Origin: a virus | Strand: one strand, 5' to 3' | UHGV virus genome: UHGV-0182515 | DNA length: 42,850 bases | Shown: positions 1 through 42,850 of the stretch, piece by piece | How the letters are laid out: each line of letters begins with the position of its first letter | How positions within the stretch are numbered: position 1 is the stretch's first letter | The notes under the pieces: model-generated | The model's database searches: none | What the model was told of the DNA's origin: nothing | The model's input: the letters and a program-made list of their open reading frames with translations, nothing else | Position numbers and translations under genes: made by a program

Positions 1-552
1 TATAACATTTTTGATCAACAACTCTTTCCTGTCTTTTATGCAGGTTTATTCGAATCCCACGATGTAGGAACGCGCCTGTATGGTTATCTCAACTCATTCC
101 AGGTGGTACTCGAAGCGCTGTGCATGGCGATTATTCCTTTCTTTGTGAATCGGGTAGGGCCAAAAAATGCATTACTTATCGGTGTTGTGATTATGGCGTT
201 GCGTATCCTTTCCTGCGCGCTATTCGTTAACCCCTGGATTATTTCATTAGTGAAGCTGTTACATGCCATTGAGGTTCCACTTTGTGTCATATCCGTCTTC
301 AAATACAGCGTGGCAAATTTTGATAAGCGCCTGTCGTCGACGATCTTTCTGATTGGTTTTCAAATTGCCAGTTCGTTGGGGATTGTGCTGCTTTCAACGC
401 CGACTGGGATACTCTTTGACCACGCAGGCTACCAGACGGTTTTTTTCGCAATTTCGGGTATTGTCTGCCTGATGTTGCTATTTGGCATTTTCTTCCTGAG
501 TAAAAAACGTGAGCAAATAGTGATGGAAACGCCAGTACCTTCAGCAATATAA
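1..552 (+). CDS. LacY-family sugar:H+ symporter, C-terminal part (5' end lies outside the window); possibly a CscB-type sucrose permease
   Basis: Frame is open from base 1 to the stop at 550-552. The translation is hydrophobic with TM-like segments and aligns with the C-terminal half of LacY-type permeases (GTRLYGY..NRVGPKNALL..FKYSV). The CscB assignment is an inference from the argW-adjacent position. Confidence 0.6.
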   Translation, partial: YNIFDQQLFPVFYAGLFESHDVGTRLYGYLNSFQVVLEALCMAIIPFFVNRVGPKNALLIGVVIMALRILSCALFVNPWIISLVKLLHAIEVPLCVISVFKYSVANFDKRLSSTIFLIGFQIASSLGIVLLSTPTGILFDHAGYQTVFFAISGIVCLMLLFGIFFLSKKREQIVMETPVPSAI

Positions 553-991
553 ACGTAAACTTTTTCCGGTTGTTGTCGATAGCTCTATATCCCTCAACCG
601 GAAAATAATAATACCAAAATGCTTAGCCCTGCTAATAATCGCCTAATCCAAACGCCTCATTCATGTTCTGGTACAGTCGCTCAAATGTACTCCGGATACA
701 CGGCTCGCTGATTTCCAGGGCATTGTCGTAATTCAGCGACCTGTCCCGTGTATCACGGGCCTGCGAATTCATCAAGGAAAGCATTGTGGAGTGAAGTATC
801 AAGTCACGCCATATTTCGCGATCAGGATTGTGTGTGATGGTTACATCGCCCAGCCCAGGGCTGTTTAGTCATCAGCGTTTTCTGACCGTGTTGAGATTTC
901 AACCTGTTGCAGGAAAAATGAGTAGATAGGGCAAATGTGCTGCCAAACTTATCTTTTACGGGGTGAAGGTAGATATCGTTTGAAGGGTATC

Positions 992-1006
992 TGGTGTCCC
1001 CTGCAG
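992..1006. repeat. attR core candidate: 15-bp direct repeat tggtgtcccctgcag identical to the 3' terminal 15 nt of argW
   Basis: Exact 15-bp match to 41244-41258, read directly from the sequence. Lies 73 bp beyond the stop of the excisionase gene. Confidence 0.6.
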
Positions 1007-1079
1007 ACATCTACTTGACGCGGCAGGGGATTGATTAGAATGGTGTTTTTTAGATGTGAGAAATATTTTACCCGCTATT

Positions 1080-1280
1080 TTACCCATTGGCGCGGCTTAA
1101 GAGCTTATTTTTGAATTCACAATGGTCACGATATAACCATCTTGCTCGCCCGTGGATAACTTTGGCTTTTGGCAGGTCGCCGGACTTAATCCGGTCGTAG
1201 ATGAAGGTTTTACCAAAGCCAGTATCGGCCATGATGAATTTCAAATCAACCAGTGAATCAGGCTGTAGTTCGTGTTGCAT
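1080..1280 (-). CDS. torI: Excisionase / recombination directionality factor, TorI/AlpA-like (66 aa)
   Basis: 66-aa protein MQHELQPDSLVDLKFIMADTGFGKTFIYDRIKSGDLPKAKVIHGRARWLYRDHCEFKNKLLSRANG, recognised as TorI/AlpA family; sits at the prophage end opposite the integrase. Confidence 0.75.
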   Translation of the reverse strand: MQHELQPDSLVDLKFIMADTGFGKTFIYDRIKSGDLPKAKVIHGRARWLYRDHCEFKNKLLSRANG

Positions 1281-1299
1281 GAGTGCTATCTCCGAATAG

Positions 1300-1315
1300 G
1301 GAATCGAACCTGCAA
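1300..1315. repeat. Second argW-derived 16-bp segment ggaatcgaacctgcaa (T-arm region of the tRNA), internal to the prophage left arm
   Basis: Exact 16-bp match to 41257-41272, which is the part of argW immediately adjacent to the 15-bp core. Confidence 0.6.
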
Positions 1316-1322
1316 ATCAGGT

Positions 1323-1345
1323 AATAAAAAACCGCATTGATGCGG
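1323..1345 (-). terminator. Rho-independent terminator candidate (minus strand)
   Basis: Inverted repeat ccgca/tgcgg with a 4-nt loop; on the minus strand it is followed by a T-run (complement of aataaaaaa). Confidence 0.4.
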
Positions 1346-1404
1346 CGATGGTAGGTCTGGATATCTTGAGAAATGAACAGGCCTCATCGAGTGTGAGGCT
1401 GTGG

Positions 1405-1749
1405 TTAATCCTTGCGTAACTCGCTAATTCTTCTGTAAGTCTCTGGTGCTTTGTTTCCGTGTATCTTCATTTCAGACTTCAACAGAGCAACGAGGGAATC
1501 CCATTCGTTGAGAATGCCTTTGAATGCCGGAACACGCTTTGCAACCTTGTCGAATGAATCTCTGACTTCTGGAATCTGCTCAACAAGTGCAACGCATCGT
1601 CGGAAATCTGCTGCGTCATGTGGAGCGCCGAAGTGATGACCATAGATATTCTTTTTCAGTCCACATGCGATTGAGGCAAGAGTTGCGCTACTGATGCCAA
1701 CATCGCCAGTCGTTTGCCATTTCAAAATCTTCATAGCCAAATCTGACAT
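1405..1749 (-). CDS. Hypothetical phage early protein
   Basis: ORF with GGAGA Shine-Dalgarno 6 nt upstream of the ATG at 1749; last gene of the leftward early operon. Confidence 0.5.
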   Translation of the reverse strand: MSDLAMKILKWQTTGDVGISSATLASIACGLKKNIYGHHFGAPHDAADFRRCVALVEQIPEVRDSFDKVAKRVPAFKGILNEWDSLVALLKSEMKIHGNKAPETYRRISELRKD

Positions 1750-1761
1750 TTCTTGTCTCCA

Positions 1762-1784
1762 ATAAAAAACCGCCATCAGGCGGC
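1762..1784 (-). terminator. Rho-independent terminator candidate inside the pL operon
   Basis: Stem ccgcc/ggcgg with loop, followed on the minus strand by TTTTTT. Confidence 0.4.
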
Positions 1785-1826
1785 TTGGTGTTCTTTCAGT
1801 TCTTCAATTCGAATATTGGTTACGTC

Positions 1827-2126
1827 TTATTCGATGCGCACTCCTGGTATTTCGCCTTTTGATATTGCGAAGTCATAAATTTGCGCAGCACTATACCCAT
1901 CTCGCATCCATGAATCTAATGCGCGAATAGCCTCGCTACGCTTTTTATCTTCTCTCTCATTTTTGATATCAACGAGGACATCAACGCAATTAAGGCAAAT
2001 GTGGATTTTGTCCTTACATTCGATCATGGCGGCTTTACCATGATTTCCGCCACACAGTGAGCATAAATCTTCAGGGTCTGGCTGGTATTTCTGTAACGTT
2101 AGATGGTTGAATGTTGAACAGGCCAT
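1827..2126 (-). CDS. Hypothetical Cys-rich (zinc-ribbon-like) early protein
   Basis: CSLCGG...C..C..C Cys cluster in the translation; GGAG located 6 nt upstream of the third in-frame ATG. Confidence 0.45.
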   Translation of the reverse strand: MACSTFNHLTLQKYQPDPEDLCSLCGGNHGKAAMIECKDKIHICLNCVDVLVDIKNEREDKKRSEAIRALDSWMRDGYSAAQIYDFAISKGEIPGVRIE

Positions 2127-2197
2127 AATCATCTCCATAAAACAAAACCCGCCGTAGCGAGTTCAGATAAAAGAAATCCCCGCGAGTTCGAGGATTG

Positions 2198-2482
2198 TTA
2201 TTCATTGCCGATATTCACCTTTATCGCGAACACCTTTACCGGTTTATCGCCGAAGTGGGGATGTGTGATTGTCTTGATTTCATATCCGTCATACGGGACG
2301 TCAATTCTGCGGCTGGAATCGTCGCGCTTCGGATATCCCTTTGTGATAATCAGGCGGTCATACTTACGGTTAACGAGGCGCTTATTCCAGTAGTCATTAC
2401 ACAGGCGATACTCTTCCGTTTTCTCCCCGCGAATCATGGCATCGAAGTATTCACCTTTAACGGCAAGTTGCAGGTTAGCCAT
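2198..2482 (-). CDS. ASCH-domain (PUA-like) protein
   Basis: Contains GEKTEEYR, matching the ASCH GxKxxExR signature. Start ATG overlaps the upstream stop (translational coupling). Confidence 0.5.
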   Translation of the reverse strand: MANLQLAVKGEYFDAMIRGEKTEEYRLCNDYWNKRLVNRKYDRLIITKGYPKRDDSSRRIDVPYDGYEIKTITHPHFGDKPVKVFAIKVNIGNE

Positions 2483-2742
2483 TACCTCACCTCCAGTCTC
2501 CATACCGCCTGACCAATCCGGCTGGCATGGGTATCTTTGGATACTGTTCCGTCTTTAGCCAGCTCCATAAGAATTTTGCGCAAATCTGCCGAACGCCATT
2601 CTTCATCAGGAAATTCCTTCTCCATTGCCAACCGCAGATTCCAGGTTGCCATCCTGAATGGATATTCCCCGCCGAGAGCTTTATCTTGCAGGGCAGCCCG
2701 GGAACGCATCACCTGCAAAACCTTCTCTTTTACATCCATCAT
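2482..2742 (-). CDS. Hypothetical phage early protein
   Basis: ORF coupled by ATGA overlap to the upstream DUF551 gene. Confidence 0.4.
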   Translation of the reverse strand: MMDVKEKVLQVMRSRAALQDKALGGEYPFRMATWNLRLAMEKEFPDEEWRSADLRKILMELAKDGTVSKDTHASRIGQAVWRLEVR

Positions 2743-3566
2743 TTTGCCTCCTGCGGCGGTTCTGGTAGCGGCATCCAGTGTGACGGTTTCCACGACGCAC
2801 CAGGAATTATCCAACCATCATTAGCGTCAGGATGCCCCGGTATGTAAGTCGCCCATTTCATTCGCCAGTCACCTTTCCTATCAAACTCCTTGGCAACAAG
2901 AACAGCTGTTTTGCTATCCGGCATTCGCTCACTACAGCTTATCCAACCATCCGGAGTTACCGGATAGTTGACAGCCAGTCTGCGCAAAACAGCCTTAACA
3001 CCCTCAATACGGTCATCATCACAATTTTCCAGCGTATCTATGCGGTCGAGCATGATGATGGCGTTATCAATATCAGGATTGCCAGTCCACTCATTGCCGC
3101 GTACTGGTTGATTCTCGGCTTTACCCAGTCTGTCGTCGCTGCATGAACGCCCTTCCAGCCAGGCCAATGCTTGTCGCATGAAATACGCAATATGTTTGCC
3201 GTGGTAATCGTCTTCATCTATGTGAAAAGCGATACTGCGAATGTATTCAATTGCATTTTCAATAGCCTCCAACGCTATCGGCGCTGGCGGCACAGCGAAT
3301 AGATATCCGCCAAAATCAGGAAGCTCTCCAATGGCCTGTACGAACTTTTGTTTGCCTACGTCAATTCCTAATGGGTAGTGAGCTATAATCTTTGCCACTG
3401 GCTCTGCTTCCAGCGATGCCAGCGTAATTTCAGCCAGCTTGAGGTGAATAACCGCCGCATCATAAGCGCCTGGGACTCTTTCCACCGCAACGCGAAGAAC
3501 CTCAATATTCTTCTTAGCCTGCTCAATCAACTGCTCTTTGGTGAACTCTTTGGTAATCGTGATCAT
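2739..3566 (-). CDS. DUF551-domain protein (275 aa)
   Basis: C-terminal W/P-rich segment ...SHWMPLPEPP typical of DUF551 proteins found in lambdoid early regions. Confidence 0.5.
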   Translation of the reverse strand: MITITKEFTKEQLIEQAKKNIEVLRVAVERVPGAYDAAVIHLKLAEITLASLEAEPVAKIIAHYPLGIDVGKQKFVQAIGELPDFGGYLFAVPPAPIALEAIENAIEYIRSIAFHIDEDDYHGKHIAYFMRQALAWLEGRSCSDDRLGKAENQPVRGNEWTGNPDIDNAIIMLDRIDTLENCDDDRIEGVKAVLRRLAVNYPVTPDGWISCSERMPDSKTAVLVAKEFDRKGDWRMKWATYIPGHPDANDGWIIPGASWKPSHWMPLPEPPQEAK

Positions 3567-4078
3567 GCCGCGTTTCCTTCTTTCTTATTAACAATTACAC
3601 CGTCATATATTTCATTAAGGTGCCCTCTCAACTCCATGCGCCTTAATGCAGATAACATGTAATCGCATTCAACCTGCTTATTTCCAGTAAATGGCTTATC
3701 GTCAGGATTACCCCAACAGCAATTACCCTTGGGCCACCCATGTACTTTCCGTACTCTTCCGTTAACAACGTGAAGTAATCCCCAGCCGGGAGGTAAATCC
3801 TCAATTGAAATAATTCCCGGCTCACTAATAAAGAATCGCCAGTCGCCCATTCCAAAAGACGGATTTTTACGGAAACGCTTTTTTCTATCTGCCAACAAGT
3901 CAGCACGAGAACACTTCGCCTCTATCAGGCATGATGCTGAATTTCTGAATCCCATAGCATCTGGCTGTTCTCCGGTACTGGTTACAGCTATAAAGCGGTC
4001 ATGAAAATAAACCTTGAACCCGTTGCGCTTAAGGAACTTGTACGCAATCTGACAGAGTTCGCTGTGTGTTAACGCCAT
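3563..4078 (-). CDS. Putative PD-(D/E)xK-fold nuclease-like protein
   Basis: Motif ..QPDAMGF..(13 aa)..LIEAK fits a PD-x(n)-ExK core; the family assignment is an inference from that motif only. Confidence 0.35.
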   Translation of the reverse strand: MALTHSELCQIAYKFLKRNGFKVYFHDRFIAVTSTGEQPDAMGFRNSASCLIEAKCSRADLLADRKKRFRKNPSFGMGDWRFFISEPGIISIEDLPPGWGLLHVVNGRVRKVHGWPKGNCCWGNPDDKPFTGNKQVECDYMLSALRRMELRGHLNEIYDGVIVNKKEGNAA

Positions 4079-4079
4079 A

Positions 4080-4487
4080 TCACTCTCCTTTGATGCGAAT
4101 GCCAGTAGCGCGGATTGCATCGATGACTTCAGAAACTTTGTATGCCATTACCGTTTGGTAATCATCGTGAAAATCTGTTCGATGAAGCATGCTGCTACGT
4201 TCCGGGAGCGATATTTCCCGCGCTTCCAGTTCTGCAATGCGCTTTTTTGCTGCTTCCAGTTCATCCAGTAATTCCAGCACGGTAGCCGGATTAGCCTTGG
4301 CAACAAAATCCCGGACTGGCTTACAATCAATCTCCGCAATGGGTTGATACGATGTGTAGCCATGCTGTCTTGTATAACTACCGTGACGAATAACGAAAAA
4401 ATCACCATTTATTTTTTTAGCCTGCCACTTATCTTCACCGGCTTTCTCTGCCGCTTCACGCAGTGCCTGATAGTCAATCTTGCTCAC
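4080..4487 (-). CDS. Hypothetical coiled-coil protein; probable GTG start
   Basis: AAGGAGG Shine-Dalgarno lies 6 nt upstream of a GTG at 4487-4485; the longer ATG-initiated ORF (to 4679) would overlap the Lar-like gene by about 200 bp. Confidence 0.45.
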   Translation of the reverse strand: MSKIDYQALREAAEKAGEDKWQAKKINGDFFVIRHGSYTRQHGYTSYQPIAEIDCKPVRDFVAKANPATVLELLDELEAAKKRIAELEAREISLPERSSMLHRTDFHDDYQTVMAYKVSEVIDAIRATGIRIKGE

Positions 4488-4707
4488 TGGTTGCCTCCTT
4501 TGCTCGCTGATTCCACTCTGCTCTAACCTCTGAATAAAAAATCGCGCAGTCATTTCCAGGCGCTGCATATTTGCTACCAGATTGAGCGCGACACGTACCG
4601 CATCGAACGAAATAGAATCGACCGCCAGAGCCATATTCAGGGTGATCTGCTTCGCTGGCAACGTGCGCTGCACCGCCACAGAATGGACATGGTAGTAGGT
4701 TGCTCAT
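4474..4707 (-). CDS. Lar-family restriction alleviation protein
   Basis: [12 protein letters not shown]....CGTC zinc-ribbon pattern characteristic of Lar-like proteins of lambdoid prophages. Confidence 0.55.
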   Translation of the reverse strand: MSNLLPCPFCGGAAHVASEADHPEYGSGGRFYFVRCGTCRAQSGSKYAAPGNDCAIFYSEVRAEWNQRAKEATSEQD

Positions 4708-5141
4708 GAATGCACTCCCTTGTGAAGCTGTTCCGCACAATGCAGCAGGGCGTCAGTCGCCTCTTTCACCGTAACGCAGTCGCCATCGTCCAGCCCGGAC
4801 ACCGACGCGTGCTTAACGAACGCCGCGCAAAGGTCATCAAACGCCTTAGCCCGGACTTCAGTCAGGAAAGCATCGGTGGCCGGGGTTTTGCAGGACATTT
4901 GAATTGCCTTCTCTGTGTATAAAACACCCGTTCGATTGGCGGTATACATGATGGTGTTTACAGCATCTTGATGTGCTGATTTCACAGCCTCAACTTCAGC
5001 AGCCAGCGCCGCGCACTTGGCCTCCGCTTCAGCAAATTTACGCACCAGATATTCAGCGTTTGTTTCGTTAACCTTTAAATCTCGTGGGATGCATTTACCT
5101 TTCAGAAAACCATCCATCTCAATTAGTGACATTTGTTTCAT
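4704..5141 (-). CDS. Hypothetical phage early protein
   Basis: ORF in the early operon; ATGA overlap with the upstream small gene. Confidence 0.4.
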
Positions 5142-5302
5142 TTTTTCCCACTCCGCCACATCGCATTCAGATATTTGTTTTGATTCACTGATGGAAAAGA
5201 ATTTCTCTTAAGCAATTCCTCTCTCGATGGCATTGGCTTTACGCGTTGGCGAATAATCATTTCTGCCGGAAGAATGCCGGGATTGTATGCAAGTCCTCTC
5301 AT
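5138..5302 (-). CDS. Small hypothetical protein (about 54 aa)
   Basis: Short ORF filling the gap; the start was chosen to avoid overlap with the upstream gene. Confidence 0.25.
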
Positions 5303-5312
5303 GGTAAATTCC

Positions 5313-5606
5313 TCAGTCATTACTGATAGCGCCATAGCGTGAGCGGTAATTACGCAGGCGCGGGTCAATTTCAGGGAAGTGGGTATATGTGGCTTTGCGG
5401 AATGGTCGGATTGATGTCTGGTAAATTCGCTCGCGTTCTTCTTTCTCTGCAAGCCATATACAATGGCGAAATTCCTTTTCCTCTTTCGTTTCCTGCGGTA
5501 GCGACATTATCCGGTCGTAGTTTTTCCTGAATTTATCCAGCACCTCCGATACGGAATTGCCGGAACAGCGGCGCGCGTCATCCGCACCATACAGAGGCGC
5601 TGGCAT
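5313..5606 (-). CDS. Hypothetical phage early protein (97 aa)
   Basis: ORF in the early operon; no recognisable domain. Confidence 0.4.
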
Positions 5607-5622
5607 GGTTTTCTCCTGTTGA

Positions 5623-6171
5623 TTATTTAGCTAACTTTTTCCAGATCGCTGAAACGTATTTGGCTTGGTGAATGGCATCATCAAGAGCGTTGTGGCGAGT
5701 TCCTTTGAATGGCATATCTCGCTTAGGGTCGAATCCTATTACCTTTCCAAGCTCGACGATTGTTCTTACGTCGCGGTCATTCCACCACTGCCACGGAACT
5801 GGCTGCCCTGTCAGCGAATAACTGTTTCGGAGAATAACGCAGTCAAATGATGCTCCATTCCCCCAAACCTGAACGAATTTGTGGTTAGCGTTCTTTATGA
5901 TGAATTCAGATAACCATGAAAGAGCCGTTGAAAGCTCCTGAGTGTTGCTGGTTAGCGATTTTCTGGCTTCTTCACTCTGTTCCATCCACCATAAAATCGT
6001 TGAAGCGTCAGGACGCGCTCGATATCGCATTGATGACTCAAGCGAGATATTTACCGAGAACTCTTCTCCTGTTTCTCCGGTATTCGGGTCAAAGAATACC
6101 GCCCCAATAGAAATAACTGGCGCGTATGGCCCGTTGCCTATTGTTTCAAGGTCAACCATCAAGTGATTCAT
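5623..6171 (-). CDS. DEDDh-family 3'-5' exonuclease
   Basis: MVDLETIG (Asp/Glu motif I) and H.ALDDA (motif III with His) are present in the translation. Confidence 0.65.
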   Translation of the reverse strand: MNHLMVDLETIGNGPYAPVISIGAVFFDPNTGETGEEFSVNISLESSMRYRARPDASTILWWMEQSEEARKSLTSNTQELSTALSWLSEFIIKNANHKFVQVWGNGASFDCVILRNSYSLTGQPVPWQWWNDRDVRTIVELGKVIGFDPKRDMPFKGTRHNALDDAIHQAKYVSAIWKKLAK

Positions 6172-6179
6172 GTAAGTCC

Positions 6180-6695
6180 TTAAATTGCGTGAATAGCGTG
6201 ACGAGGGAAAGGGAGAGTTACTGGTGCAAAGGGGATATCGTCGTCAAAATCCATAGGTGGTTCGCTGTGATTTCCCTGCTGCTGAGGTTGCTGTCTTTGT
6301 TGCTGACCATTATTTCGCTGAGGTGAAGACTGTTCATTGCCTCCTTGCTTGCCACCAAGCATTTGCATGGTTCCACCAACTCCCACGATGACTTCGGTAG
6401 TGAACCGATCCTGTCCGCTTTGATCCTGCCATTTTCTTGTCCGCAATTTGCCTTCAAGATAAACCTCAGAGCCTTTTCGCAGATATTCGCTGGCAATTTC
6501 TGCCAGTTTCCCGCTCATTACCACGCGGTGCCACTCCGTCTGCTCCTTTTGCTCTCCAGTTTTCTTATCACGCCATTGTTCTGACGTAGCAACGGTAAGG
6601 TTTGCAAATGCCGTTCCTGATGGTGAATATCTGATTTCTGGATCATGCCCAAGGCGACCAATAATGATCACCTTATTTACGCCTCTGCTTGCCAT
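6180..6695 (-). CDS. ssb: Single-stranded DNA-binding protein (phage SSB) with a C-terminal extension
   Basis: N-terminal OB-fold region [16 protein letters not shown].., Gly/Gln-rich linker, and the acidic MDFDDDIPF motif followed by 15 additional residues before the stop. Confidence 0.85.
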
Positions 6696-7403
6696 TTATG
6701 CCGCCTGTTTTAGTTCGTTAACTCTGATGTTCATTACCTGAACGCATTTAGCCTGCGCCTCCTCGTTGCCAGCCATTAATTGCCAGTCACGCTGATAACG
6801 CTCGATGAGTTTTTTCTTGTCAGTTTCTGTCGCTGCATAATCGCTGAAGTCTTTCAGGATTTGTTCGCAGTCAACCGATGGAGATTTCTGGTTGGTATTT
6901 TCTGGTGATGGTTTGTTATCTGATGCTGGGATTGCCCATCCCGGAAGTGATGGAGGGAGCCAGTAAAATCCTGTTCCATCCTTCAGTTTTGCCCTGTGCC
7001 ACCCCTGCTTTTTATCGAGAGATGTTTGTGCGAAACCTTCCTCAAGGTTATACAGATACCTACCGATTCCCCACTGAACGGCAGCGCGCTTCATTGCACC
7101 GGAACGACCACCTTTGACGGCTTCTACCTGCGTGTTTTCAGCAGCATCCCATTTGGTTACCCATTCGGAATCAATCTTTATTGATATGCCGCATTCAACG
7201 CCGCCGTTGTTGGGAATATCGCGGTATTCATTGCGCCATCCTGCTTTGCCGCAAACATCGTCCAGGCGTTTCATGATTGCCCTGTTCGTGACATAAGCCA
7301 GCACCATAGCCCACACCTTTCCATCGCGTGTTTTACCGCTTTGCTGTATTCGCCATTCGATATCTTCAGGGCTGAATGGCTCATCGAATTTGTTCAAATC
7401 CAT
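6696..7403 (-). CDS. Rad52-like single-strand annealing protein
   Basis: Sits where a recombinase is expected next to ssb; the N-terminal region shows the Rad52/Sak-like pattern (..AYVTNRAIMKRLDDVCGKAGWRNEY..). Confidence 0.5.
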   Translation of the reverse strand: MDLNKFDEPFSPEDIEWRIQQSGKTRDGKVWAMVLAYVTNRAIMKRLDDVCGKAGWRNEYRDIPNNGGVECGISIKIDSEWVTKWDAAENTQVEAVKGGRSGAMKRAAVQWGIGRYLYNLEEGFAQTSLDKKQGWHRAKLKDGTGFYWLPPSLPGWAIPASDNKPSPENTNQKSPSVDCEQILKDFSDYAATETDKKKLIERYQRDWQLMAGNEEAQAKCVQVMNIRVNELKQAA

Positions 7404-7502
7404 AATTCACCTCAGAATGGACACGGCCCAAGGAAATAACGCTGATTTAATACTTCGACTCGGGACAAATTAAGGCATACCCGCATTCCTTCGCGGTCGC
7501 CA

Positions 7503-7661
7503 TTATGGCGATACCAGAGAGCTTTCTGCGTGTACATGCGCCTCTGTAACTTGCTCTCCTTCACTGTGGTTGCAAGTGACATGAATATCTCCTTCGTTAC
7601 CGATTAATTCTTTCATCTGACGAATGAATTCTTCGTCTGAACAGTTATCTGTAAAACTCAT
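7503..7661 (-). CDS. Small hypothetical protein in the kil position
   Basis: ATGA overlap with the cIII stop; Cys- and His-containing acidic peptide. Confidence 0.35.
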   Translation of the reverse strand: MSFTDNCSDEEFIRQMKELIGNEGDIHVTCNHSEGEQVTEAHVHAESSLVSP

Positions 7662-7828
7662 GGACGGCCTTGTTGTTTCAAAATATCCCAAATCTTTTCG
7701 AGCAAACTTTTCATTCTTGGTTGTTTAAAGTCTGCTCCGGTTAAAATATTTTTTCGTGAATGCTGTACCGATAAAATCGGGTTGAAAGGGCGAACCGATG
7801 CCGCCCCTGCAATAGCGAACTGTTGCAT
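7658..7828 (-). CDS. cIII: CIII-like FtsH inhibitor
   Basis: MQQFAIAG...LLEKIWDILKQQGRP resembles lambda CIII (MQYAIAG...LIDILNQPG); AAGGAG lies 6 nt upstream of the ATG. Confidence 0.7.
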   Translation of the reverse strand: MQQFAIAGAASVRPFNPILSVQHSRKNILTGADFKQPRMKSLLEKIWDILKQQGRP

Positions 7829-8013
7829 AGGATGCTCCTTCTGTTTGATTGCATAACGAAAACGCCTCGAGTGAAGCGTTATTGGTATGCATATAAAAAG
7901 GCCCTCACACTGGAGGGCAAAGAAGATTTCCAATAATCAGAACAAGTCGGCTCCTGTTTAGTTACGAGCGACATTGCTCCGTGTATTCACTCGTTGGAAT
8001 GAATACACAGTGC

Positions 8014-8202
8014 TTATTCGTCATGCATTTCAGGTAATTCTTCGTATTCGACGCCCCATACGAGTTTACACCAAGTGACTCGCTCATATCTTTTACAAAA
8101 ATCAGACCACATAACTTGTGTTCCATCATGGTTTGTTATTACTTCTGTAATATCACCAACACTAACAAAACTGGTATTAGAAGCAGTTATTTTTACTTTC
8201 AT
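8014..8202 (-). CDS. Hypothetical protein
   Basis: ORF between cIII and N; no recognisable domain. Confidence 0.35.
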   Translation of the reverse strand: MKVKITASNTSFVSVGDITEVITNHDGTQVMWSDFCKRYERVTWCKLVWGVEYEELPEMHDE

Positions 8203-8498
8203 TACTTATCCCCAAGAGCTTTTCTTATTGCTGCGAGACCTTTATTAACAGCTCCATACCATTCTGGATATGTTGTCGTTGTTCTATTTTTGGTTTGCTT
8301 AAGTAATAACTGAAGTGCTTCGAGAAGGTCAGGTGCTGCCGCTATTAGATTGGCATCTTCAATGCATTGAACTTCCTCACAGATTGCAATATACGAACGC
8401 CAGCCTGCGCCATTTTCAAGTGAGTCTGCCTGGATGATTTTAATCTCATCGCCATCCATCATTATTTCCCACTTACCTTCAGTACCTTTAAATTCCAT
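8202..8498 (-). CDS. Hypothetical protein
   Basis: ORF between cIII and N; no recognisable domain. Confidence 0.4.
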   Translation of the reverse strand: MEFKGTEGKWEIMMDGDEIKIIQADSLENGAGWRSYIAICEEVQCIEDANLIAAAPDLLEALQLLLKQTKNRTTTTYPEWYGAVNKGLAAIRKALGDK

Positions 8499-8550
8499 GT
8501 TAGCCTCTGTTGTTTATGCCAAAAATAAAGGCCGACTATGCGGCCATCAC

Positions 8551-8739
8551 TTAAATTTCCTTCCATCCCCAATCAAGCGTTTCAAATGCTACATCACGCA
8601 TGTTTTCGTCTTTTTCGTCCTGATCCATTTCATTCCACTCATTCTCGGATAAGCCAAGATCATCGAGTGTTACAACTGTCTTTTTGCAAGAATGAATGTT
8701 TGCGCCGGAATCCAACCAAATTTCAAATTTACGTTCCAT
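8551..8739 (-). CDS. Hypothetical acidic protein in the ral position
   Basis: First gene downstream of N; 62 aa; no similarity to Ral recognised. Confidence 0.35.
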   Translation of the reverse strand: MERKFEIWLDSGANIHSCKKTVVTLDDLGLSENEWNEMDQDEKDENMRDVAFETLDWGWKEI

Positions 8740-8747
8740 ATATCACC

Positions 8748-9074
8748 TCAAATAAGTGGTTTGCTGCCTAATTTCATTTTCTGGCGACCAACACAAGTCA
8801 CACCCATTTCACTGCGTGGCTTGCTGTACCATGTGCGCTGATTCTTGCGCTCAATACGTTGCAGGTTGCTTTCAATCTGTTCGTGGTATTCAGCCAGCAC
8901 CGTAAGGTCTATCGGATTCAGTGCGCTTTCTACTCGTGATTTCGGTTTGCGATTCAGCGAGAGAATAGGGCGGTTAACTGGTTTTGCGTTTACCCCAACC
9001 AACAGGGGATTTGCTGCTTTCCATTGAGCCTGTTTCTCTGCGCGACGTTCGCGGCGGCGTGTTTGTGCATCCAT
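8748..9074 (-). CDS. N: Antitermination protein N
   Basis: MDAQTRRRERRAEKQAQWKAANPLLVGV..; the Arg-rich N-terminal motif and most of the sequence match lambda N. Confidence 0.9.
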   Translation of the reverse strand: MDAQTRRRERRAEKQAQWKAANPLLVGVNAKPVNRPILSLNRKPKSRVESALNPIDLTVLAEYHEQIESNLQRIERKNQRTWYSKPRSEMGVTCVGRQKMKLGSKPLI

Positions 9075-9257
9075 CTGGATTCTCCTGTCAGTTAGCTTTG
9101 GTGGTGTGGTGGCTGGAGTCGAACCAGCTTCCATCGGTGCGCTGCCGATTGGGTTACGCGCATCCTGCGGTTAGTTGTCTAGAATCTTCACCGCAAAACT
9201 ATTCCCTAGCTCGCCGTTGAGCTTCACCACACCCCAAAGCTTTCTGCTTTGAATGCC

Positions 9258-9288
9258 GCCCTTCTTCAGGGCTTAATTTTTAAGAGCC
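9258..9288 (-). promoter_or_regulatory. nutL (boxB GCCCTGAAGAAGGGC, boxA GGCTCTTAA)
   Basis: Minus-strand sequence GGCTCTTAAAAATTAAGCCCTGAAGAAGGGC; boxB hairpin identical to lambda nutL, boxA differs at one base. Confidence 0.85.
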
Positions 9289-9327
9289 TCACCTTCATGG
9301 TGGTTAGTGCGTCCTGCTGATGGCTAA

Positions 9328-9356
9328 ATAGTACGATTTGTACTTTATTGAGTCAA
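9328..9356 (-). promoter_or_regulatory. pL promoter (-35 TTGACT, 17-bp spacer, -10 TACTAT) with overlapping operator AGTACGATTTGTACT (9330-9344)
   Basis: Hexamers read on the minus strand; a perfect inverted repeat AGTAC-N5-GTACT overlaps the -10. Confidence 0.6.
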
Positions 9357-9420
9357 TACAAAATGTTCTAAATATAATTAGTTTTTTATAACGCTTTGTA
9401 TTTAATGGGTTTATATTTTG

Positions 9421-9450
9421 GAAAAAGAAAACCCGACGCTAAGGTCGGGT
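9421..9450 (-). terminator. Rho-independent terminator downstream of cI
   Basis: Stem acccgac/gtcgggt with a 6-nt loop, followed on the minus strand by TTTCTTTTT. Confidence 0.6.
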
Positions 9451-9481
9451 TATTGTTGTGTATTTTAGAGTTGTGAGGCTG

Positions 9482-10141
9482 TTAACTAAATGTCTCTTCA
9501 GGCCACTGGCTGGCGATAACTTTCCCTACTACGGAACAGCTATCATTGCATGGAATCATTGGATATTGCGGGTTTAGTGGCTGTAGGAACACCTGACCGC
9601 TATCCCTGATCAGTTTCTTGAAGGTAAACTCGTCACCACCAAGTCTGGCTATGCAGAAATCACCTGGCTCAACAGCCTGCTCAGGGTCAACGAGAATTAA
9701 CATCCCGTCAGGAAAGCTTGGCTTGGATCCTGTTGGCGCGGTCATGGAATTACCTTCAACTTCAAGCCAGAACGCACAATCACTGGCTTTTTTGGTTGTG
9801 CTGACCCATCTCTCCGCATCACCTTTGGTAAAGGTTCTAAGCTCAGGCGAGAACATCCCGGCCTGAACATGAGAAAAAACAGGGTACTCATATTGTTTTT
9901 TTAACGGGGGCAGAGAGTATTCGCCAACAGGTGAAAATGTACCGTCGTGGTTGAATGAGACGTTATCAATACCAAGGTATTTAAACACCACACCAATCTC
10001 GTCAAGAGATGGATGACGAGATCCGCGCAACCAGTGACCAATTCCACCCTGCGTCATACCAAGCTCTTCAGCTAACCTCTCTTGAGTTATGCCGAGCTCT
10101 TTCATTCTGGATCTAGCCAGTTCATACCATTTCATTTTCAT
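9482..10141 (-). CDS. cI: CI-type prophage repressor (heterologous HTH N-domain joined to a lambda-like S24 C-domain)
   Basis: C-terminal part [18 protein letters not shown]...EVEGNSM...FKKL... is near-identical to lambda CI (catalytic Ser and Lys present); N-terminal 90 aa are an unrelated HTH domain. Confidence 0.85.
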
Positions 10142-10150
10142 ACCATTATT

Positions 10151-10227
10151 ATTACGCTATGTACTAAAACCATCCATGCACAAGATGTATTTTTTTGTTT
10201 GCATTCTAAAAGTACATATCGTATTAT
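10151..10227. promoter_or_regulatory. oR/pR/pRM region: operator-like sites ATTACgctatGTACT (10151-10165) and AGTACatatcGTATT (10211-10225); pR -35 TTGCAT (10199-10204), -10 TATTAT (10222-10227)
   Basis: Two imperfect copies of the AGTAC-N5-GTACT palindrome seen at pL; the second overlaps the putative pR -10. Confidence 0.45.
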
Positions 10228-10253
10228 TGTTTCATGGTTACTATGGAGGGCAT

Positions 10254-10469
10254 ATGAGCAACCTACGAAAATATCGAGAGTCACTGAATATCTCTCAAAC
10301 AACACTTGCTAAGGCAGTTGGATGCACACAGGGAGCTATCGGACATTGGGAATCTGGTCGTCGCTTCCCAGACCTTAAAACATGCCGTGCTCTTGTTGAG
10401 TGCCTAAACAAGTTAGGCGCAAAAGTCAGTCTTGATGACGTGTTCCCGCCGGAACACAAAGCCGCTTAA
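10254..10469 (+). CDS. cro: Cro-type repressor (HTH, 71 aa)
   Basis: GGAGGG located 4 nt upstream of the ATG; HTH motif QTTLAKAVGCTQGAIGHWESG; divergent from cI. Confidence 0.75.
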   Translation: MSNLRKYRESLNISQTTLAKAVGCTQGAIGHWESGRRFPDLKTCRALVECLNKLGAKVSLDDVFPPEHKAA

Positions 10470-10477
10470 GACATTCT

Positions 10478-10509
10478 CGCTCTTACACATCACAGCCCTG
10501 AAAAAGGGC
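10478..10509 (+). promoter_or_regulatory. nutR (boxA CGCTCTTAC, boxB GCCCTGAAAAAGGGC), followed by a tR1-like region
   Basis: Sequence matches lambda nutR and the lambda cro-cII intergenic region. Confidence 0.85.
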
Positions 10510-10588
10510 ATCAAATTAAACCACACCTATGGTGTATGCATTTATTTGCATACATTCAATCAATTGTTATCTAAGGAAATACTTACAT

Positions 10589-10882
10589 ATGGTTCGTGCA
10601 AACAAACGCAACGAGGCTCTAAGAATCGAGAGTGCGTTGCTTAACAAAATCGCAATGCTTGGAACTGAGAAGACAGCGGAAGCTGTGGGAGTTGATAAGT
10701 CGCAGATCAGCAGGTGGAAGAGGGACTGGATTCCAAAGTTCTCAATGCTGCTTGCTGTTCTTGAATGGGGCGTCGTTGACGACGACATGGCTCGATTGGC
10801 ACGACAAGTTGCTTCGATTCTCACCAATAAAAAACGCCCGGCGGCAACCGAGCGTTCTGATCAAATACAAATGGAATTTTAA
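10589..10882 (+). CDS. cII: CII transcriptional activator
   Basis: MVRANKRNEALRIESALLNKIAMLGTEKTAEAVGVDKSQISRWKRDWIPKFSMLLAVLEWGV.. is essentially lambda CII. Confidence 0.9.
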   Translation: MVRANKRNEALRIESALLNKIAMLGTEKTAEAVGVDKSQISRWKRDWIPKFSMLLAVLEWGVVDDDMARLARQVASILTNKKRPAATERSDQIQMEF

Positions 10883-10904
10883 CAACATCCAACGAGGTAA
10901 TTAT

Positions 10905-11177
10905 ATGCGAAACAAAGGCTTTAATCCACCTGATACACACAAAGAAGCTAAGCGTTTGCGCTTCCTTCGTTCCATTGATGAAAGAACTCAAATCTCTTTT
11001 GTGAAAGTTGCCAGAACTGAGCTTCTGAAGGCTGAGGCGAGGGCGTTGCTCCCGTCTCTACCAAAAGAGGAGGGATATACGTTCATTCCAAACGCATTTC
11101 TGGAAAAGCTTCTCAAAGAAGACATATCCGTAAGTCAGTTTAACGATGTTCTTAAGGTCTTTCGTCAAGGCAGGTAG
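10905..11177 (+). CDS. Hypothetical protein between cII and the replication genes (90 aa)
   Basis: ORF starting at the first ATG after the cII stop; basic; no recognised domain. Confidence 0.4.
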   Translation: MRNKGFNPPDTHKEAKRLRFLRSIDERTQISFVKVARTELLKAEARALLPSLPKEEGYTFIPNAFLEKLLKEDISVSQFNDVLKVFRQGR

Positions 11178-11179
11178 TT

Positions 11180-12127
11180 ATGAGCAATACAGCAAAAATC
11201 TACGATTTCAGCGCCGCACACGAGCGCAGGAGCAACAGGATGGAGAACCAGAAAACTGGTTACATTCCGTTGTACCGGAGCATTCTGAAACAGTCATGGG
11301 CGAAAGATGTTTATCTTCGCACCCTGTGGGAAAACCTTCTCCTGAATGCCGCCAGAAAGCCATACAAAGCGAATTTCAAAGGTCATGAATGGCATCTGCA
11401 ACCCGGTCAACTGGTTGTGACAGCAGCTGATTTAGGTCTTCAGTTATGCGACAGACATGGCAAGCCAGCAAGCCGTGATCAGGTTGAGCGGATGCTTCAG
11501 GTTTTTGTGAAAGAAGGGATGATCTCCATTGATGGAGAGAAGCAAAAAGGTCGTGTGATCACCATCACAAATTACCATGAATATGCTCAAAAAATGGACA
11601 ATTTACCCGCACATGATGCCGCACAAACAACCGCACATGATGCCGCACATGACGAAGCCAGTAATGGCGCAGCTTTCAGCGCACATTCCGCACATGAAAG
11701 CGCACATGAAGCCGCACAAACAACCGCACATCATGAACAAGAAGGTATTAACAAGAATATAAATAATACCCCCCTACCCCCCAATGGGGGCGGCGATGGG
11801 CAGGTTAAACCTGAACGTCGCAAGGCAGAACGAATCGACTACGAATCCTTCCTGAACGCCTACAACACCGAAGTCGGTGACAGACTTCCACATGCTGTTG
11901 CAGTCAACGAGAAACGCAAACGCCGCCTGAAGAAAATCATCCCGCAACTGAAAACGCCAAACGTGGACGGTTTCAGAGCGTATGTCAGGGCGTTTGTGCA
12001 TCAGGCCAAGCCGTTTTACTTCGGAGACAACGACACGGGCTGGACGGCTGATTTTGATTACCTGTTGAGGGAAGATTCGTTAACGGGAGTACGGGAAGGG
12101 AAGTTTGCAGACAGGGGGATTGCATGA
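11180..12127 (+). CDS. Replication initiator, O-like (contains the origin repeats)
   Basis: N-terminus [11 protein letters not shown] resembles lambda O (MTNTAKILNF..); the internal AH/AQ-rich segment is encoded by tandem DNA repeats. Confidence 0.7.
11606..11770. repeat. Putative replication origin: tandem about 12-bp iterons (CCGCACATGAxx) in two clusters followed by an AT-rich block
   Basis: Repeats CCGCACATGATG / CCGCACAAACAA / CCGCACATGACG etc. read directly; AT-rich aacaagaaggtattaacaagaatataaataata follows. Confidence 0.55.
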
Positions 12128-13500
12128 GACAGGATATCGAAGCGAGCGTTATCGGTGGCCTGCTGATTGGTGGATTAACTCCAACCGCCAGCGACGTTCT
12201 GGCAACGCTGGAGCCGGAAGCGTTTTCAATTCCGCTCTACCGGAAAGCCTTCGAGGTTATCCGCAAGCAGGCGCGAAACAGAAATTTAATCGACGCGCTG
12301 ATGGTTGCCGAGGCGTGCGGAGAGGAGCATTTCACGTCAATCCTGATGACCAGCAAAAACTGCCCGAGTGCCGCAAACCTGAAGGGATATGCCGGAATGG
12401 TCGCGGATAACTATCACCGCCGTCTGGTGCTGGAAATCATGGATGAAATGCGTGAACCAATTCAGAGCGGAACCATCGACGCATCGAGTCAGGCGATGGA
12501 TGAACTTGTAAAGCGTCTTTCAGCCATCAGAAAGCCCCGTGACGAGGTTAAACCGGTACGGTTAGGGGAAATCATCACTGACTACACTGACACGCTTGAC
12601 AGGCGTCTGAGGAACGGAGAAGAGTCAGATACCCTGAAGACCGGAATCGACGAACTTGACGCCATCACCGGAGGGATGAACGCAGAAGACCTGGTGATTA
12701 TCGCCGCTCGTCCCGGTATGGGTAAAACCGAACTGGCGCTGAAGATTGCCGAAGGCGTTGCAAGCCGCGTTATTCCTGGTTCTGACGTCCGGCGCGGAGT
12801 GTTGATTTTCTCAATGGAAATGAGCGCATTGCAGATTGCAGAGCGAAGTATTGCCAACGCCGGGAGGATGTCGGTTAGTGTGCTGCGAAATCCTGCATCG
12901 ATGGATGACGAAGGCTGGGCGCGCGTTGCTAACGGCATGAGTCAGCTTGCAGATTTGGATGTATGGGTAGTCGATGCCTCGCGGTTATCGGTCGAAGAAA
13001 TACGCTCAATCGCAGAACGGCACAAACAGGAAAATCCAAACCTGTCACTCATCATGGTGGATTATCTTGGCCTGATTGAGAAGCCGAAAGCAGATCGCAA
13101 CGACCTCGCAATTGCTCACATCTCCGGAAGCCTGAAGGCGATGGCGAAAGACCTGAAAACGCCTGTTATCTCCCTGAGTCAGCTTTCGCGCGATGTTGAG
13201 AAGCGACCAAACAAACGCCCGACAAACGCAGATTTGCGTGATTCAGGAAGCATTGAACAGGACGCAGACTCAATCATCATGCTCTATCGGGAAGCTGTAT
13301 ATGACGAGAACAGTAGCGCCGCGCCATTTGCTGAAATCATTGTGACGAAAAACCGTTTTGGCTCACTTGGTACGGTTTACCAGCGGTTCTGCAACGGACA
13401 CTTTGTTGCATGTGACCAGGATGAAGCCAGACAGATTTGCACAGCATCAAATGCACCTGCTGCGCGTGGCAGACGATATGCACAAGGGGCTGACGTATGA
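12124..13500 (+). CDS. Replicative DNA helicase, DnaB family
   Basis: Walker [13 protein letters not shown] and conserved DnaB C-terminal motifs; start overlaps the stop of the O-like gene. Confidence 0.85.
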
Positions 13501-13573
13501 CCATCTACATCACTGAGCTAATAACAGGCCTGCTGGTAATCGCAGGCCTTTTTATTTGGGGGAGAGGGAAGTC

Positions 13574-14014
13574 ATGAAAAAACTAACCTTTGAAATTCGA
13601 TCTCCGGCACATCAGCAAAACGCTATTCACGCAGTACAGCAAATCCTTCCAGACCCAACCAAACCAATCGTAGTAACCATTCAGGAACGCAACCGCAGCT
13701 TAGACCAAAACAGGAAGCTTTGGGCTTGCCTTGGTGACGTCTCTCGTCAGGTTGAATGGCATGGTCGCTGGCTGGATGCAGAAAGCTGGAAGTGTGTGTT
13801 TACCGCAGCATTAAAGCAGCAGGGCGTTGTTCCTAACCTTGCCGGGAATGGCTTTGTGGTAATAGGCCAGTCAACCAGCAGGATGCGTGTAAGCGAATTT
13901 GCGGAGCTATTAGAGCTTATACAGGCATTCGGTACAGAGCATGGCGTTAAGTGGTCAGACGAAGCGAGACTGGCTCTGGAGTGGAAAGCGCGATGGGGAG
14001 ACAGGGCGGCATGA
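13574..14014 (+). CDS. ninB: NinB (Orf-family recombination mediator)
   Basis: [56 protein letters not shown].. matches lambda NinB. Confidence 0.85.
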
Positions 14015-14187
14015 GACGACAGCGACGAAGTATCACCGACATCATCTGCGAAAACTGCAAATACCTTCCAACGAAGCGCTCCAGAAATAAACGCAAGCCA
14101 ATCCCAAAAGAATCTGACGTAAAAACCTTCAACTACACGGCTCACCTGTGGGATATCCGGTGGCTAAGACATCGTGCGAGGAAATGA
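14011..14187 (+). CDS. ninE: NinE-like small basic protein
   Basis: ATGA overlap with the ninB stop; [23 protein letters not shown].. recalled as NinE-like. Confidence 0.55.
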
Positions 14188-14189
14188 CG

Positions 14190-15134
14190 ATGACTGCGTA
14201 TTACAACGAAATAGATCCGTATGCAGCGCAATGGCTGCGTAACTTAATTGACGCTGGAGAAATTGCCCCCGGTTATGTAGATGAAAGGAGTATTGAAGAT
14301 GTCACACCAGGTGATTTGCGAGGATTTACCCAGCACCACTTTTTTGCAGGAATCGGAGTTTGGAGCTATGCACTTAGAAAAGCAGGATGGCCAGACAACA
14401 AGAGTATCTGGACAGGAAGTTGCCCATGCCAACCTTTCAGCTCGGCAGGCAAAGGAAAAGGGGTTGATGACGAGCGGCACTTATGGCCGGCATTCTTCTG
14501 GCTTATTGAAAAATGCAATCCTGGCATCGTTATTGGCGAACAGGTTGCAAGCGCAGACGGCCTCGCTTGGCTCGACCTTGTACAAACTGACTTGGAAGGT
14601 GCGAACTACACCTCTGCAGGTACCGATATTTGCGCTGCGGGCTTCGGTTCTCCGCACATTAGGCAGCGATTGTATTGGGTGGCCTACTCCAACGACAAAT
14701 ATCAACTTTCAGCCAGAGACGCGCAGGGGAATTCAGAACCTATCTGGATGCGTGAGACTAGCGGGATGGCAAACTCCTTTAGCGAACGATGCAACAGGTT
14801 CAACGCATTGCTACAGCGGAAAAGACAAGAGCGGAACCCCAAGAATCTGCTTGAAACTTCCCGGGACGGTGAAGCTATGTACCCATTACCGGTTAACGGC
14901 TTCTGGAGAGATGCAGACTGGCTTTACTGTAGAGATGAAAAATATCGTCCAGTTAGACCCGGCTCATTCCCGATGGTTAATGGCATTGCCAAAAGCTTGG
15001 GACGAGGCAAGTCCACACTGGGAAGAATGGCAAAGCGCAATCAAGATCAGCGAATTATTGGATATGGAAACGCAATCAATGCAGAAGTAGCAACGGCATT
15101 CGTGAAAGTTTGTATGGAGGTTGTTAATGCTTAG
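14190..15134 (+). CDS. DNA (cytosine-5)-methyltransferase, orphan
   Basis: Motif I FFAGIGVW, motif IV PCQPFSSAG (catalytic Cys), motif VIII RQR and motif X GYGNAI are present; GEQV sits where ENV is expected. No adjacent restriction endonuclease gene. Confidence 0.7.
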   Translation: MTAYYNEIDPYAAQWLRNLIDAGEIAPGYVDERSIEDVTPGDLRGFTQHHFFAGIGVWSYALRKAGWPDNKSIWTGSCPCQPFSSAGKGKGVDDERHLWPAFFWLIEKCNPGIVIGEQVASADGLAWLDLVQTDLEGANYTSAGTDICAAGFGSPHIRQRLYWVAYSNDKYQLSARDAQGNSEPIWMRETSGMANSFSERCNRFNALLQRKRQERNPKNLLETSRDGEAMYPLPVNGFWRDADWLYCRDEKYRPVRPGSFPMVNGIAKSLGRGKSTLGRMAKRNQDQRIIGYGNAINAEVATAFVKVCMEVVNA

Positions 15135-15303
15135 CCCATCCCAATCCATTCAATACCAGAAAGAAAGCGTCGAGCGGGCTTTAACGTGCGCTAACTGCGG
15201 TCAGAAGCTGCATGTGCTGGAAGTTCACGTGTGTGAGCACTGCTGTGCAGAACTGATGAGCGATCCGAATAGCTCAATGTACGAGGAAGAAGACGATGAA
15301 TGA
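15127..15303 (+). CDS. ninF: NinF-like protein
   Basis: MLSPSQSIQYQKESVERALTCANCGQKLHVLEVHVCEHCCAELMSDPNSS.. resembles lambda NinF. Confidence 0.7.
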   Translation: MLSPSQSIQYQKESVERALTCANCGQKLHVLEVHVCEHCCAELMSDPNSSMYEEEDDE

Positions 15304-15508
15304 TTACCTGAAATGGTATCTCTACCACCGCTGGTTAATTAAGTTTGCTGTAAAAGACTGGATGACAGCGGATGCCAACAAGCTTAAGCAAAGAAAAGAC
15401 TATTACTACGCCAGAATGAAGGAAAACTACTGCTCAATTCGCACTCGCATATTTATTAAAAAAGACCTTCAGTCAATTCTTCAATTGCGAGGGAAGGTAA
15501 ATGGCTAA
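15296..15508 (+). CDS. Hypothetical nin-region protein
   Basis: ORF coupled by ATGA overlap to ninF. Confidence 0.4.
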   Translation: MNDYLKWYLYHRWLIKFAVKDWMTADANKLKQRKDYYYARMKENYCSIRTRIFIKKDLQSILQLRGKVNG

Positions 15509-15791
15509 CCTACGCAAAGAAGCGCGCGGAAGAGAATGCCAGGTACGTATTTACGGCGTATGCAATGGTAATCCTGAAACTACAGTTCTGGCACATTACC
15601 GGATGGCTGGAATTTGCGGAACGGGAATGAAGCCTGACGACCTGATCTGCGCATGGGCTTGTAGTGACTGCCACGCGGAGATCGACCGACGCACCCGGAT
15701 TCTCGACAACAAAGACGCCAGACTTTACCACCTCGAAGGCGTGATCAGGACGCAGGCGATACTGCTGAAGGAGGGGAAGATTAAGCCATGA
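15501..15791 (+). CDS. YbcO-like (DUF1364) protein
   Basis: RGRECQVRIYGVCNGNPETTVLAHYR...CSDCHAEIDRR matches the Cys/His pattern of DLP12 YbcO-type proteins. Confidence 0.6.
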   Translation: MANLRKEARGRECQVRIYGVCNGNPETTVLAHYRMAGICGTGMKPDDLICAWACSDCHAEIDRRTRILDNKDARLYHLEGVIRTQAILLKEGKIKP

Positions 15792-16150
15792 ACGAATATC
15801 AGTTTGTACTTCCATACCCACCGTCGCTGAATACCTACTGGCGAAGACGGGGAAGCCAATATTACATAAGCGATAAAGGCCAGAAATACCGAAAAGACGT
15901 TCAGAAAATCATCCGCCAACTCAAGTTAGACATTTTTACCAAATCACGACTCCGTATCAAAGTCATCGCAGACGTTCCAGACTCCCGCCGCCGCGACCTC
16001 GACAACATCCTGAAAGGTTTACTCGACTCACTTATCCACGCCGGATTTGCGGAAGACGACGAGCAATTCGATGACATTCGCGTAATTCGTGGTGTGAAAG
16101 TACCAGGCGGAAGGCTTGGAATAAAAATCACCGAACTGGAGAACGTATGA
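15788..16150 (+). CDS. rusA: Holliday-junction resolvase RusA
   Basis: LPYPPSLNTYWRRRG...RRRDLDNILKGLLDSL..GGRLGIKITE matches the RusA family. Confidence 0.8.
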   Translation: MNEYQFVLPYPPSLNTYWRRRGSQYYISDKGQKYRKDVQKIIRQLKLDIFTKSRLRIKVIADVPDSRRRDLDNILKGLLDSLIHAGFAEDDEQFDDIRVIRGVKVPGGRLGIKITELENV

Positions 16151-16335
16151 ACGCCACAATTCAAACGATACCAGAGCTTCTTATCCAGACACGAGGCAAT
16201 CAGACCGAAGTGGCGAGGATGCTTTCCTGCGCAAGAGGAACAGTGCTCAAGTACAACCGAGACAGCAAAGGTGAGCGTCACGTAATAGTTAACGGCGTCC
16301 TGATGGTCAAACAGGGCAAGAGGGGTAGACCATGA
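16147..16335 (+). CDS. ninH: NinH-like protein
   Basis: ..GNQTEVARMLSCARGTVLKY... resembles lambda NinH (GNQTEVARRLKCSRGTVRKY). Confidence 0.65.
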   Translation: MNATIQTIPELLIQTRGNQTEVARMLSCARGTVLKYNRDSKGERHVIVNGVLMVKQGKRGRP

Positions 16336-16955
16336 GACTCGAAAGTGTAGCTAAATTTCATTCGCCAAAAAGCCCGATGATGAGTGACTCACCACGGGCC
16401 ACGGCGTCTGACTCTCTTTCCGGTACTGATGTGATGGCTGCTATGGGGATGGCACAATCACAAGCCGGATTCGGAATGGCTGCATTCTGCGGTAAGCATG
16501 AACTCAGCCAGAACGACAAACAAAAGGCTATCAACTATCTGATGCAATTTGCACACAAGGTATCGGGGAAATACCGTGGTGTGGCAAAGCTCGAAGGAAA
16601 TACTAAGGCAAAGGTACTGCAAGTGCTCGCAACATTCGCTTATGCGGATTATTGCCGTAGTGCCGCGACGCCGGGCGCAAGATGCAGAGATTGCCACGGT
16701 ACAGGCCGTGCGGTTGATATAGCCAAAACAGAGCAGTGGGGGAGAGTTGTTGAGAAAGAATGCGGAAGATGCAAAGGTGTCGGCTATTCAAGAATGCCAG
16801 CAAGCGCCGCATATCGCGCTGTAACGATGCTAATCCCAAACCTTACTCAACCCACCTGGTCACGCACTGTTAAGCCGCTGTATGACTCTCTGGTGGTGCA
16901 ATGCCACAAAGAAGAGTCAATCGCAGACAACATATTGAATGCGGTCACACGTTAG
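16332..16955 (+). CDS. Q: Late-gene antiterminator Q
   Basis: MRLESVAKFHSPKSPMMSDSPRATASD... with a Cys-rich zinc site; essentially lambda Q. Confidence 0.9.
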   Translation: MRLESVAKFHSPKSPMMSDSPRATASDSLSGTDVMAAMGMAQSQAGFGMAAFCGKHELSQNDKQKAINYLMQFAHKVSGKYRGVAKLEGNTKAKVLQVLATFAYADYCRSAATPGARCRDCHGTGRAVDIAKTEQWGRVVEKECGRCKGVGYSRMPASAAYRAVTMLIPNLTQPTWSRTVKPLYDSLVVQCHKEESIADNILNAVTR

Positions 16956-16997
16956 CAGCATGATTGCCACGGATGGCAACATATTAACGGCATGATA

Positions 16998-17026
16998 TTG
17001 ACTTATTGAATAAAGTTGGGTAAATT
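16998..17026 (+). promoter_or_regulatory. Late promoter pR' (-35 TTGACT, 17-bp spacer, -10 TAAATT) with the overlapping qut region
   Basis: ATTGACTTATTGAATAAAGTTGGGTAAATTTGAC matches lambda pR'. Confidence 0.8.
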
Positions 17027-17062
17027 TGACCTAACGATGGATAAATGCACTCGTTAAATAAA

Positions 17063-17090
17063 GCCCTGAGTTAATAGCTCGGGGCTTTTT
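17063..17090 (+). terminator. tR' terminator (end of the short 6S-type late leader transcript)
   Basis: Hairpin gccctgag/ctcggggc followed by TTTTT, about 55 nt downstream of the pR' start. Confidence 0.7.
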
Positions 17091-17388
17091 GCGTTTTAAG
17101 CACGGCCTTTCTGAAAGCACATCAAACCAAATACCAGACAGACCAAAATAATCACCTTATCCGCTGTGGCTACGGTGCGGTGTGCTTTGCATAAAACAAA
17201 ACCAGCTCAATGGCTGCCTTCGTGAAATCGGGTGGCAGGAGGTTGCGCTAACAACCTCCTGCCGTTTTGCCCGTGCATATCGGTCACGAACAAATCTGAT
17301 TACTAAACACAGTAGCCTGGATTTGTTCTATCAGTAATCGACCTTATTCCTAATTAAATAGAGCAAATCCCCTTATTGGGGGTAAGAC

Positions 17389-17712
17389 ATGAAGATGCCA
17401 GAAAAACATGACCTGTTAGCCGCCATTCTCGCGGCAAAGGAACAAGGAATCGGGGCAATCCTTGCGTTTGCAATGGCGTACCTTCGCGGCAGATACAATG
17501 GCGGTGCGTTTACAAAAACAGTAATCGACGCAACGATGTGCGCCATTATCGCCTGGTTCATTCGTGACCTTCTCGACTTCGCCGGACTAAGTAGCAATCT
17601 CGCTTATATAACGAGCGTGTTCATCGGCTACATCGGTACTGACTCGATTGGTTCGCTTATCAAACGCTTCGCTGCTAAAAAAGCCGGAGTAGAAGATGGT
17701 GGAAATCAATAA
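17389..17712 (+). CDS. S: Holin S (class I, dual-start)
   Basis: [34 protein letters not shown].. matches lambda S, including the Met1-Lys2-Met3 dual start. Confidence 0.9.
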
Positions 17713-18172
17713 TCAACGTAAGGCGTTCCTCGATATGCTGGCGTGGTCGGAGGGAACTGATAACGGACGTCAGAAAACCAGAAATCATGGTTATGACGTC
17801 ATTGTTGGCGGAGAGCTATTCACTGATTACTCCGATCACCCTCGCAAACTTGTCACGCTAAACCCAAAACTCAAATCAACAGCAGCCGGACGTTACCAGC
17901 TTCTTTCCCGTTGGTGGGATGCCTACCGCAAGCAGCTTGGACTGAAAGACTTCTCTCCGAAAAGCCAGGACGCTGTGGCATTGCAACAGATTAAAGAGCG
18001 TGGCGCTTTACCGATGATTGACCGCGGCGATATTCGTCAGGCAATCGACCGTTGCAGCAATATCTGGGCTTCACTTCCGGGCGCTGGTTATGGCCAGTTC
18101 GAGCATAAGGCTGACAGCCTGATTGCAAAATTCAAAGAAGCTGGCGGAACGGTCAGAGAGATTGAGGTATGA
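17696..18172 (+). CDS. R: Endolysin R (lytic transglycosylase)
   Basis: [42 protein letters not shown].. matches lambda R. Confidence 0.9.
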
Positions 18173-18606
18173 GCAGAGTAACCGCGATTATATCTGCTCT
18201 GATTATCTGCATCGTCGTCTGTCTGTCGTGGGCGGTCAATCATTACCGTGATAACGCCATCGCCTACAAAGAGCAGCGCGATAAAGCCACATCCACAATC
18301 GCTGACATGCAGAAGCGTCAACGTGATGTAGCAGAACTTGACGCCAGATACACAAAGGAGCTTGCTGATGCTAACGCGACTATCGAAAGTCTCCGTGCTG
18401 ATGTTTCTGCTGGTCGTAAGCGCCTGCAAGTCGCCGCCACCTGTGCAAAGTCAACGACCGGAGCCAGCGGCATGGGCAATGGAGAAAGCCCAAGACTTAC
18501 AGCAGATGCTGAACTCAATTATTACCGTCTCCGAATTGGAATCGACAGGATAACCGCGCAGGTTAACTACCTGCAGGAGTACATCAGGACTCAGTGCCTG
18601 AAATAA
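18169..18606 (+). CDS. Rz: Spanin inner-membrane subunit Rz
   Basis: [30 protein letters not shown].. has an N-terminal TM segment plus coiled coil; lambda Rz-like. Confidence 0.85.
18368..18553 (+). CDS. Rz1: Spanin outer-membrane lipoprotein subunit Rz1 (embedded in the +1 frame of Rz)
   Basis: [20 protein letters not shown] has a lipobox with Cys, followed by a Pro-rich segment; the ORF lies entirely within Rz. Confidence 0.7.
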
Positions 18607-18637
18607 TTTTTTTGCAAATCACAAAGTCCATTTAATG

Positions 18638-18662
18638 AGCCTCGCGATGCGGGGCTTTTTTT
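18638..18662 (+). terminator. Rho-independent terminator after the lysis cassette
   Basis: Hairpin gcctcgc-gat-gcggggc followed by TTTTTTT. Confidence 0.55.
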
Positions 18663-18811
18663 ACATCTGAATTTCACAGCGCATCTCACGCGCATATTAC
18701 ATCACCCGAGCCTTTCAGAAAGTTGAGCCTGAGAACTGCCGTATATGGTGGCGACCATCTCGGGGCGGCTTTTCTGTGAGACAGGCTCACTTTCTAAAAG
18801 GTAAAGACGCT

Positions 18812-19300
18812 ATGAACCAATTAGAAGAAAAGCTTCAAAGAATGATTTCCTTATACAAGGAAGATAACTGCCAAAAAGTTCCTGAAAACATCGCAGAGTT
18901 AATGGAATTGGCAAGTGAATTTTCTGGCATGCTTAAGTCGTCAGGTGTTCGGTCAGCGTTCTTTGTTGAAATGCTGATGCACGGCGGACTTATGGCAACA
19001 ATGAGACGTGTAATGGAAGACCAGAGAAAAGAACCTCCTCAGGTATACGTTTTGTCATCGAAGAAAACTGGGCTAACCAAAATTGGGTATTCATCCAACA
19101 TTCCACAACGCATCAAATCGCTTGGCAACTCTGGACCAGACTGCTTGAAGCTTGAGTGCCTGATCCCTGGTGGAAGAGAAACTGAAAACATGCTTCATCG
19201 CAAATTTGCCGCAAAGAGAAAGCACGGTGAATGGTTCGCCCTGTCCAAGGATGACATTGAGGGATTGAAATCTGTAGCGATTACTTCCGATGGCTATTAA
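18812..19300 (+). CDS. T5orf172 / GIY-YIG-like domain protein (moron)
   Basis: C-terminal half PQVYVLSSKKTGLTKIGYSSN..R..SLG....E..LHRKFAAKRKHGEWF fits the T5orf172 pattern (VYVL, KIGxT, EWF); sits between the Rz terminator and the packaging genes. Confidence 0.55.
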   Translation: MNQLEEKLQRMISLYKEDNCQKVPENIAELMELASEFSGMLKSSGVRSAFFVEMLMHGGLMATMRRVMEDQRKEPPQVYVLSSKKTGLTKIGYSSNIPQRIKSLGNSGPDCLKLECLIPGGRETENMLHRKFAAKRKHGEWFALSKDDIEGLKSVAITSDGY

Positions 19301-19685
19301 TGCTTGTTTAGAGCAATTTTCATAACAACTCTTCATTACAAAGCCCATCTACTGGTGGGCTTGATAATGAAACCGTGATTTACATCCCCACAATCCGGGT
19401 ATGTAAAAGATAGTTCAGGCGAGAACGGATTTAACTAAATCTGTGCGCCACCAGTTAACGGCAGTACCACGAAACAACCCAAGCCAGTAAGTGGGGAAAT
19501 AACACTGGCAGCCACTGAAAGATGAACCTCCTGCCTTATGGCAAAAAAGATTCTTTGTGGTGGCGGACTGATGGAAAGACATCGGTTATTGCAGAGACCA
19601 TTCAATGAGTGGTCTCGACAATGGCTTATACCCTACACGGGATAACTTAACTGATATCCCTTTTAACGGATAAACGGAGCCAACA

Positions 19686-19928
19686 ATGGCAGAGATTATT
19701 CCCATGACTGAAGAACAGAAATTCCAGTTAGAGATTTACAAGCTGGTCATGAACCAGAACGCAGCCGCAGAAGAAGCATTTCAGTTCATTGGTACTGACG
19801 AACTGAAGCTTGAGCTATTCAAAATTCACTTCCAGTCAGGTGGCGCTAATTCAGATATCACGACCCGCACTATCGAAGCGGTGCGTAAATCGAAGGAAGC
19901 GTTAGACCTGTTCACTACCGGAGCATAA
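19686..19928 (+). CDS. Hypothetical small protein upstream of the terminase genes
   Basis: 80-aa acidic helical ORF with GGAG upstream. Confidence 0.4.
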   Translation: MAEIIPMTEEQKFQLEIYKLVMNQNAAAEEAFQFIGTDELKLELFKIHFQSGGANSDITTRTIEAVRKSKEALDLFTTGA

Positions 19929-20007
19929 ACATGGCAACTCAAGGTTTCGACAACCCATCCAAATTCCGCGATGAATGGGATAAGCAAGCAGAAGGGAAAT
20001 AATCAAT

Positions 20008-20433
20008 ATGGCGACTGAGAAAAAGAATGTCGGTCGCCCTTCGGATTACCTGCCGGAGGTGGCTGATGATATCTGTGCGCTGCTTGCCTCCGGGGAAAGT
20101 CTGGTTAAGGTTTGCAAGCGCCCCGGCATGCCAGCAAAGGCTACTGTATTTCGCTGGCTGTCAGAGCATGAAGAATTTAGAGACAAGTACGCGAAGGCAA
20201 CTGAGGCACGAGCTGATTCTATTTTCGAAGAGATATTCGAAATTGCTGACACTGCGATTCCAGATGCTGCTGAGGTGGCAAAGGCAAGACTTCGCGTTGA
20301 TACCCGCAAATGGGCGCTGGCCCGAATGAATCCCCGTAAGTATGGCGACAAGGTAACTAACGAGCTTGTCGGTAAGGACGGCGGCGCAATCCAGATTGAA
20401 ACATCACCGATGAGCACTCTATTCGGAAAATGA
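20008..20433 (+). CDS. Terminase small subunit (Sf6/P22-like)
   Basis: 140-aa HTH-containing protein MATEKKNVGRPSDYLPEVADDICALLASGESLVKVCKRPGMP.. immediately upstream of, and overlapping, the large terminase gene. Confidence 0.75.
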   Translation: MATEKKNVGRPSDYLPEVADDICALLASGESLVKVCKRPGMPAKATVFRWLSEHEEFRDKYAKATEARADSIFEEIFEIADTAIPDAAEVAKARLRVDTRKWALARMNPRKYGDKVTNELVGKDGGAIQIETSPMSTLFGK

Positions 20434-21845
20434 CCTCGATTAATCCTATCTTTGAACCGTTCATTGAGGCGCATCGCTACAAAGTCGCCAAAGGCGGTCG
20501 AGGTAGCGGTAAATCATGGGCAATTGCGAGGCTGCTTGTTGAAGCGGCGCGTCGGCAGCCAGTGCGTATTCTCTGCGCTCGTGAACTGCAAAACAGTATC
20601 AGCGATTCGGTAATCCGGTTGCTTGAAGACACCATAGAGCGGGAAGGGTATTCGGCTGAGTTTGAAATTCAGCGTTCAATGATTCGTCATCTCGGAACGA
20701 ATGCTGAATTCATGTTCTACGGCATAAAAAACAACCCGACGAAGATTAAATCGCTCGAAGGCATTGATATCTGCTGGGTGGAAGAAGCGGAAGCGGTAAC
20801 GAAGGAATCATGGGACATCCTGATACCAACCATCCGCAAGCCGTTTTCCGAAATATGGGTGAGCTTCAACCCGAAAAACATCCTCGACGATACCTATCAG
20901 CGATTCGTCGTAAACCCTCCTGATGATATTTGTCTGCTGACGGTGAACTACACCGACAACCCGCACTTTCCTGAAGTTCTCCGTCTGGAGATGGAAGAGT
21001 GCAAACGCAGAAATCCGACACTGTATCGTCACATCTGGCTTGGTGAGCCAGTAAGCGCAAGTGATATGGCAATCATCAAACGTGAATGGCTTGAAGCTGC
21101 TACCGATGCGCACAAGAAACTCGGATGGAAAGCGAAAGGCGCTGTTGTCTCTGCGCATGACCCATCAGATACAGGGCCGGATGCCAAAGGTTATGCATCG
21201 CGCCACGGTTCGGTAGTTAAGCGCATTGCCGAAGGTCTGCTGATGGACATCAACGAGGGTGCTGACTGGGCTACTTCGCTGGCGATTGAAGACGGCGCTG
21301 ACCACTACCTGTGGGATGGTGATGGTGTTGGTGCCGGGCTACGCAGGCAGACAACGGAAGCGTTCTCCGGCAAGAAAATCACCGCCACGATGTTCAAGGG
21401 CAGCGAATCGCCATTCGATGAAGATGCGCCATATCAGGCCGGAGCATGGGCTGATGAAGTCGTACAGGGCGACAATGTTCGCACTATTGGCGATGTATTC
21501 CGCAATAAGCGAGCGCAATTCTATTACGCGCTGGCTGACAGGCTGTATCTGACATATCGGGCGGTTGTCTACGGTGAGTATGCAGACCCAGACGACATGC
21601 TGAGTTTCGACAAAGAAGCGATAGGCGAGAAGATGCTGGAGAAGCTGTTTGCAGAACTGACGCAGATTCAGCGCAAATTCAATAATAACGGGAAGCTGGA
21701 GCTAATGACTAAGGTCGAAATGAAGCAGAAGCTCGGTATTCCATCTCCTAACCTGGCTGATGCGTTGATGATGTGTATGCATTGCCCGGAGTCGGCTGCG
21801 CAACCCGACTATTCCAGTTACTCAATTCCTTGTGGTGTAGGTTGA
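20430..21845 (+). CDS. Terminase large subunit
   Basis: Walker A KGGRGSGKS, Walker B ICWVEE, and a C-terminal nuclease domain with acidic residues. Confidence 0.9.
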   Translation: MTSINPIFEPFIEAHRYKVAKGGRGSGKSWAIARLLVEAARRQPVRILCARELQNSISDSVIRLLEDTIEREGYSAEFEIQRSMIRHLGTNAEFMFYGIKNNPTKIKSLEGIDICWVEEAEAVTKESWDILIPTIRKPFSEIWVSFNPKNILDDTYQRFVVNPPDDICLLTVNYTDNPHFPEVLRLEMEECKRRNPTLYRHIWLGEPVSASDMAIIKREWLEAATDAHKKLGWKAKGAVVSAHDPSDTGPDAKGYASRHGSVVKRIAEGLLMDINEGADWATSLAIEDGADHYLWDGDGVGAGLRRQTTEAFSGKKITATMFKGSESPFDEDAPYQAGAWADEVVQGDNVRTIGDVFRNKRAQFYYALADRLYLTYRAVVYGEYADPDDMLSFDKEAIGEKMLEKLFAELTQIQRKFNNNGKLELMTKVEMKQKLGIPSPNLADALMMCMHCPESAAQPDYSSYSIPCGVG

Positions 21846-21846
21846 T

Positions 21847-24045
21847 ATGGCAGAAAAAAAGATGACTGACTGGCATCGCAAGGTGCTGTGCAACTTTGAT
21901 AATGCCTGGTCAGCAACGCAGGATATGCGTGAGCAGATTATTGAAGCTCAACGTTTCGTCCGGGTGTCCGGCGCACAGTGGGAAGGCAGCACAAACGCTG
22001 GTTACTCATTTGATGAAGGCAGGTTTGAGCATTACCCGCGCTTTGAGCTGAATAAGATTGCCCGTGAATGTGATCGCATCATTGGCGAGTATCGACAGAA
22101 TCGCATCAGCGTTAAATTCAGGCCGAAGGATGACAAGGCATCGGAAGCGTTAGCCGAAAAGATGAACGGCAAATTCCGCGCTGACTATCAGGAAACATCC
22201 GGTGGCGAAGCGTGTGATAACGCATTTGATGATGCTGTAACGGGCGGATTCGGTTGTTTCCGCATGTGTGCCGATTACGAAGATGAAATGGATCCGAGTA
22301 ACGAGCAGCGACGCATCAGCCTTCTTCCTGTTTACGACCCAGCGACATGCGTCTTCTTCGATCAGGACAGCAAGCAATATGACCGCTCTGATGCTATGTG
22401 GGCTATGGAAATGTTCTCCATGACGCCTAAAGCGTTCGAGGCTGAATACCCTGATTCCATCGCGGCAAGCCTTTCTCGTGATGACACTGGCACTCAATAT
22501 GACTGGTCAACTCCTGATGCTATCTATGTTGGTCGCTACTACGAAGTTCGCATAGAGAAGGTGAAGCTCACAGCATGGCGTAACCCTGTCAGCGGAGAAA
22601 CGGCAATCTATGATGAAGAGCAAATCAAAGATATTGTCGACGAGCTGACCGATGGTGCATTCGAACTGATTGGCGAGCGAACGGTGAAGAAACGCCGAGT
22701 TTATTGCGGTCTTCTGTCTGGCGCTGAATGGCTGGAAGAACCGAAGCGTATTCCGGGCGAACATATTCCTCTCATCCCGGTATATGGGCGTCGTTCATTT
22801 GTTGATAATCAGGAGCGAATCGAAGGCCACGCAGCAAAAGCGATGGATGCACAGCGTCTTGAGAACCTGATGGTTTCCATGATTGCAGATAACGCTACTC
22901 AGGCTGGCGGTGATGGCATTCCTGTAGTTGATGTTGACATGATTCCTGGTCCTCTTGCCACTCATTGGGCGGAGCGCAACAAAAAGCGCCCGGCGTTCCT
23001 GCCGATGGTCAGTTTGAAAAACAAAAACGGAGATATTACTGCGCAGGCTCAGGTCAGCAGTTATACGCCTCCGACACAAATGCCTCCAGCTCTTGCCGGG
23101 CTATTGCAGTACACCGGAACGGCTATTCAGCAAATTACAGGTGCGTCGCAGCTTGAGAACATGCCGAGCAACGTCGCCACCGATACCGTTGATAGCATCT
23201 TTAACCGGATGGACACGCAGTCCTATATCTACATGGACAACATGGCTAAATCTATGCGTCGCGCTGGCGTTGTGTGGCTTTCTATGGCGCGTGAAGTCTA
23301 TGGCAGCGATACGCCGATGCGTATCGTTAATGAGGACGGCAGCGATGACGTGGCGCTGATGACTGGTGAAGTGGTTGACCGTCAGACAGGGCAGGTTATC
23401 GCGCTTAACGACCTTTCGCAGGGTAACTACGAAGTGACTGTCGATGTCGGTCAGTCGTTCGCTACTCGCCGTGATGCAACGGTTAAGTCGTTACTTTCCA
23501 TGCTGGCACTTATCCCGCCAGGGACGCCGAAGCACGACCTTGTATCGTCGATGATTCTCGACAATATGGACGGAGAAGGGATGGACGACCTGAAAGAATA
23601 CAACCGCAATCAGTTGCTTCTGTCTGGAGTTATCAAGCCGAGAACGCCAGAAGAACAGCAGATGGTTGAGCAGGCGAAACAACAACAGGCCAGTCAGCCA
23701 GATCCGGCTATGGTTGCTGCGCAAGGTCAGCTTCTTGCTGGTCAGGCTGAATTGCAGAAAGCGCAGAACGAACAGGCAGCCATTCAGGTTAAAGCATTCC
23801 AGGCACAGACTGATGCTCAGGTTGCAGCGGCAAATGTTGTGAAAATCCTCGCATCTGCCGATAGCCAGCAGAAATCTGATATCCGCGAGGCTCTGAAACT
23901 GCTCGGACAGTTCCAGCAACAGCAAGGAGACAATGCCCGTGCTGATGCAGAGCTTGTCCTGAAAAGTCAGGCACAGGGTCATGCGCAGCGCATGGACATC
24001 AGCAGCATCCTGCAAAAATCAACTCAGCAACAACCACAGCAGTAA
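21847..24045 (+). CDS. Portal protein (P22 gp1-like, with a long C-terminal helical barrel)
   Basis: Shares recalled P22 gp1 motifs (DPAMV.AQGQLLAGQAEL.KAQN, RMDI..ILQ); 732 aa. Confidence 0.85.
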   Translation: MAEKKMTDWHRKVLCNFDNAWSATQDMREQIIEAQRFVRVSGAQWEGSTNAGYSFDEGRFEHYPRFELNKIARECDRIIGEYRQNRISVKFRPKDDKASEALAEKMNGKFRADYQETSGGEACDNAFDDAVTGGFGCFRMCADYEDEMDPSNEQRRISLLPVYDPATCVFFDQDSKQYDRSDAMWAMEMFSMTPKAFEAEYPDSIAASLSRDDTGTQYDWSTPDAIYVGRYYEVRIEKVKLTAWRNPVSGETAIYDEEQIKDIVDELTDGAFELIGERTVKKRRVYCGLLSGAEWLEEPKRIPGEHIPLIPVYGRRSFVDNQERIEGHAAKAMDAQRLENLMVSMIADNATQAGGDGIPVVDVDMIPGPLATHWAERNKKRPAFLPMVSLKNKNGDITAQAQVSSYTPPTQMPPALAGLLQYTGTAIQQITGASQLENMPSNVATDTVDSIFNRMDTQSYIYMDNMAKSMRRAGVVWLSMAREVYGSDTPMRIVNEDGSDDVALMTGEVVDRQTGQVIALNDLSQGNYEVTVDVGQSFATRRDATVKSLLSMLALIPPGTPKHDLVSSMILDNMDGEGMDDLKEYNRNQLLLSGVIKPRTPEEQQMVEQAKQQQASQPDPAMVAAQGQLLAGQAELQKAQNEQAAIQVKAFQAQTDAQVAAANVVKILASADSQQKSDIREALKLLGQFQQQQGDNARADAELVLKSQAQGHAQRMDISSILQKSTQQQPQQ

Positions 24046-24135
24046 TTAACCCATAACGTGCAATGGCTGTCTTTATGAGGCCTGGCACCCTATTGCCTTC
24101 CGATGGGCTGAACATCGAGTAAACAGGGGTAACAA

Positions 24136-25029
24136 ATGGACCAGATGGCAGAAAACACACCAGAAGTTGAAATCGAAACCGACGCGTCAGAGCAGATTCC
24201 TGATGATGTCGAACTGGCTGAAGAAGTCGAAACAGAAGATGGCAGTGAGTCCTCCGGCAATGATGCAGAGGAAGCTACTGAAACTGATGACGACGAATCA
24301 GAACAGGAATTCTACTTTGGTGACGAAAAGCTGGATTCGCCAACCAGCGAAGATGGCGCAGAGCATGGACTGGTAAAACACCTGCGCAAGACGATTAAAG
24401 AGAAAGACCGCGAGCTGAAAGAGCTGATGCGTCAGTCTCAGAAACCCGTCGAGCAGCAGCCGGTAATAACTCAACCACCGCGAATGCCAAAACTGGATGA
24501 TGAGGACATCGGTTTCGATGAAGAAATCTACCAGCAACGCATGGCTAAGTGGGCAGAGGATAACGGCAAGTACCAGCAACAGGAGATGGCTCGCAAGCAG
24601 AAGGAGCAGGAGCTTCAGGCTGCCTATCAAGAGCGATTATCCAAATATCAGCAACGTGTTAAGGCTCTCAAAGTTCCTGGCTATCAGGAAGCAGAACAGG
24701 CCGTACTCGAGGAAATCCCCATCGAGACACAAAACGCGATCCTGTTTGAGTCAGAGAAGCCGGAAATCGTTGTTCTGGCGCTCGGTCGCAACGCTGAACT
24801 GCGCAAGCAACTGGCAGAAGCTACCAACCCCGTAGCAATTGGTCGTCTGCTGGAACGTATCGAATCGAAGGCCAGAGTCATGCCAAAAGCAAAAACCACG
24901 GCAGCCACAACCCCGACAGTTAAGGGGAGCAACGGCGCAGTAATCAACAACCTCGGCAAATTGAAAGCCAAGGCGCTGGAAACTGGTGACTGGACGCCGT
25001 ATTTCGCCGCTAAAAAGGCAAAAAAATAA
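24136..25029 (+). CDS. Scaffolding protein
   Basis: Acidic N-terminus, coiled-coil middle and basic C-terminal helix-turn-helix; located between portal and coat as in P22. Confidence 0.75.
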   Translation: MDQMAENTPEVEIETDASEQIPDDVELAEEVETEDGSESSGNDAEEATETDDDESEQEFYFGDEKLDSPTSEDGAEHGLVKHLRKTIKEKDRELKELMRQSQKPVEQQPVITQPPRMPKLDDEDIGFDEEIYQQRMAKWAEDNGKYQQQEMARKQKEQELQAAYQERLSKYQQRVKALKVPGYQEAEQAVLEEIPIETQNAILFESEKPEIVVLALGRNAELRKQLAEATNPVAIGRLLERIESKARVMPKAKTTAATTPTVKGSNGAVINNLGKLKAKALETGDWTPYFAAKKAKK

Positions 25030-25047
25030 CCTATCGGAGCGTTAAAC

Positions 25048-26301
25048 ATGGCTAACCAATTAGCAAAAGACCTTGAAATCATGTTCGAAAACTACGTTGA
25101 AGGCTTTGAGGCCGCCTGCGTAGTTTCCCGTAACGCTAAAAAATTCCGTCCCGGTGATACAGCAATGCAGCGAGCAGGTGATGTTCTGTATCGTCCGCAG
25201 CATTACCACATGAACATTGAGGAAGGCCTAGACCTCAGCGGCAAAACGCCAACAGCACTGGTTCAGCGCCTTGTTCCTTCTGTGTTCAAGGAGCCGAAAA
25301 ACATTCTGTACACTCTGGATGCGCGTGAAATGCGTGACCCGGAACATAAAACTGAAGCTGGTCGCGCCGCAGGTATGCGCCTTGCTGCACAGATTGACTC
25401 TGACCTGATTTCCATGGTCACGCAGCGTGCTACTAACGTGATCACAATGGCTGACTCAACCACTGGTTCACAGGGCCGTGATTTGTGGAACTGTGCGGCA
25501 GGTATTGATGCCACCATGACGGCGATTGGTGTACCACAGGGTATCAACCGCCGCTCTTTCTGGAACCCCTTCAACTACAAAGACCTTGCTGGCGAGCTTG
25601 GTCACCGTGCCTATGCTCAGGGCGCAACCCTGACAGCATACGAAAAAGCGCAGATCCCTCCGGTTGCGTCCTTCGATAGCTACAAGACCGATATTTCTGG
25701 TCGTGTTCCGAAGGGTACAGCAACTTCCATTACGCTGGCAGCAGCACCTGCGCACAAGGTTGAAGCGAAAGATGCTAACGAAATGCCAGTGGATAACCGA
25801 CAGGGGACCATTACGGTATCTGCTGAAGGTTTGCAGGTTGGCGATGCGTTTACCATCGCAGGGGTGAATTCCGTACACCAGATCACCAAAGATACCACCG
25901 GGCAGCCGCAGGTATTCCGCGTTCTGGCAGTTAGCGGAACGACAGTAACTATCTCCCCGAAAATTCTGCCGCCTGACAACGCGGATGTCGCCAGCCGTCC
26001 ATATGCAAACGTTGATGCTAATGCGGCAAGTAGCGCAGCAATCACCATTCTCAACAAAAATGCCGCACCGGCTAACCTGTTCTGGGCTGATGGTTCTGTT
26101 GAACTGATGTACGGCAAACTGGCGTTCCCGACTGGTCAGGGTCCACAGGTAATGACGGCAACCACCGAGCAGGGCGCTACGCTGATTATGTCTTACGCCT
26201 TCGACCACATCAAAGGCGTAACCACTGCGCGTTTCACCACTCTGTACGGCTGCTCTGTACTTGTTCCTGAATATACGGGCATCGTTATTGCCGGGCAGTA
26301 A
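25048..26301 (+). CDS. Major capsid (coat) protein, P22 gp5-like
   Basis: 417 aa; shares conserved segments with P22 coat (NLFWADGSVELM versus NVFWADDAIRIV) and has the expected position. Confidence 0.8.
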   Translation: MANQLAKDLEIMFENYVEGFEAACVVSRNAKKFRPGDTAMQRAGDVLYRPQHYHMNIEEGLDLSGKTPTALVQRLVPSVFKEPKNILYTLDAREMRDPEHKTEAGRAAGMRLAAQIDSDLISMVTQRATNVITMADSTTGSQGRDLWNCAAGIDATMTAIGVPQGINRRSFWNPFNYKDLAGELGHRAYAQGATLTAYEKAQIPPVASFDSYKTDISGRVPKGTATSITLAAAPAHKVEAKDANEMPVDNRQGTITVSAEGLQVGDAFTIAGVNSVHQITKDTTGQPQVFRVLAVSGTTVTISPKILPPDNADVASRPYANVDANAASSAAITILNKNAAPANLFWADGSVELMYGKLAFPTGQGPQVMTATTEQGATLIMSYAFDHIKGVTTARFTTLYGCSVLVPEYTGIVIAGQ

Positions 26302-26303
26302 TT

Positions 26304-26531
26304 TTGGTGGGGCTTCGGCCCCATTTTTATTGGGAGAAGACAATGGCACGAACAATGCTCTATAAGCCGGGCAACATGATCACCTGTGGTCAGTTTGCTG
26401 TCGATTACATCATTGTTGATGACGAAGAAGTTAAATCTCACCTGAAAAAAGGTTGGGTAAAAACTCCTGAAGAAACCGCAACGAAGCAAAAAGTGGCTAA
26501 GGCGGAAGAAGATGGCGAAAACGAAGGGTGA
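26304..26531 (+). CDS. Hypothetical small protein between coat and gp4
   Basis: Short ORF; the real start may be the internal ATG at 26343. Confidence 0.35.
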   Translation: MVGLRPHFYWEKTMARTMLYKPGNMITCGQFAVDYIIVDDEEVKSHLKKGWVKTPEETATKQKVAKAEEDGENEG

Positions 26532-26973
26532 TCTCGTTCTAAAGGCTTTACGAAAAGCCGGGCTGTATTCCAATGCCACGTTGACAGATGCCGACCCTCA
26601 GGCAATTGAAGATGCCATTAATGACCTCGAAGACATGATGGCAGCATGGCAGGCGAAAGGTATCGAGCTTGGATATCAGTTTGCTGATACAGAAAACGGC
26701 ATCATGCCGTTACCTGACGATGATTCAGGTATCCCTGCATGGGCAAATGATGGCGTCGCTTTGAAACTCGCTGTGCAAGTGTGCATGGATAACGTCATTC
26801 AGCCGTCGGATGCTCTCCTTACCGCTGCTGACAGCGCATATCAGACAATCTGCATCGCTTTAACCAAAATACCACCACTTGAGCGGCGAAATGACATGCC
26901 TCGCGGTAGTGGTAACAAAAGCGCGTATACGTGGAATCGGTTTTACATCGAGAAAGATGATCCGAGTACGTGA
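26512..26973 (+). CDS. Head completion / tail adaptor protein (P22 gp4-like)
   Basis: KTKGDLVLKALRKAGLYSNATLTDADPQAIEDAINDLEDMMAAW aligns with the P22 gp4 N-terminus. Confidence 0.75.
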   Translation: MAKTKGDLVLKALRKAGLYSNATLTDADPQAIEDAINDLEDMMAAWQAKGIELGYQFADTENGIMPLPDDDSGIPAWANDGVALKLAVQVCMDNVIQPSDALLTAADSAYQTICIALTKIPPLERRNDMPRGSGNKSAYTWNRFYIEKDDPST

Positions 26974-26982
26974 GGTGAATAA

Positions 26983-28401
26983 ATGCCGATTCAGCAACTT
27001 CCGCTCATGAAAGGCGTCGGCAAAGACTTCCGAAATGCCGACTATATCGACTATCTGCCAGTGAATATGCTGGCTACACCCAAAGAAATCCTGAACAGCA
27101 GCGGATATCTTCGCTCATTCCCGGGAATTGCCAAACGTTCTGATGTGAACGGCGTATCGCGCGGCGTCGAGTACAACATGGCGCAGAGTGCCGTTTATCG
27201 CGTGTGTGGTGGCAAGCTGTACAAAGGCGAAAGTGAAGTCGGTGACGTCGCCGGAAGTGGTCGCGTATCAATGGCGCATGGTCGAACATCTCAGGCTGTA
27301 GGCGTTAATGGTCAACTGGTCGAGTATCGCTATGATGGCACGGTTAAAACCGTATCAAACTGGCCTACAGACAGCGGTTTTACGCAGTATGAGTTAGGTT
27401 CAGTTCGCGACATTACGCGCTTACGTGGGCGTTATGCGTGGTCAAAAGACGGTACTGATTCATGGTTTATCACTGACCTTGAAGACGAATCGCACCCTGA
27501 CCGCTACAGCGCACAATATCGTGCAGAATCGCAGCCTGACGGCATCATCGGCATAGGTACATGGCGAGACTTTATCGTCTGCTTTGGTTCATCGACGATT
27601 GAATATTTCTCCCTGACGGGTGCAACCACCGTTGGTGCTGCTTTGTATGTCGCCCAGCCATCGTTAATGGTGCAGAAAGGTATCGCTGGAACCTACTGCA
27701 AAACGCAGTTCGCTGATTCGTATGCGTTCATCAGCAATCCGGCAACAGGTGCGCCGTCTGTGTATATCATCGGCTCTGGTCAGGTATCACCAATCGCCAG
27801 CGCGAGCATTGAGAAAATACTACGCTCCTACACTGCTGATGAACTGGCTGATGGCGTGATGGAGTCTCTGCGATTTGATGCGCATGAGTTGCTGATTATC
27901 CATCTTGCGCGCCATGTTCTCGTGTACGACGCATCTTCAAGCGCCAATGGTACGCAATGGTGTGTGTTGAAAACTGGCTTGTATGACGATGTGTACCGCG
28001 CTATCGACTTCATTTACGAAGGCAATCAGATAACGTGCGGCGATAAGCTGGAATCTGTTACCGGGAAACTGCAGTTCGATATCAGCAGCCAGTACGACAA
28101 GCAACAGGAACACCTGCTGTTTACTCCACTGTTCAAAGCGGATAACGCCAGAGTGTTCGACCTTGAGGTTGAATCGTCAACTGGCGTTGCGCAGTATGCT
28201 GACCGCCTTTTTCTCTCTGCAACCACTGACGGTATCAATTACGGGCGTGAGCAGATGATTGAGCAGAATGAACCGTTCGTTTACGACAAACGCGTTTTGT
28301 GGAAGCGAGTTGGGCGCATCAGGAAAAATGTCGGCTTCAAATTGCGTGTTATCACTAAGTCACCTGTCACTCTGTCAGGCTGCCAGATAAGGATCGAGTA
28401 A
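26983..28401 (+). CDS. Tail hub protein (P22 gp10-like)
   Basis: 472 aa, the same length and position as P22 gp10. Confidence 0.75.
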
Positions 28402-29354
28402 TGGCTGATTCGAATCTCAATGAGCCGGTAATCATTCAGGCTACACGACTCGACACATCAGTCCTTCCACGCAATATCTTCTCGCAGTCATATCTGCTGT
28501 ACGTTATCGCACAGGGTGCTGATGTTGGTAACGTGGCTAACAAGGCCAACGAAGCAGGGAAGGGGGCTTATGATGCACAGGTGAAGAATGATGAGCAGGA
28601 TGTCACCCTTGCAGACCATGAATCCAGAATTGCTGCTGCTGAAGCAACTCTCGTCAATCATGAACATAGAATCGCAGCAGCGGAAAGCACTCTTGCAGAT
28701 CATGAAACAAGGATTACGGCTGCCGAAACAGAGCTGGCTGATCACGAGACGCGAATTGCTGCCAATGAATCTGAGTTAGCAAACCATGATGCGCGAATAA
28801 CTCAGAATACAACCGATATCAACGCACTTGATACCAGGCTCACAGCGGCAGAGGGAAGTATTTCGACGCTACAAAGCACAGTTGGTGATCACTCAACAAG
28901 AATATCTGCGCTTGAGTATGCCACCACGCGCAAGAAATCAGAGGTTGTTTACTCAGGAGTATCGGTAACCATTCCAACAGCGCCGACCAACCTTGTTAGC
29001 CTGCTGAAAACGCTCACGCCGTCATCCGGGACGTTGGCACCATTCTTCGATACTGATAACAACAAGATGGTTGTTTTCAACGAGAACAAAACCCTGTTCT
29101 TCAAGCTGTCGATTGTCGGGACGTGGCCCAGCGGAACCGCAAACAGGTCAATGCAGCTAACCTTTTCCGGCTCTGTTCCTGACACACTGGTAAGCAGTCG
29201 CAACTCGGCGACAACGACCGATAACATCCTGTTAGCTACGTTCTTCAGTGTGGATAAAGACGGCTTTCTTGCCACAAATGGCAGCACGTTAACCATTCAG
29301 TCGAATGGTGCGGCGTTTACTGCCACAACCATCAAGATAATCGCGGAGCAGTGA
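28401..29354 (+). CDS. Tail needle (P22 gp26-like) with heptad coiled-coil repeats and a C-terminal knob
   Basis: N-terminus [43 protein letters not shown] matches gp26; repeated [11 protein letters not shown] units; extra C-terminal about 100 aa. Confidence 0.8.
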
Positions 29355-29809
29355 TGATTCATTTCAAACCAACGCGAAACATCGACCTGATCGAAGCAGT
29401 AGGAAATCACCCTGACATTATCGCCGGGAGCAACAACGGCGATGGATACGACTACAAGCCTGAATGCCGTTACTTTGAGGTGAACGTGCACGGGCAGTTC
29501 GGCGGAATTGTTTACTATCAGGAGATTCAGCCGCTGACCTTTGATTGCCACGCCATGTACCTGCCAGAGATTCGTGGATTCAGCAAGGAAATCGGGCTGG
29601 CGTTCTGGCGATACATTCTGACTAACACCACCGTTCAGTGCGTCACATCGTTCGCCGCACGCAAATTCCGCCACGGGCAGATTTACTGCGCAATGATTGG
29701 CCTTAAGCGTGTCGGAACCATCAAGAAATACTTTAAAGGCGTGGATGACGTGACGTTTTACAGCGCCACACGCGAAGAACTAATCGACTTCCTGAATCAC
29801 GGGAGATAG
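29351..29809 (+). CDS. P22 gp14-like head/DNA-stabilisation protein
   Basis: Position after the needle gene and size (152 aa). Confidence 0.5.
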
Positions 29810-29811
29810 CC

Positions 29812-30504
29812 ATGTTATATGCATTTAAGCTGGGCAGAAAACTGCGCGGCGAGGAACCTTATTGCCCTGAAAAAGGCGGGAAAGGTGGAGCCGATAAAAG
29901 CGCAAAGTATGCAGCAGAAGCCCAGAAGTATTCCGCAGACCTGCAAAATCAGCAGTTCAACACCATCATGAACAACCTGAAACCGTTTACTCCTCTGGCT
30001 GAGAAGTATGTCGGCAGCCTCGAGAACTTATCGTCTCTGGAGGGGCAAGGTCAGGCGCTTAACCAGTATTACAACTCTCAGCAGTACAAAGACCTTGCTG
30101 GTCAGGCGCGCTATCAGAGTCTGGCGGCAGCGGAAGCAACAGGTGGATTAGGTTCCACCGCAACCAGTAATCAGTTAGCAACAATCGCACCAACGCTTGG
30201 TCAGCAGTGGCTGTCTGGCCAGATGAACAACTACCAGAATCTGGCAAATATTGGTCTTGGCGCTCTTCAGGGGCAGGCAAACGCCGGGCAAACATATGCC
30301 AACAACATGAGCCAGATTTCACAGCAAAGCGCGGCACTGGCGGCGGCAAACGCTAATAGACCTTCCGGCCTTCAATCTGCAATAGGCGGGGCTGCCTCTG
30401 GAGCAATTGCTGGAGCACAGCTTGGCAGCATTGTTCCCGGTATTGGTACTGGTATTGGTGCCGCTGTTGGCGGCGGTCTTGGTCTTCTTGGTTCACTGTT
30501 TTAA
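29812..30504 (+). CDS. Ejection (injection) protein, gp7-like
   Basis: Gln/Ala-rich with a Gly-rich hydrophobic C-terminus; first of three ejection genes. Confidence 0.65.
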   Translation: MLYAFKLGRKLRGEEPYCPEKGGKGGADKSAKYAAEAQKYSADLQNQQFNTIMNNLKPFTPLAEKYVGSLENLSSLEGQGQALNQYYNSQQYKDLAGQARYQSLAAAEATGGLGSTATSNQLATIAPTLGQQWLSGQMNNYQNLANIGLGALQGQANAGQTYANNMSQISQQSAALAAANANRPSGLQSAIGGAASGAIAGAQLGSIVPGIGTGIGAAVGGGLGLLGSLF

Positions 30505-30514
30505 GGGGTAATCA

Positions 30515-31990
30515 ATGGCTACGTGGCAACAGGGTATTAATTCTGGTGGTTTTCTGGCTGGCATTGGTGCGCAAAATGAGAATGCGCCAAAAGCAAGCGA
30601 CATTAACGCAACGCTTGGTCTGATCCGCGAAAACAATGAGTTGGCTCGCTCAGGTGCAAATAACGTTGGTCTGACCGCGTTACGTGGTCTGGCTGGAGTT
30701 GCTGATATTTACAATCAGGAACAGCAACAGAAAGCGATTAGTGCGTTCAATAAGGTTCACGCTGATGCATGGGCTTCTGGTGATCCATCGGGACTATTTA
30801 AGTTTGCCCAGGAAAATCCAGCGTTTGTTGCACAGGCACAACAGGCGTTTTCCGGTCTTAATGATCAGCAACGTAACGATATGGGCGATTTAGCCATGAG
30901 GGCTAACGTCGCTCTTTCTCAGGGACCGGAAGCCTACAGTAAATTCATTACTGACAACAAGGACAGGTTAAATCGCGTTGGTGCGAATGCTGACTGGATG
31001 ATTCAGACAGGTATCCAGAATCCAGAGCAGTTATCACACATGCTGACTACTATGTCTCTCGGTGCGCTTGGGCCAGAAAAGGCGTTTGCTGTTCAGGACA
31101 AGATAGCTGGTCGTGAGATTGACCGAGGCAGACTGGCAGAGACAATCCGCAGCAATCAGGCCAGCGAAGCACTTCAGGCGAGAGGGCAGGATATTAGCCG
31201 AGCAAATGCGTTAACGTCAGCATATGCACCAACAGCCGCAATGCAGAATTACAATCAGTACGCGCAAATGTTAAAGGCGGATCCAGATGGTGCAGCGGCA
31301 TTTGCGGCAGCGGCGGGAATTAATCCCAATGCTAAGAAATTACTTAAGGTTGAAACCAATCCTGATGGCTCGGTAACTAAGTATTACACCGATGGCAGCG
31401 AGGAAGCCGGAAAACTAAACCAACCTATATCTGGTGATGGCATTAAACCAATTAGCTTGCCACAAGCGCAAAGCATCATAGATAAGGCTAATGAGGGTTC
31501 CAAGAAGGCGGCAGGATTTGCTTTGCGATTAAAAGATTCAATGGACTCAATGAATCAGCTTAGTAAAAGCATTGACCCTAAGCGAGTTGCATTAATAAAT
31601 CGCTCTCTTGGTGATGGGACTATTGCAAATTTAAGCCTATCACCAGCGGAGCAGCAATATATGGTAAATGCGAGAGACGCCTTGTATGCAATTTTGCGCC
31701 CAGAAACAGGTGCAGCAATTACTCTGCCAGAGATGCAGGAGTATTCCAAAATGTACCTGCCTCAGCCCGGTGATTCCAAGGCTGCTACTGAAACAAAAAT
31801 GCGAAAAATGCAGGGCCAATATAACTCATTACGTGGTCAGTCTGGTCGCGTTTATGATGCTTTGGTGGTTTCAAGTGCTGCAAATAGTCAACAACAGAGC
31901 AATAGCCAACAACCGACAAATACCCAACAGCAGCAGAGTCAATCCGGATCATATACCTCAAAATCAGGCATTCAATTTACGGTGGAATGA
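30515..31990 (+). CDS. Ejection protein, gp20-like
   Basis: 491 aa, position and composition as in P22-like phages. Confidence 0.65.
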
Positions 31991-33828
31991 TGAAAGTAAC
32001 TGCAAACGGTAAGACATTTACCTTCCCTGATGGTACGAGCACGGAAGATATTGGCACCGCCATTGATGAGTATTTTGCTGGTCAGGCTGTTCAGCAACAA
32101 ACAGTTAATCAGGCCAATAATGAACCAGCACGTGAAGAACCATCATTGATGCAACAAGCTGGCGATTGGCTCACAGGTGGTCAAAGTGCAGGGCAAATTG
32201 CAGAGCAGGCTGGTCGTGGTCTGGTAAACATACCATTTGACGTATTGCAGGGCGGCGCAAGTCTGATTAATGCAATCAGTCATGGGCTTGGTGGACCCAA
32301 GGTTTTGGATGATGTTTATCGTCCAGTAGACAGACCGACAGACCCATACGCACAAGCCGGTGAAACAATTGGTGGGTATTTAGTTCCAGGAGTTGGAACG
32401 GCAGGAAGCATGGCTATTGGATCACTGGCAGAGGCCGCAAATCAGAAAGGCGATTTCGCACAAAATGCAGCTAAAAATGCCGGAGTTAACCTTGCCGCTC
32501 AGGGGGTTCTTTCCGCAGCAGCAAAGGGAATAGGGCGTGGAATAACGGCTATAAAAGGTGATATTGCGCCAGAAGTGGCGAAGAAAATTGCCACATCAGA
32601 ATCGATTGGCGTGACACCAATGACATCTGATGTTATCCCGCCGAAAAATGCTTTCACTCGCGGCCTTACTCAGGATGCCGAGGGGGCTTTGCTCGGGACA
32701 GGCTCAAAGCGAGCGGAGCAATATGCAACGCGTAGTAAGTTGGTAAGTAATTATTTTGACCGTTTTGGTGAGTACAACCCGGATGATGTGGTGAAATCTC
32801 TGACCACCACGTTAAGGGGACGGAAGGATGCCGCTGGCGCTGTTATCAATGACGTCACCAATAAAATGGGGAATGCCGCAGTTGATACCACAAACACTAT
32901 GAATGCTCTGAATACAGCGATCGCAAGACAGGAACGGCTTGGGACGTCTGCCAATCAAAGCCTGCTTACATCCTTGCGTAACCTACGCGAAGAATTAGCA
33001 AACCCTGCAACTGATTTGGATGTTACGTTTGATCTCTTGCGTCAGCACAGAACAGCATTTAGATCTAATGTTCAGGGAGATGCTATGGTCTTCCCCAACC
33101 AGGCAAAAGCAGCTACCAATATGGTAGAGAATGCAATGTCAAAAGACCTTCGTAACGCAGTTGCTAAAAACCTCGGTGCATCAGACGCAGCAAAATACCT
33201 TAAAGCAAATTCCGATTATGCAAACGTTTATAATAAGGTGCTTAATAAAAACATTGCCAACAAGCTCAACAAGGCAAGCAGTGAAGCCAGTCCTGAACTT
33301 ATAAATACCGTTGTATTAAGCAGAAAACCATCTGACGTGAAACGAATCTGGAGCGCATTGGATGATAAAGGGAAAGATGCTATGCGTGCAGCTTACGTCA
33401 GCAAAATAGCGGAAAAGGCCGGTGACTCTCCAGCCAAGTTCATCACTGAAGTTAATAAGCTTAAATCTCAGTCAGGCGGTGAAATTTACAACACTATTTT
33501 TTCTGGAAAGCACATGAAAGAGCTCGATGCTCTTCATGAAGTTCTACAGCAAACAGCAAGGTCAGACACCGCAAATGTAGTAACTCAGACGGGGCAATCA
33601 CAAGCCAACAGGATAAGGACGATTGGCGCAACTGCGACTCTTGGAGTATCAATGGGGATTGAGGCTGGTTTTGGTGCAATGATGCGTTTGTATGAGTCCA
33701 AAGCAGCAAGGAATGCGCTCTTACGTCTGGCAAACACTAAAGCTGGAACGCCAGCTTATGAAAGAGCGCTAAATCAGGCTGCTACTGCCGTGCGCCCGCT
33801 CTTAGCTAACGAAGCGACACGGCAGTAG
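31987..33828 (+). CDS. Ejection protein, gp16-like
   Basis: 613 aa Ala/Gly-rich protein ending the ejection gene trio. Confidence 0.65.
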
Positions 33829-33850
33829 CACTGTAAGCCAAGGACGGCAT

Positions 33851-34333
33851 TTATTTTATAGTTTTTATGAATTCTTTATTAAATCCCTTAGCTTCTCCGG
33901 GGTATCTTCCAAAGACAATTTTTATAAAAACAGAAAAAATAAAGATAGCAACGCTTAACAACAGTTGCAGTATCATTGGAACCCAAAGAACTACAGGCTC
34001 TATATTCATGAAACCAAATATTCTTCCGGCGATCATGGCGAAGTACCACACTGTTATCAGCAAACTTAGTGGCATATGAATTACTGATATTACCAATCCA
34101 AGAGCATCAGTAATTCTATTTTCAAATTTTTCAGGGGAAAACTTTTCTTTAAGGTAATTAAGTGCGCAGGTCTCATTCTCTGGATTTTCAGCATTTTTCC
34201 CTATGGCAATAGAAATCTCAGATATCCTTGATTCAATTCTTTTGCGTTTAATAAAACTAGAAAAAAAGAACCACGCAATCTGCAACCCTATCCCCATAAA
34301 TAGAGTTGCGGCAACTAGCACAGCGTAACTCAT
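33851..34333 (-). CDS. Inner-membrane protein in the sieA position (putative superinfection exclusion); may start at 34417
   Basis: Three hydrophobic TM segments; AT-rich codon usage; sits between the ejection genes and immI, where P22 carries sieA. Confidence 0.45.
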
Positions 34334-34395
34334 AGAATCAGACACACCAACCTCTTTAGTTTTTCTAGTTACTTTGTCACGATAGGATATGCGAA

Positions 34396-34605
34396 TTGAT
34401 AAAACTAAATTACGCACATGATAACTCAGTAATAATTGTTAATGAAAACATGATCACCTATATTGCACAAGGCGAAACAGGAAGCATAATCTGGTTTCAT
34501 GAGTGTGATCACGTTTGGGTAAATCAAAGTCAAGAGGAAATACTTGAAATTATCAAAAATAACTATCTAAACGTTGCACACGACTCATCTATCCATTTTT
34601 CATAA
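34396..34605 (+). CDS. Small hypothetical ORF (doubtful)
   Basis: 69-aa ORF on the opposite strand between two minus-strand genes; no RBS seen. Confidence 0.15.
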
Positions 34606-35144
34606 AATTGTATACCGAGATGGGCAAGAACAGATGGATGTATATCAACAAGCTTTTCGCCAAGATGTTCTGTTGGAGGTGGATAATCTTTGCCTTGGTT
34701 TCTTACGGTTATAGGCATAGTTGTTGCTGGATGAAACTCAACTATCATAGGGTCGCCTTCGTATTTTGCTATTTTCCCTGTTGAATCAATGATTAACTCT
34801 TTAATATAATGGCTTCTTGCTCCAGGAAATGCCCCAAGAGTAGTATAAGGAGGTTCAAGTTTTGAGATTTCCATAGTGGAATGATGATCAGCATTTCTTG
34901 CTTGGTGAAGGTAAGCAAGTGTTTTGTCTGTTTTTCTAAGCATGAACTTTTGGTTGAAGTGGCTGCTAAATTTTCCACTAACCGGCTTTGTTGCACAGAG
35001 CAACTTACTGAAAGACTTTTCTATATGCCCAAGACATTCTCGCCAGTGCATTTCAAAATCATCATGGTTTGTAGATGATTTCATCTGCTCTAGGCACTTT
35101 TTAGCTGCGATGATTTCTTTTTTTGCTGGGTTGTAATCGATCAT
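34563..35144 (-). CDS. Unknown cytoplasmic protein (193 aa) translationally coupled to mnt
   Basis: Start ATG overlaps the mnt stop (ATGA at 35141-35144); AT-rich; no recognised domain. Confidence 0.55.
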   Translation of the reverse strand: MIDYNPAKKEIIAAKKCLEQMKSSTNHDDFEMHWRECLGHIEKSFSKLLCATKPVSGKFSSHFNQKFMLRKTDKTLAYLHQARNADHHSTMEISKLEPPYTTLGAFPGARSHYIKELIIDSTGKIAKYEGDPMIVEFHPATTMPITVRNQGKDYPPPTEHLGEKLVDIHPSVLAHLGIQFYEKWIDESCATFR

Positions 35145-35395
35145 TTTGCATCCTTGCCATACATGTTTTTAAGTGTCTCAAATACCACAGACTTGAACTG
35201 TTCAGCCTGCATCTCGGCTAATCGTTCAGCTTCATTGCGATAACCTTTTACAGGAGATGGTCTCGATAGAGCATCTTGGACGATTTGCAACAATTCTGAG
35301 TTCATTGATCTACCATTTGACTCTGCTCTGTATTTTAATTTTTCTCTTACTTCCAAAGGCATGCGGAAGTTAAAGTGCGGATCATCTCTAGCCAT
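35141..35395 (-). CDS. mnt: Mnt repressor (ribbon-helix-helix)
   Basis: MARDDPHFNFRMPLEVREKLKYRAESNGRSMNSELLQIVQDAL.. matches P22 Mnt. Confidence 0.9.
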   Translation of the reverse strand: MARDDPHFNFRMPLEVREKLKYRAESNGRSMNSELLQIVQDALSRPSPVKGYRNEAERLAEMQAEQFKSVVFETLKNMYGKDAK

Positions 35396-35417
35396 GCCAT
35401 CACTCCAAGTTAGTGTA

Positions 35418-35470
35418 TTGACATGATAGAAGCACTCTACTATATTCTCAATAGGTCCACCGTGGACCTA
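35418..35470. promoter_or_regulatory. Pant promoter (-35 TTGACA 35418-35423, -10 TATATT 35441-35446), Arc operator (35423-35443) and Mnt operator palindrome AGGTCCACCGTGGACCT (35454-35470)
   Basis: Canonical hexamers with 17-bp spacing; the 21-bp arc operator lies between them; a 17-bp perfect palindrome follows. Confidence 0.8.
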
Positions 35471-35485
35471 TATTGTGAGGTGAAC

Positions 35486-35647
35486 ATGAAAGGAATGAGC
35501 AAAATGCCGCAGTTCAATTTGCGGTGGCCTAAAGAAGTATTGGATTTGGTACGCAAGGTGGCGGAAGAGAATGGTCGGTCTGTTAACTCTGAGATTTATC
35601 AGAGAGTAATGGACAGCTTTAAGAAGGAAGGGCGTATTGGCGCGTAA
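35486..35647 (+). CDS. arc: Arc repressor (ribbon-helix-helix)
   Basis: [53 protein letters not shown] matches P22 Arc. Confidence 0.9.
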
Positions 35648-35715
35648 AGTTGAAGCCCCAACTGCGGGAACAGTCAGGGCTTCTGTTGTCAGTAAATTCG
35701 TGGAGAAAAACCAAC

Positions 35716-36618
35716 ATGAATAGTATAGCAATTTTAGAAGCAGTGAACACCTCTTACGTACCTTTCAATGGTCAGCAGATTATCACCGCCATGACTGCCG
35801 GAGTTGCATATGTTGCGATGAAGCCAATCGTTGAAAACCTTGGAATGAGCTGGTCAACGCAGCAAACAAAACTCATGAAGCAGATTAGCAAATTCAACTG
35901 TGTTCATATGAACATGGTTGCCGCTGATGGTAAGCTTCGTAAGCTACTCTTCCTTCCTTTGAAGAAGTTAAATGGATGGCTGTTCAGCATCAACCCTGAG
36001 AAAGTTCGTGCTGACATTCGCGATAAACTGATTCAGTACCAGGAAGAATGCTTTACTGTGCTGCATGACTACTGGACGAAGGGAAAGGCAGAAAATGCAC
36101 GTAAGAAAACATCTGTTGATGACAGGACTCCGCTTCGTGATGCTGTAAATATGCTAGTCAGCAAAAAGCATCTAATGTACCCAGAAGCTTATGCAATGAT
36201 TCATCAGCGTTTCAACGTGGAAAGTATTGAAGAGCTTGATTCATCTCAGATACCGCAAGCAGTAGAGTACATCCACAGGGTAGTGCTTGAAGGCGAGTTC
36301 ATCGGAAAACAAGAGAAGAAAACCAACGAGCTTTCTGCAAAAGAAGCAAACAGCCTTGTATGGTTATGGGATTATGCCAACCGCTCACAGGCATTATTCC
36401 GCGAACTGTATCCGGCGCTAAAACAAATTCAATCGAACTATTCAGGCAGATGCTACGACTACGGTCATGAGTTCTCGTATGTTATCGGAATGGCGAGAGA
36501 CGTTTTAATCAATCACACACGAGATGTTGATATCAATGAGCCAGACGGACCAACGAATCTTTCCGCATGGATGAGACTTAAGAATAAAGAATTACCTCCT
36601 TCAGTACATAACTACTGA
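35716..36618 (+). CDS. ant: Antirepressor Ant
   Basis: [26 protein letters not shown]..; 300 aa, P22 Ant-like. Confidence 0.85.
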
Positions 36619-36635
36619 CAGATAACCAACGCAAC

Positions 36636-36660
36636 GACCCAGCTTCGGCTGGGTTTTTTT
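36636..36660 (+). terminator. Rho-independent terminator after ant
   Basis: Hairpin cccagc-ttcg-gctggg followed by TTTTTTT. Confidence 0.75.
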
Positions 36661-36728
36661 ATGCCCAAAATTCACCGTAGCCATGCTGCGGCGATTCCTT
36701 GTATCTGGAGCAAATTAAATGACAGACA

Positions 36729-37229
36729 TTACCTACTCAACAGATGGTCAGCAACCATGTTTGCTGCCTTATAAGCTATAGCCGCTTCATCAATGGTGTT
36801 GAATCTCCCAAGGGTTATGTTTTTACCTGAGACATTTATCTGAGCTTGCCATTGATTTCTGGCTTGACAGAAAGTTACCCCCTTGATTCCAGCATTGCTA
36901 TTTCGAGGTCCGACATTTAATGCATTTACGACTCTGCTGACATCCCTAAGGTTTGAGATTGCGTTATTTCTTCTGTTTCTATCAATGTGGTCAATCTCTT
37001 GTTTGGGCCATTCGCCATATACATACAGCCAGGCAAGTCTATGTGCAAAATATCTTACGCCATCAATATTAATTGCGTTATATCCATAAGAAATTGTGCC
37101 AGCAACTTTCCCAACAGCACCTCTGGCGCTTAATTTCTTTTTCCAAGTGAAAATTCCTGTTTCTTTATTGTAATCGAGAACCTCCATAAGGCGCTCCCGA
37201 GTTACTACCTCGTGACGTCTCTTACTCAT
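36729..37229 (-). CDS. HNH endonuclease with AP2-type DNA-binding domain
   Basis: HNH region [32 protein letters not shown] and an AP2-like segment [41 protein letters not shown] upstream of the ATG at 37229. Confidence 0.7.
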
Positions 37230-37242
37230 TATTTTCTCCGGA

Positions 37243-39726
37243 ATGTTTATTATGCCAGAACAATTATACAACGTAGTTGTTTCACAACCAAGTCAGTTAT
37301 TTACTTTAGCTCGCTCGTTTAAAGCAAATGCCAATGGCAAAATTTATATCGGTAAAATTGACACTGACCCGGTAAATCCAGAAAACCAGATTCAGGTTTA
37401 TGTAGAGAACGAAGACGGCTCTCACGTTCCTGTTTCGCAACCAATCATCATTAACGCTGCCGGATATCCGGTATATAACGGACAGATTGCCAAATTCGTT
37501 ACCGTGCAAGGCCATTCTATGGCTGTTTATGATGCGTATGGTGCGCAGCAGTTTTATTTTCCCAATGTGCTGAAGTATGACCCCGATCAGCTACGGCAGC
37601 AATTAGAAGATCCAGATGGCGCTAAAAAATATCCTGAGTTGCAGATGGCACGATGGAGAGATTGTGGAGATGTTAGAGGGTGGGGAGCAAAAATAGATGG
37701 GGAAACAGATGATTCAGATGCTTTTATTAAAGCTTTAAACTCTGGAAGGTCGGTTATAACAATTCCGGAAGGAATATGCATCATCAAGAAGAATATTAAC
37801 ATTCCTGAGGGGTGTTCACTGGTTGGATCTGGCATTGATTATTGGGATACATATAGACCAGCGCCTGAAAGATTATTAAAAAGTTGGAGTAAAGGAACCC
37901 ATCTTGTATTTACTGGTGATGGAGAAAAAAACAAATATTTTTTTAACATCTCTAATGAAAGACCGGTTAAAATTGTTGAGGGGATATCTTGTAAGTTCAC
38001 TGAGTTTACGAATGAAGATTCTGTAGGTGTTACTCCTGCTACACCAAAAGCCATGAGCGTAGCTGTTAGTATCAACAGGGCATCACAGTTACGCAATCTG
38101 AGAATAATGGTAAGTAAAAATGGTATTGAAGGATACAATAACCCTGATTCTTATTCATTGGGTGATAACTGGGATATAGGGTTGCATGTATACGATAGCT
38201 GTGATTCAGTTATTGATAACGTACAGATTGTCGGCTATTGGAGGGTAAAAGGACTACTACTGACAGAAAATGACGGGAGCCTTTCAATGAAGGGAAATCC
38301 TGAAAAAACGCACTTTAATAACGTTTATGTCCAGTCAGGAATCGCGATAAGGAATAGCCCTCAGATTGATCTTGTAAGTAATACTGAAAGCTCAGTGACA
38401 TTTAAACATAAAAAGTCGATGAGAATAACTTCAGTTAAACAGTTTAAAATTGCTGGCAGTGAATCAGTATATACGTATTCAGATGCATCATTTGATGGAA
38501 CTAACATCACACTATCTGGTATTTCTCCTGAAATACAAGGTACAATAAGTGTAATCAGGTTTCCGTCAATTGGTAATAATTTTAGCGGGACTGTTTTTGA
38601 GAATACAGTAGCCACTACTCTTGATCATACATCAGGTAAGCCATCAGAATACTTTGGCCTTCCTGCATCCTTTGCATTAGAGGTTGATGGTTTCCCTGTT
38701 CGTAATTTAAGGTTTGATAAATTCAAAGCTCAAACAACATTTGATAAAGGAAATTGCATTTTTGGTGATTGCCGTGATGTTAAAATAACATCATCTGAGT
38801 TTGAAAATGGAATTATGATTGCGTATAACCTGACCGAGACTCAGGGTTATACAGGAAATCTTAGATTTTTTGCTTCTGATCTTCAGAGCAGCGTTAACAC
38901 AAGTGAGTTTAAACCAAGAGACGCATTTGTAGACAATAGACAAATAAAAACGGAGTTTACTGATGGTTCGTTCATTATAAAGAACTGGAGGCCTACAGAT
39001 ACAAAAATACAATGGTCGTCTGGAGTAGATGCTATTGTTCTTAGAGAGTCACCTGACGAACAATCAAACGGAAATATTTACGGGTATCACATTGATGGTA
39101 AAAGATGGATTAATGTTAGTGGATATAACAAAGATATAAATATTTCATCAAGAAACTTAAGCGTAAAAAACCATGGTGATGACTCTACAGTTATTAATAT
39201 ATTCGGCGACTCTGGAAATATTGCCATTAAAGGTAATTTTTTACCAATTATTGATAACAGCAAATCTCTTGGTGCACCATCATTTAGATGGGCTCAGATT
39301 TATTCTGCATCCGGGACTATAAGCACATCAGATGAAACACTTAAAACAATATATGACATTACTCAGGCAGAGCGTGATGCTGCGCTGGAAATAAAGGGAA
39401 TTATATGCAAGTTCAGGTTTAATGAGTCGATTAATTTTAAAGGATTGGAGTTATCAAGGTATCATTTTGGAGTTGGCGCTCAAACCGTAGGAGATATTCT
39501 TAGAAAGCGTGGTTTAAATCCTGAGCAATATGCTTTTTGGTGTTACGATGAATGGCCAGACGTATGGGATGAAGAGGTGATAACTGAAGAGAGCACAGAT
39601 CCTGATACAGGTGAGAAAATTTATTCTCAATATAAAACAGGAAATATGATTCTTGTAAAAAAAGCAGGTGGACGCTACGGAATTCGTTATGACGAATTGG
39701 CTATGTTTATATTAATGGCAATGTAG
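37243..39726 (+). CDS. Tailspike protein (P22-type head-binding N-domain, distinct receptor-binding domain, C-terminal intramolecular chaperone)
   Basis: N-terminal about 120 aa resemble P22 gp9 ([46 protein letters not shown]); the C-terminal about 130 aa carry an SDETLK motif typical of the self-cleaving chaperone domain (peptidase S74 type). Confidence 0.8.
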
Positions 39727-39744
39727 TTGCAATAAATGCAGTAT

Positions 39745-39775
39745 ATCCCGCATGAAAACTGCGGGATTGTTTTTA
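39745..39775 (+). terminator. Rho-independent terminator after the tailspike gene
   Basis: Stem atcccgca/tgcgggat with a 7-nt loop, followed by a T-rich run. Confidence 0.6.
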
Positions 39776-39923
39776 TCTAGTGTATTTGTGAGTTTTAAAT
39801 AAAATTTGGTATGGATTCTTGCATCGTAGTGAACGCATGATTACCTATGAAACAAAACTGAGACACACAAAGCTTTGCACTGGATTGCAAGGCTTTGTGC
39901 TCTTCGATAGTGGTTAAGGTGGT

Positions 39924-41081
39924 TCACTCCACCTTCTCATCAATCCAGTCCGCCCACCACTGCATCATCTCCCTGCGCTTATCGAGATATTGCGCATGGT
40001 TGTAAATACCGCGCACAGATCCGCCGTTGGCATGTGCCAGTTGCACTTCAATAGCATCAGCAGGCCATTCGTGCTCGTTCATAATCGTGCTGAATTCATG
40101 CCTGAATCCGTGACCGCTTTCCAGCCCTTCATAGCCAATTTGTTTGATCACAAGCAATACCGCGTTCTCGCAGATTGGCTTCTTCTTATCGTTGCGCCCG
40201 GCAAAAACAAACTCTGACACTGGTTTAGTGATTGAGCTTAGCGTAGTGAGAAGTTCAATCACCTGGTCTGACATAGGAACCACATGAATTTTTCGCCCCT
40301 TCATCACACTGGCGTCGATGGTGATAATCCTGTTTTCAAAATCGACGTTCTTCCATTGCATGGAACGAAGCTCTTTCGTTCTTAGGGCTGTGTAGCGTAA
40401 AACTTTGGTCGCAATGAGCGATACGATGCTTCCTGAAAATGTTGCCAGTGCTTTGTTGAATGCAGGGATCTGGTCTGCTGGAAGAAACGGGAAGTTCTTC
40501 TTGCGGTATCCTTTCATGGCGTCTGCAAGGTCAGGTGCCGGGTTATATTTAGCCCTTCCGGTGACAATAGCGTAACGAAAAACCTCGCCGCATCTTCTGC
40601 GGGCTTTGTTGGCTCGCTCCATTGCACCGCGATCTTCAAATCTGCGGATTACTTCCAGCAGTTGCATCGGCTCAATATCCTGAATCTCAAGACCGCCGAT
40701 GATGGGTAAAATGTCGTCATCAAACATTTTGGCAAGTTCAGTTGCATAGCCTACTGACCAGACTTGCTTCTTGTGCTCGTACCATTCCTTGTAAATCGCA
40801 CTAAAGGAATTGTTGTTAGACGAAGCCTTTTTCGCTTTTACCGGATCGATGCCAACCGAGATGTCTTTCCTCGCAGTCCATGCTTTATCCCTTGCCTCCT
40901 GCAAAGTCATAAGCGGATATTTTCCTACGGTCAGGATTTTCTCCTTACCGTCAATCTTGTAGCGAAGCTGCCATACCTTTTTCCCTGACACAGGGACATA
41001 AAGGTACAGGCCATTACCATCGAGTAGGCGGTATGGTTTTTCTTTCGGCTTTGCTGCTTCAATCTGCTTAACGGTGAGCAT
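39924..41081 (-). CDS. intS: Tyrosine integrase, IntS/P4 family (ATG at 41081; an upstream GTG at 41117 is also in frame)
   Basis: C-terminal catalytic region ...HGFRHEFSTIMNE...LAHANGGSVRGIYNHAQY (catalytic Tyr) and N-terminus MLTVKQIEAAKPKEKPYRL..; adjacent to the tRNA. Confidence 0.9.
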   Translation of the reverse strand: MLTVKQIEAAKPKEKPYRLLDGNGLYLYVPVSGKKVWQLRYKIDGKEKILTVGKYPLMTLQEARDKAWTARKDISVGIDPVKAKKASSNNNSFSAIYKEWYEHKKQVWSVGYATELAKMFDDDILPIIGGLEIQDIEPMQLLEVIRRFEDRGAMERANKARRRCGEVFRYAIVTGRAKYNPAPDLADAMKGYRKKNFPFLPADQIPAFNKALATFSGSIVSLIATKVLRYTALRTKELRSMQWKNVDFENRIITIDASVMKGRKIHVVPMSDQVIELLTTLSSITKPVSEFVFAGRNDKKKPICENAVLLVIKQIGYEGLESGHGFRHEFSTIMNEHEWPADAIEVQLAHANGGSVRGIYNHAQYLDKRREMMQWWADWIDEKVE

Positions 41082-41243
41082 GGGTAAAAATCCGGTGGGT
41101 AAAATTATTTTATCCACTTTTTACCCGTCATGGAGTGCGGCTGTCAACGATCTGACGTGAACCATTACGAACTGTAAATCTACGGAAGGCTTGATATTCA
41201 GGGGATTTTGCGGACTGCTACGGATGGGAGCGAACTGATAAAT

Positions 41244-41258
41244 GGTGTCCCCTGCAGG
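41244..41258. repeat. attL core candidate (15 bp, identical to 992-1006), the 3' end of argW
   Basis: Exact direct repeat read from the sequence. Confidence 0.6.
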
Positions 41259-41318
41259 AATCGAACCTGCAATTAGCCCTTAGGAGGGGCTCGTTATATC
41301 CATTTAACTAAGAGGACA
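41244..41318 (-). tRNA. argW: tRNA-Arg (anticodon CCU)
   Basis: Reverse complement GTCCTCTTAGTTAAATGGATATAACGAGCCCCTCCTAAGGGCTAATTGCAGGTTCGATTCCTGCAGGGGACACCA folds as a cloverleaf with 7-bp acceptor stem, T-loop GGTTCGATTCC, anticodon loop CUCCUAA and CCA end. Confidence 0.85.
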
Positions 41319-41392
41319 ATGCGGCATGAGTATACCCGCTAATGGACTACGGGGTAAGTACACAGCCGCTCGATTGCTTAAACCCTCGCCAT

Positions 41393-42325
41393 TTATGCCG
41401 GGTTTTTATCATTTTTCTTAATGTTTTCCGCACGTTCTGCTTTTTGACGTGCTTCTACTTTGCGCTTGTTGCTCATGTCGTTACGAATCTGTGCATGACT
41501 CATTAACGCGAAGATAAAGGTGCCGCCGCAGATGTTCCCCGCTAAAGTAGGTAGTGCGAAGGGCCAGATGAAATCGCTCCAGTGCAGCGTACCGTTAAAC
41601 ACCAGATAGAGGATTTCTACAGAACCGACAACGATGTGGGTGGTGTCACCCAGGGCAATAAGCCAGGTCATCAATATAATCACCACAATCTTTGCCGCAC
41701 CCGCTGCAGGAAACATCCATACCATAGTGGCGATCAGCCAGCCGGAAATGATCGCGTTGGCAAACATCTCGCTGGGGGTGTTCTTCATCACATCCATGCC
41801 GATTTTGACAAATGCATCGCGAGTTTCTTCATTGAAGATAGGCATATATTCAAATGCCCACGCAGCAATACCTGTCCCGATAATATTACCCAGCAGCACG
41901 ATGCCCCATAACCGCATAAGTAAGCCGACGTTGCTCATTGTCGGTTTTTGCATGACGGGTAGTACCGCAGTTACAGTGTTTTCGGTAAATAATTGCTGGC
42001 GGGCCATTATGACGATAATAAAACCAAAGGTATAACCGAGATTCTCCAGCAAGAAGCTGCCCGGCACGCCTTCCAGTTCGACATGAAATATCCCTTTTGC
42101 CAGTAGCGAAGCGCCCATCGACAGGCCCGCCGCAATGGCTGACCACAGTAGCGCCATTGCGTCGCGTTCCAGCTCTTTTTCACCATCCTGGCGGATATGC
42201 TCATGAATTGCCATCGCCCGGGAGGGGAGTCGGTCTTCATCTATTTCTATTTTTTTACCGCGCTCTTTTTCTTCGCTCTCAACTTCAATTTCGTCGCTGT
42301 GTTGATCAATTTTGTCGTTGTCCAT
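41393..42325 (-). CDS. yfdC: Inner-membrane protein of the formate/nitrite transporter family (YfdC-like), host gene
   Basis: 310-aa polytopic membrane protein, recognised as YfdC by sequence and by its position next to argW. Confidence 0.75.
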   Translation of the reverse strand: MDNDKIDQHSDEIEVESEEKERGKKIEIDEDRLPSRAMAIHEHIRQDGEKELERDAMALLWSAIAAGLSMGASLLAKGIFHVELEGVPGSFLLENLGYTFGFIIVIMARQQLFTENTVTAVLPVMQKPTMSNVGLLMRLWGIVLLGNIIGTGIAAWAFEYMPIFNEETRDAFVKIGMDVMKNTPSEMFANAIISGWLIATMVWMFPAAGAAKIVVIILMTWLIALGDTTHIVVGSVEILYLVFNGTLHWSDFIWPFALPTLAGNICGGTFIFALMSHAQIRNDMSNKRKVEARQKAERAENIKKNDKNPA

Positions 42326-42618
42326 GGTCTCTTCTCTTGAATTAGCACGTATAGCTAAAGCGTAGCGGCTTTTTTGCTCGCAACTGGCGGGAGTTACTCT
42401 GAAAATGTAGAAAAGGCCGCGTTTGCCTTTTTCTGTTTCTATTGAATCAAGTAGCCTACAGGGCGACGATTACCAGGCTATGATCAAATCAGCAAATCAG
42501 GGCGTCTGGACATCAGTTGACGTGCTGTTACAATCGCCCACACCTAAACAGGCGGATACGGTATCGTTCCGTCATGGATGGCAAACTGCATAAGCCATAA
42601 AAAAACAGGGAGACATTT

Positions 42619-42850
42619 ATGAAGCTTCGCCTGTCGGCGCTTGCTCTGGGAACTACGCTTCTGGTGGGGTGTGCGAGTTCCGGTACAGATCAGCAAGGGC
42701 GTTCTGACCCGTTAGAAGGGTTTAACCGCACTATGTACAACTTCAACTTCAATGTATTAGACCCGTATATTGTTCGACCGGTCGCTGTTGCCTGGCGTGA
42801 TTATGTTCCGCAACCTGCGCGTAACGGTTTGAGCAACTTTACCGGCAACC
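42619..42850 (+). CDS. mlaA: Outer-membrane lipoprotein MlaA (VacJ), N-terminal part; 3' end lies outside the window
   Basis: MKLRLSALALGTTLLVGCASSG.. has a lipoprotein signal with lipobox LVGC; the ORF runs off the end of the window. Confidence 0.75.
   Translation, partial: MKLRLSALALGTTLLVGCASSGTDQQGRSDPLEGFNRTMYNFNFNVLDPYIVRPVAVAWRDYVPQPARNGLSNFTGN

What the first reader, a model, noticed from the sequence alone, without database searches (positions are those of the whole stretch)
14190..15134. Orphan C5 cytosine methyltransferase in the nin region, with EQV in place of the ENV motif
Motifs I (FAGIGV), IV (PCQ), VIII and X of C5-methyltransferases are present in the usual order, but no restriction endonuclease gene is adjacent. 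A long alternative-frame ORF (14281-15090) overlaps it on the same strand. A phage-borne solitary methylase is most simply a protective anti-restriction modification enzyme. Its target specificity is unknown and the E-Q-V variant of motif VI is not the usual ENV.
Basis: partly seen in the sequence, partly recalled or inferred. Interest (0 to 1): 0.45.

Follow-up and report, generated by a model that had tools for sequence, protein, structure and literature searches.

The report
Phage cytosine methylase with nested second gene
The solitary prophage cytosine-methylase gene is real, but about 85% of it is also read in a second frame for a conserved 263-residue protein that most likely supplies the enzyme's missing DNA-recognition half, an arrangement shared by thousands of phages and skipped by RefSeq annotation here.

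Summary
The ORF 14190-15134 (+) is a genuine C5-cytosine methyltransferase homologue. RefSeq annotates it as 'DNA cytosine methyltransferase'. It sits between ninE and ninF of a P22-like E. coli prophage, with no restriction enzyme nearby. PCQ, EQV, H-x-R-x-R and GNAI are present, and EQV is invariant across the family.

First, the motifs are not in the usual order. The protein starts with motifs II-III, and the FxGxG motif I lies between III and IV. Second, the '+1 ORF' is not incidental:
- It stays open in all 70 homologues tested (47-57% identity), against synonymous shuffles.
- It has a conserved AGGAG-8 nt-ATG start at 14299, built from constrained codons of the outer gene.
- It is the frame under purifying selection exactly where a methylase's target-recognition domain and motif IX should be encoded. 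There the outer frame evolves neutrally and is predicted disordered.

Best reading: a two-polypeptide solitary phage methylase. Alpha is the catalytic/AdoMet domain plus motif X. Beta, nested at 14299-15090, supplies recognition modules and a motif-IX-like end. This resembles M.EcoHK31I.

Beta's homology to known recognition domains is not statistically established, and activity, target and expression are untested. Interest is moderate to high.

The parts
14190..15134 (+). alpha gene: 314-aa C5-methyltransferase large (catalytic/AdoMet) domain, with a linker and motif X
14196..14300 (+). alpha aa 3-37: motifs II-III (AYYNEIDPYAAQWLRNL ... SIEDV) at the N-terminus
   Evidence: hhalign to HhaI 36-71. 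TIGR00675 alignment starts at profile position 27. The N-terminus M-x-AYYNEID is invariant.
14340..14387 (+). alpha aa 51-66: transposed motif I (FFAGIGVWSYALRKAG), lying between motifs III and IV
   Evidence: hhalign aligns alpha 37-66 to HhaI 3-32, then skips HhaI 33-72 (E 6e-13). F51 F52 A53 G54 G56 are invariant.
14424..14432 (+). motif IV, P79-C80-Q81 (catalytic cysteine)
   Evidence: Aligned to HhaI PCQ. Invariant in the family.
14538..14546 (+). motif VI as E117-Q118-V119 (the family-wide variant of ENV)
   Evidence: Aligned to HhaI ENV. Invariant in the family.
14652..14669 (+). motif VIII, P-H-I-R-Q-R (variant of QxRxR; both arginines kept)
   Evidence: Aligned to HhaI PQKRER. H156 I157 R158 R160 are invariant.
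14691..14894 (+). alpha aa about 168-235: 'passenger' linker. It is kept open but not constrained at the amino-acid level in the alpha frame.
   Evidence: Alpha-frame dN/dS is 1.28 against 0.51 in the beta frame. The most variable codon position is the third position of the +1 frame. AF2 pLDDT is 25-40. There are indels in multiples of beta modules. No stops occur although beta-synonymous shuffles predict 1.8.
14895..14978 (+). alpha aa 236-263: conserved block NGFWRDADWLYCRDEKYRPVRPGSFPMV, of unknown role. It is dual-coded with the motif-IX-like region of beta.
   Evidence: Invariant columns N236-P261. Both frames are constrained, with dN/dS 0.44 and 0.45.
15063..15104 (+). motif X (GYGNAINAEVATAF), followed by the C-terminal helix
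   Evidence: Invariant Y292 G293 N294 A295 I296. Frame-0-only selection. AF2 helix 298-313 with pLDDT about 81.
14286..14301 (+). ribosome-binding site AGGAG (14286-14290), an 8-nt spacer, and the ATG (14299-14301) of beta. All are built from alpha codons R33 (AGG), S34 (AGT) and D37 (GAT).
   Evidence: The ATG is present in 53/67 homologues, with AGGAG or GGAG at 8 nt in 51 of them. R33 is AGG/CGG in 53/67, S34 is AGY in 53/67 and D37 is GAT in 59/67. Family-wide usage of these codons is 35%, 50% and 41%.
14299..15090 (+). beta gene: 263-aa protein nested in the +1 frame of alpha. Proposed small (recognition) subunit.
   Evidence: Open in 70/70 homologues, with p<=0.005 against shuffles in most. 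The exact protein is in GenBank as 'hypothetical protein' EQV84084.1. The family has 13,608 clusters at 50% identity. No Pfam or PDB match. phrog_1008 and phrog_31772 match.
14428..14661 (+). beta aa 44-121: conserved N-domain (LSARQAKExGLxTSGTYG ... GSTLYKLTWKxxxTP ... RASVxRT), overprinted on alpha motifs IV-VIII. Candidate alpha-binding region.
   Evidence: Invariant columns. Alpha synonymous sites are constrained here, with position-3 entropy 0.6-0.98 against 1.2-1.45 upstream. The alpha-binding role is inferred by analogy with the N-terminus of M.EcoHK31I beta (PMC2836561).
14671..14895 (+). beta aa 125-199: two W-x-T-P modules (WPTP at aa 128, WQTP at aa 157). Proposed target-recognition region.
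   Evidence: Purifying selection acts in the beta frame only. Module number varies from 2 to 7 across the family, about 36 aa apart. The region lies where a recognition domain is encoded in collinear enzymes (inference).
14950..15003 (+). beta aa 218-235: QLDPAHSRWLMALPKAWD, motif-IX-like
   Evidence: Nearly invariant. It is the only region hhalign pairs with HhaI, at residues 262-293 (motif IX), in three runs, but E is 0.27-0.53 and so not significant.
14011..14187 (+). ninE (upstream neighbour)
   Evidence: RefSeq 'NinE family protein' at the matching position. ORF.
15127..15303 (+). ninF (downstream neighbour; overlaps the end of alpha by 8 nt)
   Evidence: Pfam NinF at E 1.9e-12. RefSeq 'protein NinF'.

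Best explanation
The locus encodes a solitary, phage-borne DNA C5-cytosine methyltransferase made of two polypeptides read from the same DNA in two frames.

Alpha (14190-15134, frame 0) is the AdoMet-binding and catalytic large domain. Its N-terminal motif order is transposed: II-III-I-IV-VI(EQV)-VIII. An unconstrained linker follows, then a conserved block and motif X.

Beta (14299-15090, +1 frame) is translated from its own AGGAG-8 nt-ATG site inside alpha. It carries a conserved N-domain, W-x-T-P modules and a motif-IX-like C-terminus. It is proposed to be the missing small domain, that is, target recognition plus motif IX. It would dock onto alpha to make an active enzyme, as the nested beta chain of M.EcoHK31I does.

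The gene pair lies in the nin region, so it should be transcribed from PR early after induction or infection. It would then methylate replicating phage DNA and protect it from host Type II restriction.

Shown:
- Both frames are under selection, each in its own segments.
- Beta has a conserved start site.
- The alpha fold and catalytic motifs are intact.
- No restriction enzyme is nearby.

Inferred:
- Alpha-beta association.
- Beta as the recognition subunit.
- 5mC as the product.
- The anti-restriction role and the timing of expression.
For: 2. Alpha lacks a folded or constrained recognition domain and motif IX. AF2 pLDDT is 25-40 for aa 170-294. Alpha-frame dN/dS is 1.28 there.
3. The +1 frame is open in 70/70 homologues of 47-57% identity and GC 0.49-0.66, whereas shuffles give about 100-160 codons. 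The +2 frame has 9-26 stops.
4. Codon-position entropy and dN/dS switch frames. Only alpha is selected at aa 1-75. Both are selected over motifs IV-VIII. Only beta is selected over aa about 165-235. Both are selected at 236-262. Only alpha is selected at 281-314.
5. A conserved AGGAG/GGAG-8 nt-ATG is made from biased alpha codons.
6. Alpha stays stop-free through its passenger segment, against expectation. Both products therefore appear to be needed.
7. Indels in the alpha linker correspond to gain or loss of about 36-aa W-x-T-P modules in beta.
8. The C-terminus of beta is the only part that profile comparison places on HhaI, and it lands on motif IX each time. A K1ind2 alpha-N + beta + alpha-C chimera aligns end to end with PF00145 (positions 62-320 of 324), while a shuffled control stops at 169.
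9. The same +1 nesting occurs in Kagunavirus, Vequintavirus, Casjensviridae and the epsilon15-like Salmonella phage 65FD (L002). tblastn also places beta homologues in Detrevirus and in about 30-kb Salmonella phages.
10. Precedent: M.EcoHK31I needs two chains, and its beta is encoded inside alpha in another frame and carries motif IX (PMC2836561, PMC3404938).
11. No restriction enzyme family appears among the neighbours of 62 loci or in this prophage.
Against: - The similarity of beta to any known recognition domain or motif IX is not statistically significant (hhalign E 0.27-0.53).
- Beta has no Pfam or PDB match.
- AF2 on beta alone is uninformative (pLDDT 36).
- The chimera gain in Pfam score is small: about +1.5 bits over the shuffled control for K1ind2 and about +8 bits for the window, where coverage is still not end to end.
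- The first 45 or so residues of beta show no amino-acid constraint, so the true start could lie further downstream in some members.
- No expression, interaction or methylation data exist for any member that I could find.
- The naive dN/dS values used are biased for overlapping genes. Only their reversal between segments is informative.
- The anti-restriction role is inferred from context alone.
Confidence: 0.65

Rival explanations
1. Beta is a real, expressed overprinted gene, but its function is unrelated to methylation. It might be, for example, an accessory or anti-defence protein. Alpha would then work alone, or with a host factor, using an unconventional way of recognising DNA.
For: Beta has no significant similarity to any characterised domain (hhalign E>0.2). 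Overprinted viral genes often encode novel accessory proteins (PMC8227390, general review). Alpha keeps a conserved block at aa 236-263 that could contribute to DNA binding.
Against: The selected segment of beta sits exactly where the recognition domain and motif IX are encoded in collinear enzymes. Alpha has nothing constrained or foldable there. Nesting is universal across very divergent phages. The only placement on HhaI is motif IX. The M.EcoHK31I precedent also argues against it (PMC2836561).
Confidence: 0.15
2. This is a conventional single-polypeptide orphan C5-methyltransferase. The long +1 ORF would be a by-product of composition and codon usage.
For: RefSeq annotates only the one CDS. 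Pfam recognises the domain. Long off-frame ORFs do occur in GC-rich genes, and p rises to 0.05-0.17 in the six homologues with GC 0.61-0.66.
Against: At GC 0.49, shuffles reach 269 codons in 0.04% of trials. The frame is open in all 70 homologues. A conserved SD-ATG is built from biased codons. Third-position variability and dN/dS favour the +1 frame in the central region. The alpha centre is unconstrained and predicted disordered.
Confidence: 0.05
3. One polypeptide is made by programmed ribosomal frameshifting. Translation would shift from alpha to +1 after motif VIII to read the recognition domain and motif IX, then shift back to read motif X. This would recreate a collinear enzyme.
For: The order of selected segments (alpha, then beta, then alpha) mimics a collinear methylase. 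A virtual chimera aligns end to end to PF00145 in one case.
Against: It needs two shifts. No conserved slippery heptamer occurs at either junction in 63 genes. Beta has its own conserved SD-ATG about 380 nt upstream of the first junction, and a conserved N-domain overprinted on motifs IV-VIII. Alpha is kept open through the passenger region.
Confidence: 0.05
4. The enzyme installs something other than a methyl group, or acts on a substrate other than duplex DNA. Examples are a C5-carboxymethyl transfer or RNA/ssDNA methylation, with the Q-for-N change in motif VI reflecting altered chemistry.
Confidence: 0.04

Closest known systems
M.EcoHK31I (YGGCCR), the two-chain C5-methyltransferase of E. 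coli HK31 (Lee, Kam & Shaw 1995, as described in PMC2836561 and PMC3404938)
   Same: [quoted passage not shown] Both chains are needed, and the N-terminus of beta mediates association. The host is enterobacterial. The alpha size (reported from memory as about 309 aa) is similar.
   Different: M.EcoHK31I belongs to an R-M system, whereas this one is solitary and phage-borne. The literature assigns the recognition domain of EcoHK31I to alpha, whereas here the selected frame in that segment is beta. No motif-I transposition is reported for EcoHK31I. I could not obtain its sequence, so homology, as opposed to analogy, is untested. It might even be a member of this same family.
M.AquI (CYCGRG), a two-subunit C5-methyltransferase (PMC3404938)
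   Same: The enzyme is split within the variable region into a catalytic chain and a smaller chain that completes the small domain.
   Different: According to PMC3404938, the AquI small chain carries the distal variable region plus motifs IX and X. Here motif X stays on alpha, and beta is nested within alpha.
Canonical monomeric C5-methyltransferases (M.HhaI, M.HaeIII; Pfam PF00145)
   Same: They share the fold of the large domain, the PCQ nucleophile, the motif VI glutamate, the motif VIII arginines and motif X.
   Different: The motif order here is II-III-I-IV rather than I-II-III-IV. Motif VI is EQV rather than ENV. There is no recognition domain or motif IX in the same chain. TIGR00675 scores below its cut-off (42 against 100.65).
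Permuted C5-methyltransferases (zeta class / 'topology F', e.g. M2.Eco31I; bioRxiv 10.1101/2023.12.13.571470)
   Same: They are natural rearrangements of the linear motif order within the C5-methyltransferase fold.
   Different: Those enzymes have a different rearrangement (N-terminal helix Hd1, recognition domain outside the catalytic domain). The transposition seen here, motif I moved behind motif III, is not among the two m5C topologies (C and F) listed in that classification.
Multispecific Bacillus phage C5-methyltransferases (SPR, phi3T, rho11s; own knowledge, not checked here)
   Same: They are phage-borne solitary enzymes whose variable region is a tandem array of short recognition modules. 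That recalls the 2-7 W-x-T-P modules of beta.
   Different: Those are single polypeptides with collinear motifs. No sequence similarity was tested, and the idea that each beta module is a separate recognition domain is speculation.

Membership tests
DNA C5-cytosine methyltransferase (PF00145 / TIGR00675) | Significant match to the family profile | tested here: met
   PF00145 at 52.5 bits against a cut-off of 22, but only aa 73-200 map to profile positions 64-196 of 324. TIGR00675 scores 42 bits, below its cut-off of 100.65.
DNA C5-cytosine methyltransferase (PF00145 / TIGR00675) | Motif IV Pro-Cys nucleophile | tested here: met
   P79-C80-Q81 align to HhaI P80-C81-Q82. Invariant in the family.
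DNA C5-cytosine methyltransferase (PF00145 / TIGR00675) | Motif VI E-N-V | tested here: inconclusive
   Glu and Val are kept and Asn is replaced by Gln (EQV). This is invariant in the family. The effect on catalysis is unknown.
DNA C5-cytosine methyltransferase (PF00145 / TIGR00675) | AdoMet-binding FxGxG (motif I) and motif X GN(A/S)(V/I) | tested here: met
   FFAGIG at aa 51-56 aligns to HhaI FAGLGG. GYGNAI at aa 292-297 is invariant.
DNA C5-cytosine methyltransferase (PF00145 / TIGR00675) | Collinear motif order I-II-III-IV...X | tested here: not met
   The order is II-III-I-IV-VI-VIII...X.
DNA C5-cytosine methyltransferase (PF00145 / TIGR00675) | Target-recognition domain and motif IX in the same polypeptide, between motifs VIII and X | tested here: not met
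   hhalign coverage of alpha ends at aa 170. AF2 pLDDT is 25-40 for aa 170-294. Alpha-frame dN/dS is 1.28.
DNA C5-cytosine methyltransferase (PF00145 / TIGR00675) | Produces 5-methylcytosine at a defined DNA sequence | not testable with these tools
   This needs bisulfite, EM-seq or nanopore sequencing, or LC-MS, of DNA from cells expressing the locus.
Two-chain C5-methyltransferase with nested beta gene (M.EcoHK31I type) | Second ORF entirely inside the methylase gene, same strand, other frame, and under selection | tested here: met
Two-chain C5-methyltransferase with nested beta gene (M.EcoHK31I type) | Beta chain carries motif IX | tested here: inconclusive
   QLDPAHSRWLMALPKAWD is placed on HhaI motif IX in three hhalign runs, but E is 0.27-0.53. 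The K1ind2 chimera aligns end to end to PF00145.
Two-chain C5-methyltransferase with nested beta gene (M.EcoHK31I type) | Both chains required for activity, and they associate | not testable with these tools
   No multimer prediction or experiment was available. It is inferred because both frames are kept open and selected.
Two-chain C5-methyltransferase with nested beta gene (M.EcoHK31I type) | Sequence homology to M.EcoHK31I alpha and beta | not testable with these tools
   The Lee et al. 1995 paper and the sequence are not held. The supplement is not held. The plasmid search gave no lead.
Type II restriction-modification system | Cognate restriction endonuclease gene adjacent to the methylase | tested here: not met
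   The neighbours are NinE and NinF. No restriction enzyme is annotated in the near-identical prophage. No restriction enzyme family appears among 124 flanking ORFs of 62 homologous loci.
Lambdoid nin-region accessory gene | Located between the replication genes and Q, co-oriented with ninB, ninE, ninF, rusA and ninH | tested here: met

The most novel reading that the evidence does not exclude
This gene pair may represent a very large, essentially undescribed family of obligately dual-coding phage C5-methyltransferases.

What the evidence shows:
- The beta family has at least 13,600 clusters at 50% identity and no Pfam or PDB relative.
- About 85% of the catalytic gene is overprinted in +1 by the gene for its own recognition subunit.
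- The catalytic chain has a motif order (II-III-I-IV) absent from the one MTase classification I checked.

What is speculative:
- The recognition subunit would be a tandem array of 2-7 W-x-T-P modules of about 36 aa.
- Module gain and loss would retarget, or multiply, specificity. The other reading frame would absorb these changes as a disordered linker.
Probability: 0.35. Interest if true: 0.78.

Novelty: new variant of a known kind. Interest (0 to 1): 0.6.

Why it matters
If the reading is right, several things follow.

1. RefSeq in this genome, and most of the phage GenBank records I looked at, annotate only half of a two-gene enzyme. Where the other half is annotated at all, it is called 'hypothetical protein' or 'Mte8-like protein'.
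2. Anyone cloning or codon-optimising the annotated ORF to find its specificity would destroy beta and see no activity.
3. The locus would be one of the longest and most widely conserved same-strand dual-coding regions in phages. One frame is a passenger exactly where the other is selected, which makes it a clean natural system for studying overprinting.
4. A modular recognition subunit separate from the catalytic chain would be attractive for engineering targeted cytosine methylation. That was the reason M.EcoHK31I was used for the purpose (PMC2836561).
5. It would generalise a 1995 curiosity into a common phage anti-restriction device.

Tried and rejected
- AF2 of beta alone gave mean pLDDT 36, so no fold search was run on it.
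- hmmsearch of beta profiles against PDB found nothing with A2, and only chance peptidase hits with A5.
- Pfam on 21 beta members and 10 long beta-family proteins found nothing.
- hhalign of beta against HhaI alone, an HhaI-family alignment, and a 103-sequence beta profile always landed on motif IX but was never significant. They proved too similar (71-79% identity) to give a diverse profile.
- Pfam scoring of alpha/beta chimeras against shuffled controls gave only a small gain.
- I could not obtain the M.EcoHK31I sequence or the original paper. A tblastn of plasmids gave no R-M-linked member.
- A literature search for 'Mte8', 'C-specific methylase', and overlapping-gene or nested-methylase papers found no functional description.
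- The frameshift-fusion model is rejected for lack of conserved slippery heptamers and because beta has its own SD-ATG.
- The chance-ORF model is rejected by shuffles and codon-position statistics.
- Whole-window identity to the FDAARGOS_1256 prophage failed as an exact match. blastn shows 99.9% identity except for two swapped segments.
Full report
**What is at the coordinates**

The window carries an ORF at 14190-15134 (+) of 314 aa. It is 100% identical to RefSeq WP_077635079.1, 'DNA cytosine methyltransferase', in a prophage of E. coli FDAARGOS_1256. That allele occurs in only 11 of 5,426 complete E. coli genomes.

The window is 99.9% identical to this P22-like prophage, which lies next to tRNA-Arg and intS. 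The exceptions are two swapped segments at 13566-14011 and 18661-19458.

Its immediate neighbours are NinE and NinF, not a restriction enzyme.

**The methylase call**

- Pfam PF00145 matches at 52.5 bits against a cut-off of 22, but only over aa 73-200, which map to profile positions 64-196 of 324.
- TIGR00675 scores below its cut-off (42 against 100.65).
- M.HhaI is the best solved relative by sequence (E 1e-6, aa 68-169).
- An AlphaFold2 model is confident for aa 1-168 and for the C-terminal helix 298-313, but has pLDDT 25-40 for aa 170-294.
- PCQ (aa 79-81), EQV (117-119, aligned to the HhaI ENV motif), PHIRQR (155-160) and GYGNAI (292-297) are all present. They are invariant in an alignment of 14 relatives of 57-74% identity.

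EQV is therefore a family signature, not a defect of this copy.

**Motif order is not the usual one**

Every family member starts M-x-AYYNEID. This is motif II, and SIEDV (motif III) follows.
- TIGR00675 aligns aa 6 onward to profile position 27 onward.
- hhalign places aa 3-37 on HhaI 36-71 (E 0.055, 39% identity).
- FFAGIGVWSYALRKAG (aa 51-66) aligns to HhaI motif I (residues 3-32). The alignment then jumps straight to motif IV, deleting HhaI 33-72 (E 6e-13).

The order is thus II-III-I-IV-VI-VIII...X. A recent topology classification lists only two m5C topologies, and neither is this one (bioRxiv 10.1101/2023.12.13.571470). I had no coordinates to check that the model places FFAGIG in the AdoMet pocket.

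**The overlapping ORF is a gene**

Synonymous-codon shuffles of the outer gene give a mean longest +1 open stretch of about 105 codons. They reach 269 in 0.04% of trials.

In 70 homologous genes from IMG/VR and phage records (47-57% protein identity, GC 0.49-0.66), the +1 frame is open over roughly 64-98% of the gene (median about 88%) in every one. In most, p is at most 0.005. The +2 frame carries 9-26 stops.

Codon-position entropy shows which frame is selected in each part, and naive Nei-Gojobori ratios show the same reversal.

| Alpha residues | Beta residues (dN/dS segment; numbered from the 14281 ORF start) | Position-wise variability | dN/dS beta / alpha | Frame selected |
|---|---|---|---|---|
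| 1-75 | 8-50 | alpha third positions highly variable (1.2-1.45 bits) | 2.16 / 0.08 | alpha only |
| 75-165 (motifs IV-VIII) | 51-130 | alpha synonymous sites constrained (0.6-0.98) | 0.71 / 0.38 | both |
| about 165-235 and 251-275 | 131-205 | most variable position is the third position of the +1 frame | 0.51 / 1.28 | beta only |
| 236-262 | 206-245 | both frames constrained | 0.45 / 0.44 | both |
| 281-314 | none | only frame 0 constrained | not computed | alpha only |

These ratios are biased for overlapping genes. Only the reversal between segments is used as evidence.

**A dedicated start site**

An ATG at 14299 is present in 53 of 67 distinct homologues. AGGAG or GGAG lies 8 nt upstream in 51 of them. 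The site is built from alpha codons:
- R33 is AGG or CGG in 53/67, against 35% family-wide usage.
- S34 is AGY in 53/67, against 50%.
- D37 is GAT in 59/67, against 41%.

In Kagunavirus K1ind2 the nested ORF starts six codons earlier, with its own GGAG at 6 nt.

Beta is therefore 14299-15090, 263 aa. That exact protein is in GenBank as 'hypothetical protein' EQV84084.1.

Alpha's unconstrained central segment still contains no stop in 46 genes. Beta-synonymous shuffles predict 1.8 stops, and the median probability of having none is 0.10. All 70 genes recovered have full-length alpha ORFs of 286-448 aa. Both products therefore seem to be required. No conserved -1 slippery heptamer exists at either frame junction.

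**What beta looks like**

Alignments of 21 and 103 family members show these features:
- A variable N-tail of about 45 aa.
- A conserved N-domain: LSARQAKExGLLTSGTYG, GSTLYKLTWKxxxTP, RASVRRTS.
- An array of W-x-T-P modules about 36 aa apart. There are 2 to 7 per protein, and length scales from 267 to 453 aa. The window's beta has two.
- A nearly invariant C-terminus, QLNPAHSRWLMGLPxxWD.

The indels that make alpha's middle unalignable are gains and losses of these beta modules.

Beta has no Pfam, NCBIfam or PDB match. It matches two PHROG families labelled 'DNA methyltransferase'.

An exhaustive profile search finds 13,608 clusters at 50% identity with E<=1e-3, and 6,235 with E<=1e-30. Most of the top matches begin at or within a few residues of beta residue 1.

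tblastn finds beta in 243 phage records. In each of the four GenBank phage records where I compared frames, it lies in the +1 frame of the annotated methylase. These were K1ind2, fTaEco01, the Vequintavirus CarlMeissner and the Casjensviridae phage RcPutin. Annotation varies:
- K1ind2 annotates both ORFs, as 'C-specific methylase' and a nested 'Mte8-like protein'.
- Phage PMG1 annotates only beta, because alpha is frameshifted in the deposited record.

I found no paper that explains 'Mte8-like' or assigns it a function.

**Is beta the missing small domain?**

The argument is mainly positional. In collinear C5-methyltransferases, the recognition domain and motif IX are encoded between motifs VIII and X. 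In this locus, that is exactly where selection acts on the +1 frame, and where alpha is an unconstrained, low-confidence linker.

Sequence support is weak but consistent. In three profile comparisons, the only region paired with HhaI is the C-terminus of beta against HhaI 262-293, which is motif IX (RKLHPRECARVMGYPDSY). E is 0.27-0.53, so this is not significant.

A virtual K1ind2 chimera (alpha N-terminus + beta modules and C-terminus + alpha C-terminus) aligns to PF00145 from position 62 to 320 of 324. A shuffled control stops at 169. The score gain is only about 1.5 bits, and the window's own chimera does not extend.

I therefore treat 'beta is real and selected' as shown. I treat 'beta is the recognition domain plus motif IX subunit' as the best inference.

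**Precedent**

M.EcoHK31I (YGGCCR) is a natural two-chain C5-methyltransferase. [quoted passage not shown] Alpha carries motifs I-VIII and X. Both chains are required, and the N-terminus of beta mediates association (PMC2836561, PMC3404938). M.AquI is also two-chain.

The present locus works like M.EcoHK31I, but differs in three ways:
- It is solitary and phage-borne.
- The selected frame in the variable region is beta.
- Motif I is transposed.

I could not obtain the EcoHK31I sequence. It may even belong to this family. In that case the novelty would drop, and the mechanism would be confirmed.

**Solitary status and role**

- No restriction endonuclease family occurs among 124 ORFs flanking 62 homologous loci. 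The neighbours are DnaT-domain proteins, phage replication proteins, polymerases and other methylases (MT-A70, Dam, D12).
- The only nuclease-like genes PGAP annotates in the near-identical prophage are RusA, the DUF1364 protein that Pfam calls YbcO (putative nuclease), a 3'-5' exonuclease, and an HNH-motif protein 22 kb away. None is a restriction endonuclease.
- The prophage also carries a Lar-family restriction-alleviation gene and an anti-RecBCD gene.

A self-protective, anti-restriction methylation made early in lytic growth is the most economical role, but it is inferred. Nin-region genes are silent in lysogens (established lambda biology). Expression of the whole, un-recoded locus is the right test.

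**Verdict**

The most likely mechanism is a two-polypeptide enzyme encoded by nested genes (confidence about 0.65). I rate it a new variant of a known kind, with interest 0.6.

Noticed in passing
window 4474-4740 (-) and 5313-5606 (-): The same prophage carries a Lar-family restriction-alleviation ORF and an anti-RecBCD ORF. The names come from the PGAP annotation of the 99.9% identical FDAARGOS_1256 prophage. The element therefore carries several anti-restriction functions besides the methylase.
   Followed up: partly
window 13566-14011 and 18661-19458: These are the only two segments where the window departs from the otherwise 99.9% identical FDAARGOS_1256 prophage. One is a different NinB allele and the other lies in the lysis/KilA-N region. 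They look like mosaic module swaps.
   Followed up: no
window 15296-15508 (+): A 70-aa ORF between ninF and ybcO has no Pfam match. RefSeq calls it a hypothetical protein.
   Followed up: no
window about 36729-37187 (-): An 'HNH endonuclease signature motif' ORF lies next to the tailspike gene. It is 22 kb from the methylase, so it is not a cognate restriction enzyme candidate by position.
   Followed up: no
L086:1284-2138 (Escherichia phage CarlMeissner, Vequintavirus): The alpha homologue reads GSPCCQPFS where the family has GS(C/P)PCQPFS. The proline of the Pro-Cys dipeptide is replaced by Cys. Its +1 frame is open only from about one third of the way into the gene.
   Followed up: no
L087:1300-2400 (Pseudomonas phage PMG1): The alpha frame is interrupted by a frameshift in the deposited sequence, while beta is intact and is the CDS annotated as 'DNA methyltransferase'. 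This is either a sequencing error or a natural alpha-null.
   Followed up: partly
L083:1365-2294 and 1453-2250 (Escherichia phage K1ind2): The GenBank record from 2010 already annotates both nested ORFs, as 'C-specific methylase' and 'Mte8-like protein'. I could not trace the origin of the name 'Mte8' in the literature available to me.
   Followed up: partly
beta family (alignment A5; proteins P0241-P0340): The number of W-x-T-P modules ranges from 2 to 7, at a median spacing of 36 aa. Protein length rises by about 35 aa per module. The window's beta is at the minimum of two modules.
   Followed up: partly
homologous loci L002-L082: In 7 of 62 loci the gene next to the methylase is an MT-A70 methyltransferase. 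In 4 it is a Dam or D12-class adenine methylase. Phages therefore often stack several solitary methylases side by side.
   Followed up: no

What the first reader, a model, noticed from the sequence alone, without database searches (positions are those of the whole stretch)
18663..19370. Moron encoding a T5orf172/GIY-YIG-like protein inserted between the lysis cassette and the packaging genes
A stand-alone gene flanked by a terminator upstream (18638-18662) and a weak hairpin downstream (about 19341-19366) sits where lambda carries the lysogenic-conversion gene bor. Its C-terminal half carries the VYVL...KIGxT...R...E...EWF pattern of the T5orf172 family, a GIY-YIG-related putative nuclease or DNA-binding fold. 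The N-terminal 70 aa are an unrelated helical region. It is a candidate lysogen-expressed defence or regulatory factor.
Basis: partly seen in the sequence, partly recalled or inferred. Interest (0 to 1): 0.65.

Follow-up and report, generated by a model that had tools for sequence, protein, structure and literature searches.

The report
GIY-YIG-type nuclease gene in phage rha slot
The gene is real and encodes a small, already catalogued nuclease-fold protein of unknown function, one of many interchangeable genes that lambdoid phages plug in behind a conserved folded RNA leader between their lysis and DNA-packaging genes.

Summary
Window 18812-19300 (+) encodes a 162-aa protein. Its C-terminal half matches Pfam MUG113 (6e-15) and T5orf172 (2.8e-10), and its model superposes best on GIY-YIG nucleases. 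Residues Y79, K90-I-G92, R100, E125, H129 and E140-W-F142 are invariant or nearly so in 82 distant relatives. The N-terminal 72 aa form an acidic three-helix bundle with no recognisable relatives.

RefSeq already names this protein 'GIY-YIG nuclease family protein' (HK106 gp64; PHROG 4284, function unknown).

The 'stand-alone moron' reading is only partly right. The upstream terminator and downstream hairpin belong to a conserved scaffold, not to the gene. Only about 18817-19333 is variable. The gene sits in the classical phi80/P22 rha slot.

A ~110-nt leader (18702-18814) precedes whichever gene fills the slot: Rha, KilA-N, ANT, HNH-AP2 or T5orf172. The leader folds into a long hairpin that pairs with the Shine-Dalgarno sequence. 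Covariation is strong: 26 of 33 pairs show double changes, against 6.8 in shuffles. Its P22 copy is the recently reported small RNA P22F.

No promoter was found, so expression is most likely late-lytic and translationally throttled. Lysogen-expressed defence is unsupported. The most likely role is a DNA endonuclease, homing-like or Odn-like; this is inferred, not shown.

The parts
18637..18664 (+). Rho-independent terminator after Rz (stem 18637-18657 plus T run). It is part of the conserved left flank, not of the variable gene.
   Evidence: 9-bp stem, 6 GC pairs, then TTTTTTT. Annotated as a terminator at the same place in HK106, eps34 and phi80. Homology with HK620 and eps34 starts at 18638.
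18679..18693 (+). Small conserved hairpin GCGC-N7-GCGC upstream of the main leader hairpin.
   Evidence: RNAalifold on 44 leaders gives 4 pairs; the second pair is CG in 39 and UA in 3, a compensatory change.
18702..18814 (+). Structured 5' leader RNA of the rha slot. It is a long imperfect hairpin of 33 pairs. Its base helix (GCCUUU 18710-18715) pairs with the Shine-Dalgarno region (AAAGGU 18797-18802), and the ATG lies at 18812.
   Evidence: Covariance model R1 scores 120.7 bits on the + strand against 21.3 on the - strand. The model finds 103 matches in 96 loci. 94.5% of cells are paired, and 26 of 33 pairs show changes on both sides, against 6.8+-1.7 in shuffles and 5-10 in slid controls. 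42 of 44 single-sequence MFE folds give the same hairpin. The fold z-score is -3.5. The P22 copy is sncRNA P22F.
18812..19300 (+). CDS of 162 aa plus stop: a T5orf172/MUG113 (GIY-YIG clan) protein.
18812..19027 (+). N-terminal domain, aa 1-72: an acidic (pI 5.3) three-helix bundle with no family match.
19040..19276 (+). C-terminal GIY-YIG-fold nuclease domain, aa 77-155, basic (pI 9.4). Predicted catalytic core: Y79, K90, R100, E125, H129, E140.
19341..19362 (+). Stable hairpin without a U tract, at the start of the conserved right flank (homology with HK620 and Louie resumes at 19334).
   Evidence: The first 36 nt of the right flank alone are shared with mEp213.

Best explanation
What is shown:
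- The window is a P22-like prophage at tRNA-Arg(CCU).
- Positions 18812-19300 encode a conserved, purifying-selected 162-aa protein. It has an acidic N-terminal three-helix bundle and a basic C-terminal T5orf172/MUG113 domain with the GIY-YIG nuclease fold.
- The core residues of that fold are conserved.
- The gene occupies the rha slot of lambdoid phages. This is a fixed position in the late operon between the Rz terminator and the packaging genes.
- At that position a conserved, covariation-supported leader hairpin that pairs with the ribosome-binding site precedes interchangeable genes: Rha, KilA-N, ANT, HNH-AP2 and four kinds of T5orf172 protein.

What is inferred:
- The gene has no promoter of its own. 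It is transcribed late in lytic growth by Q-antiterminated read-through from pR'.
- The leader keeps its translation low. That suits products that are toxic or needed in small amounts.
- The protein is an active Mg-dependent DNA endonuclease. By analogy with ICP1 Odn and the T5orf172 homing endonucleases, its N-terminal domain supplies targeting or partner binding.
- It acts on competing DNA (co-resident or co-infecting phages, or satellites) and/or promotes its own spread by cleavage-stimulated recombination at this module boundary.
For: Gene and fold:
-.
- Odn has the same N-specificity / C-T5orf172 order. It cleaves DNA in vitro, and mutating the Glu that aligns with I-TevI's catalytic Glu (E180A) abolishes cleavage (PMC8263062).
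- T5orf172 homing endonuclease genes are sporadic and sit next to terminase genes in 35% of neighbourhoods (PMC10448857).

Distribution here:
- 80 of 5426 E. coli genomes hold the full locus, while 2721 hold at least part of the query.
- 10 of about 130 leader-bearing loci carry this gene.
- The ORF is 99.6% identical between this P22-like phage and the HK97-like siphovirus HK106, although their leaders are only 89% identical. That points to recent cassette transfer, with the junction at the ATG.
- Homologues at 48% and 74% amino-acid identity keep the same place, after quite different lysis genes and before the terminase genes.
- HNH_3(+AP2) genes, the other homing endonuclease class described in PMC10448857, use the same slot.

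Expression:
- No + strand promoter is predicted.
- The gene has the same orientation as the late genes and lies between Rz and the small terminase gene.
- Leader structure.
- Abundant G.U pairs and the strand asymmetry of the model score indicate a + strand RNA.
- The P22 leader RNA, P22F, is detected only in infected cells.
Against: - No nuclease assay or transcript data exist for this phage.
- 87% of the T5orf172 homing endonucleases surveyed carry Zn-finger DNA-binding domains. This protein has none, and its N-domain is acidic with only generic fold matches, so targeting is unexplained.
- The YIG tyrosine is a lysine, and the helix-1 His/Tyr is absent. Both are also true of Odn.
- Most occupants of the slot are regulators rather than nucleases, so a shared slot function may not be DNA cleavage.
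- A T5orf172-related protein can be domesticated as a repressor, as in CapR.
- No empty target allele was found; the alternative alleles carry other genes.
- The pair counts were made on an alignment fitted to the model.
- The promoter scan covers only sigma-70 consensus sites.
Confidence: 0.45

Rival explanations
1. One reading: a lysogenic-conversion moron, expressed from the prophage, that defends the lysogen against other phages or regulates the host.
For: - The ORF has low G+C, 43% against 50-51% for its neighbours.
- Its distribution is patchy.
- It gives a weak PADLOC hit to the candidate PDC-S57.
- The same region in phage Louie carries a gene annotated as anti-CRISPR, so this is an accessory-gene hot spot.
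Against: - No promoter is predicted, and no promoter-like hexamers are conserved in the leader.
- The gene is co-oriented with the late operon.
- It is preceded by a terminator and by a terminator-like hairpin inside the leader, which would block read-through in a lysogen.
- Its ribosome-binding site is sequestered.
- The PADLOC hit covers only the shared domain, positions 3-83 of a 212-position profile. PD-T4-3 itself was not matched.
Confidence: 0.12
2. A DNA-binding regulator rather than a nuclease. In this view the protein is functionally equivalent to the Rha, KilA-N and ANT proteins that share the slot (an antirepressor-like or transcription-modulating late protein), and its T5orf172 domain is used for binding only, as in the domesticated endonuclease CapR.
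For: - About 80% of slot occupants are Rha, KilA-N or ANT proteins.
- T5orf172 is often fused to Bro-N or KilA-N in viral regulators; the BFVD hits include baculovirus and ascovirus Bro proteins.
- CapR is a precedent.
Against: - The full set of predicted catalytic residues (Y79, R100, E125, plus H129 and E140) is invariant or nearly so in 82 distant relatives. That is not expected after loss of catalysis.
- There is no detectable similarity between the N-domain and any domain of the other slot proteins.
Confidence: 0.2
3. A DNA-processing helper for the phage's own late DNA metabolism. Examples would be trimming branched concatemers before headful packaging, or assisting terminase as the HNH protein gp74 does in HK97-like phages.
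For: - Late-operon position directly upstream of the packaging genes in every context examined.
- The best structural neighbours are the structure-specific endonuclease Slx1 and its homologue HIGLE.
- HNH genes occupy the same slot.
- In a Klebsiella prophage the gene overlaps by 4 nt the start of a DNA/RNA non-specific endonuclease gene.
Against: - The gene is dispensable: most relatives with the same packaging genes lack it.
- HK106 carries both this gene and its own HNH gp74 homologue.
Confidence: 0.12

Closest known systems
ICP1 Odn (Gp88), origin-directed T5orf172 nuclease (PMC8263062)
   Same: Both are small phage proteins with an N-terminal non-catalytic domain and a C-terminal T5orf172 domain. 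Both keep the Arg and Glu of the GIY-YIG core and lack the helix-1 His/Tyr. Both are accessory genes present in only some isolates.
   Different: Odn's N-domain is a RepA_N DNA-binding domain copied from its target satellite. Here the N-domain is an acidic three-helix bundle with no relatives outside this ~160-aa family. No target is known, and no activity has been shown.
Free-standing T5orf172 homing endonuclease genes of ICP1, T5-like and other phages (PMC10448857)
   Same: Same nuclease domain family, sporadic distribution, location at a boundary of genetic exchange next to terminase genes, and co-occurrence of HNH-AP2 genes in the same kind of site.
   Different: Those proteins carry one or more CapR, DUF723 or DUF4397 Zn-finger DNA-binding domains in 87% of cases; none is present here. 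Here the alternative alleles are other genes, not an empty target site. Homing has not been tested.
rha locus of phi80 and P22 (Rha, inhibitory for phage growth in IHF-deficient hosts; cited in PMC4936722)
   Same: Same genomic slot, same upstream terminator and same structured leader ending at the start codon (phi80 139 bits, P22 56 bits with model R1).
   Different: The encoded protein is unrelated (Phage_pRha +/- ORF11CD3 against T5orf172). No Rha phenotype is known for this gene.
P22 small non-coding RNA P22F (PMC13397905)
   Same: P22F (89 nt, + strand, ending 6 nt before the rha start codon) maps onto the P22 copy of the leader hairpin (L137 681-769, within the model match at 664-776).
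   Different: The paper lists it as a small RNA of no known function. Its conserved fold, its pairing with the ribosome-binding site and its role as a common leader for swappable genes come from this analysis. The window's leader is a different sequence subtype.
Lambda bor, the classical moron between Rz and cos
   Same: An accessory gene located after the lysis cassette.
   Different: bor lies on the opposite strand, has its own promoter and is expressed in lysogens. This gene is co-oriented with the late operon, has no detectable promoter and sits behind a leader that sequesters its ribosome-binding site.
Leaders that occlude a ribosome-binding site in temperate phages: the lambda N leader with its RNase III site, and Gifsy-1 IsrK upstream of orf45-anrP (own knowledge; IsrK is also raised in PMC13397905)
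   Same: A stable structure in the 5' leader of a phage gene whose product is harmful in excess. For IsrK the leader is also seen as a discrete small RNA.
   Different: There is no sequence or Rfam relationship. Whether RNase III, a trans-acting RNA or nothing at all opens the hairpin is unknown.

Membership tests
T5orf172 / MUG113 (Pfam GIY-YIG clan) | Profile match above the curated cut-off | tested here: met
   PF13455 scores 56 bits (cut-off 22.3) and PF10544 scores 41 bits (cut-off 20).
T5orf172 / MUG113 (Pfam GIY-YIG clan) | GIY-YIG alpha/beta fold (three-stranded sheet packed against helices) | tested here: met
T5orf172 / MUG113 (Pfam GIY-YIG clan) | Core residues: Tyr in strand 1, Arg in helix 1, catalytic Glu after strand 3 | tested here: met
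   R100 and E125 are invariant and Y79 is over 90% conserved in 82 relatives. Equivalence to I-TevI E75 and Odn E180 is inferred from position in the fold and was not superposed residue by residue.
T5orf172 / MUG113 (Pfam GIY-YIG clan) | Canonical second-motif tyrosine (YIG) | tested here: not met
   The motif is K90-I-G, as is usual for T5orf172. The classical PF01541 model scores only E 0.19.
T5orf172 / MUG113 (Pfam GIY-YIG clan) | Metal-dependent DNA cleavage | not testable with these tools
   Needs purified protein.
Free-standing homing endonuclease gene | Separate sequence-specific DNA-binding domain | tested here: not met
   No Zn-finger, NUMOD, AP2 or HTH hit. Only one conserved Cys. 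The N-domain is acidic and matches only generic helical bundles.
Free-standing homing endonuclease gene | Sporadic presence among close relatives, at a recombination boundary near essential genes | tested here: met
   The ORF is 99.6% identical in an HK97-like and a P22-like phage.
Free-standing homing endonuclease gene | Cleaves the cognate allele that lacks it, with biased inheritance | not testable with these tools
   No empty allele was seen; the other alleles hold Rha, KilA-N and similar genes.
Moron (autonomous promoter-gene-terminator unit; own knowledge of the Hendrix definition) | Own promoter | tested here: not met
   No sigma-70-like site on the + strand in 17000-20500. The region upstream of the leader hairpin is variable. 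Other promoter types were not covered.
Moron (autonomous promoter-gene-terminator unit; own knowledge of the Hendrix definition) | Own terminator | tested here: not met
   The hairpin at 19341-19362 has no U tract and lies in the flank shared with phages that carry other genes.
Moron (autonomous promoter-gene-terminator unit; own knowledge of the Hendrix definition) | Present or absent between otherwise conserved neighbours, with deviant composition | tested here: met
Known anti-phage defence systems (PADLOC-DB 2.0) | Full-length match to a defence protein model | tested here: not met
   Only PDC-S57 (a candidate system) at E 7e-6, covering profile positions 3-83 of 212.
rha-slot leader RNA (P22F-like) | Long hairpin ending about 10 nt before the start codon, with the base helix pairing the Shine-Dalgarno region, located after the Rz terminator | tested here: met

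The most novel reading that the evidence does not exclude
The conserved leader could be a dedicated riboregulatory 'socket' of lambdoid late operons. It would hold a set of interchangeable, potentially toxic DNA-targeting genes (Rha, KilA-N, ANT, HNH-AP2, T5orf172) translationally silent until a cue opens it. Candidate cues are RNase III or RNase E processing, or the released P22F-like RNA acting in trans as IsrK does. In that reading the T5orf172 protein here would be a nuclease weapon used during lytic growth against co-resident prophages, satellites or co-infecting phages.
Probability: 0.25. Interest if true: 0.65.

Novelty: new member of a known kind. Interest (0 to 1): 0.4.

Why it matters
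The gene alone is ordinary. It is a catalogued but uncharacterised member of the very large T5orf172/MUG113 family: 38,349 cluster representatives match at E <= 0.001.

What adds value is its setting. It shows that lambdoid phages from at least six enterobacterial genera keep one fixed, structured 5' leader and exchange the gene behind it, with the recombination junction at the start codon. Four consequences follow:
- It gives a testable handle on the old Rha/IHF puzzle.
- It suggests a function for the newly reported P22 small RNA P22F.
- It corrects the annotated starts of P22 orf201 and phi80 rha.
- It identifies a compact set of alternative late genes that probably serve one ecological purpose, such as conflict with other mobile elements.

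If the protein is an active nuclease with a new kind of targeting domain, it would extend the Odn / homing endonuclease paradigm to temperate coliphages.

Tried and rejected
- Sequence search of PDB with the family profile gave nothing below E 0.9.
- NCBIfam gave no family.
- Rfam, at gathering threshold and at E <= 5, has no family for the leader or the downstream region. Only chance-level hits to isrJ, OmrA-B and Proteo-phage-1 appeared.
- RNAalifold on a plain MAFFT alignment recovered only the inner half of the hairpin, because 1-nt indels misregistered the 3' strand. A covariance-model alignment solved this.
- I tested whether the downstream non-coding region is a remnant of rha. It is not: in P22 the homologous stretch starts only 10 nt before the rha stop and is intergenic.
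- I tested whether the N-terminal domain is related to ORF11CD3, P63C, ANT or any other part of the other slot proteins. hhalign probabilities were all below 4%.
- The Henthorn & Friedman 1995 rha paper could not be obtained, so the IHF link rests on secondary citation and my own knowledge.
- The afdb50 fold library was unavailable.
- One pattern hit (L075) was a chance match and was removed. L097 and L120 gave no credible downstream ORF.

Full report
CONTEXT. The window is a P22-like (CUS-3 / Kapi1 / Sf101-like) prophage. Its late half is 95-96% identical to those phages. It carries the P22-type sar RNA at 35648-35715 and ends next to a tRNA-Arg(CCU) gene. Around the finding the gene order is: Q (16332-16955), holin, endolysin, Rz (18169-18606), the gene in question, a DUF2560 gene (19686-19928), small terminase (20008-20433) and large terminase (20430-21845).

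The ORF runs to 19300. The start that RefSeq uses, and that is conserved in position in all related loci, is ATG 18812, giving 162 aa. Residues 78-151 match Pfam MUG113 (56 bits, cut-off 22.3) and T5orf172 (41 bits, cut-off 20). The classical GIY-YIG model is sub-threshold. The protein matches PHROG 4284 (function unknown) over its full length at 9e-88.

The gene is under purifying selection in both halves (dN/dS 0.077 against a Klebsiella homologue). It has lower G+C (43%) than its neighbours (50-51%).

IT IS ALREADY CATALOGUED. Identical or nearly identical proteins are named 'GIY-YIG nuclease family protein' in RefSeq. Examples are E. coli LS45 WP_016245257.1 and HK106 gp64, and a 30%-identical family member is eps34 gp68. 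Eighty of 5426 complete E. coli genomes hold the whole locus. No function has been published for it in the literature I could search.

THE PROTEIN. The full-length AF2 model (pLDDT 87) has three long helices (3-20, 23-43, 49-71), followed by a beta-beta-alpha-beta-alpha unit.

Across those 82 relatives K90, I91, G92, R100, E125, H129, E140, W141 and F142 are invariant, and Y79, R136 and G139 nearly so. This is the pattern expected of an active T5orf172 enzyme. In ICP1 Odn the same domain sits C-terminal to a targeting domain and cleaves DNA in vitro. Changing the Glu aligned with I-TevI's catalytic Glu (E180A) abolishes activity in vitro and in vivo (PMC8263062). That E125 is the equivalent residue is my inference from its position after strand 3.

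The N-terminal domain is acidic (pI 5.3, against 9.4 for the C-domain). It has only generic helical-bundle neighbours. It is shared only with a small set of ~160-aa proteins of the same architecture. It is unrelated to any part of the other genes found at this site. What it binds is unknown.

THE GENE IS NOT A SELF-CONTAINED MORON; IT FILLS THE RHA SLOT. Pairwise comparison with other phages shows that only about 18817-19333 is variable. The left flank, 18638-18816, comprises the terminator and a 150-nt leader that runs up to and includes the ATG. It is 86-88% identical in HK620, where a KilA-N gene follows, and in eps34. The right flank resumes at 19334 in HK620 and Louie and contains the 'weak hairpin'.

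The leader alone is found in at least 151 phage records: Stx-converting phages, P22-likes, phi80, HK106, and Klebsiella, Enterobacter, Hafnia and Citrobacter phages. It is also in at least 120 IMG/VR contigs. In phi80 and P22 it precedes rha.

Behind the leader the start codon nearly always lies about 20-24 nt after the motif CAGGNTC. The genes found there are:
- Rha + ORF11CD3 (67 of about 130 loci).
- KilA-N (+ORF11CD3 or +P63C).
- ANT.
- Rha alone.
- HNH_3 (+AP2).
- Four distinct T5orf172/MUG113 proteins. This one accounts for 10 loci. One of the other three has the nuclease domain at the N-terminus.

Homologues of this gene at 48% and 74% identity keep the same position after unrelated lysis genes, and the 48% one keeps the leader at 71% nucleotide identity although its coding DNA is no longer alignable. 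A 35% homologue lies instead among unannotated genes with no lysis or terminase genes in view.

THE LEADER IS A CONSERVED RNA STRUCTURE THAT COVERS THE RIBOSOME-BINDING SITE. The window's leader folds better than shuffles (z -3.5). Forty-two of 44 diverse leaders, folded one by one, give the same ~100-nt hairpin. Its base helix pairs (G)CCUUU with the AAAGG(U) of the Shine-Dalgarno region.

I built a covariance model from 12 sequences and my explicit structure. It finds 103 matches in 96 loci. On the 74 distinct sequences:
- 94.5% of cells are paired.
- 26 of 33 pairs show changes on both sides, against 6.8 +/- 1.7 in shuffles (0 of 500 reach it) and 5-10 when the partners are slid by 1-3 columns.
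- The base-helix pairs themselves covary, for example UA 63 / AU 9 / CG 1.

One caveat: the alignment was fitted to the model. The independent single-sequence folds and the slid controls argue that the signal is real.

Frequent G.U pairs, and 120.7 bits on the + strand against 21.3 on the - strand, point to a + strand RNA rather than a DNA cruciform. The element is not in Rfam 15.

There is independent experimental support. A 2026 study lists an 89-nt + strand small RNA, P22F, detected only in P22-infected cells, confirmed by RT-PCR, and ending 6 nt before the rha start codon, with 'no known function' (PMC13397905). It maps inside the P22 match of my model (L137 664-776, 56 bits).

HOW THE GENE IS PROBABLY EXPRESSED (INFERENCE). 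No sigma-70-like promoter is predicted on the + strand between 17000 and 20500. The stretch of the leader upstream of the hairpins is not conserved. The gene is co-oriented with, and lies between, late genes that must be transcribed through the Rz terminator by Q-modified polymerase; this is established lambda/P22 biology (my own knowledge). So the gene is most likely transcribed late in lytic growth.

The apical part of the leader (GCCG...CGGC followed by UUUUCU) also resembles a terminator. Together with the Rz terminator, it should insulate the gene from unmodified polymerase in a lysogen. The sequestered ribosome-binding site implies low or conditional translation. That makes sense for products such as Rha (harmful to the phage in IHF-deficient hosts; PMC4936722 citing Mozola & Friedman), KilA-like proteins and nucleases. 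Whether RNase III, another factor or nothing opens the helix is unknown.

WHAT THE PROTEIN PROBABLY DOES. I rank an active DNA endonuclease of the homing-like or Odn-like kind first, at about 0.45. The reasons are:
- The catalytic core is intact.
- The distribution is sporadic.
- The ORF is 99.6% identical in an HK97-like and a P22-like phage whose leaders differ by 11%, so the cassette has moved recently with a junction at the start codon.
- It lies at a classical module boundary next to terminase genes, as 35% of T5orf172 homing endonuclease genes do.
- HNH-AP2 genes, the other homing class of that study, share the slot.

Against this reading, the protein has no recognisable DNA-binding domain and no empty target allele was found. 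The rivals are:
- A non-catalytic regulator equivalent to its Rha, KilA-N and ANT slot-mates (0.2).
- A helper nuclease for packaging or debranching (0.12).

VERDICT. The 'moron with its own terminators, like bor, expressed in the lysogen' interpretation is not supported. The gene itself is an ordinary, already annotated but uncharacterised family member. The more interesting result is its setting: a shared, covariation-supported leader RNA that serves as a fixed expression site for swappable late genes.

Noticed in passing
window 19449-19644 (within the non-coding stretch 19301-19685): The 385-nt non-coding region downstream of the gene folds far better than shuffles (z -7.7). About 19458-19600 is homologous to the 3' part of the 204-nt P22 small RNA 'P22G' (PMC13397905; 91% identical to P22 L137 1301-1498). 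The region is a mosaic of short modules that are variably present in P22-like, HK97-like and Stx phages. Its function is unknown.
   Followed up: partly
L014 3614-3708 (phi80); L013 1171-1282 (Stx2a phage); L017 8532-8627; L096 341-436; L097 6664-6759; L058 11112-11219: Second, weaker copies of the leader motif (38-59 bits) occur elsewhere in the same phages. In phi80 the copy ends exactly at the ATG of PHI80_66. The leader may therefore be a reusable module for more than one late accessory gene. The window has only one copy.
   Followed up: partly
L137 705-1310 (P22 rha/orf201) and L014 2093-2647 (phi80 rha): The annotated starts of P22 orf201 and phi80 rha lie inside the conserved leader hairpin. 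The start codons conserved across all slot genes are at L137 774 and L014 2129, so both annotations probably begin too early. This also explains why P22F is described as 'partially overlapping ORF201'.
   Followed up: partly
L008 5001-6187 (Klebsiella variicola prophage): The 74%-identical homologue overlaps by 4 nt the start of a 232-aa Endonuclease_NS (DNA/RNA non-specific endonuclease) gene, which suggests translational coupling of two nucleases. No such partner exists in the window.
   Followed up: no
L010 1586-2056 (phage Louie): In phage Louie the region between Rz and the conserved right flank lacks the leader and carries a gene annotated as an anti-CRISPR protein. The site is therefore a general accessory-gene hot spot with at least two kinds of upstream region.
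   Followed up: no
L007 5001-5483: The most distant full-length homologue found by the word-indexed search (35% identity) sits between a 468-aa and a 1719-aa gene with no Pfam annotation, and no lysis or terminase genes lie within the 10-kb locus. The family is therefore not strictly tied to the rha slot.
   Followed up: no
window 35648-35715 (-) and 41243-41317 (-): A sar antisense RNA (Rfam 91 bits) marks a P22-type immI region. A tRNA-Arg(CCU) near the end of the window is the likely integration site.
   Followed up: no
window 18679-18693: A small GCGC-N7-GCGC hairpin upstream of the main leader hairpin is conserved in nearly all leaders, with a compensatory CG to UA change in three of them. 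Its role is unknown.
   Followed up: partly

Follow-up and report, generated by a model that had tools for sequence, protein, structure and literature searches.

An open reading frame matching the HS1 tail needle in virus genome UHGV-0182515, and whole-heptad length variants among its homologs

The protein of 317 residues encoded at 28401-29354 in the UHGV virus genome UHGV-0182515 (42,850 nt; this whole stretch is called the window below) is almost certainly the tail needle, of the published HS1 subtype, of a P22-like (Lederbergvirus-type) Escherichia coli prophage. This identification rests on identity to the HS1, Sf6, and P22 proteins and structures, on the heptad register, on the gene context, and on the length variants found among homologs together with their junctions. 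The testable defining features of a gp26-type needle, of an Sf6-type knob, and of the HS1 subtype were all found in the protein, and no observation contradicted its identification as a needle. With 97% identity, the gene represents a new allele; the architecture of the protein, its number of heptads, and the structure and function of its knob have been published. Our additions are only descriptive, namely a wider range of heptad numbers, defined insertion and deletion junctions, and knob-bearing needles beyond Escherichia and Shigella.

Identity and gene context of the needle

The HS1 needle (E. coli HS, EcHS_A0316 / WP_000785558.1; L003:25116-26069) also has 317 residues and aligns to the protein of the window without gaps, with 306/317 identical positions (97%). 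Four of the 11 substitutions fall in the N-terminal domain, six in the shaft, and one in the knob. This sole knob difference, V219D, also distinguishes the protein from Sf6 and is found in 4/120 homologs. The 16-heptad shaft and the flanking genes are the same in HS1 and in the window, while the prophage surroundings differ in a mosaic fashion, HS1 having another early region and another tailspike (636 aa versus 827 aa in the window). At the DNA level, the needle gene is 100% identical in E. coli Combat2C1 and FDAARGOS_1256, where it is annotated as a "tail needle knob protein". NCBIfam contains no specific needle model and returned just sub-threshold SMC-like coiled-coil noise.

The needles of P22-like phages were described as 220-320 Å long with 11-16 heptads, and the HS1 needle as a protein of 317 aa with 16 heptads, against 11 in both Sf6 and P22 (Leavitt et al. 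2013, PMC3741392). The protein of the window has the 317 residues and the five heptads in excess of Sf6 or P22 that define the HS1 subtype. With gp9 of the Shigella phage Sf6 (282 aa; knob PDB 3RWN; modeled in situ in PMC9728967), the DNA identity is 90% in the N-terminal domain and 95.6% in the knob, but Sf6 lacks 35 residues (5 heptads), distributed over three in-frame gaps of 14, 14, and 7 residues that all lie in the shaft, and the shaft DNA is only 65% identical where it can be aligned. P22 gp26 (PDB 2POH/3C9I) resembles the protein of the window in having a plug domain at its N-terminus, a Ca2+ layer with the NxxQD motif, and His-at-d and Asn-at-d heptads where the shaft begins, and in its function as a plug and as a needle that contacts the envelope; its C-terminus (residues 141-233), in contrast, is an unrelated domain and it has no knob. 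The first-pass annotation of this DNA had estimated the protein to be about 85 aa longer than P22 gp26, and the measured difference is 84 residues (317 versus 233 aa, the latter being the 2POH chain length). It had also taken the knob for an additional domain on a P22-like needle. This does not hold. The five added shaft heptads account for about 33 to 35 of the 84 extra residues, and the larger knob for the remainder.

The needle ORF is uninterrupted from its ATG to its stop codon. The ATG overlaps the stop codon of the gp10 homolog by one base (TAATG, 28399-28403), and the TGA overlaps the ATG of the next gene by one base (TGATG, 29352-29356). The first of these overlaps suggests that translation of the needle is coupled to that of gp10, as far as can be judged from the sequence. 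The coordinates of the neighboring genes, of the needle domains, and of the length variants discussed below are listed in Table 1.

The needle gene belongs to a P22-like late operon, arranged in the order terminase, portal, scaffold, coat, gp4 (PF11650), gp10 (PF11134), and needle, followed on the 3′ side by gp14, gp7, gp20, a gp16-like protein, an Arc/antirepressor region, the tailspike, the integrase, and tRNA-Arg(CCU), the last being the prophage integration site. The position of the needle after gp10 and before gp14/gp7/gp20/gp16, established by Pfam searches on the neighbors, matches the order in Sf6 and HS1, and the needle-gp14 arrangement is that of Sf6. Over its late half, the window shares 99.5% identity with a prophage of E. 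coli Combat2C1, in which PGAP names the gp10 homolog "packaged DNA stabilization protein gp10". Three nested ORFs, two on the minus strand (28488-28745 and 28949-29296) and one in a different frame of the plus strand (28588-28779), lie wholly or almost wholly within the strongly conserved needle coding sequence.

Table 1. Features of the needle locus (window coordinates) and length variants of the needle relative to the 317-aa form.
Feature	Position or change	Strand	Basis or junction
Tail hub / gp10 homolog, 472 aa	26983..28401	+	Pfam PF11134 Phage_stabilise, E=5e-299
Shine-Dalgarno-like AAGGAT	28389..28394	+	Sequence inspection; 6 nt 5′ of the needle ATG
Tail needle gene, HS1 type, 317 aa plus stop	28401..29354	+	ORF; 306/317 versus HS1 needle
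N-terminal virion-binding (plug) domain, codons 1-67	28401..28601	+	Alignment to P22 gp26 structures
Coiled-coil shaft, codons 68-173	28602..28919	+	Heptad column composition; AlphaFold2
Five 14-residue (42-nt) units, codons 71-140	28611..28820	+	Region where length variants differ
Sf6/HS1-type knob, codons 174-317	28920..29351	+	PF16532, 4K6B match, Foldseek
gp14 homolog (DUF2824)	29354..29809	+	PF11039, E=2e-53; start overlaps needle stop
303-aa variant	42-nt deletion		CGCGAAT, common to the units at codons 113 and 127
289-aa variant	84-nt deletion		CATGAA
268-aa variant	147-nt deletion		TGATCAC
345-aa variant	84-nt tandem duplication		Copies identical
331-aa variant	Same 84-nt duplication, on a 303-aa background		One mismatch between copies

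Plug domain, shaft and knob

The N-terminus and the shaft match P22 gp26 structures with E-values of 1e-41 to 1e-49; residues 1-139 align to 2POH (E=5.7e-41) and residues 3-64 to 8EAP_B (E=8e-27). The N-terminal plug domain of ~60 residues is present, with many columns invariant across 27-29 homologs. In a polar core layer, N63-x-x-Q66-D67 (nt 28587-28601), N63, Q66, and D67 are invariant in 27-29 homologs. The NxxQD motif of P22 gp26 coordinates Ca2+ in a layer with N at position a and Q at position d (PMC13580157). The correspondence of the two layers fixes the register: L or I occupies position a, and position d is taken by His, Ala, or Asn. In both Sf6 and P22, the hexameric tail hub holds in its channel a quasi-six-fold plug built from the N-terminal helical hairpins of the needle trimer (PMC9728967). 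Based on 90-97% identity, the needle of the window would also plug the portal-tail channel and be released at infection, as is known for P22 and Sf6 (PMC3741392, PMC9728967).

Between the anchors KNDEQD and RKKSEV, the shaft consists of 15 heptads plus 4 residues, which corresponds to 16 heptads by the published count. When the sequence is printed in sevens from residue 64, position a is L, I, or V in 15/16 heptads; at position d, His and Ala mostly alternate, and some of the later heptads have Asn or Leu there. Six layers have His at d (H73, 87, 101, 115, 129, and 164), against two in P22. The AlphaFold2 model, which is that of a monomer and has low confidence for residues 1-40, contains one continuous helix over residues 42-175, with a pLDDT above 90 over roughly residues 61-160. 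A long α-helical shaft with heptad periodicity was found both in the composition of position a and in the model. By analogy with the P22, Sf6, and HS1 structures, the shaft is probably trimeric; needle shafts were described as three-stranded coiled coils with the knob at the distal tip (PMC3741392).

The shaft had been noted at first reading to contain near-identical units encoded by tandem DNA repeats. The periodicity itself was borne out. Amino-acid self-identity in the shaft at a lag of 14 is 0.468, versus 0.098 ± 0.029 for shuffled sequences, and DNA self-identity at a lag of 42 is 0.619, versus 0.309 ± 0.038 for codon-shuffled sequences; both values were reached in 0/5000 shuffles. The units are not near-identical, however. 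Protein identity is 57-79% among the first four and just 29-43% for the fifth; at the DNA level, pairwise identity of the 42-nt units is 43-71%, with longest common words of 5-10 nt. The case for a tandem DNA array is also weak, as Tandem Repeats Finder detected none in 28000-29800 at a minimum score of 30. A repeat-family search returned a 42-nt family with 61-74% identity. The 14-residue periodicity is a two-heptad repeat in which His alternates with a small or polar residue at core position d.

For the C-terminal domain, the Pfam profile PF16532 (Sf6-type tail needle knob) was matched over positions 1-175 of 175, with E=4e-107 and 355.8 bits versus a cut-off of 27. Residues 165-317 are identical at 152/153 positions to the crystallized HS1 knob (PDB 4K6B, 1.1 Å; PMC3741392), and the Sf6 gp9 knob 3RWN is nearly identical. 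Structure prediction, the check proposed for this domain, was run with AlphaFold2 and gave a β-rich domain at residues 179-316 following the helix. The top Foldseek matches were 4K6B and 3RWN (TM 0.82-0.83, E=5e-22), and these were followed by TNF, C1q, and PRD1 P5 folds. A TNF-like jellyroll is indicated both by the comparison of the model with 4K6B/3RWN and by the sequence identity. The domain is rich in Thr and Ser, as had been seen from the sequence, with Ser+Thr making up 28.5% of the C-terminal 144 residues. The alignment to P22 gp26 structures, the PF16532 match, the identity to HS1, and the Foldseek results together support the initial reading of the protein as a tail needle of the gp26 type that carries a knob at its distal end.

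The residues in contact with L-glutamate in the HS1 structure (PMC3741392) are E181, K235, S283, D285, L290, and K312, and all are present with the same numbering, as are the phosphate-contact residues S266-R267-N268. In the crystal structures, the Sf6/HS1-type knob is a jellyroll of the TNF/C1q kind with L-glutamate and phosphate bound; going by this residue conservation, the knob of the window probably binds both as well.

The following working of the needle may be proposed from the literature on near-identical proteins, which is the source for the plug function, the trimer, the L-glutamate binding, and the kinetic role. Three chains would form one fiber. The ~60 residues at the N-terminus would double back into a helical hairpin that closes the hexameric gp10 channel, so that packaged DNA would be kept in the head. 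Residues ~68-173 would form a 16-heptad trimeric coiled coil that exceeds those of Sf6 and P22 by about 5 heptads (~50 Å), and residues 174-317 a trimeric TNF-like knob at the distal tip. At infection, the needle would reach the outer membrane first, its release would open the channel, and the tip domain would affect the rate of DNA delivery. P22 particles carrying the HS1 knob infect Salmonella normally and release K+ at 40-70% of the wild-type rate (PMC3741392). The copy in the window is likely to be functional.

A contribution of the knob to host recognition had also been put forward at first reading, and in its strongest form the knob would be a receptor-binding domain that sets host range, as in adenovirus and PRD1. 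We consider this very unlikely. The knob does share its TNF/C1q-like fold with PRD1 P5 and other receptor-binding knobs, and it would sit at the distal tip, the expected site of first contact with the outer membrane (PMC3741392). The trimeric knobs of PRD1 P5, BclA, and the C1q globular heads have the jellyroll trimer fold in common with it (Foldseek E=1e-4 to 1e-5), but with a sequence identity of only about 10-16%, and, whereas they bind receptors, tests with P22 chimeras revealed no receptor role for the needle knob (PMC3741392). In that study, infection of Salmonella was normal with the HS1 or the Sf6 knob, so that the knob did not set host specificity, although the rates of K+ release and DNA delivery changed; mutations designed against L-glutamate binding were without apparent effect; and the P22 tip domain was dispensable in the laboratory. 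Moreover, the knob is almost invariant (≤4.9% divergence in 2013, PMC3741392) across phages with widely differing tailspikes. A near-invariant knob accompanied by tailspikes as varied as 517, 636, and 827 aa at the same needle length is unlike a host-range determinant. The published chimeras thus contradict the suggested part of the knob in host recognition, and a role of the tip in delivery kinetics is the reading that we retain.

Length variants among homologs

Needle lengths were surveyed in the 120 best of 2450 homologs, the core being defined as the segment between the KNDEQD and RKKSEV anchors. A comparison of repeat number among related prophages had been recommended with the first-pass annotation, and it revealed variation by whole heptads. 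The core length is 7n+4, with n from 6 to 19, in 116/120 of these best homologs, and n is 15 in the window. The cores in those 116 measure 46, 60, 74, 81, 88, 95, 102, 109, 123, 130, or 137 residues. The 4/120 that break the rule have cores of 77, 90, 101, and 108 residues, each of them a single-sequence cluster on one or two contigs, and may be due to error or to a tolerated stutter. Knob-bearing needles were found with lengths of 254, 268, 282, 289, 296, 303, 310, 317, 331, 338, and 345 aa. By the published way of counting, the range is 7-20 heptads, which would amount to a spread of about 135 Å, and is broader than the 11-16 stated in 2013. The 254-aa needles occur in complete-looking late operons with an integrase, and the idea that such short needles are confined to decayed remnants was rejected on this ground.

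The changes that separate five of these variants from the 317-aa form could be defined at the DNA level (Table 1). The deletion junctions lie at microhomologies of 6-7 nt, and the indel junctions map to the region of codons 71-140 and to codon 162. The 310-aa and 338-aa forms contain two and three copies, respectively, of a different 28-residue block. Among relatives, shaft length shifts by whole heptads, apparently through in-register deletions and duplications between diverged HExRI-coding units. We infer that the variants reflect rare events of this kind at microhomologies, or unequal recombination, and not frequent slippage. Such quantized needle lengths, with junctions identifiable at microhomologies, provide a population-level view of modest added value, and the variants constitute a natural allelic series for testing needle length against DNA delivery.

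About 164 complete E. coli genomes, out of 5426 that contain ~975 needle loci, have the stable 954-nt form, with identities of 93.8-100%. Further, independent samples conform to the whole-heptad rule. In IMG/VR, the 80 contigs whose knobs are most similar divide into 49 with a needle of 317 aa and 31 with one of 282 or 284 aa. Most homologs named from Klebsiella aerogenes and Serratia (72-78% identity) have 317 aa; needles of 281 and 288 aa were found in Citrobacter species-representative genomes, and the Buttiauxella needle has 310 aa and a 7n+4 core.

Variation of repeat number by slippage had been proposed at first reading, and the repeat block could on that basis be viewed as a contingency locus, in which replication slippage on near-identical tandem repeats would change the length frequently within a lineage. 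Whole-heptad length variants do exist, and in two of them there are recent 84-nt tandem duplications, with identical copies in one case and a single mismatch in the other, that, once formed, would be prone to recombination. In the allele of the window, however, the DNA units have diverged, their common words are of ≤10 nt and they do not register as an array, so that simple slippage on near-identical repeats is a poor fit; the variants look like in-register indels at microhomologies. The 954-nt length is also constant across the E. coli genomes, the 49 IMG/VR contigs, and the Klebsiella/Serratia homologs cited above, which makes the variants look like rare fixed events rather than frequent switching. 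A contingency locus is on these grounds highly improbable, and we prefer rare in-register events as the origin of the length series.

It is also possible, though unlikely in our estimate, that the spread of shaft lengths is adaptive. Shaft length might tune how far the knob reaches past the tailspikes, and with it the timing of outer-membrane sensing and the rate of DNA delivery through O-antigen or capsule of differing thickness, and the number of His-at-d layers (two in P22, six here) might make stability dependent on pH or metal. As a quick check of this reading, a relation in which needle length tracks tailspike length was examined. Needles of 317 aa were found with tailspikes of 517 (L013), 636 (HS1), and 827 aa (window), and needles of 254 aa with tailspikes of 589 or 603 aa; in Sf6, a 282-aa needle accompanies a 623-aa tailspike (PMC9728967). 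No coupling was seen in this small sample, which rejects the relation weakly.

That the long C-terminal part is an artifact, from a frameshift or a fusion of two genes, has practically no likelihood left, since the same or nearly the same 954-nt ORF recurs in many independent complete genomes (the E. coli genomes above), in the 49 IMG/VR contigs, and in three isolated phages (720R6, JEP4, and Gally), its full length aligns to the HS1 protein, and the knob, which matches two crystal structures, was crystallized in fusion with the end of this shaft (4K6B, 3RWN).

Knob-bearing needles were also recorded outside the genera known for them. In the 2013 survey they were found only in Escherichia and Shigella phages (PMC3741392). 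We observed them in Klebsiella aerogenes, Serratia marcescens, and S. fonticola (P0064, P0069, and P0117) and in Klebsiella phage phiKp_30, as well as in Citrobacter spp. and Buttiauxella (L098-L100 and L103), which extends their known distribution to Klebsiella, Serratia, Citrobacter, and Buttiauxella.

Other features of the prophage and distant knobs

The early part of the window (1-13500) has no match to the Combat2C1 prophage, and the early region is mosaic. In Combat2C1, an IS100 is inserted in a replication gene; no IS100 match was found in the window. The protein in the gp16 position (31987-33828, plus strand; 613 aa) had no Pfam match at 1e-5, while the neighboring gp7 and gp20 match strongly. 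This protein is a divergent ejection protein.

The slot between gp16 and the Arc/antirepressor region is a typical cargo (moron) site of P22-like prophages. In the window it holds two ORFs of 188 and 193 aa (33851-34417 and 34563-35144, both on the minus strand), for which Pfam and PADLOC gave zero matches.

Between the antirepressor gene and the start of the tailspike, an ORF on the minus strand (36729-37271) encodes HNH_3 and AP2 domains (Pfam E=2.5e-16; PADLOC "HEase") and resembles a homing endonuclease; the tailspike ORF on the opposite strand shares its first bases with it. The tailspike (37243-39726, plus strand) is unusually long at 827 aa; its N-terminus is a P22 head-binding domain, and there is a weak pectate-lyase-like match. 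The other prophages with a 317-aa needle have tailspikes of 517-636 aa, and needle and tailspike therefore assort independently.

Distant homologs of the knob, at 50-52% identity and without the gp26 N-terminus, were found in Enterobacter asburiae (L102) and Citrobacter meridianamericanus (L101), around 1501-1929. In the former, the knob is preceded by collagen-like Gly-X-Y triplets (GPQGPAGP), reminiscent of C1q and BclA. Finally, hundreds of E. coli O157:H7 genomes match the knob half alone (query positions 507-954; H92-H110), beside DUF2824 and without gp10. These matches are probably the small P22-like remnants described by Leavitt et al. (2013, PMC3741392).

Follow-up and report, generated by a model that had tools for sequence, protein, structure and literature searches.

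HEPN RNases are common in abortive-infection systems. Among the closest described parallels to the locus analyzed here is HepS of the Salmonella prophage Gifsy-1 (PDB 9OIJ), a constitutive, partner-less HEPN protein that rests inactive, senses a phage structural protein and aborts infection by tRNA cleavage (PMC13043305). The lactococcal proteins AbiU2, AbiJ, AbiD/F and AbiV likewise abort infection; they are HEPN proteins encoded by single genes on mobile elements (PMC3710099). According to the same survey, the Rx4-6H motif of HEPN domains lies at the end of helix 3 or at the start of the loop between helices 3 and 4, and many HEPN proteins act in RNA processing (PMC3710099). A different kind of protection, exclusion at the cell envelope, is represented in P22 by the characterized inner-membrane protein SieA (PMC10883804).

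Here we analyze a P22-like prophage of E. coli in which the lysogen-expressed arm of a P22-type immI region carries two cargo genes. One of them codes for SieA. The other codes for an uncharacterized protein of 193 residues, which we consider a good candidate for a new single-gene anti-phage defence because it resembles HEPN RNases, replaces P22 orf59a just after mnt and lies beside sieA.

Organization of the immI region

The features of the locus are collected in Table 1. Throughout the text, 'window' refers to the whole stretch of DNA that was analyzed (42,850 nucleotides, UHGV virus genome UHGV-0182515).

Table 1. Features of the lysogen-expressed immI arm and its surroundings (positions in the window)
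Feature	Position	Strand	Description or basis
gp16-like gene	31987-33828		One flank of the sieA region
sieA	33851-34345	-	Type-A superinfection-exclusion inner-membrane protein, 164 aa
Spacer, cassette part	34346-34562	-	217 bp; ends in the sieA ribosome-binding site and GTG start
193-aa gene	34563-35144	-	Predicted HEPN-fold protein with beta-rich insert; uncharacterized family
Beta-rich insert, about aa 90-165	34650-34877	-	Between the motif helix and the last helix; includes conserved PPxxHLG (P157, H160)
R83-N-A-D-H-H88 codons, Rx4H motif	34881-34898	-	C-terminal end of helix 74-88
ATGA overlap, mnt stop/193-aa start	35141-35144	-	Start ATG 35144-35142, mnt TGA 35143-35141
mnt	35141-35395	-	Mnt-type ribbon-helix-helix repressor, 84 aa
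AAGGA Shine-Dalgarno of the 193-aa gene	35151-35155	-	Read from sequence; 6 nt upstream of the start, within the mnt 3' end
Pant (+, 35418-35446)/Pmnt (-, 35451-35423), divergent, overlapping, with Arc and Mnt operators	35418-35451		Promoter scan and P22 similarity
sar antisense RNA	35648-35715		Rfam, 91 bits
Tailspike with P22 head-binding domain	37243-39726		

The mnt product is 79% identical to P22 Mnt and matches both Pfam Arc (2.8e-27) and Repressor_Mnt (3.4e-11). The arc, sar and ant genes of immI are all present, and mnt is oriented divergently from arc-ant. With the annotated Pant/Pmnt/Oarc/Omnt region of P22, the promoter/operator region shares 98% identity, and the promoter scan scored 11/12 for Pant and 10/12 for Pmnt. 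These data support the original prediction in placing the block in the lysogen-expressed arm of immI. Since orf59a, which in P22 directly follows mnt, is located upstream of the annotated mnt terminator, the slot after mnt can be regarded as part of the mnt transcript. The AT-richness reported for the block is real: the GC content of positions 33851-35144 is 36.2%, compared with 47.1% for the whole window, and ranks among the lowest 2% for stretches of this size.

The membrane protein is SieA

Initially, the membrane protein had been described as occupying the position in which P22 carries sieA. The position is correct, but the protein is not a stand-in, since it is SieA itself. It is 91% identical to P22 SieA over 164 residues, matches the SieA-like phrog_7745 (2e-108) and has a cytoplasmic motif that fits the FxRYPxEAxxFNK pattern of PMC10883804. 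Its gene sits between the gene 16 and gene 9 homologs of the prophage, and on sequence grounds the protein is a SieA of type A. The mechanical ORF call for sieA spans 33851-34417; the true start, however, is almost certainly the GTG at 34345 (giving 164 residues), because that is where homology with P22 SieA sets in, together with the shared ribosome-binding site. Given its 91% identity to a characterized protein (PMC10883804), SieA here would be expected to block DNA injection by P22-like phages. As SieA has already been characterized, this half of the locus is not new; it is ordinary and already explained.

A mobile cassette in a cargo hotspot

The 193-aa gene belongs to a cassette of about 840 bp (approximately 34343-35181 of the window), which is 98.8-100% identical among prophages with different flanks. 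The cassette looks horizontally acquired, in agreement with the earlier suggestion of such an origin. It replaces orf59a, the mnt terminator and PsieA of P22; neither this promoter nor this terminator is present in the locus. The last ~13 codons of mnt (...ETLKNMYGKDAK), and with them the C-terminal tail MYGKDAK of Mnt, move together with the cassette.

The gene 16-gene 9 interval has been described as very variable among P22-like phages (PMC8022706). We found the mnt-gene 16 slot to be a cargo hotspot, occupied in other P22-like prophages of E. coli by Panacea-domain pairs, a P63C protein or a ClpP-like gene. The 193-aa gene itself is present in 21 of 5426 complete E. coli genomes, whereas related immI regions devoid of it occur in several hundred.

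The spacer separating the 193-aa gene from sieA is nearly identical in prophages with different downstream genes. Its minus strand has no terminator-like site and no consensus promoter in the promoter/terminator scan, its RNA structure is not significant (z-score 0.19) and it has no Rfam match. Because there is neither a terminator nor a recognizable promoter between the two genes, the mnt transcript probably runs on into sieA, although the spacer may contain a weak promoter. The spacer also has a small FlbD-like ORF (plus strand, 34396-34605, 69 aa), which we rejected as a supported gene: it has no Pfam match, its PHROG match is marginal (E 0.0055), PGAP leaves it without annotation, it is not conserved downstream of a homolog of the 193-aa protein with 62% identity, and the only promoter-like site falls inside it.

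The junction between mnt and the 193-aa gene

Reading the sequence confirmed the 4-bp ATGA overlap described in the original prediction. Of the 24 close copies, 20 share an identical junction, and the remaining four (L005, L006, L030 and L031) carry one to four substitutions within the 30 nt upstream, which in L006 and L030 include a change of AAGGA to AAGAA. Terminal ATGCAAAATGA and the overlap are unchanged in all 24. In the E. coli genomes the 193-aa gene overlaps an Arc-family CDS without exception (21/21), and always by the same ATGA. Moreover, at least three Mnt alleles, which share only 36-45% identity with each other, retain the overlap, as does the homolog with 62% identity (locus L021), whose Mnt-family partner shares just 23% identity. 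Coupling to mnt was seen only in this closest subfamily (identity of at least 62%). At one point L021 seemed to prove that a ribbon-helix-helix-HEPN module exists autonomously outside immI; we downgraded this interpretation, as its ribbon-helix-helix protein is of a Mnt class found in ordinary immI regions.

From this arrangement we infer co-transcription and translational coupling of mnt and the 193-aa gene. It also points to a functional link of the 193-aa protein with Mnt and not with SieA, because in other prophages a different envelope gene lies downstream and the mnt-193 junction is the same.

A large family with a predicted HEPN fold

We next consider the 193-aa protein itself. Its family comprises about 1770 clusters at 50% identity, distributed in Proteobacteria and beyond, and the gene is intact in all 24 close copies, which differ by 11 synonymous and 10 nonsynonymous changes. 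Judged by the size of the family and the intact copies, the ORF is a real gene and not a chance one. Nevertheless, annotation resources say little about it. Among Pfam, NCBIfam, PADLOC and PHROGs the sole match is a PHROG of unknown function; Pfam and NCBIfam gave none, and nor did the known and candidate defence models of PADLOC-DB v2.0.0 at E <= 1, the defence collections covered being those up to 2023. Searches of 50,697 phage records (tblastn, blastn) returned no match, a metagenome scan added only two further relatives (47-48% identity), and we found no mention in the literature under either the protein accession or the PHROG number.

Structure prediction, proposed earlier as a check on this protein, produced a model of high confidence (pLDDT 96.5) with a HEPN-like fold, but Foldseek comparison of the model with PDB gave nothing at E < 1. 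The model consists of helices 5-23, 27-51, 53-72, 74-88 and 170-192 and an insert of eight strands. It contains the four-helix up-down bundle of about 100-120 residues, often with inserts, that typifies the HEPN core. Conservation was assessed in 269 family members. R83 and H88 are invariant (269/269) and are located at the end of the third core helix, just before the loop, which is where the motif is placed in HEPN domains. The residue that follows the arginine, position 84, is polar in 250 of the 269 sequences (93%; D in 145, N in 87 and H in 18), as is usual for HEPN. Helix 27-51 provides the acidic residue of HEPN helix 2: E or D occupies position 31 in 230 members (86%), and R or K is found at position 35 in 183 (68%), the two together fitting Ex3[KR]. 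Other near-invariant residues are W34, R70, D73, Y78, P157 and H160. The 193-aa protein thus looks like a HEPN-fold protein, and it is predicted to be cytoplasmic.

Curated profiles do not recognize it as such. None of the 121 family members scanned matches a Pfam HEPN family (0/121), and neither these members nor the family consensus yielded any other recurrent Pfam family; NCBIfam and PADLOC provide no HEPN assignment either. Sequence-profile searches of PDB with 8- and 121-sequence profiles produced only chance matches and no HEPN entry. The single PADLOC model matched by more than two members is RTasHEPN (6/121, best E 0.002, sub-threshold).

Genomic contexts of distant relatives differ from the arrangement in immI. 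In 12 of 12 distinct loci examined they are solitary genes with no overlapping small gene upstream. Often they are found where prophages end, with a tailspike, tape measure or lysis cassette next to them; relatives on mobilizable plasmids of Acinetobacter adjoin Fic, and a KAP NTPase is another neighbor. These contexts offer evidence for what may be a defence-like lifestyle. Speaking against it, some relatives neighbor housekeeping genes (pgk, IF-2B-like), and nothing there points to a mobile element.

Possible functions of the 193-aa protein

The original prediction regarded the block as a defence or exclusion locus. Part of this view stands: the lysogen arm, the acquired appearance, the cargo hotspot and the HEPN hallmarks all speak for it, but its membrane half was already known. 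For the locus as a whole, the explanation that we favor, with confidence balanced evenly between its being right and wrong, is a lysogen-expressed solo HEPN RNase that would abort infection and act alongside SieA. In an established lysogen, Pmnt would drive transcription of mnt, and ribosomes that finish mnt would re-initiate at the ATGA, aided by the AAGGA inside mnt, to keep the 193-aa protein at a low and constant level. The protein would be inactive at rest. Upon infection by another phage, either the beta-rich insert or the oligomeric state might sense a phage product, and the Rx4H site (R83 and H88, helped by N84 and E31) could then cut tRNA or mRNA in a metal-ion-free reaction, which would halt translation and abort the infection. 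Entry of P22-like phages would be blocked by SieA, and phages that get beyond this stage would be left to the HEPN protein.

The order of the two genes suggests a quite different possibility, namely, a toxin-antitoxin-like or addiction pair made up of Mnt and the 193-aa protein. The ribbon-helix-helix protein would autoregulate the operon and neutralize a HEPN toxin, which would be freed by prophage loss or induction, resulting in prophage stabilization or in a suicide switch tied to immI. Both the gene order and the 4-bp overlap are typical of type II operons with an upstream ribbon-helix-helix antitoxin, and the constancy of the overlap across all E. coli genomes with the gene, across divergent Mnt alleles and in L021, together with the co-moving MYGKDAK tail, is in line with such a pair. 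However, the solitary occurrence of family members in all 12 distant loci examined shows that the two do not consistently co-occur, and Mnt here is a genuine immI repressor with the operators of P22. In addition, a ClpP-like gene abuts a Mnt allele with a very similar tail (MYGKDEK), which suggests that the tail serves to couple expression in general and is not a segment that binds a toxin. Even L021 may be a decayed immI and not an independent module, since the Mnt class of its partner also occurs in immI regions. We therefore consider an addiction pair improbable.

As a HEPN-type RNase or an RNA-binding protein, it could also serve the phage life cycle or host physiology, for example, through processing of immI RNAs (turnover of the ant, sar or mnt transcripts) or modulation of host translation in lysogens. 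The regulatory region already includes the antisense RNA sar, some family members are chromosomal and adjacent to housekeeping genes, and RNA processing is a frequent role of HEPN proteins (PMC3710099). Yet immI evidently functions without the 193-aa gene, because several hundred related regions, compared with 21 E. coli genomes having the gene, do without it; P22 itself also lacks it, and the patchy, mobile-element-biased distribution fits accessory cargo. A role of this kind thus seems unlikely to us. Finally, the likeness to HEPN might be coincidental, the protein being a helical bundle with a beta domain that binds some partner, inhibits a host or phage factor, or is an enzyme using R70, D73, Y78 and H160. 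This would agree with the lack of a sequence-profile tie to any HEPN family, and the near-invariant W34, R70, D73, Y78, P157 and H160 could form a site unrelated to HEPN chemistry; the invariant R83 and H88 and the position they occupy in the predicted bundle speak for HEPN, and we give coincidence little credence.

Returning to the solo HEPN RNase, we put forward a broader version of it, more tentatively. The 193-aa protein may be the first member to be recognizable in a large, as yet unnamed family of solo HEPN RNases. In these proteins a beta-rich sensor domain would be inserted into the HEPN bundle immediately behind the catalytic motif, and each would confer abortive-infection immunity as a single protein. 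In P22-like prophages, translational coupling would tie production of the 193-aa protein to Mnt and thereby confine the defence to times when the antirepressor circuit is kept off. The neighboring position would be a second slot, where one envelope exclusion protein takes the place of another precisely at a start codon that they share. If true, this would reveal a widespread single-gene HEPN defence family that current annotation resources do not recognize, and a name could be given to thousands of 'hypothetical proteins' encoded by prophages, plasmids and chromosomes. As a sensor, the beta-rich insert would represent a new architecture in which to examine the silencing of solo HEPN nucleases and their recognition of phages. 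P22-like prophages, in turn, would possess a lysogen-protective operon with one cargo slot translationally coupled to Mnt and another in which envelope exclusion proteins are exchanged at a fixed ribosome-binding site and start codon.

Comparison with known systems

Within P22, the nearest counterpart of the 193-aa gene by position is orf59a, which fills the same slot. It codes for only 59 residues, does not overlap mnt and has no sequence similarity to the 193-aa protein; a match to a P22 immI protein of established non-defence function, named in the original prediction as the result that would speak against it, was thus not observed. P22 SieA and SieA of this prophage have the same length, motif, position, ribosome-binding site and GTG start. 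They differ in that P22 sieA has its own promoter, PsieA, in place of which sieA here has the cassette spacer. The host differs as well: it is E. coli here and Salmonella for each of the 22 sequenced phages in which a close SieA relative occurs.

Among HEPN proteins, HepT of the type VII HepT/MntA system is paired with a minimal-nucleotidyltransferase antitoxin, and no such gene is adjacent to the 193-aa gene. The 'MNT' in HEPN/MNT denotes this minimal nucleotidyltransferase and is unconnected with the P22 Mnt repressor. Structures of HepT or stand-alone HEPN domains (4nqf, 7ae2, 8xdj, 5yep, 1wwp and 1wol) are only 7-13% identical to the 193-aa protein, show no profile match to it and lack its extra beta insert. 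The likeness to Csx1-type CRISPR HEPN proteins includes a weak match of the family consensus to the PADLOC model CARF_HEPN (E 0.03); unlike Csx1, the 193-aa family lacks a CARF domain as well as a CRISPR context, and its eight-stranded insert is much larger. None of the Pfam/PADLOC models for AbiU2, AbiJ, AbiD/F and AbiV matches the family, and AbiV is without the canonical motif H, whereas both R and H are invariant here.

HepS offers a close functional analogy. We did not find an ORF with its reported R100-H105 motif in the LT2 Gifsy-1 record. HepS and the 193-aa protein are both encoded by single prophage genes that have no partner, occupy an accessory slot, feature Rx4-6H and are expected to be expressed constitutively in the lysogen. 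The question that HepS has only just opened, how solo HEPN nucleases stay silent and recognize phages, would extend to the 193-aa family.

Gene content of the mnt-sieA block

The window corresponds to a P22-like E. coli prophage, and strains Combat2C1 and FDAARGOS_1256 match it at 100% identity over a 2-kb region. The three predicted minus-strand ORFs were confirmed from the sequence, as was the ATGA (35141-35144) that forms both the stop of mnt and the start of an uncharacterised 193-aa ORF; an AAGGA lies within mnt at 35151-35155, 6 nt upstream of the 193-aa ATG. Mnt is 79% identical to its P22 counterpart. The AT-richness noted in the original prediction also holds: the GC content of 33851-35144 is 36.2% versus 47.1% across the window, in the bottom 2% of equal-sized windows.

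Upstream of the block are ejection-protein genes, while downstream of mnt there are arc, the sar antisense RNA and ant (P22_AR domains), and then the genes for an HNH endonuclease and a tailspike. The stretch with the divergent Pant/Pmnt promoters and both operators (Arc and Mnt) has 98% identity to its annotated P22 counterpart, so the P22 immI regulatory logic can be transferred. P22 lysogens produce Mnt from Pmnt, and Mnt in turn represses Pant. The HNH gene (Pfam HNH_3 2.5e-16 and a weak AP2 domain) sits on the opposite strand; in another locus (L041), a similar gene adjoins a relative that is 48% identical to the 193-aa gene. The tailspike, AT-rich (37.5% GC) like the sieA-193 block, also has a segment resembling pectate lyase and, at its C-terminus, a weak match of the endosialidase type. 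Directly 3' of it are a tyrosine integrase gene, tRNA-Arg(CCT) and a host gene of the formate/nitrite transporter family. Since tailspike and integrase are not usually adjacent in an integrated P22-type prophage, the integrase may be part of a separate or remnant element at the tRNA site.

Features of the window and of comparison loci
Feature	Locus	Coordinates	Strand	Details
sieA ORF as first listed	window	33851-34417	-	188 aa, GTG start
Swap point	window	34343-34345
Swap point	L004	3940-3985
Swap point	L005	4030-4076
193-aa ORF	window	34563-35144	-	ATG overlaps mnt TGA
69-aa ORF (rejected)	window	34396-34605	+
mnt	window	35141-35395	-	84 aa; Pfam Arc 2.8e-27, Repressor_Mnt 3.4e-11
sar antisense RNA	window	35648-35715		Rfam 91 bits
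HNH endonuclease gene	window	36729-37271	-	between ant and tailspike genes
Tailspike	window	37243-39726	+	827 aa; P22 head-binding domain
Integrase (-), tRNA and host gene	window	39924-42325
tRNA-Arg(CCT)	window	41243-41317	-
HNH gene	L041	3671-4258
Panacea-domain protein	L003	2521-3388	opposite	within mnt-sieA interval
Panacea-domain protein	L044	4515-4964	opposite	within mnt-sieA interval
Panacea-domain protein	L045	4521-5388	opposite	within mnt-sieA interval
P63C-domain protein	L043	4303-5271		strain elppa4; fills mnt-sieA interval
ClpP-like gene and Mnt allele	L045	5441-6228		E. coli Res13-Lact-ER02-39; 178 aa, Pfam CLP_protease 4e-12
Interrupted sieA	L051	655-2372		E. coli strain 81; ISSen4 (IS3-family)

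The membrane protein had been correctly placed at the sieA position, but it is not novel: by homology it is SieA, an already known gene. Read from the GTG at 34345, it comprises 164 residues with gapless 91% identity to P22 SieA and matches a SieA-like PHROG at 2e-108. A 13-residue stretch fits FxRYPxEAxxFNK, described as a conserved feature of SieA proteins by Leavitt et al. (PMC10883804). In the 100%-identical strains RefSeq (PGAP) begins the protein at the GTG at 34417 and lists it as 'hypothetical protein' (188 aa); the 164-aa form is favoured by the P22 homology, by the common ribosome-binding site and by the PHROG match. In one comparison locus (L051) sieA is interrupted by an insertion sequence, with the neighbouring 193-aa gene and mnt intact.

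A mobile cassette joined to mnt

The P22 mnt-sieA interval holds orf59a, the mnt terminator and PsieA. In the alignment, P22 homology restarts on one side at the sieA ribosome-binding site, only ~20 nt ahead of the start codon, and on the other within the 3' end of mnt. Neither DNA nor protein comparison with the phage collection yielded a match to the 193-aa gene. Among 5426 complete E. coli genomes, 21 carry it (98.8-100% identical), every copy overlapping an Arc-family CDS, and IMG/VR contributed 15 further near-identical copies. The cassette (window ~34343-35181) adjoins at least three Mnt alleles, mutually 36-45% identical, all of which end in ...ETLK(N/T)MYGK(D/N)AK; the corresponding C-terminus of uncoupled Mnt proteins is ...DLYKKTT. 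All 24 available close copies are intact and have the ATGA junction; among their 15 nucleotide alleles there are 11 synonymous and 10 nonsynonymous differences, a balance indicative of purifying selection. The near-identity of the cassette in E. coli beside differing Mnt alleles and downstream genes supports the proposed horizontal acquisition, and on these comparisons we consider the 193-aa gene a mobile cassette.

Downstream of the cassette lies SieA in the window, a signal-peptide protein (phrog_2651) in L004 and a single-pass membrane protein (phrog_10450) in L005. These three unrelated envelope proteins share one spacer, ribosome-binding site and GTG, with the exchange falling precisely on the start codon. 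It is thus mnt and the 193-aa gene, rather than the 193-aa gene and sieA, that stay linked, and the downstream position resembles a second plug-in slot that might take alternative exclusion proteins.

Elsewhere among E. coli P22-like prophages the mnt-sieA slot holds a Panacea-domain pair, a P63C-domain protein or a ClpP-like gene, which makes it a cargo hotspot. High variability of the region from gene 16 to gene 9 has already been described for P22-like phages (PMC8022706). A 139-aa partner without a Pfam match follows the Panacea gene in two of three loci (L003 and L045); none is annotated in L044. The ClpP-like gene abuts its Mnt allele, with one base common to stop and start, and the tail of this allele, MYGKDEK, resembles the one that moves along with the 193-aa cassette. 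Mnt tails of this kind may serve to couple downstream cargo in general.

Expression

On the minus strand we found no terminator-like site from the 193-aa gene to sieA, and no significant RNA structure or consensus promoter in the spacer between them; PsieA of P22 is absent here. The simplest reading would be one Pmnt-driven mnt-193-sieA transcript with translational coupling at the ATGA. Antisense to the spacer and to the 193-aa gene's 3' end runs a 69-aa ORF that is unlikely to be a gene: it has no Pfam match and only a marginal PHROG match, is unannotated in RefSeq and is not conserved by the 62%-identical homolog. It contains a promoter-like site (34436-34464), and an antisense transcript is possible.

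The 193-aa protein resembles HEPN RNases

A word-indexed search returned seven relatives only, whereas an exhaustive HMMER profile search reached 1,772 clusters at 50% identity (E <= 1e-3), 1,297 of them with E <= 1e-10. Nearly all are stand-alone proteins of 190-200 aa, and every named copy is annotated as 'hypothetical protein'. No recurrent Pfam family was detected among 121 members scanned. The AlphaFold2 model from the 121-sequence alignment (pLDDT 96.5, pTM 0.89) has helices 5-23, 27-51, 53-72 and 74-88, eight beta strands (94-154) and a helix 170-192. Only W34, R83 and H88 are invariant over 269 members, and R83-x4-H88 falls at the C-terminal end of the modelled helix 74-88, in agreement with the site given for the HEPN Rx4-6H motif, the end of helix 3 (PMC3710099). 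The residue following R83 is N, D or H in 250 of the 269, as is mostly the case in HEPN proteins (PMC3710099). Many HEPN families also have Ex3[KR] in helix 2 (PMC3710099); here, position 31 is E/D in 230 members and position 35 is R/K in 183. In Csx1 a beta-hairpin immediately follows the motif (PMC3710099), compared with eight strands in the 193-aa protein. RTasHEPN was the sole PADLOC model matched by more than two members (6/121, E >= 0.002, sub-threshold), and the family consensus gave a weak sub-threshold match to CARF_HEPN. Taken together, we consider it likely that the protein represents a HEPN family not described before, in which a large beta-rich insert separates helices 3 and 4.

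In L021, a relative with 62% identity shows the ATGA coupling again; its partner is an Mnt-family protein (phrog_795 3e-15) only 23% identical to the window Mnt. Because the Mnt class of this partner is seen in ordinary immI regions, the locus may be a decayed immI. More distant relatives are solitary genes in every context examined: at prophage ends (adjoining a tailspike, tape-measure or HNH gene or a lysis cassette), beside Fic on mobilizable plasmids of Acinetobacter, next to a KAP NTPase, and in small chromosomal islets. Two relatives adjoin housekeeping genes.

Possible function

The original prediction of an exclusion or defence locus stands in part: its membrane protein is the known SieA, and the 193-aa gene is a credible defence candidate only. 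In the lysogen, a low, constant supply of resting HEPN RNase would be made together with Mnt. A phage cue, acting via the beta insert or oligomerisation, would switch it on, and RNA cleavage by R83/H88 would abort the infection, while SieA would bar entry of P22-like phages.

The conserved mnt-193 coupling would also suit a toxin-antitoxin-like pair of Mnt and the HEPN protein, but distant relatives are solitary and the ClpP-like gene employs the same Mnt-tail coupler. Alternatively, the protein might serve in RNA processing rather than defence, or its HEPN likeness might be coincidental.

As a defence candidate, the 193-aa gene offers a concrete, easy-to-test way into a large unannotated family, and the locus also opens the modular design of P22 immI cargo slots. 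Its kind would not surprise a specialist: the family and architecture are best classed as new, and the kind, a solo HEPN abortive-infection protein, as already known. Functionally, the nearest precedent is HepS of Gifsy-1, a prophage HEPN protein that acts solo, is expressed constitutively without toxicity and is triggered by a tail-tip protein to cut tRNA anticodon loops (PMC13043305).

What the first reader, a model, noticed from the sequence alone, without database searches (positions are those of the whole stretch)
37243..39726. Mosaic tailspike: P22-type head-binding domain, divergent AT-rich receptor-binding domain and C-terminal self-cleaving chaperone
Only the first about 120 aa resemble P22 gp9. 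The central about 570 aa are unrelated and AT-rich, consistent with a swapped glycan-depolymerase module of different O-antigen or capsule specificity. The last about 130 aa carry the SDETLK motif (Ser at codon 696, nt 39328-39330) of endosialidase-type intramolecular chaperones, which are released by autoproteolysis.
Basis: partly seen in the sequence, partly recalled or inferred. Interest (0 to 1): 0.45.

Follow-up and report, generated by a model that had tools for sequence, protein, structure and literature searches.

The report
Prophage tailspike probably targeting K14 capsule
This is the tailspike gene of a P22-like prophage in E. coli, assembled from exchangeable modules, and its sugar-recognising middle part occurs almost only in strains with the K14 capsule, so it is probably a K14 capsule-degrading enzyme: an ordinary kind of protein with a useful, apparently undescribed specificity.

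Summary
ORF 37243-39726 (+) is intact: 827 aa, or 824 aa from the likelier start at 37252. Residues 4-116 are a P22/Sf6-type head-binding domain (Pfam E 2e-64). P22 gp9 aligns by sequence only to about residue 121. Residues 121-827 have 36.7% GC against 47.1% for the window. SDETLK starts at codon 696 (nt 39328).

The gene is a mosaic with sharp joints at gene nt 350, 588 and 2092. The last joint lies at the Ser696-Asp697 codons, the predicted cleavage site.

The new result concerns the target. The central module is in 29 of 5426 complete E. coli genomes, and at least 28 of them carry the K14-type group 2 capsule locus (108 of 5426 overall). O types vary (O6, O25, O5, O83). Two unrelated prophage types carry the module, at three insertion sites. 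The target is therefore probably the K14 capsule, not an O antigen.

The architecture is known (phage CUS-3). This is a new member of a known kind. No experiment was possible.

The parts
37252..39726 (+). Tailspike gene. The likely start is ATG 37252 (824 aa); the longest ORF starts at 37243 (827 aa). Residue numbers below use the 827-aa frame.
   Evidence: RefSeq WP_021549864.1 'phage tailspike protein' starts at the second ATG.
37252..37590 (+). Head-binding (tail-hub adaptor) domain, aa 4-116, P22/Sf6 type.
   Evidence: Pfam PF09008 E 2e-64. Sf6 gp14 7sg7 E 7e-61 and P22 gp9 E about 1e-46, both ending near aa 121. 98.8% nt identity to the phage Kapi1 tailspike up to gene nt 350.
37594..37829 (+). 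Junction segment aa 118-196: linker helices plus the first beta-helix turns. Parts of it are shared with many otherwise unrelated E. coli phage spikes.
   Evidence: CUS-3-like endosialidase tailspike P0092 is 89% identical over aa 4-166. aa 121-185 hit Kayfunavirus and 'K5 lyase' phages at 40-62%. PF12708 covers aa 144-199.
37830..39334 (+). Exchangeable receptor-binding cassette (gene nt 588-2092, aa 196-697). It is 98.5-98.7% identical to part of a 918-aa tail fibre of an unrelated podovirus-type prophage.
37669..38931 (+). Predicted right-handed parallel beta-helix (aa about 143-563), the putative capsule depolymerase body. Family-conserved residues include D308, W310, D311, E342, D344, E354, R370, H462, E480, D501, D512, E521 and D564.
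38932..39327 (+). C-terminal beta-rich stalk or tip region of the mature spike (aa 564-695), ending in the conserved G-T-I-S-T motif.
   Evidence: Beta-strands at lower confidence in the model. Weak PF12219 End_tail_spike match at aa 653-695, below threshold.
39325..39345 (+). Predicted autoproteolysis site: Thr695|Ser696 (nucleophile, nt 39328-39330) and Lys701 (general base, nt 39343-39345).
   Evidence: T, S and K are each conserved in 54 of 56 homologues, D697 in 52 of 56. [10 protein letters not shown] aligns with endoNF IVT(A)NGERKT and T5 INT(A)DARLK. The mechanism is taken from PMC3828593, which cites Schulz 2010.
39328..39723 (+). C-terminal intramolecular chaperone domain (peptidase S74 type), aa 696-827, predicted to be released after trimer folding.
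   Evidence: phmmer: 7y5s 2e-16, T5 pb1 4uw8 5e-13, endoNF 3gw6 2.8e-9, phi29 gp12 3gud 1e-6. Foldseek 3gw6 E 3.9e-9. Pfam PF13884 scores 19.4 bits, just under the cut-off of 22.
39745..39777 (+). Terminator-like hairpin plus T-run, 19 nt after the stop codon.
36729..37187 (-). HNH/AP2 endonuclease gene, head-to-head with the tailspike start (context, not part of the spike).
   Evidence: Pfam HNH_3 2e-16 and AP2 3e-6. Phage Kapi1 has the same arrangement.
39924..41317 (-). Prophage integrase IntS and tRNA-Arg(CCT) argW (41243-41317), marking the prophage end. Host yfdC follows.

Best explanation
The gene encodes the tailspike of a P22-like (Lederbergvirus-type) prophage integrated at argW. It is built from separately exchangeable modules. 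(1) An N-terminal head-binding domain docks the trimer on the tail hub. (2) A right-handed beta-helix body binds, and most likely cleaves, a surface polysaccharide. (3) A C-terminal S74-type intramolecular chaperone helps the C-terminal part of the trimer to fold, then cuts itself off between Thr695 and Ser696 using the Ser696-Lys701 dyad. That would leave a mature spike of about 690 residues and a free fragment of 132 residues. The polysaccharide target is most likely the K14 group 2 capsule (a Kdo-containing polymer), not an O antigen. Phages carrying this cassette would therefore adsorb to and tunnel through the K14 capsule of extraintestinal pathogenic E. coli, as CUS-3 does with K1. What is shown: the domain homologies, the predicted fold, the conserved dyad, the mosaic joints and the genome association. 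What is inferred: trimerisation, self-cleavage, enzymatic (rather than merely binding) action, and K14 as the substrate.
Against: There is no experimental evidence for cleavage, enzyme activity or substrate. The Pfam S74 and End_tail_spike hits for this sequence alone fall just below the gathering scores. The K14 label rests on in-silico typing of a 98%-identical locus, not on serology of these strains. The galE-like gene is frameshifted in Combat2C1, so that strain may not make a normal K14 capsule. The 29 genomes are not phylogenetically independent, so the p-value overstates the support. The kps locus of one cassette-positive genome (GF43) could not be found. A prophage's presence shows past infection of the lineage, not current receptor use.
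Confidence: 0.7

Rival explanations
1. It is an O-antigen-specific endoglycosidase tailspike, like those of P22, Sf6 and HK620, directed at the O6 antigen of the host.
For: P22-like tailspikes classically target O antigen. Six of the 29 cassette-positive genomes are O6, against 154 of 5426 overall (p 1.3e-4). The strain closest to the window is O6.
Confidence: 0.08
2. The beta-helix only binds its glycan, or modifies it (for example by deacetylation), without cleaving the backbone. Alternatively, the prophage copy is enzymatically dead.
For: No catalytic residues could be assigned. The fold class includes non-hydrolytic members such as epimerases, esterases and adhesins. The window copy has Asn at position 309, where Asp is the commonest residue (29 of 56).
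Against: Many acidic residues are nearly invariant across 56 homologues of 31-97% identity. Position 309 is itself variable (D, N or E), so Asn there is not a clear defect. The closest structural matches are mostly active depolymerases.
Confidence: 0.15
3. The C-terminal domain is retained in the mature spike, as a structural or receptor-binding tip, rather than released.
For: The Pfam S74 score is below threshold for this sequence. Processing cannot be seen from sequence.
Against: Thr-Ser and Lys at +5 are conserved and align with the experimentally defined endoNF and T5 sites. The recombination joint at exactly this point shows that the domain behaves as a separable unit.
Confidence: 0.07

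Closest known systems
Endosialidase tailspike of P22-like prophage CUS-3 (K1-specific; CP000711, siaK1)
   Same: The architecture is the same: a P22-type head-binding domain, a capsule-specific catalytic body and a C-terminal S74 chaperone. Both sit in a P22-like prophage of extraintestinal pathogenic E. coli. About 90% nt identity over gene nt 88-446. A CUS-3-like protein, P0092, is 89% identical over aa 4-166 and 33% over aa 664-819.
   Different: The catalytic body is unrelated: a sialidase beta-propeller (PF12217, PF12218, PF12195) there, a right-handed beta-helix here. The predicted substrate is K14, not polysialic acid.
P22 gp9 and Sf6 gp14 tailspikes
   Same: Homologous head-binding domain (Sf6 is about 88% identical over this domain). 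Same gene position at the prophage end, next to int. Same general beta-helix fold class.
   Different: No sequence similarity beyond aa 121. P22 and Sf6 lack a cleaved C-terminal chaperone and target O antigens.
EndoNF (phage K1F) and T5 pb1 C-terminal intramolecular chaperone domains (peptidase family S74)
   Same: Significant sequence and fold matches. The Thr-Ser...Lys(+5) motif lies at the domain start, as at endoNF T910-S911-K916.
   Different: About 20% identity. The upstream part is a beta-helix spike rather than an endosialidase or a long fibre. Cleavage has not been demonstrated here.
918-aa tail fibre of an epsilon15/BPP-1-like prophage next to yfgI (ECONIH2, Combat2C1; P0006)
   Same: 98.5-98.7% nt identity over the whole receptor-binding cassette, aa 196-697. 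It is found in K14-locus genomes.
   Different: It has a different N-terminal adaptor and a divergent S74 chaperone (SDGREK..., no nt similarity after the Asp697 codon).
Modular E. coli phage receptor-binding proteins described by Pas et al. 2023 (PMC10408124)
   Same: Horizontal transfer of receptor-binding domains between phage genera, with conserved motifs at the joints.
   Different: As far as I read it (the abstract and section outline only), that study links subtypes to O serogroups. Here the link is to a K (capsule) locus.

Membership tests
P22-type tailspike head-binding domain (Pfam PF09008) | Sequence match above the curated threshold, at the N-terminus, about 110 residues long | tested here: met
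   215.3 bits against a cut-off of 24, aa 4-116, full profile length 1-113. PDB matches to Sf6 and P22.
P22-type tailspike head-binding domain (Pfam PF09008) | Encoded in a P22-like virion gene set, at the late-operon end next to the immI region and int | tested here: met
   RefSeq context shows portal, P22 capsid, gp4, gp10, needle, DNA-transfer proteins, arc, arc, ant, tailspike and intS.
P22-type tailspike head-binding domain (Pfam PF09008) | Binds the gp4/gp10 tail hub as a trimer | not testable with these tools
   The monomer model has low confidence in this domain.
Peptidase S74 / C-terminal intramolecular chaperone domain | Pfam PF13884 match above the gathering score | tested here: inconclusive
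   19.4 bits against a cut-off of 22 for this sequence. Most homologues carry a precomputed PF13884 hit.
Peptidase S74 / C-terminal intramolecular chaperone domain | Homology to experimentally characterised chaperone domains | tested here: met
   phmmer E 5e-13 (T5 pb1 4uw8), 2.8e-9 (endoNF 3gw6), 1e-6 (phi29 gp12). Foldseek 3gw6 E 3.9e-9, probability 1.0.
Peptidase S74 / C-terminal intramolecular chaperone domain | Catalytic Ser with Lys five residues downstream at the domain start | tested here: met
   S696 and K701 are each conserved in 54 of 56 homologues, and T695 precedes the Ser as T910 does in endoNF.
Peptidase S74 / C-terminal intramolecular chaperone domain | Autoproteolytic release after trimerisation | not testable with these tools
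   Needs expression and SDS-PAGE or mass spectrometry.
Right-handed parallel beta-helix polysaccharide depolymerases (pectate-lyase-like fold; phage tailspikes) | Single-chain right-handed beta-helix body | tested here: met
Right-handed parallel beta-helix polysaccharide depolymerases (pectate-lyase-like fold; phage tailspikes) | Identifiable catalytic acidic residues in the groove | tested here: inconclusive
   Ten Asp/Glu residues are nearly invariant, but they were not mapped onto the model or onto a characterised active site.
Right-handed parallel beta-helix polysaccharide depolymerases (pectate-lyase-like fold; phage tailspikes) | Cleaves a defined polysaccharide | not testable with these tools
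   Needs biochemistry.
Capsule (K antigen)-specific tailspikes of E. coli phages | Occurrence tracks one K locus | tested here: met
   28 of 29 cassette-positive genomes carry the K14-type region 2, against 108 of 5426 overall.
Capsule (K antigen)-specific tailspikes of E. coli phages | Occurrence is independent of O serogroup | tested here: met
   Hosts are O6, O25, O5 and O83.
Capsule (K antigen)-specific tailspikes of E. coli phages | Capsule is required for adsorption and is degraded by the spike | not testable with these tools
   Needs phage induction, kps mutants and enzyme assays.

The most novel reading that the evidence does not exclude
This cassette is a K14 capsule-specific depolymerase. 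No K14-specific E. coli phage enzyme turned up in the literature I could search. It would cleave a beta-Kdo-containing polymer, and it is spread by module exchange between two unrelated temperate phage types that prey on K14 extraintestinal pathogenic E. coli, including ST131. It could serve as a ready-made typing or decapsulating reagent for one of the most invasive K types.
Probability: 0.6. Interest if true: 0.55.

Novelty: new member of a known kind. Interest (0 to 1): 0.4.

Why it matters
Genome surveys rank K14 among the five commonest capsule types in European bloodstream isolates, with the second-highest estimated invasive potential. It occurs in the multidrug-resistant lineages CC131 and CC69 (PMC13171598). 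A recent list of E. coli K types with known phage depolymerases does not include K14 (PMC12488582). A predicted K14-specific spike could therefore be tested quickly as a capsule-typing reagent, an anti-virulence enzyme, or a module for retargeting phages and tailocins. The locus is also a clean natural example of tailspike construction rules. The same receptor cassette is spliced onto two different adaptors and two different chaperones. One splice point coincides exactly with the chaperone's self-cleavage site.

Tried and rejected
1. I first assumed O-antigen specificity and read the O-antigen loci of lysogens. They gave O6, O5, O83 and O25, so that idea was dropped. The O6 enrichment is explained by an O6:K14 clone.
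2. PHROG 8280 is labelled 'colanic acid degradation' and matches aa 10-371. The match is mostly head-binding domain plus distant similarity, and tblastn shows only about 27% identity to such spikes. I did not take it as evidence of specificity.
3. I recalled that the chromosomal K5 lyase ElmA is of similar length. Phage features annotated 'K5 lyase' match only aa 121-173, so this was not pursued.
4. Guessed coordinates for the O locus of E50 and O15_8X missed. Two guesses for the kps locus of GF43 also missed.
5. The literature searches found no paper on phage DIJ06P1 and none on a K14-specific E. coli phage enzyme. The library is incomplete, especially for older subscription journals.
6. NCBIfam has no model for the tailspike. 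Pfam and PADLOC found nothing for the two neighbouring ORFs of unknown function.
7. I did not use the second structure job, the representative-library search or the metagenome scans. They would not have changed the verdict.

Full report
**The observation**

The window holds an intact ORF at 37243-39726 on the + strand, 827 aa long. RefSeq annotates the same gene in E. coli Combat2C1 (99.9% nt identity) as 'phage tailspike protein' WP_021549864.1, starting at the second ATG, 37252. That start gives the same spacing before the NVVVS motif as I recall for P22 gp9 (from memory, not checked with a tool), so 824 aa is the likelier product.

- Pfam Head_binding covers aa 4-116 (E 2e-64).
- Solved P22 gp9 chains align only to aa 9-121. 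Sf6 gp14 is the closest relative (E 7e-61).
- GC is 0.419 in the head-binding part and 0.367 (GC3 0.27) over aa 121-827. The window as a whole is 0.471.
- SDETLK starts at aa 696, nt 39328.

**Context**

The gene lies at the right end of a complete P22-like prophage. The order is portal, P22-type capsid, gp4, gp10, needle, DNA-transfer proteins, two Arc-family genes, antirepressor, an HNH/AP2 endonuclease on the opposite strand, then the tailspike. After the tailspike come intS, tRNA-Arg(CCT) argW at 41243-41317, and the host gene yfdC. A terminator-like hairpin follows the stop codon. The window is collinear with Combat2C1 except for the immunity and replication region at 7661-14011.

**The body of the spike**

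I aligned 56 homologues of 31-97% identity and used the alignment for an AlphaFold2 model. Mean pLDDT is 80, and most 10-residue blocks between about aa 143 and 563 are above 90. The model there is a run of short strands typical of a right-handed parallel beta-helix.

The central part is therefore unrelated to gp9 in sequence but belongs to the same broad fold class. Ten Asp/Glu residues, plus W310, R370 and H462, are nearly invariant in the family. This is compatible with an active glycanase. I could not assign an active site.

**The C-terminus**

The last 132 residues match chaperone-bearing proteins with solved structures:

| Structure | Protein | phmmer E-value |
|---|---|---|
| 7y5s | Klebsiella phage Kp7 tail fibre | 2e-16 |
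| 4uw8 | T5 pb1 L-shaped tail fibre | 5e-13 |
| 3gw6 | endoNF chaperone | 2.8e-9 |
| 3gud | phi29 gp12 | 1e-6 |

Foldseek matches 3gw6 at E 3.9e-9. In endoNF, cleavage is immediately N-terminal to Ser911, Lys916 acts as the general base, and Thr910 precedes the serine (PMC3828593, citing Schulz 2010).

Here [10 protein letters not shown] aligns with IVT(A)NGERKT of the endoNF S911A crystal construct. Thr695, Ser696 and Lys701 are each present in 54 of 56 homologues, and Asp697 in 52.

Two Pfam hits fall just below their cut-offs for this sequence alone: Peptidase_S74 (19.4 against 22 bits) and End_tail_spike (21.2 against 25 bits). I weigh these less than the direct homology and the conserved dyad. 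Self-cleavage between Thr695 and Ser696 is a well-founded prediction, not a demonstrated fact.

**Mosaic structure**

Identity profiles show sharp joints.

| Gene nt | Residues | Closest relative | Identity |
|---|---|---|---|
| 10-350 | 4-117 | phage Kapi1 tailspike | 98.8% nt, ending at the YDPDQL motif |
| about 88-446 | about 30-149 | CUS-3-type spikes | about 90% nt |
| 588-2092 | 196-697 | 918-aa tail fibre of a different prophage | 98.7% nt |
| 2035-2483 | 679-827 | YDC107_2 | 86% nt |

A 901-aa E. coli tailspike (P0047) has almost the same head-binding domain and chaperone but a body only about 40% identical.

The 918-aa fibre has another N-terminal adaptor and a divergent S74 chaperone (SDGREK...). 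Identity with the window stops right after the codons for Thr-Ser-Asp. The right-hand recombination joint thus coincides with the predicted cleavage site. The conserved I-x-T-S-D motif probably supplies the homology for the exchange.

Among the homologues, the same body-plus-chaperone unit is attached to at least five N-terminal adaptor families: PF09008, PF18668, PF12236, PF12571 and PF03906.

**What the spike recognises**

The central cassette occurs in only 29 of 5426 complete E. coli genomes. In 20 it is part of the P22-type spike, and in 9 part of the 918-aa fibre.

I first tested the O-antigen idea by reading RefSeq wzx and wzy names in lysogens:

- Combat2C1 is O6.
- DP051 is O5.
- CRKP-1 is O25.
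- One cluster member comes from an O25b:H4-ST131 strain.

Six of the 29 are O6, but no single O type is shared.

I then located the group 2 capsule locus of Combat2C1. Its region 2 holds three genes:

- a hexapeptide O-acetyltransferase;
- a 760-aa fusion of a GT2 domain with a KpsS/KpsC-type domain;
- a UDP-hexose 4-epimerase.

This region 2 is present in 108 of 5426 genomes. The lists from three searches contain 28 of the 29 cassette-positive genomes: all 20 with the P22-type spike and 8 of the 9 with the fibre. The kps locus of the remaining genome, GF43, could not be located. Fisher's exact test gives p = 1.5e-48. This overstates the case, because several genomes are clonal.

The association nevertheless holds across:

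- at least three region 2 allele groups;
- four O types;
- two unrelated phage backbones;
- three insertion sites (argW; sbcB-dacD, where the prophage in DP051 has lost its head genes; and next to yfgI).

Combat2C1 carries both prophage types with the same cassette. The kps locus is about 800 kb from argW, so physical linkage is not the cause.

**Naming the capsule**

JJ1886 carries the same region 2 at 98.0% identity. The figure legend in PMC10866875 labels the JJ1886 locus K14. K14 polysaccharide was described from an O6:K14:H31 strain (Jann et al. 1983, cited in PMC7387560). It contains beta-Kdo (PMC12887879; bioRxiv 10.1101/2025.01.29.635457).

From memory, not from a tool, the repeat unit is GalNAc-Kdo with O-acetyl groups. 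That would fit the three genes. The K14 label is in-silico typing, not serology of these strains.

**Mechanism proposed**

The trimeric spike docks on the tail hub through its head-binding domain. The C-terminal chaperone promotes folding of the C-terminal part of the trimer and then releases itself at Thr695|Ser696. The beta-helix bodies bind and probably hydrolyse the K14 capsule, letting the virion reach the outer membrane. This is the CUS-3/K1 scheme with a different catalytic body.

My confidence by part:

| Claim | Confidence |
|---|---|
| Architecture | about 0.95 |
| Self-cleavage | about 0.85 |
| K14 capsule as the target | about 0.7 |
| Enzymatic cleavage rather than binding only | about 0.6-0.7 |

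**Novelty and verdict**

The protein is already annotated as a tailspike. Its three-part design has a precedent in CUS-3, and modular exchange of receptor-binding domains is well documented (PMC10408124). It is therefore a new member of a known kind.

What appears to be new is the predicted specificity. My literature searches returned no K14-specific E. coli phage enzyme, and a 2025 list of K types with known phage depolymerases omits K14. K14 is clinically prominent. Interest is moderate: not surprising in concept, but directly testable and practically useful.

Noticed in passing
window 36729-37187 (-): An HNH/AP2-domain endonuclease gene sits head-to-head with the tailspike start, and its longest ORF overlaps the 37243 ATG. 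Phage Kapi1 has the same arrangement. It might be a homing endonuclease that promotes exchange at the 5' end of the spike gene.
   Followed up: partly
window 33851-34417 (-) and 34563-35144 (-): Two AT-rich ORFs (188 and 193 aa) lie between the DNA-transfer genes and the arc/mnt region. They have no Pfam or PADLOC match. They are candidates for lysogenic-conversion or exclusion genes.
   Followed up: partly
L019 21763-24237 (Combat2C1) and L002 5228-7984 (ECONIH2): A second, unrelated podovirus-type prophage next to yfgI carries the same receptor cassette in a 918-aa tail fibre. RefSeq marks that gene as a pseudogene 'missing C-terminus', although the ECONIH2 ORF read here is intact and ends in a divergent S74 chaperone.
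   Followed up: yes
window 7661-14011: The immunity and replication region differs from the otherwise 99.4-99.9% identical Combat2C1 prophage, which has an IS100 inserted in its replication gene. The window's prophage is a different mosaic, and I did not check it for IS100.
   Followed up: partly
L014 38692-39710 (Combat2C1 kps region 2): The galE-like epimerase gene of the K14-type locus is annotated as frameshifted in Combat2C1 but is intact in DP051 (L015 10064-11083). The doubly lysogenised strain may therefore have an altered capsule or none.
   Followed up: no
L006 (DP051, NZ_CP156034.1 1860795-1889042): The P22-like prophage at sbcB-dacD appears to lack its head and lysis genes: the antitermination gene abuts the gene for a DUF2824 protein. 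It still keeps an intact tailspike 99% identical to the window's. It lies only about 20 kb from the his-gnd-O-antigen region.
   Followed up: no
NZ_CP172127.1 (GF43) 4343000-4415000: This is the only cassette-positive genome not seen in the K14 lists. Its kps locus was not at the expected place beside the pheV-type island, so its K type is unresolved.
   Followed up: partly

What the first reader, a model, noticed from the sequence alone, without database searches (positions are those of the whole stretch)
41082..41126. Repeated TTTTACCC / GGGTAAAA motifs at both prophage ends: candidate integrase arm or excisionase binding sites
GGGTAAAA occurs at 41082-41089 and 41097-41104, with TTTTACCC at 41119-41126, all immediately upstream of intS. 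TTTTACCC occurs twice at the other end (1066-1073 and 1077-1084) across the torI stop. Clustered 8-bp repeats next to att cores are typical of recombinase arm-type or directionality-factor sites, and they overlap the likely intS promoter.
Basis: partly seen in the sequence, partly recalled or inferred. Interest (0 to 1): 0.35.

Follow-up and report, generated by a model that had tools for sequence, protein, structure and literature searches.

The report
Known IntS integrase arm-binding sites
The repeated GGGTAAAA/TTTTACCC boxes at both ends of this E. coli argW prophage are the integrase (IntS) arm-type binding sites already mapped in the KplE1/HK620/Sf6 recombination module, so the finding is real but ordinary.

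Summary
GGGTAAAA occurs 9 times in the window against 1.0 expected, and 5 copies lie in the two att arms. One coordinate is off by one: 1078-1085, not 1077-1084.

The window is the E. coli argW locus carrying a ~40 kb P22-like prophage with the intS/torI recombination module. The stretch from the -35 box to the intS ATG, and the P arm next to torI, are base-for-base identical to K-12 KplE1 (CPS-53). In K-12, four IntS arm-type sites (P'1-P'4, all containing TAAA) were mapped and mutated. P'1 overlaps the -10 box of PintS, and IntS represses its own gene there (PMC2951348).

The excisionase TorI binds a different motif (GTTCG/GATCG/GTCCG), found at five other positions on the intS side only. 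The HK620 GenBank record already annotates these same boxes as attP repeats.

Comparison with relatives adds support. The boxes keep their offsets from the core in Klebsiella and Erwinia phage attP sites. In a more distant integrase clade, five of the six change together to GGGCAYA while the TorI-type boxes stay.

Verdict: integrase arm sites, not excisionase sites. Already known, low interest.

The parts
992..1006 (-). attR copy of the att core (CTGCAGGGGACACCA on the minus strand). The 16th base of the K-12 core differs here: C at 991.
   Evidence: Exact 15-nt duplicate of 41243-41257. The K-12 core is given as CTGCAGGGGACACCAT in PMC2951348.
1066..1073 (-). P-arm IntS arm-type box GGGTAAAA, the one nearer the core. 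I call it P2 by lambda convention; the name is my inference.
   Evidence: Identical in K-12 and HK620. Lies inside the HK620 'repeat_region attP'. Conserved at core-68 in the phage attP sites (exact GGGTAAA, or GAGTAAA in the two Klebsiella phages), and becomes GGGCATA in the Salmonella phages.
1078..1085 (-). P-arm IntS arm-type box GGGTAAAA, the distal one (P1 by lambda convention). It overlaps the last Gly codon and the TAA stop of torI.
   Evidence: Identical in K-12 and HK620. Conserved at core-80 in all phage attP sites compared, and becomes GGGCATA in the Salmonella phages. Lies inside the attR substrate used for in vitro excision, which starts at primer attR-IHF2 = window 1085-1104.
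1080..1280 (-). torI, the recombination directionality factor (66 aa).
   Evidence: 100% identical to K-12 TorI and HK620 HkaC.
39924..41081 (-). intS, a tyrosine integrase of 385 aa starting at ATG 41081. Its N-terminal arm DNA-binding domain spans residues 2-86.
   Evidence: Pfam hits Arm-DNA-bind_3, Phage_int_M and Phage_integrase. The N-terminal 210 residues are 99% identical to HK620 Int. The start matches K-12 intS.
41082..41089 (+). P'4 arm-type box (TTTTACCC in the intS direction). It abuts the intS ATG and lies in the 5' UTR.
   Evidence: Identical to K-12 attL. Four P' sites are named in PMC2951348. Conserved in 42 distinct relatives, and TTATGCCC in the second clade.
41097..41104 (+). 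P'3 arm-type box (TTTTACCC in the intS direction), in the 5' UTR.
   Evidence: Forms an 11-nt near-palindrome with P'2.
41108..41115 (-). It covers the mapped transcription start.
   Evidence: GRGTAAA in clade A relatives and GGGCAYA in clade B. It contains the TAAA that the paper says is common to all P' sites.
41119..41126 (-). P'1 arm-type box GGGTAAAA, overlapping the -10 hexamer of PintS.
   Evidence: PMC2951348 states that P'1 overlaps the -10 sequence. Sequence identical to K-12.
41118..41123 (-). -10 hexamer TAAAAA of PintS.
   Evidence: The paper gives the -10 as TAaAAa and the -35 as TTGACA. Positions located.
41142..41147 (-). -35 hexamer TTGACA of PintS.
   Evidence: Invariant or nearly so in relatives.
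41111..41112 (-). intS transcription start sites (T and A), transferred from the K-12 primer-extension mapping.
   Evidence: The paper's coordinates 2464536/7 map onto T and A only if the ATG is placed at 2464567. This is a transfer by sequence identity, not measured here.
41148..41175 (-). TorI-binding block I3-I4-I5 (GTTCG, GTTCA, GATCG), abutting the -35 box. Coordinates are good to +/- 2 nt.
   Evidence: Block positions and motifs come from PMC2951348, mapped. I4 reads GTTCA here against GTTCG in K-12.
41211..41238 (-). TorI-binding block I1-I2 (GTTCG ... GTCCG). Coordinates are good to +/- 2 nt.
41184..41196 (-). IHF-like sequence TATCAAGCCTTCC between the two TorI blocks. This assignment is inferred only.
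   Evidence: Loose pattern match. The ATCA core is conserved across the attP alignment.
41243..41257 (-). attL copy of the att core, formed by the 3' end of argW.
41243..41317 (-). argW tRNA-Arg(CCU), the integration target.
   Evidence: ARAGORN. Matches K-12 argW.

Best explanation
The boxes are the arm-type binding sites of the heterobivalent tyrosine integrase IntS. There are six in all. Two are direct repeats in the P arm next to torI (attR). Four are in the P' arm next to intS (attL), arranged as two direct followed by two inverted copies.

The N-terminal arm-binding domain of IntS (residues 2-86) binds these boxes while the catalytic domain binds the core in argW. Together with IHF and, for excision, TorI bound to its own GTTCG-type boxes, this bridges arm and core and builds the intasome.

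The P' boxes lie over the -10 box (P'1), the transcription start (P'2) and the 5' UTR up to the ATG (P'3, P'4) of intS. IntS bound there therefore also represses its own promoter.

Basis of each step:
- Shown here: sequence identity to the mapped K-12 sites, presence of the arm-binding domain, and conservation and concerted change among relatives.
- Taken from the literature: IntS binding, autorepression, and the TorI sites.
- Inferred: assignment of the two attR boxes to IntS, and which boxes are used in integration versus excision.
For: 1. The boxes are real and strongly over-represented in the arms.

2. The window's attL from -35 to ATG, and the attR P arm, are identical to K-12 MG1655 KplE1/CPS-53 and to HK620.

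3. PMC2951348 reports the following. attL carries IntS arm-type sites P'1-P'4, all containing TAAA. P'1 overlaps the -10 (TAaAAa). The -35 is TTGACA. IntS represses PintS. TorI binds five separate GTTCG/GATCG/GTCCG sites.

4. IntS has the Pfam Arm-DNA-bind_3 domain at residues 2-86. Related domains have solved structures, 3ju0 and 3jtz.

5. The HK620 record annotates these same stretches as attP repeat regions.

6. In six phage attP sites at about 75-97% identity, GGGTAAA stays at fixed offsets from the core (-80, -68, +130, +153, +168). The two Klebsiella phages have GAGTAAA at -68. The flanks diverge.

7. In integrases whose arm domain is only about 56% identical, five of the six boxes change together to GGGCAYA: exact GGGCATA at -80, -68, +130 and +168, with P'2 as GGGCAYA and P'3 degenerate. 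The GTTC-type boxes and the RDF helix-turn-helix stay.

8. A sequence-identical copy inside intS (40704-40711) is not conserved at synonymous positions. It serves as a negative control.
Against: No binding experiment was or could be done here.

The two papers that mapped the sites by footprinting and mutagenesis (J Biol Chem 2007;282:21798 and Virology 2010;404:41) are not in the library. The assignment of the two attR boxes to IntS therefore rests on motif identity, co-variation and my memory of those papers.

In the PLoS Genetics study, single mutations of P'2, P'3 or P'4 did not relieve autorepression. Their regulatory role is therefore not demonstrated individually.

Conservation of P'1 could owe something to its being the -10 box.
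Confidence: 0.93

Rival explanations
1. The boxes are binding sites for the excisionase/RDF TorI.
For: RDF sites are typically short clustered repeats in one arm next to the core. TorI does bind attL and represses PintS.
Against: The mapped TorI sites are GTTCG/GATCG/GTCCG boxes at 41148-41175 and 41211-41238, a different motif.

GGGTAAAA is present in both arms, whereas GTTCG-type boxes are absent from the attR arm.

In the second clade the GGGTAAA boxes change to GGGCAYA, while the GTTC boxes and the RDF DNA-binding region are retained.
Confidence: 0.02
2. The boxes are only promoter and translation signals of intS (-10 box, start region, 5' UTR), and the resemblance to the torI-side copies is coincidental.
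For: P'1 contains the -10 hexamer, P'2 covers the transcription start, and P'3 and P'4 are in the 5' UTR with P'4 touching the ATG.
Against: Two identical boxes sit at the other prophage end, where no intS promoter exists. They are conserved at fixed offsets from the core and change in concert with the intS-side boxes.

The inverted orientation of P'3 and P'4 is not explained by promoter function.

The paper treats the boxes as IntS sites whose occupancy represses the promoter.
Confidence: 0.03
3. The boxes are chance A+T-rich repeats, or sites for a host architectural protein such as IHF or Fis.
For: The motif is short and A/T-rich. Four further exact copies occur elsewhere in the window. IHF takes part in this reaction.
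Against: The chance probability is about 1e-13.

The motif does not fit the IHF consensus. A separate IHF-like sequence exists at 41184-41196.

A host protein's site would not switch motif together with the phage integrase clade.
Confidence: 0.02

Closest known systems
IntS arm-type sites (P, P'1-P'4) of the KplE1/CPS-53 recombination module of E. coli K-12, shared with phages HK620, Sf6 and CUS-3 (Panis et al. 2007, 2010; PMC2951348)
   Same: The sequence is identical from -35 to the intS ATG and across the P arm. The core is the same, the argW target is the same, TorI is 100% identical and IntS is 99% identical over its N-terminal 210 residues. The overlap with PintS is the same.
   Different: The prophage here is a full-length ~40 kb P22-like genome rather than the 10.2 kb K-12 remnant. 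The attR core matches over 15 nt, not 16. TorI site I4 reads GTTCA instead of GTTCG. The host flank on the torI side is different. None of these touches the arm boxes.
Lambda Int arm-type sites P1, P2, P'1-P'3
   Same: Short repeats in both arms are bound by the N-terminal domain of a heterobivalent tyrosine integrase, with RDF and IHF sites interspersed (general knowledge; summarised).
   Different: The consensus differs. There are four rather than three P' sites, two of them inverted. The RDF sites are on the integrase-side arm. The int promoter lies inside the att arm, so Int autoregulates.
Satellite phage P4 integrase autoregulation
   Same: The integrase binds at its own promoter and represses it, and the RDF also lowers int expression (discussed in PMC2951348).
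   Different: P4 Vis is proposed to act on the mRNA, whereas TorI acts on DNA near the -35 box. The sequences are unrelated.

Membership tests
IntS (KplE1/HK620/Sf6-type) arm-type binding sites | Short repeated motif in both arms flanking the att core, far above chance | tested here: met
   Five exact copies and one near copy lie in 285 bp of arms, where 0.0067 are expected.
IntS (KplE1/HK620/Sf6-type) arm-type binding sites | Sequence identity with the experimentally defined K-12 attL sites P'1-P'4 (TAAA-containing, P'1 over the -10 box) | tested here: met
   The alignment is identical from -35 to ATG. The site description comes from PMC2951348.
IntS (KplE1/HK620/Sf6-type) arm-type binding sites | Adjacent integrase is heterobivalent, with an N-terminal arm DNA-binding domain | tested here: met
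   Pfam PF13356 Arm-DNA-bind_3 at residues 2-86, E = 2e-25.
IntS (KplE1/HK620/Sf6-type) arm-type binding sites | Sites conserved in position among relatives and co-varying with the integrase | tested here: met
   Offsets from the core are fixed in 8 phage attP sites. In the second clade five of the six boxes change from GGGTAAA to GGGCAYA, and P'3 is degenerate there.
IntS (KplE1/HK620/Sf6-type) arm-type binding sites | Direct binding by IntS and a requirement for recombination | not testable with these tools
   Reported for the identical K-12 attL sequence (PMC2951348 and its refs 13 and 26). Those primary mapping papers are not held.
TorI (RDF) binding sites | GTTCG/GATCG/GTCCG-type box, in two blocks on attL only | tested here: not met
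   GGGTAAAA is a different motif and is present on both arms. The GTTCG-type boxes lie at 41148-41175 and 41211-41238, and none is in the attR arm.
Sigma-70 promoter elements of PintS | Coincidence with the mapped -10/-35 hexamers and transcription start | tested here: met
   P'1 contains the -10 TAAAAA and P'2 covers the start. This holds for two of the six boxes only, so it is an overlap, not the identity of the repeats.

The most novel reading that the evidence does not exclude
The IntS-like integrases fall into two arm-site specificity classes. One uses GGGTAAA and the other GGGCAYA, in the same six-box layout at the same offsets from the core. Seven residue changes in the arm-binding domain are fixed between the classes (L20A, N23G, Y26F, Q38R, T51V, K54P, A67Q).

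This would be a natural swap experiment for reading the recognition code of the Arm-DNA-bind_3 domain.

In addition, P'3 and P'4 fill the 5' UTR right up to an ATG that has no Shine-Dalgarno sequence. They may add a roadblock or translational layer to intS control that the single-site mutants did not reveal.
Probability: 0.35. Interest if true: 0.3.

Novelty: already known. Interest (0 to 1): 0.08.

Why it matters
It matters little beyond correct annotation. The boxes mark a complete and probably functional attL/attR pair for a full-length P22-like prophage at argW. They also explain why intS is autorepressed and why excision is controlled through torI expression.

The same attL sequence, at 80% or more coverage, occurs in 1869 of 5426 complete E. 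coli genomes. The module is therefore very common.

The only mildly useful by-product is the two-class co-variation of arm box and arm domain. It could guide engineering of integrase arm specificity.

Tried and rejected
- The two primary mapping papers (PubMed 17545146 and 20494389) could not be fetched. The naming of the attR boxes as P1 and P2 is therefore by analogy.

- The simple promoter scan did not report PintS. Its rule requires T at position 6 of the second hexamer, and this -10 is TAAAAA. It gave an unrelated weak hit instead. I relied on the published primer-extension mapping.

- Pfam gave no hit for the 66-aa TorI at E <= 0.001. Its identity was settled by the 100% match to K-12 TorI.

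- I fetched the matching region of strain Combat2C1 hoping for an annotation of the whole window. That prophage carries an IS100 insertion and is about 2.7 kb longer, so it is not the same sequence throughout.

- I considered the exact copy inside intS (40704-40711, annotated as an attP repeat in HK620) as a seventh site. I rejected it. It encodes Ile-Leu-Pro, and relatives keep the amino acids with different codons.

- I searched for extra degenerate att cores that would suggest tandem elements and found none.

Full report
**What is in the sequence**

The window is the argW region of an Escherichia coli chromosome. A tRNA-Arg(CCU) gene lies at 41243-41317 on the minus strand. Its 3' end, CTGCAGGGGACACCA, is repeated exactly at 992-1006. 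The two copies bracket about 40.25 kb of P22-like phage genes: tailspike, portal, terminase, and the O/P replication genes. The best mosaic matches are CUS-3, Kapi1 and phiv205-1.

Just inside the argW end is a 385-aa tyrosine integrase gene at 39924-41081 (minus strand). Just inside the other end is a 66-aa gene at 1080-1280 (minus strand). That gene's product is 100% identical to TorI of K-12 and to HkaC of HK620.

**Check of the observation**

The second torI-side copy is at 1078-1085, not 1077-1084.

The window has 9 exact copies against 1.0 expected from shuffles, and none of 100 shuffles reached 9. Five copies fall in the 285 bp of att arm, where 0.0067 are expected (P about 1e-13).

The repeat finder recovers them independently. 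It also shows that the intS-side copies form nested inverted repeats.

Read in the direction of intS, the P' arm is GGGTAAAA (P'1), GGATAAAA (P'2), TTTTACCC (P'3), TTTTACCC (P'4), then ATG.

**What it is**

The stretch from the -35 hexamer to the intS ATG is identical, base for base, to the attL of the cryptic prophage KplE1 (CPS-53) of K-12 MG1655 and to the attP of phage HK620. The P arm next to torI is identical as well.

That K-12 sequence has been studied directly. Panis et al. (PLoS Genet 2010, PMC2951348) report the following:
- attL carries IntS arm-type sites P'1 to P'4, all containing TAAA, which they mutated to ATTT.
- P'1 overlaps the -10 box (TAaAAa), and the -35 is TTGACA.
- Transcription starts at a T and an A a few bases downstream.
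- IntS represses its own promoter.
- The excisionase TorI binds five separate sites (I1-I5) with the sequences GTTCG, GATCG and GTCCG. I4 and I5, next to the -35 box, mediate TorI repression.

Mapped onto the window, these elements are:

| Element | Window coordinates |
|---|---|
| -35 | 41142-41147 |
| -10 | 41118-41123, inside P'1 |
| Transcription starts | 41112 / 41111, inside P'2 |
| TorI blocks | 41148-41175 and 41211-41238 |

The primers used for the published in vitro excision substrates match the window. The attR substrate begins at 1104 and so contains both torI-side boxes. The HK620 GenBank record already annotates the same three stretches as attP repeat regions.

**Independent support from the protein and from relatives**

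IntS has the Pfam arm DNA-binding domain at residues 2-86, followed by the central and catalytic domains. It is therefore the heterobivalent kind of integrase that needs arm sites.

In the attP regions of Klebsiella and Erwinia phages, which are about 75-80% identical, the flanks diverge. GGGTAAA nevertheless stays at the same offsets from the core: -80, -68, +130, +153 and +168. The two Klebsiella phages have GAGTAAA at -68.

In Salmonella phages Emek and S.Inf 5-2, five of the six boxes read GGGCAYA instead. Exact GGGCATA sits at offsets -80, -68, +130 and +168, P'2 reads GGGCACA, and P'3 is degenerate. The GTTC-type boxes and the DNA-binding part of the RDF are kept.

A scan of one genome per bacterial species gave 42 distinct integrase-upstream regions with the same picture. 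A GGGTAAA class has arm domains about 79% identical to IntS. A GGGCAYA class has arm domains about 56% identical, with seven residue differences fixed between the classes.

A motif that changes at nearly all its copies at once, on both arms, together with the integrase and not with the RDF, is what arm-type sites should do.

As a negative control, the exact copy inside intS (40704-40711) encodes Ile-Leu-Pro. It is not kept at the DNA level in relatives.

**How it most likely works**

IntS protomers hold an arm box with the N-terminal domain and a core site with the C-terminal domains. IHF bends, and for excision the TorI filament on I1-I5, shape the arms so that attL and attR synapse.

The four P' boxes cover the -10 box, the transcription start and the whole 5' UTR of intS. 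The same binding therefore shuts off PintS and keeps IntS low and constant. Excision is then triggered by torI expression.

Basis of each step:
- Binding and autorepression are published for the identical sequence.
- Assignment of the two attR boxes to IntS is inferred from motif identity, position and co-variation, and from my memory of the 2007 and 2010 mapping papers, which are not held.
- Which boxes serve integration and which serve excision was not addressed here.

**Rivals**

- TorI sites: contradicted by the distinct, mapped TorI motif, and by the presence of GGGTAAAA on the arm that has no TorI-type box.
- Pure promoter signals: cannot explain the torI-side copies or the inverted pair.
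- Chance, or host-factor sites: excluded by the statistics and by the clade-linked motif switch.

**Comparison, novelty and score**

This is the KplE1/HK620/Sf6 recombination module itself, not merely something like it. All sequence-testable defining features are met. The differences from K-12 lie outside the arm boxes:
- a full-length prophage rather than a remnant;
- a 15-nt rather than 16-nt core duplication;
- GTTCA instead of GTTCG in TorI site I4;
- a different host flank on the torI side.

The attL sequence, at 80% or more coverage, is found in 1869 of 5426 complete E. coli genomes.

The finding is correct but already known, and I score it low. The only mildly new by-product is the two-class co-variation of arm box and arm-binding domain.

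Noticed in passing
With P'3 it forms an 11-nt near-palindrome (41095-41105 / 41107-41117). It also covers the mapped intS transcription start.
   Followed up: yes
window 41158-41162 (-): TorI site I4 reads GTTCA here. It is GTTCG in K-12, HK620, Sf6 and all diverged phage relatives aligned. I4 is one of the two sites needed for TorI repression of PintS in K-12, so TorI control of intS might be weaker in this prophage.
   Followed up: partly
window 40704-40711 (+), inside intS: This is an exact GGGTAAAA copy, and the HK620 record annotates the equivalent stretch as an attP repeat. It encodes Ile-Leu-Pro. Relatives keep the residues with other codons, so it looks like a coding coincidence and not a site.
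   Followed up: yes
window 12720-12727, 26455-26462, 38243-38250: Three further exact GGGTAAAA copies lie inside the prophage body. With the intS copy, that makes four outside the arms against about one expected. This is probably chance.
   Followed up: no
window 991 and 41242: The 16th base of the K-12 core (CTGCAGGGGACACCAT) is kept at attL but not at attR, where 991 is C. The exact duplication is therefore 15 nt here.
   Followed up: yes
window 41079-41117 (-): The longest intS ORF starts at GTG 41117. The mapped transcription starts (41112/41111) lie downstream of it, so the real start is ATG 41081. There is no Shine-Dalgarno sequence before that ATG. P'4 abuts it, and only a CGGA 11-14 nt upstream is conserved in both integrase clades.
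   Followed up: partly
loci L006, L008, L034-L051 (integrase-upstream regions of Salmonella phages and Enterobacter, Pantoea and Kluyvera genomes): A second integrase clade has the same box layout but with GGGCAYA. Seven residue changes in the arm-binding domain are fixed between the clades (L20A, N23G, Y26F, Q38R, T51V, K54P, A67Q). More distant relatives in Acinetobacter and the Rhodobacterales show yet other repeats upstream of int.
   Followed up: partly
window 997-1004 / 1023-1030 and 41199-41205 / 41248-41254: Part of the core (CAGGGGA) recurs in inverted orientation in each arm, as TCCCCTG, 18 nt and 42 nt from the core. It is partly conserved in the Klebsiella and Erwinia attP sites. 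It may be an extra core-type half-site or may have no function.
   Followed up: no
window 1-991: The host flank on the torI side is the end of an oligosaccharide MFS transporter gene (103-552) plus a fragment annotated in other strains as a DUF4942 protein. In K-12 this flank is dsdC.
   Followed up: partly
window 1007-41242: This is a full-length ~40 kb P22-like prophage: tailspike of 827 aa at 37243-39726, portal, terminase, O/P-type replication genes, and Arc/antirepressor immI-like genes by comparison with strain Combat2C1. It uses the same recombination module as the 10.2 kb K-12 remnant. The nearest strains differ by an IS100 insertion or by about 0.3 kb.
   Followed up: partly
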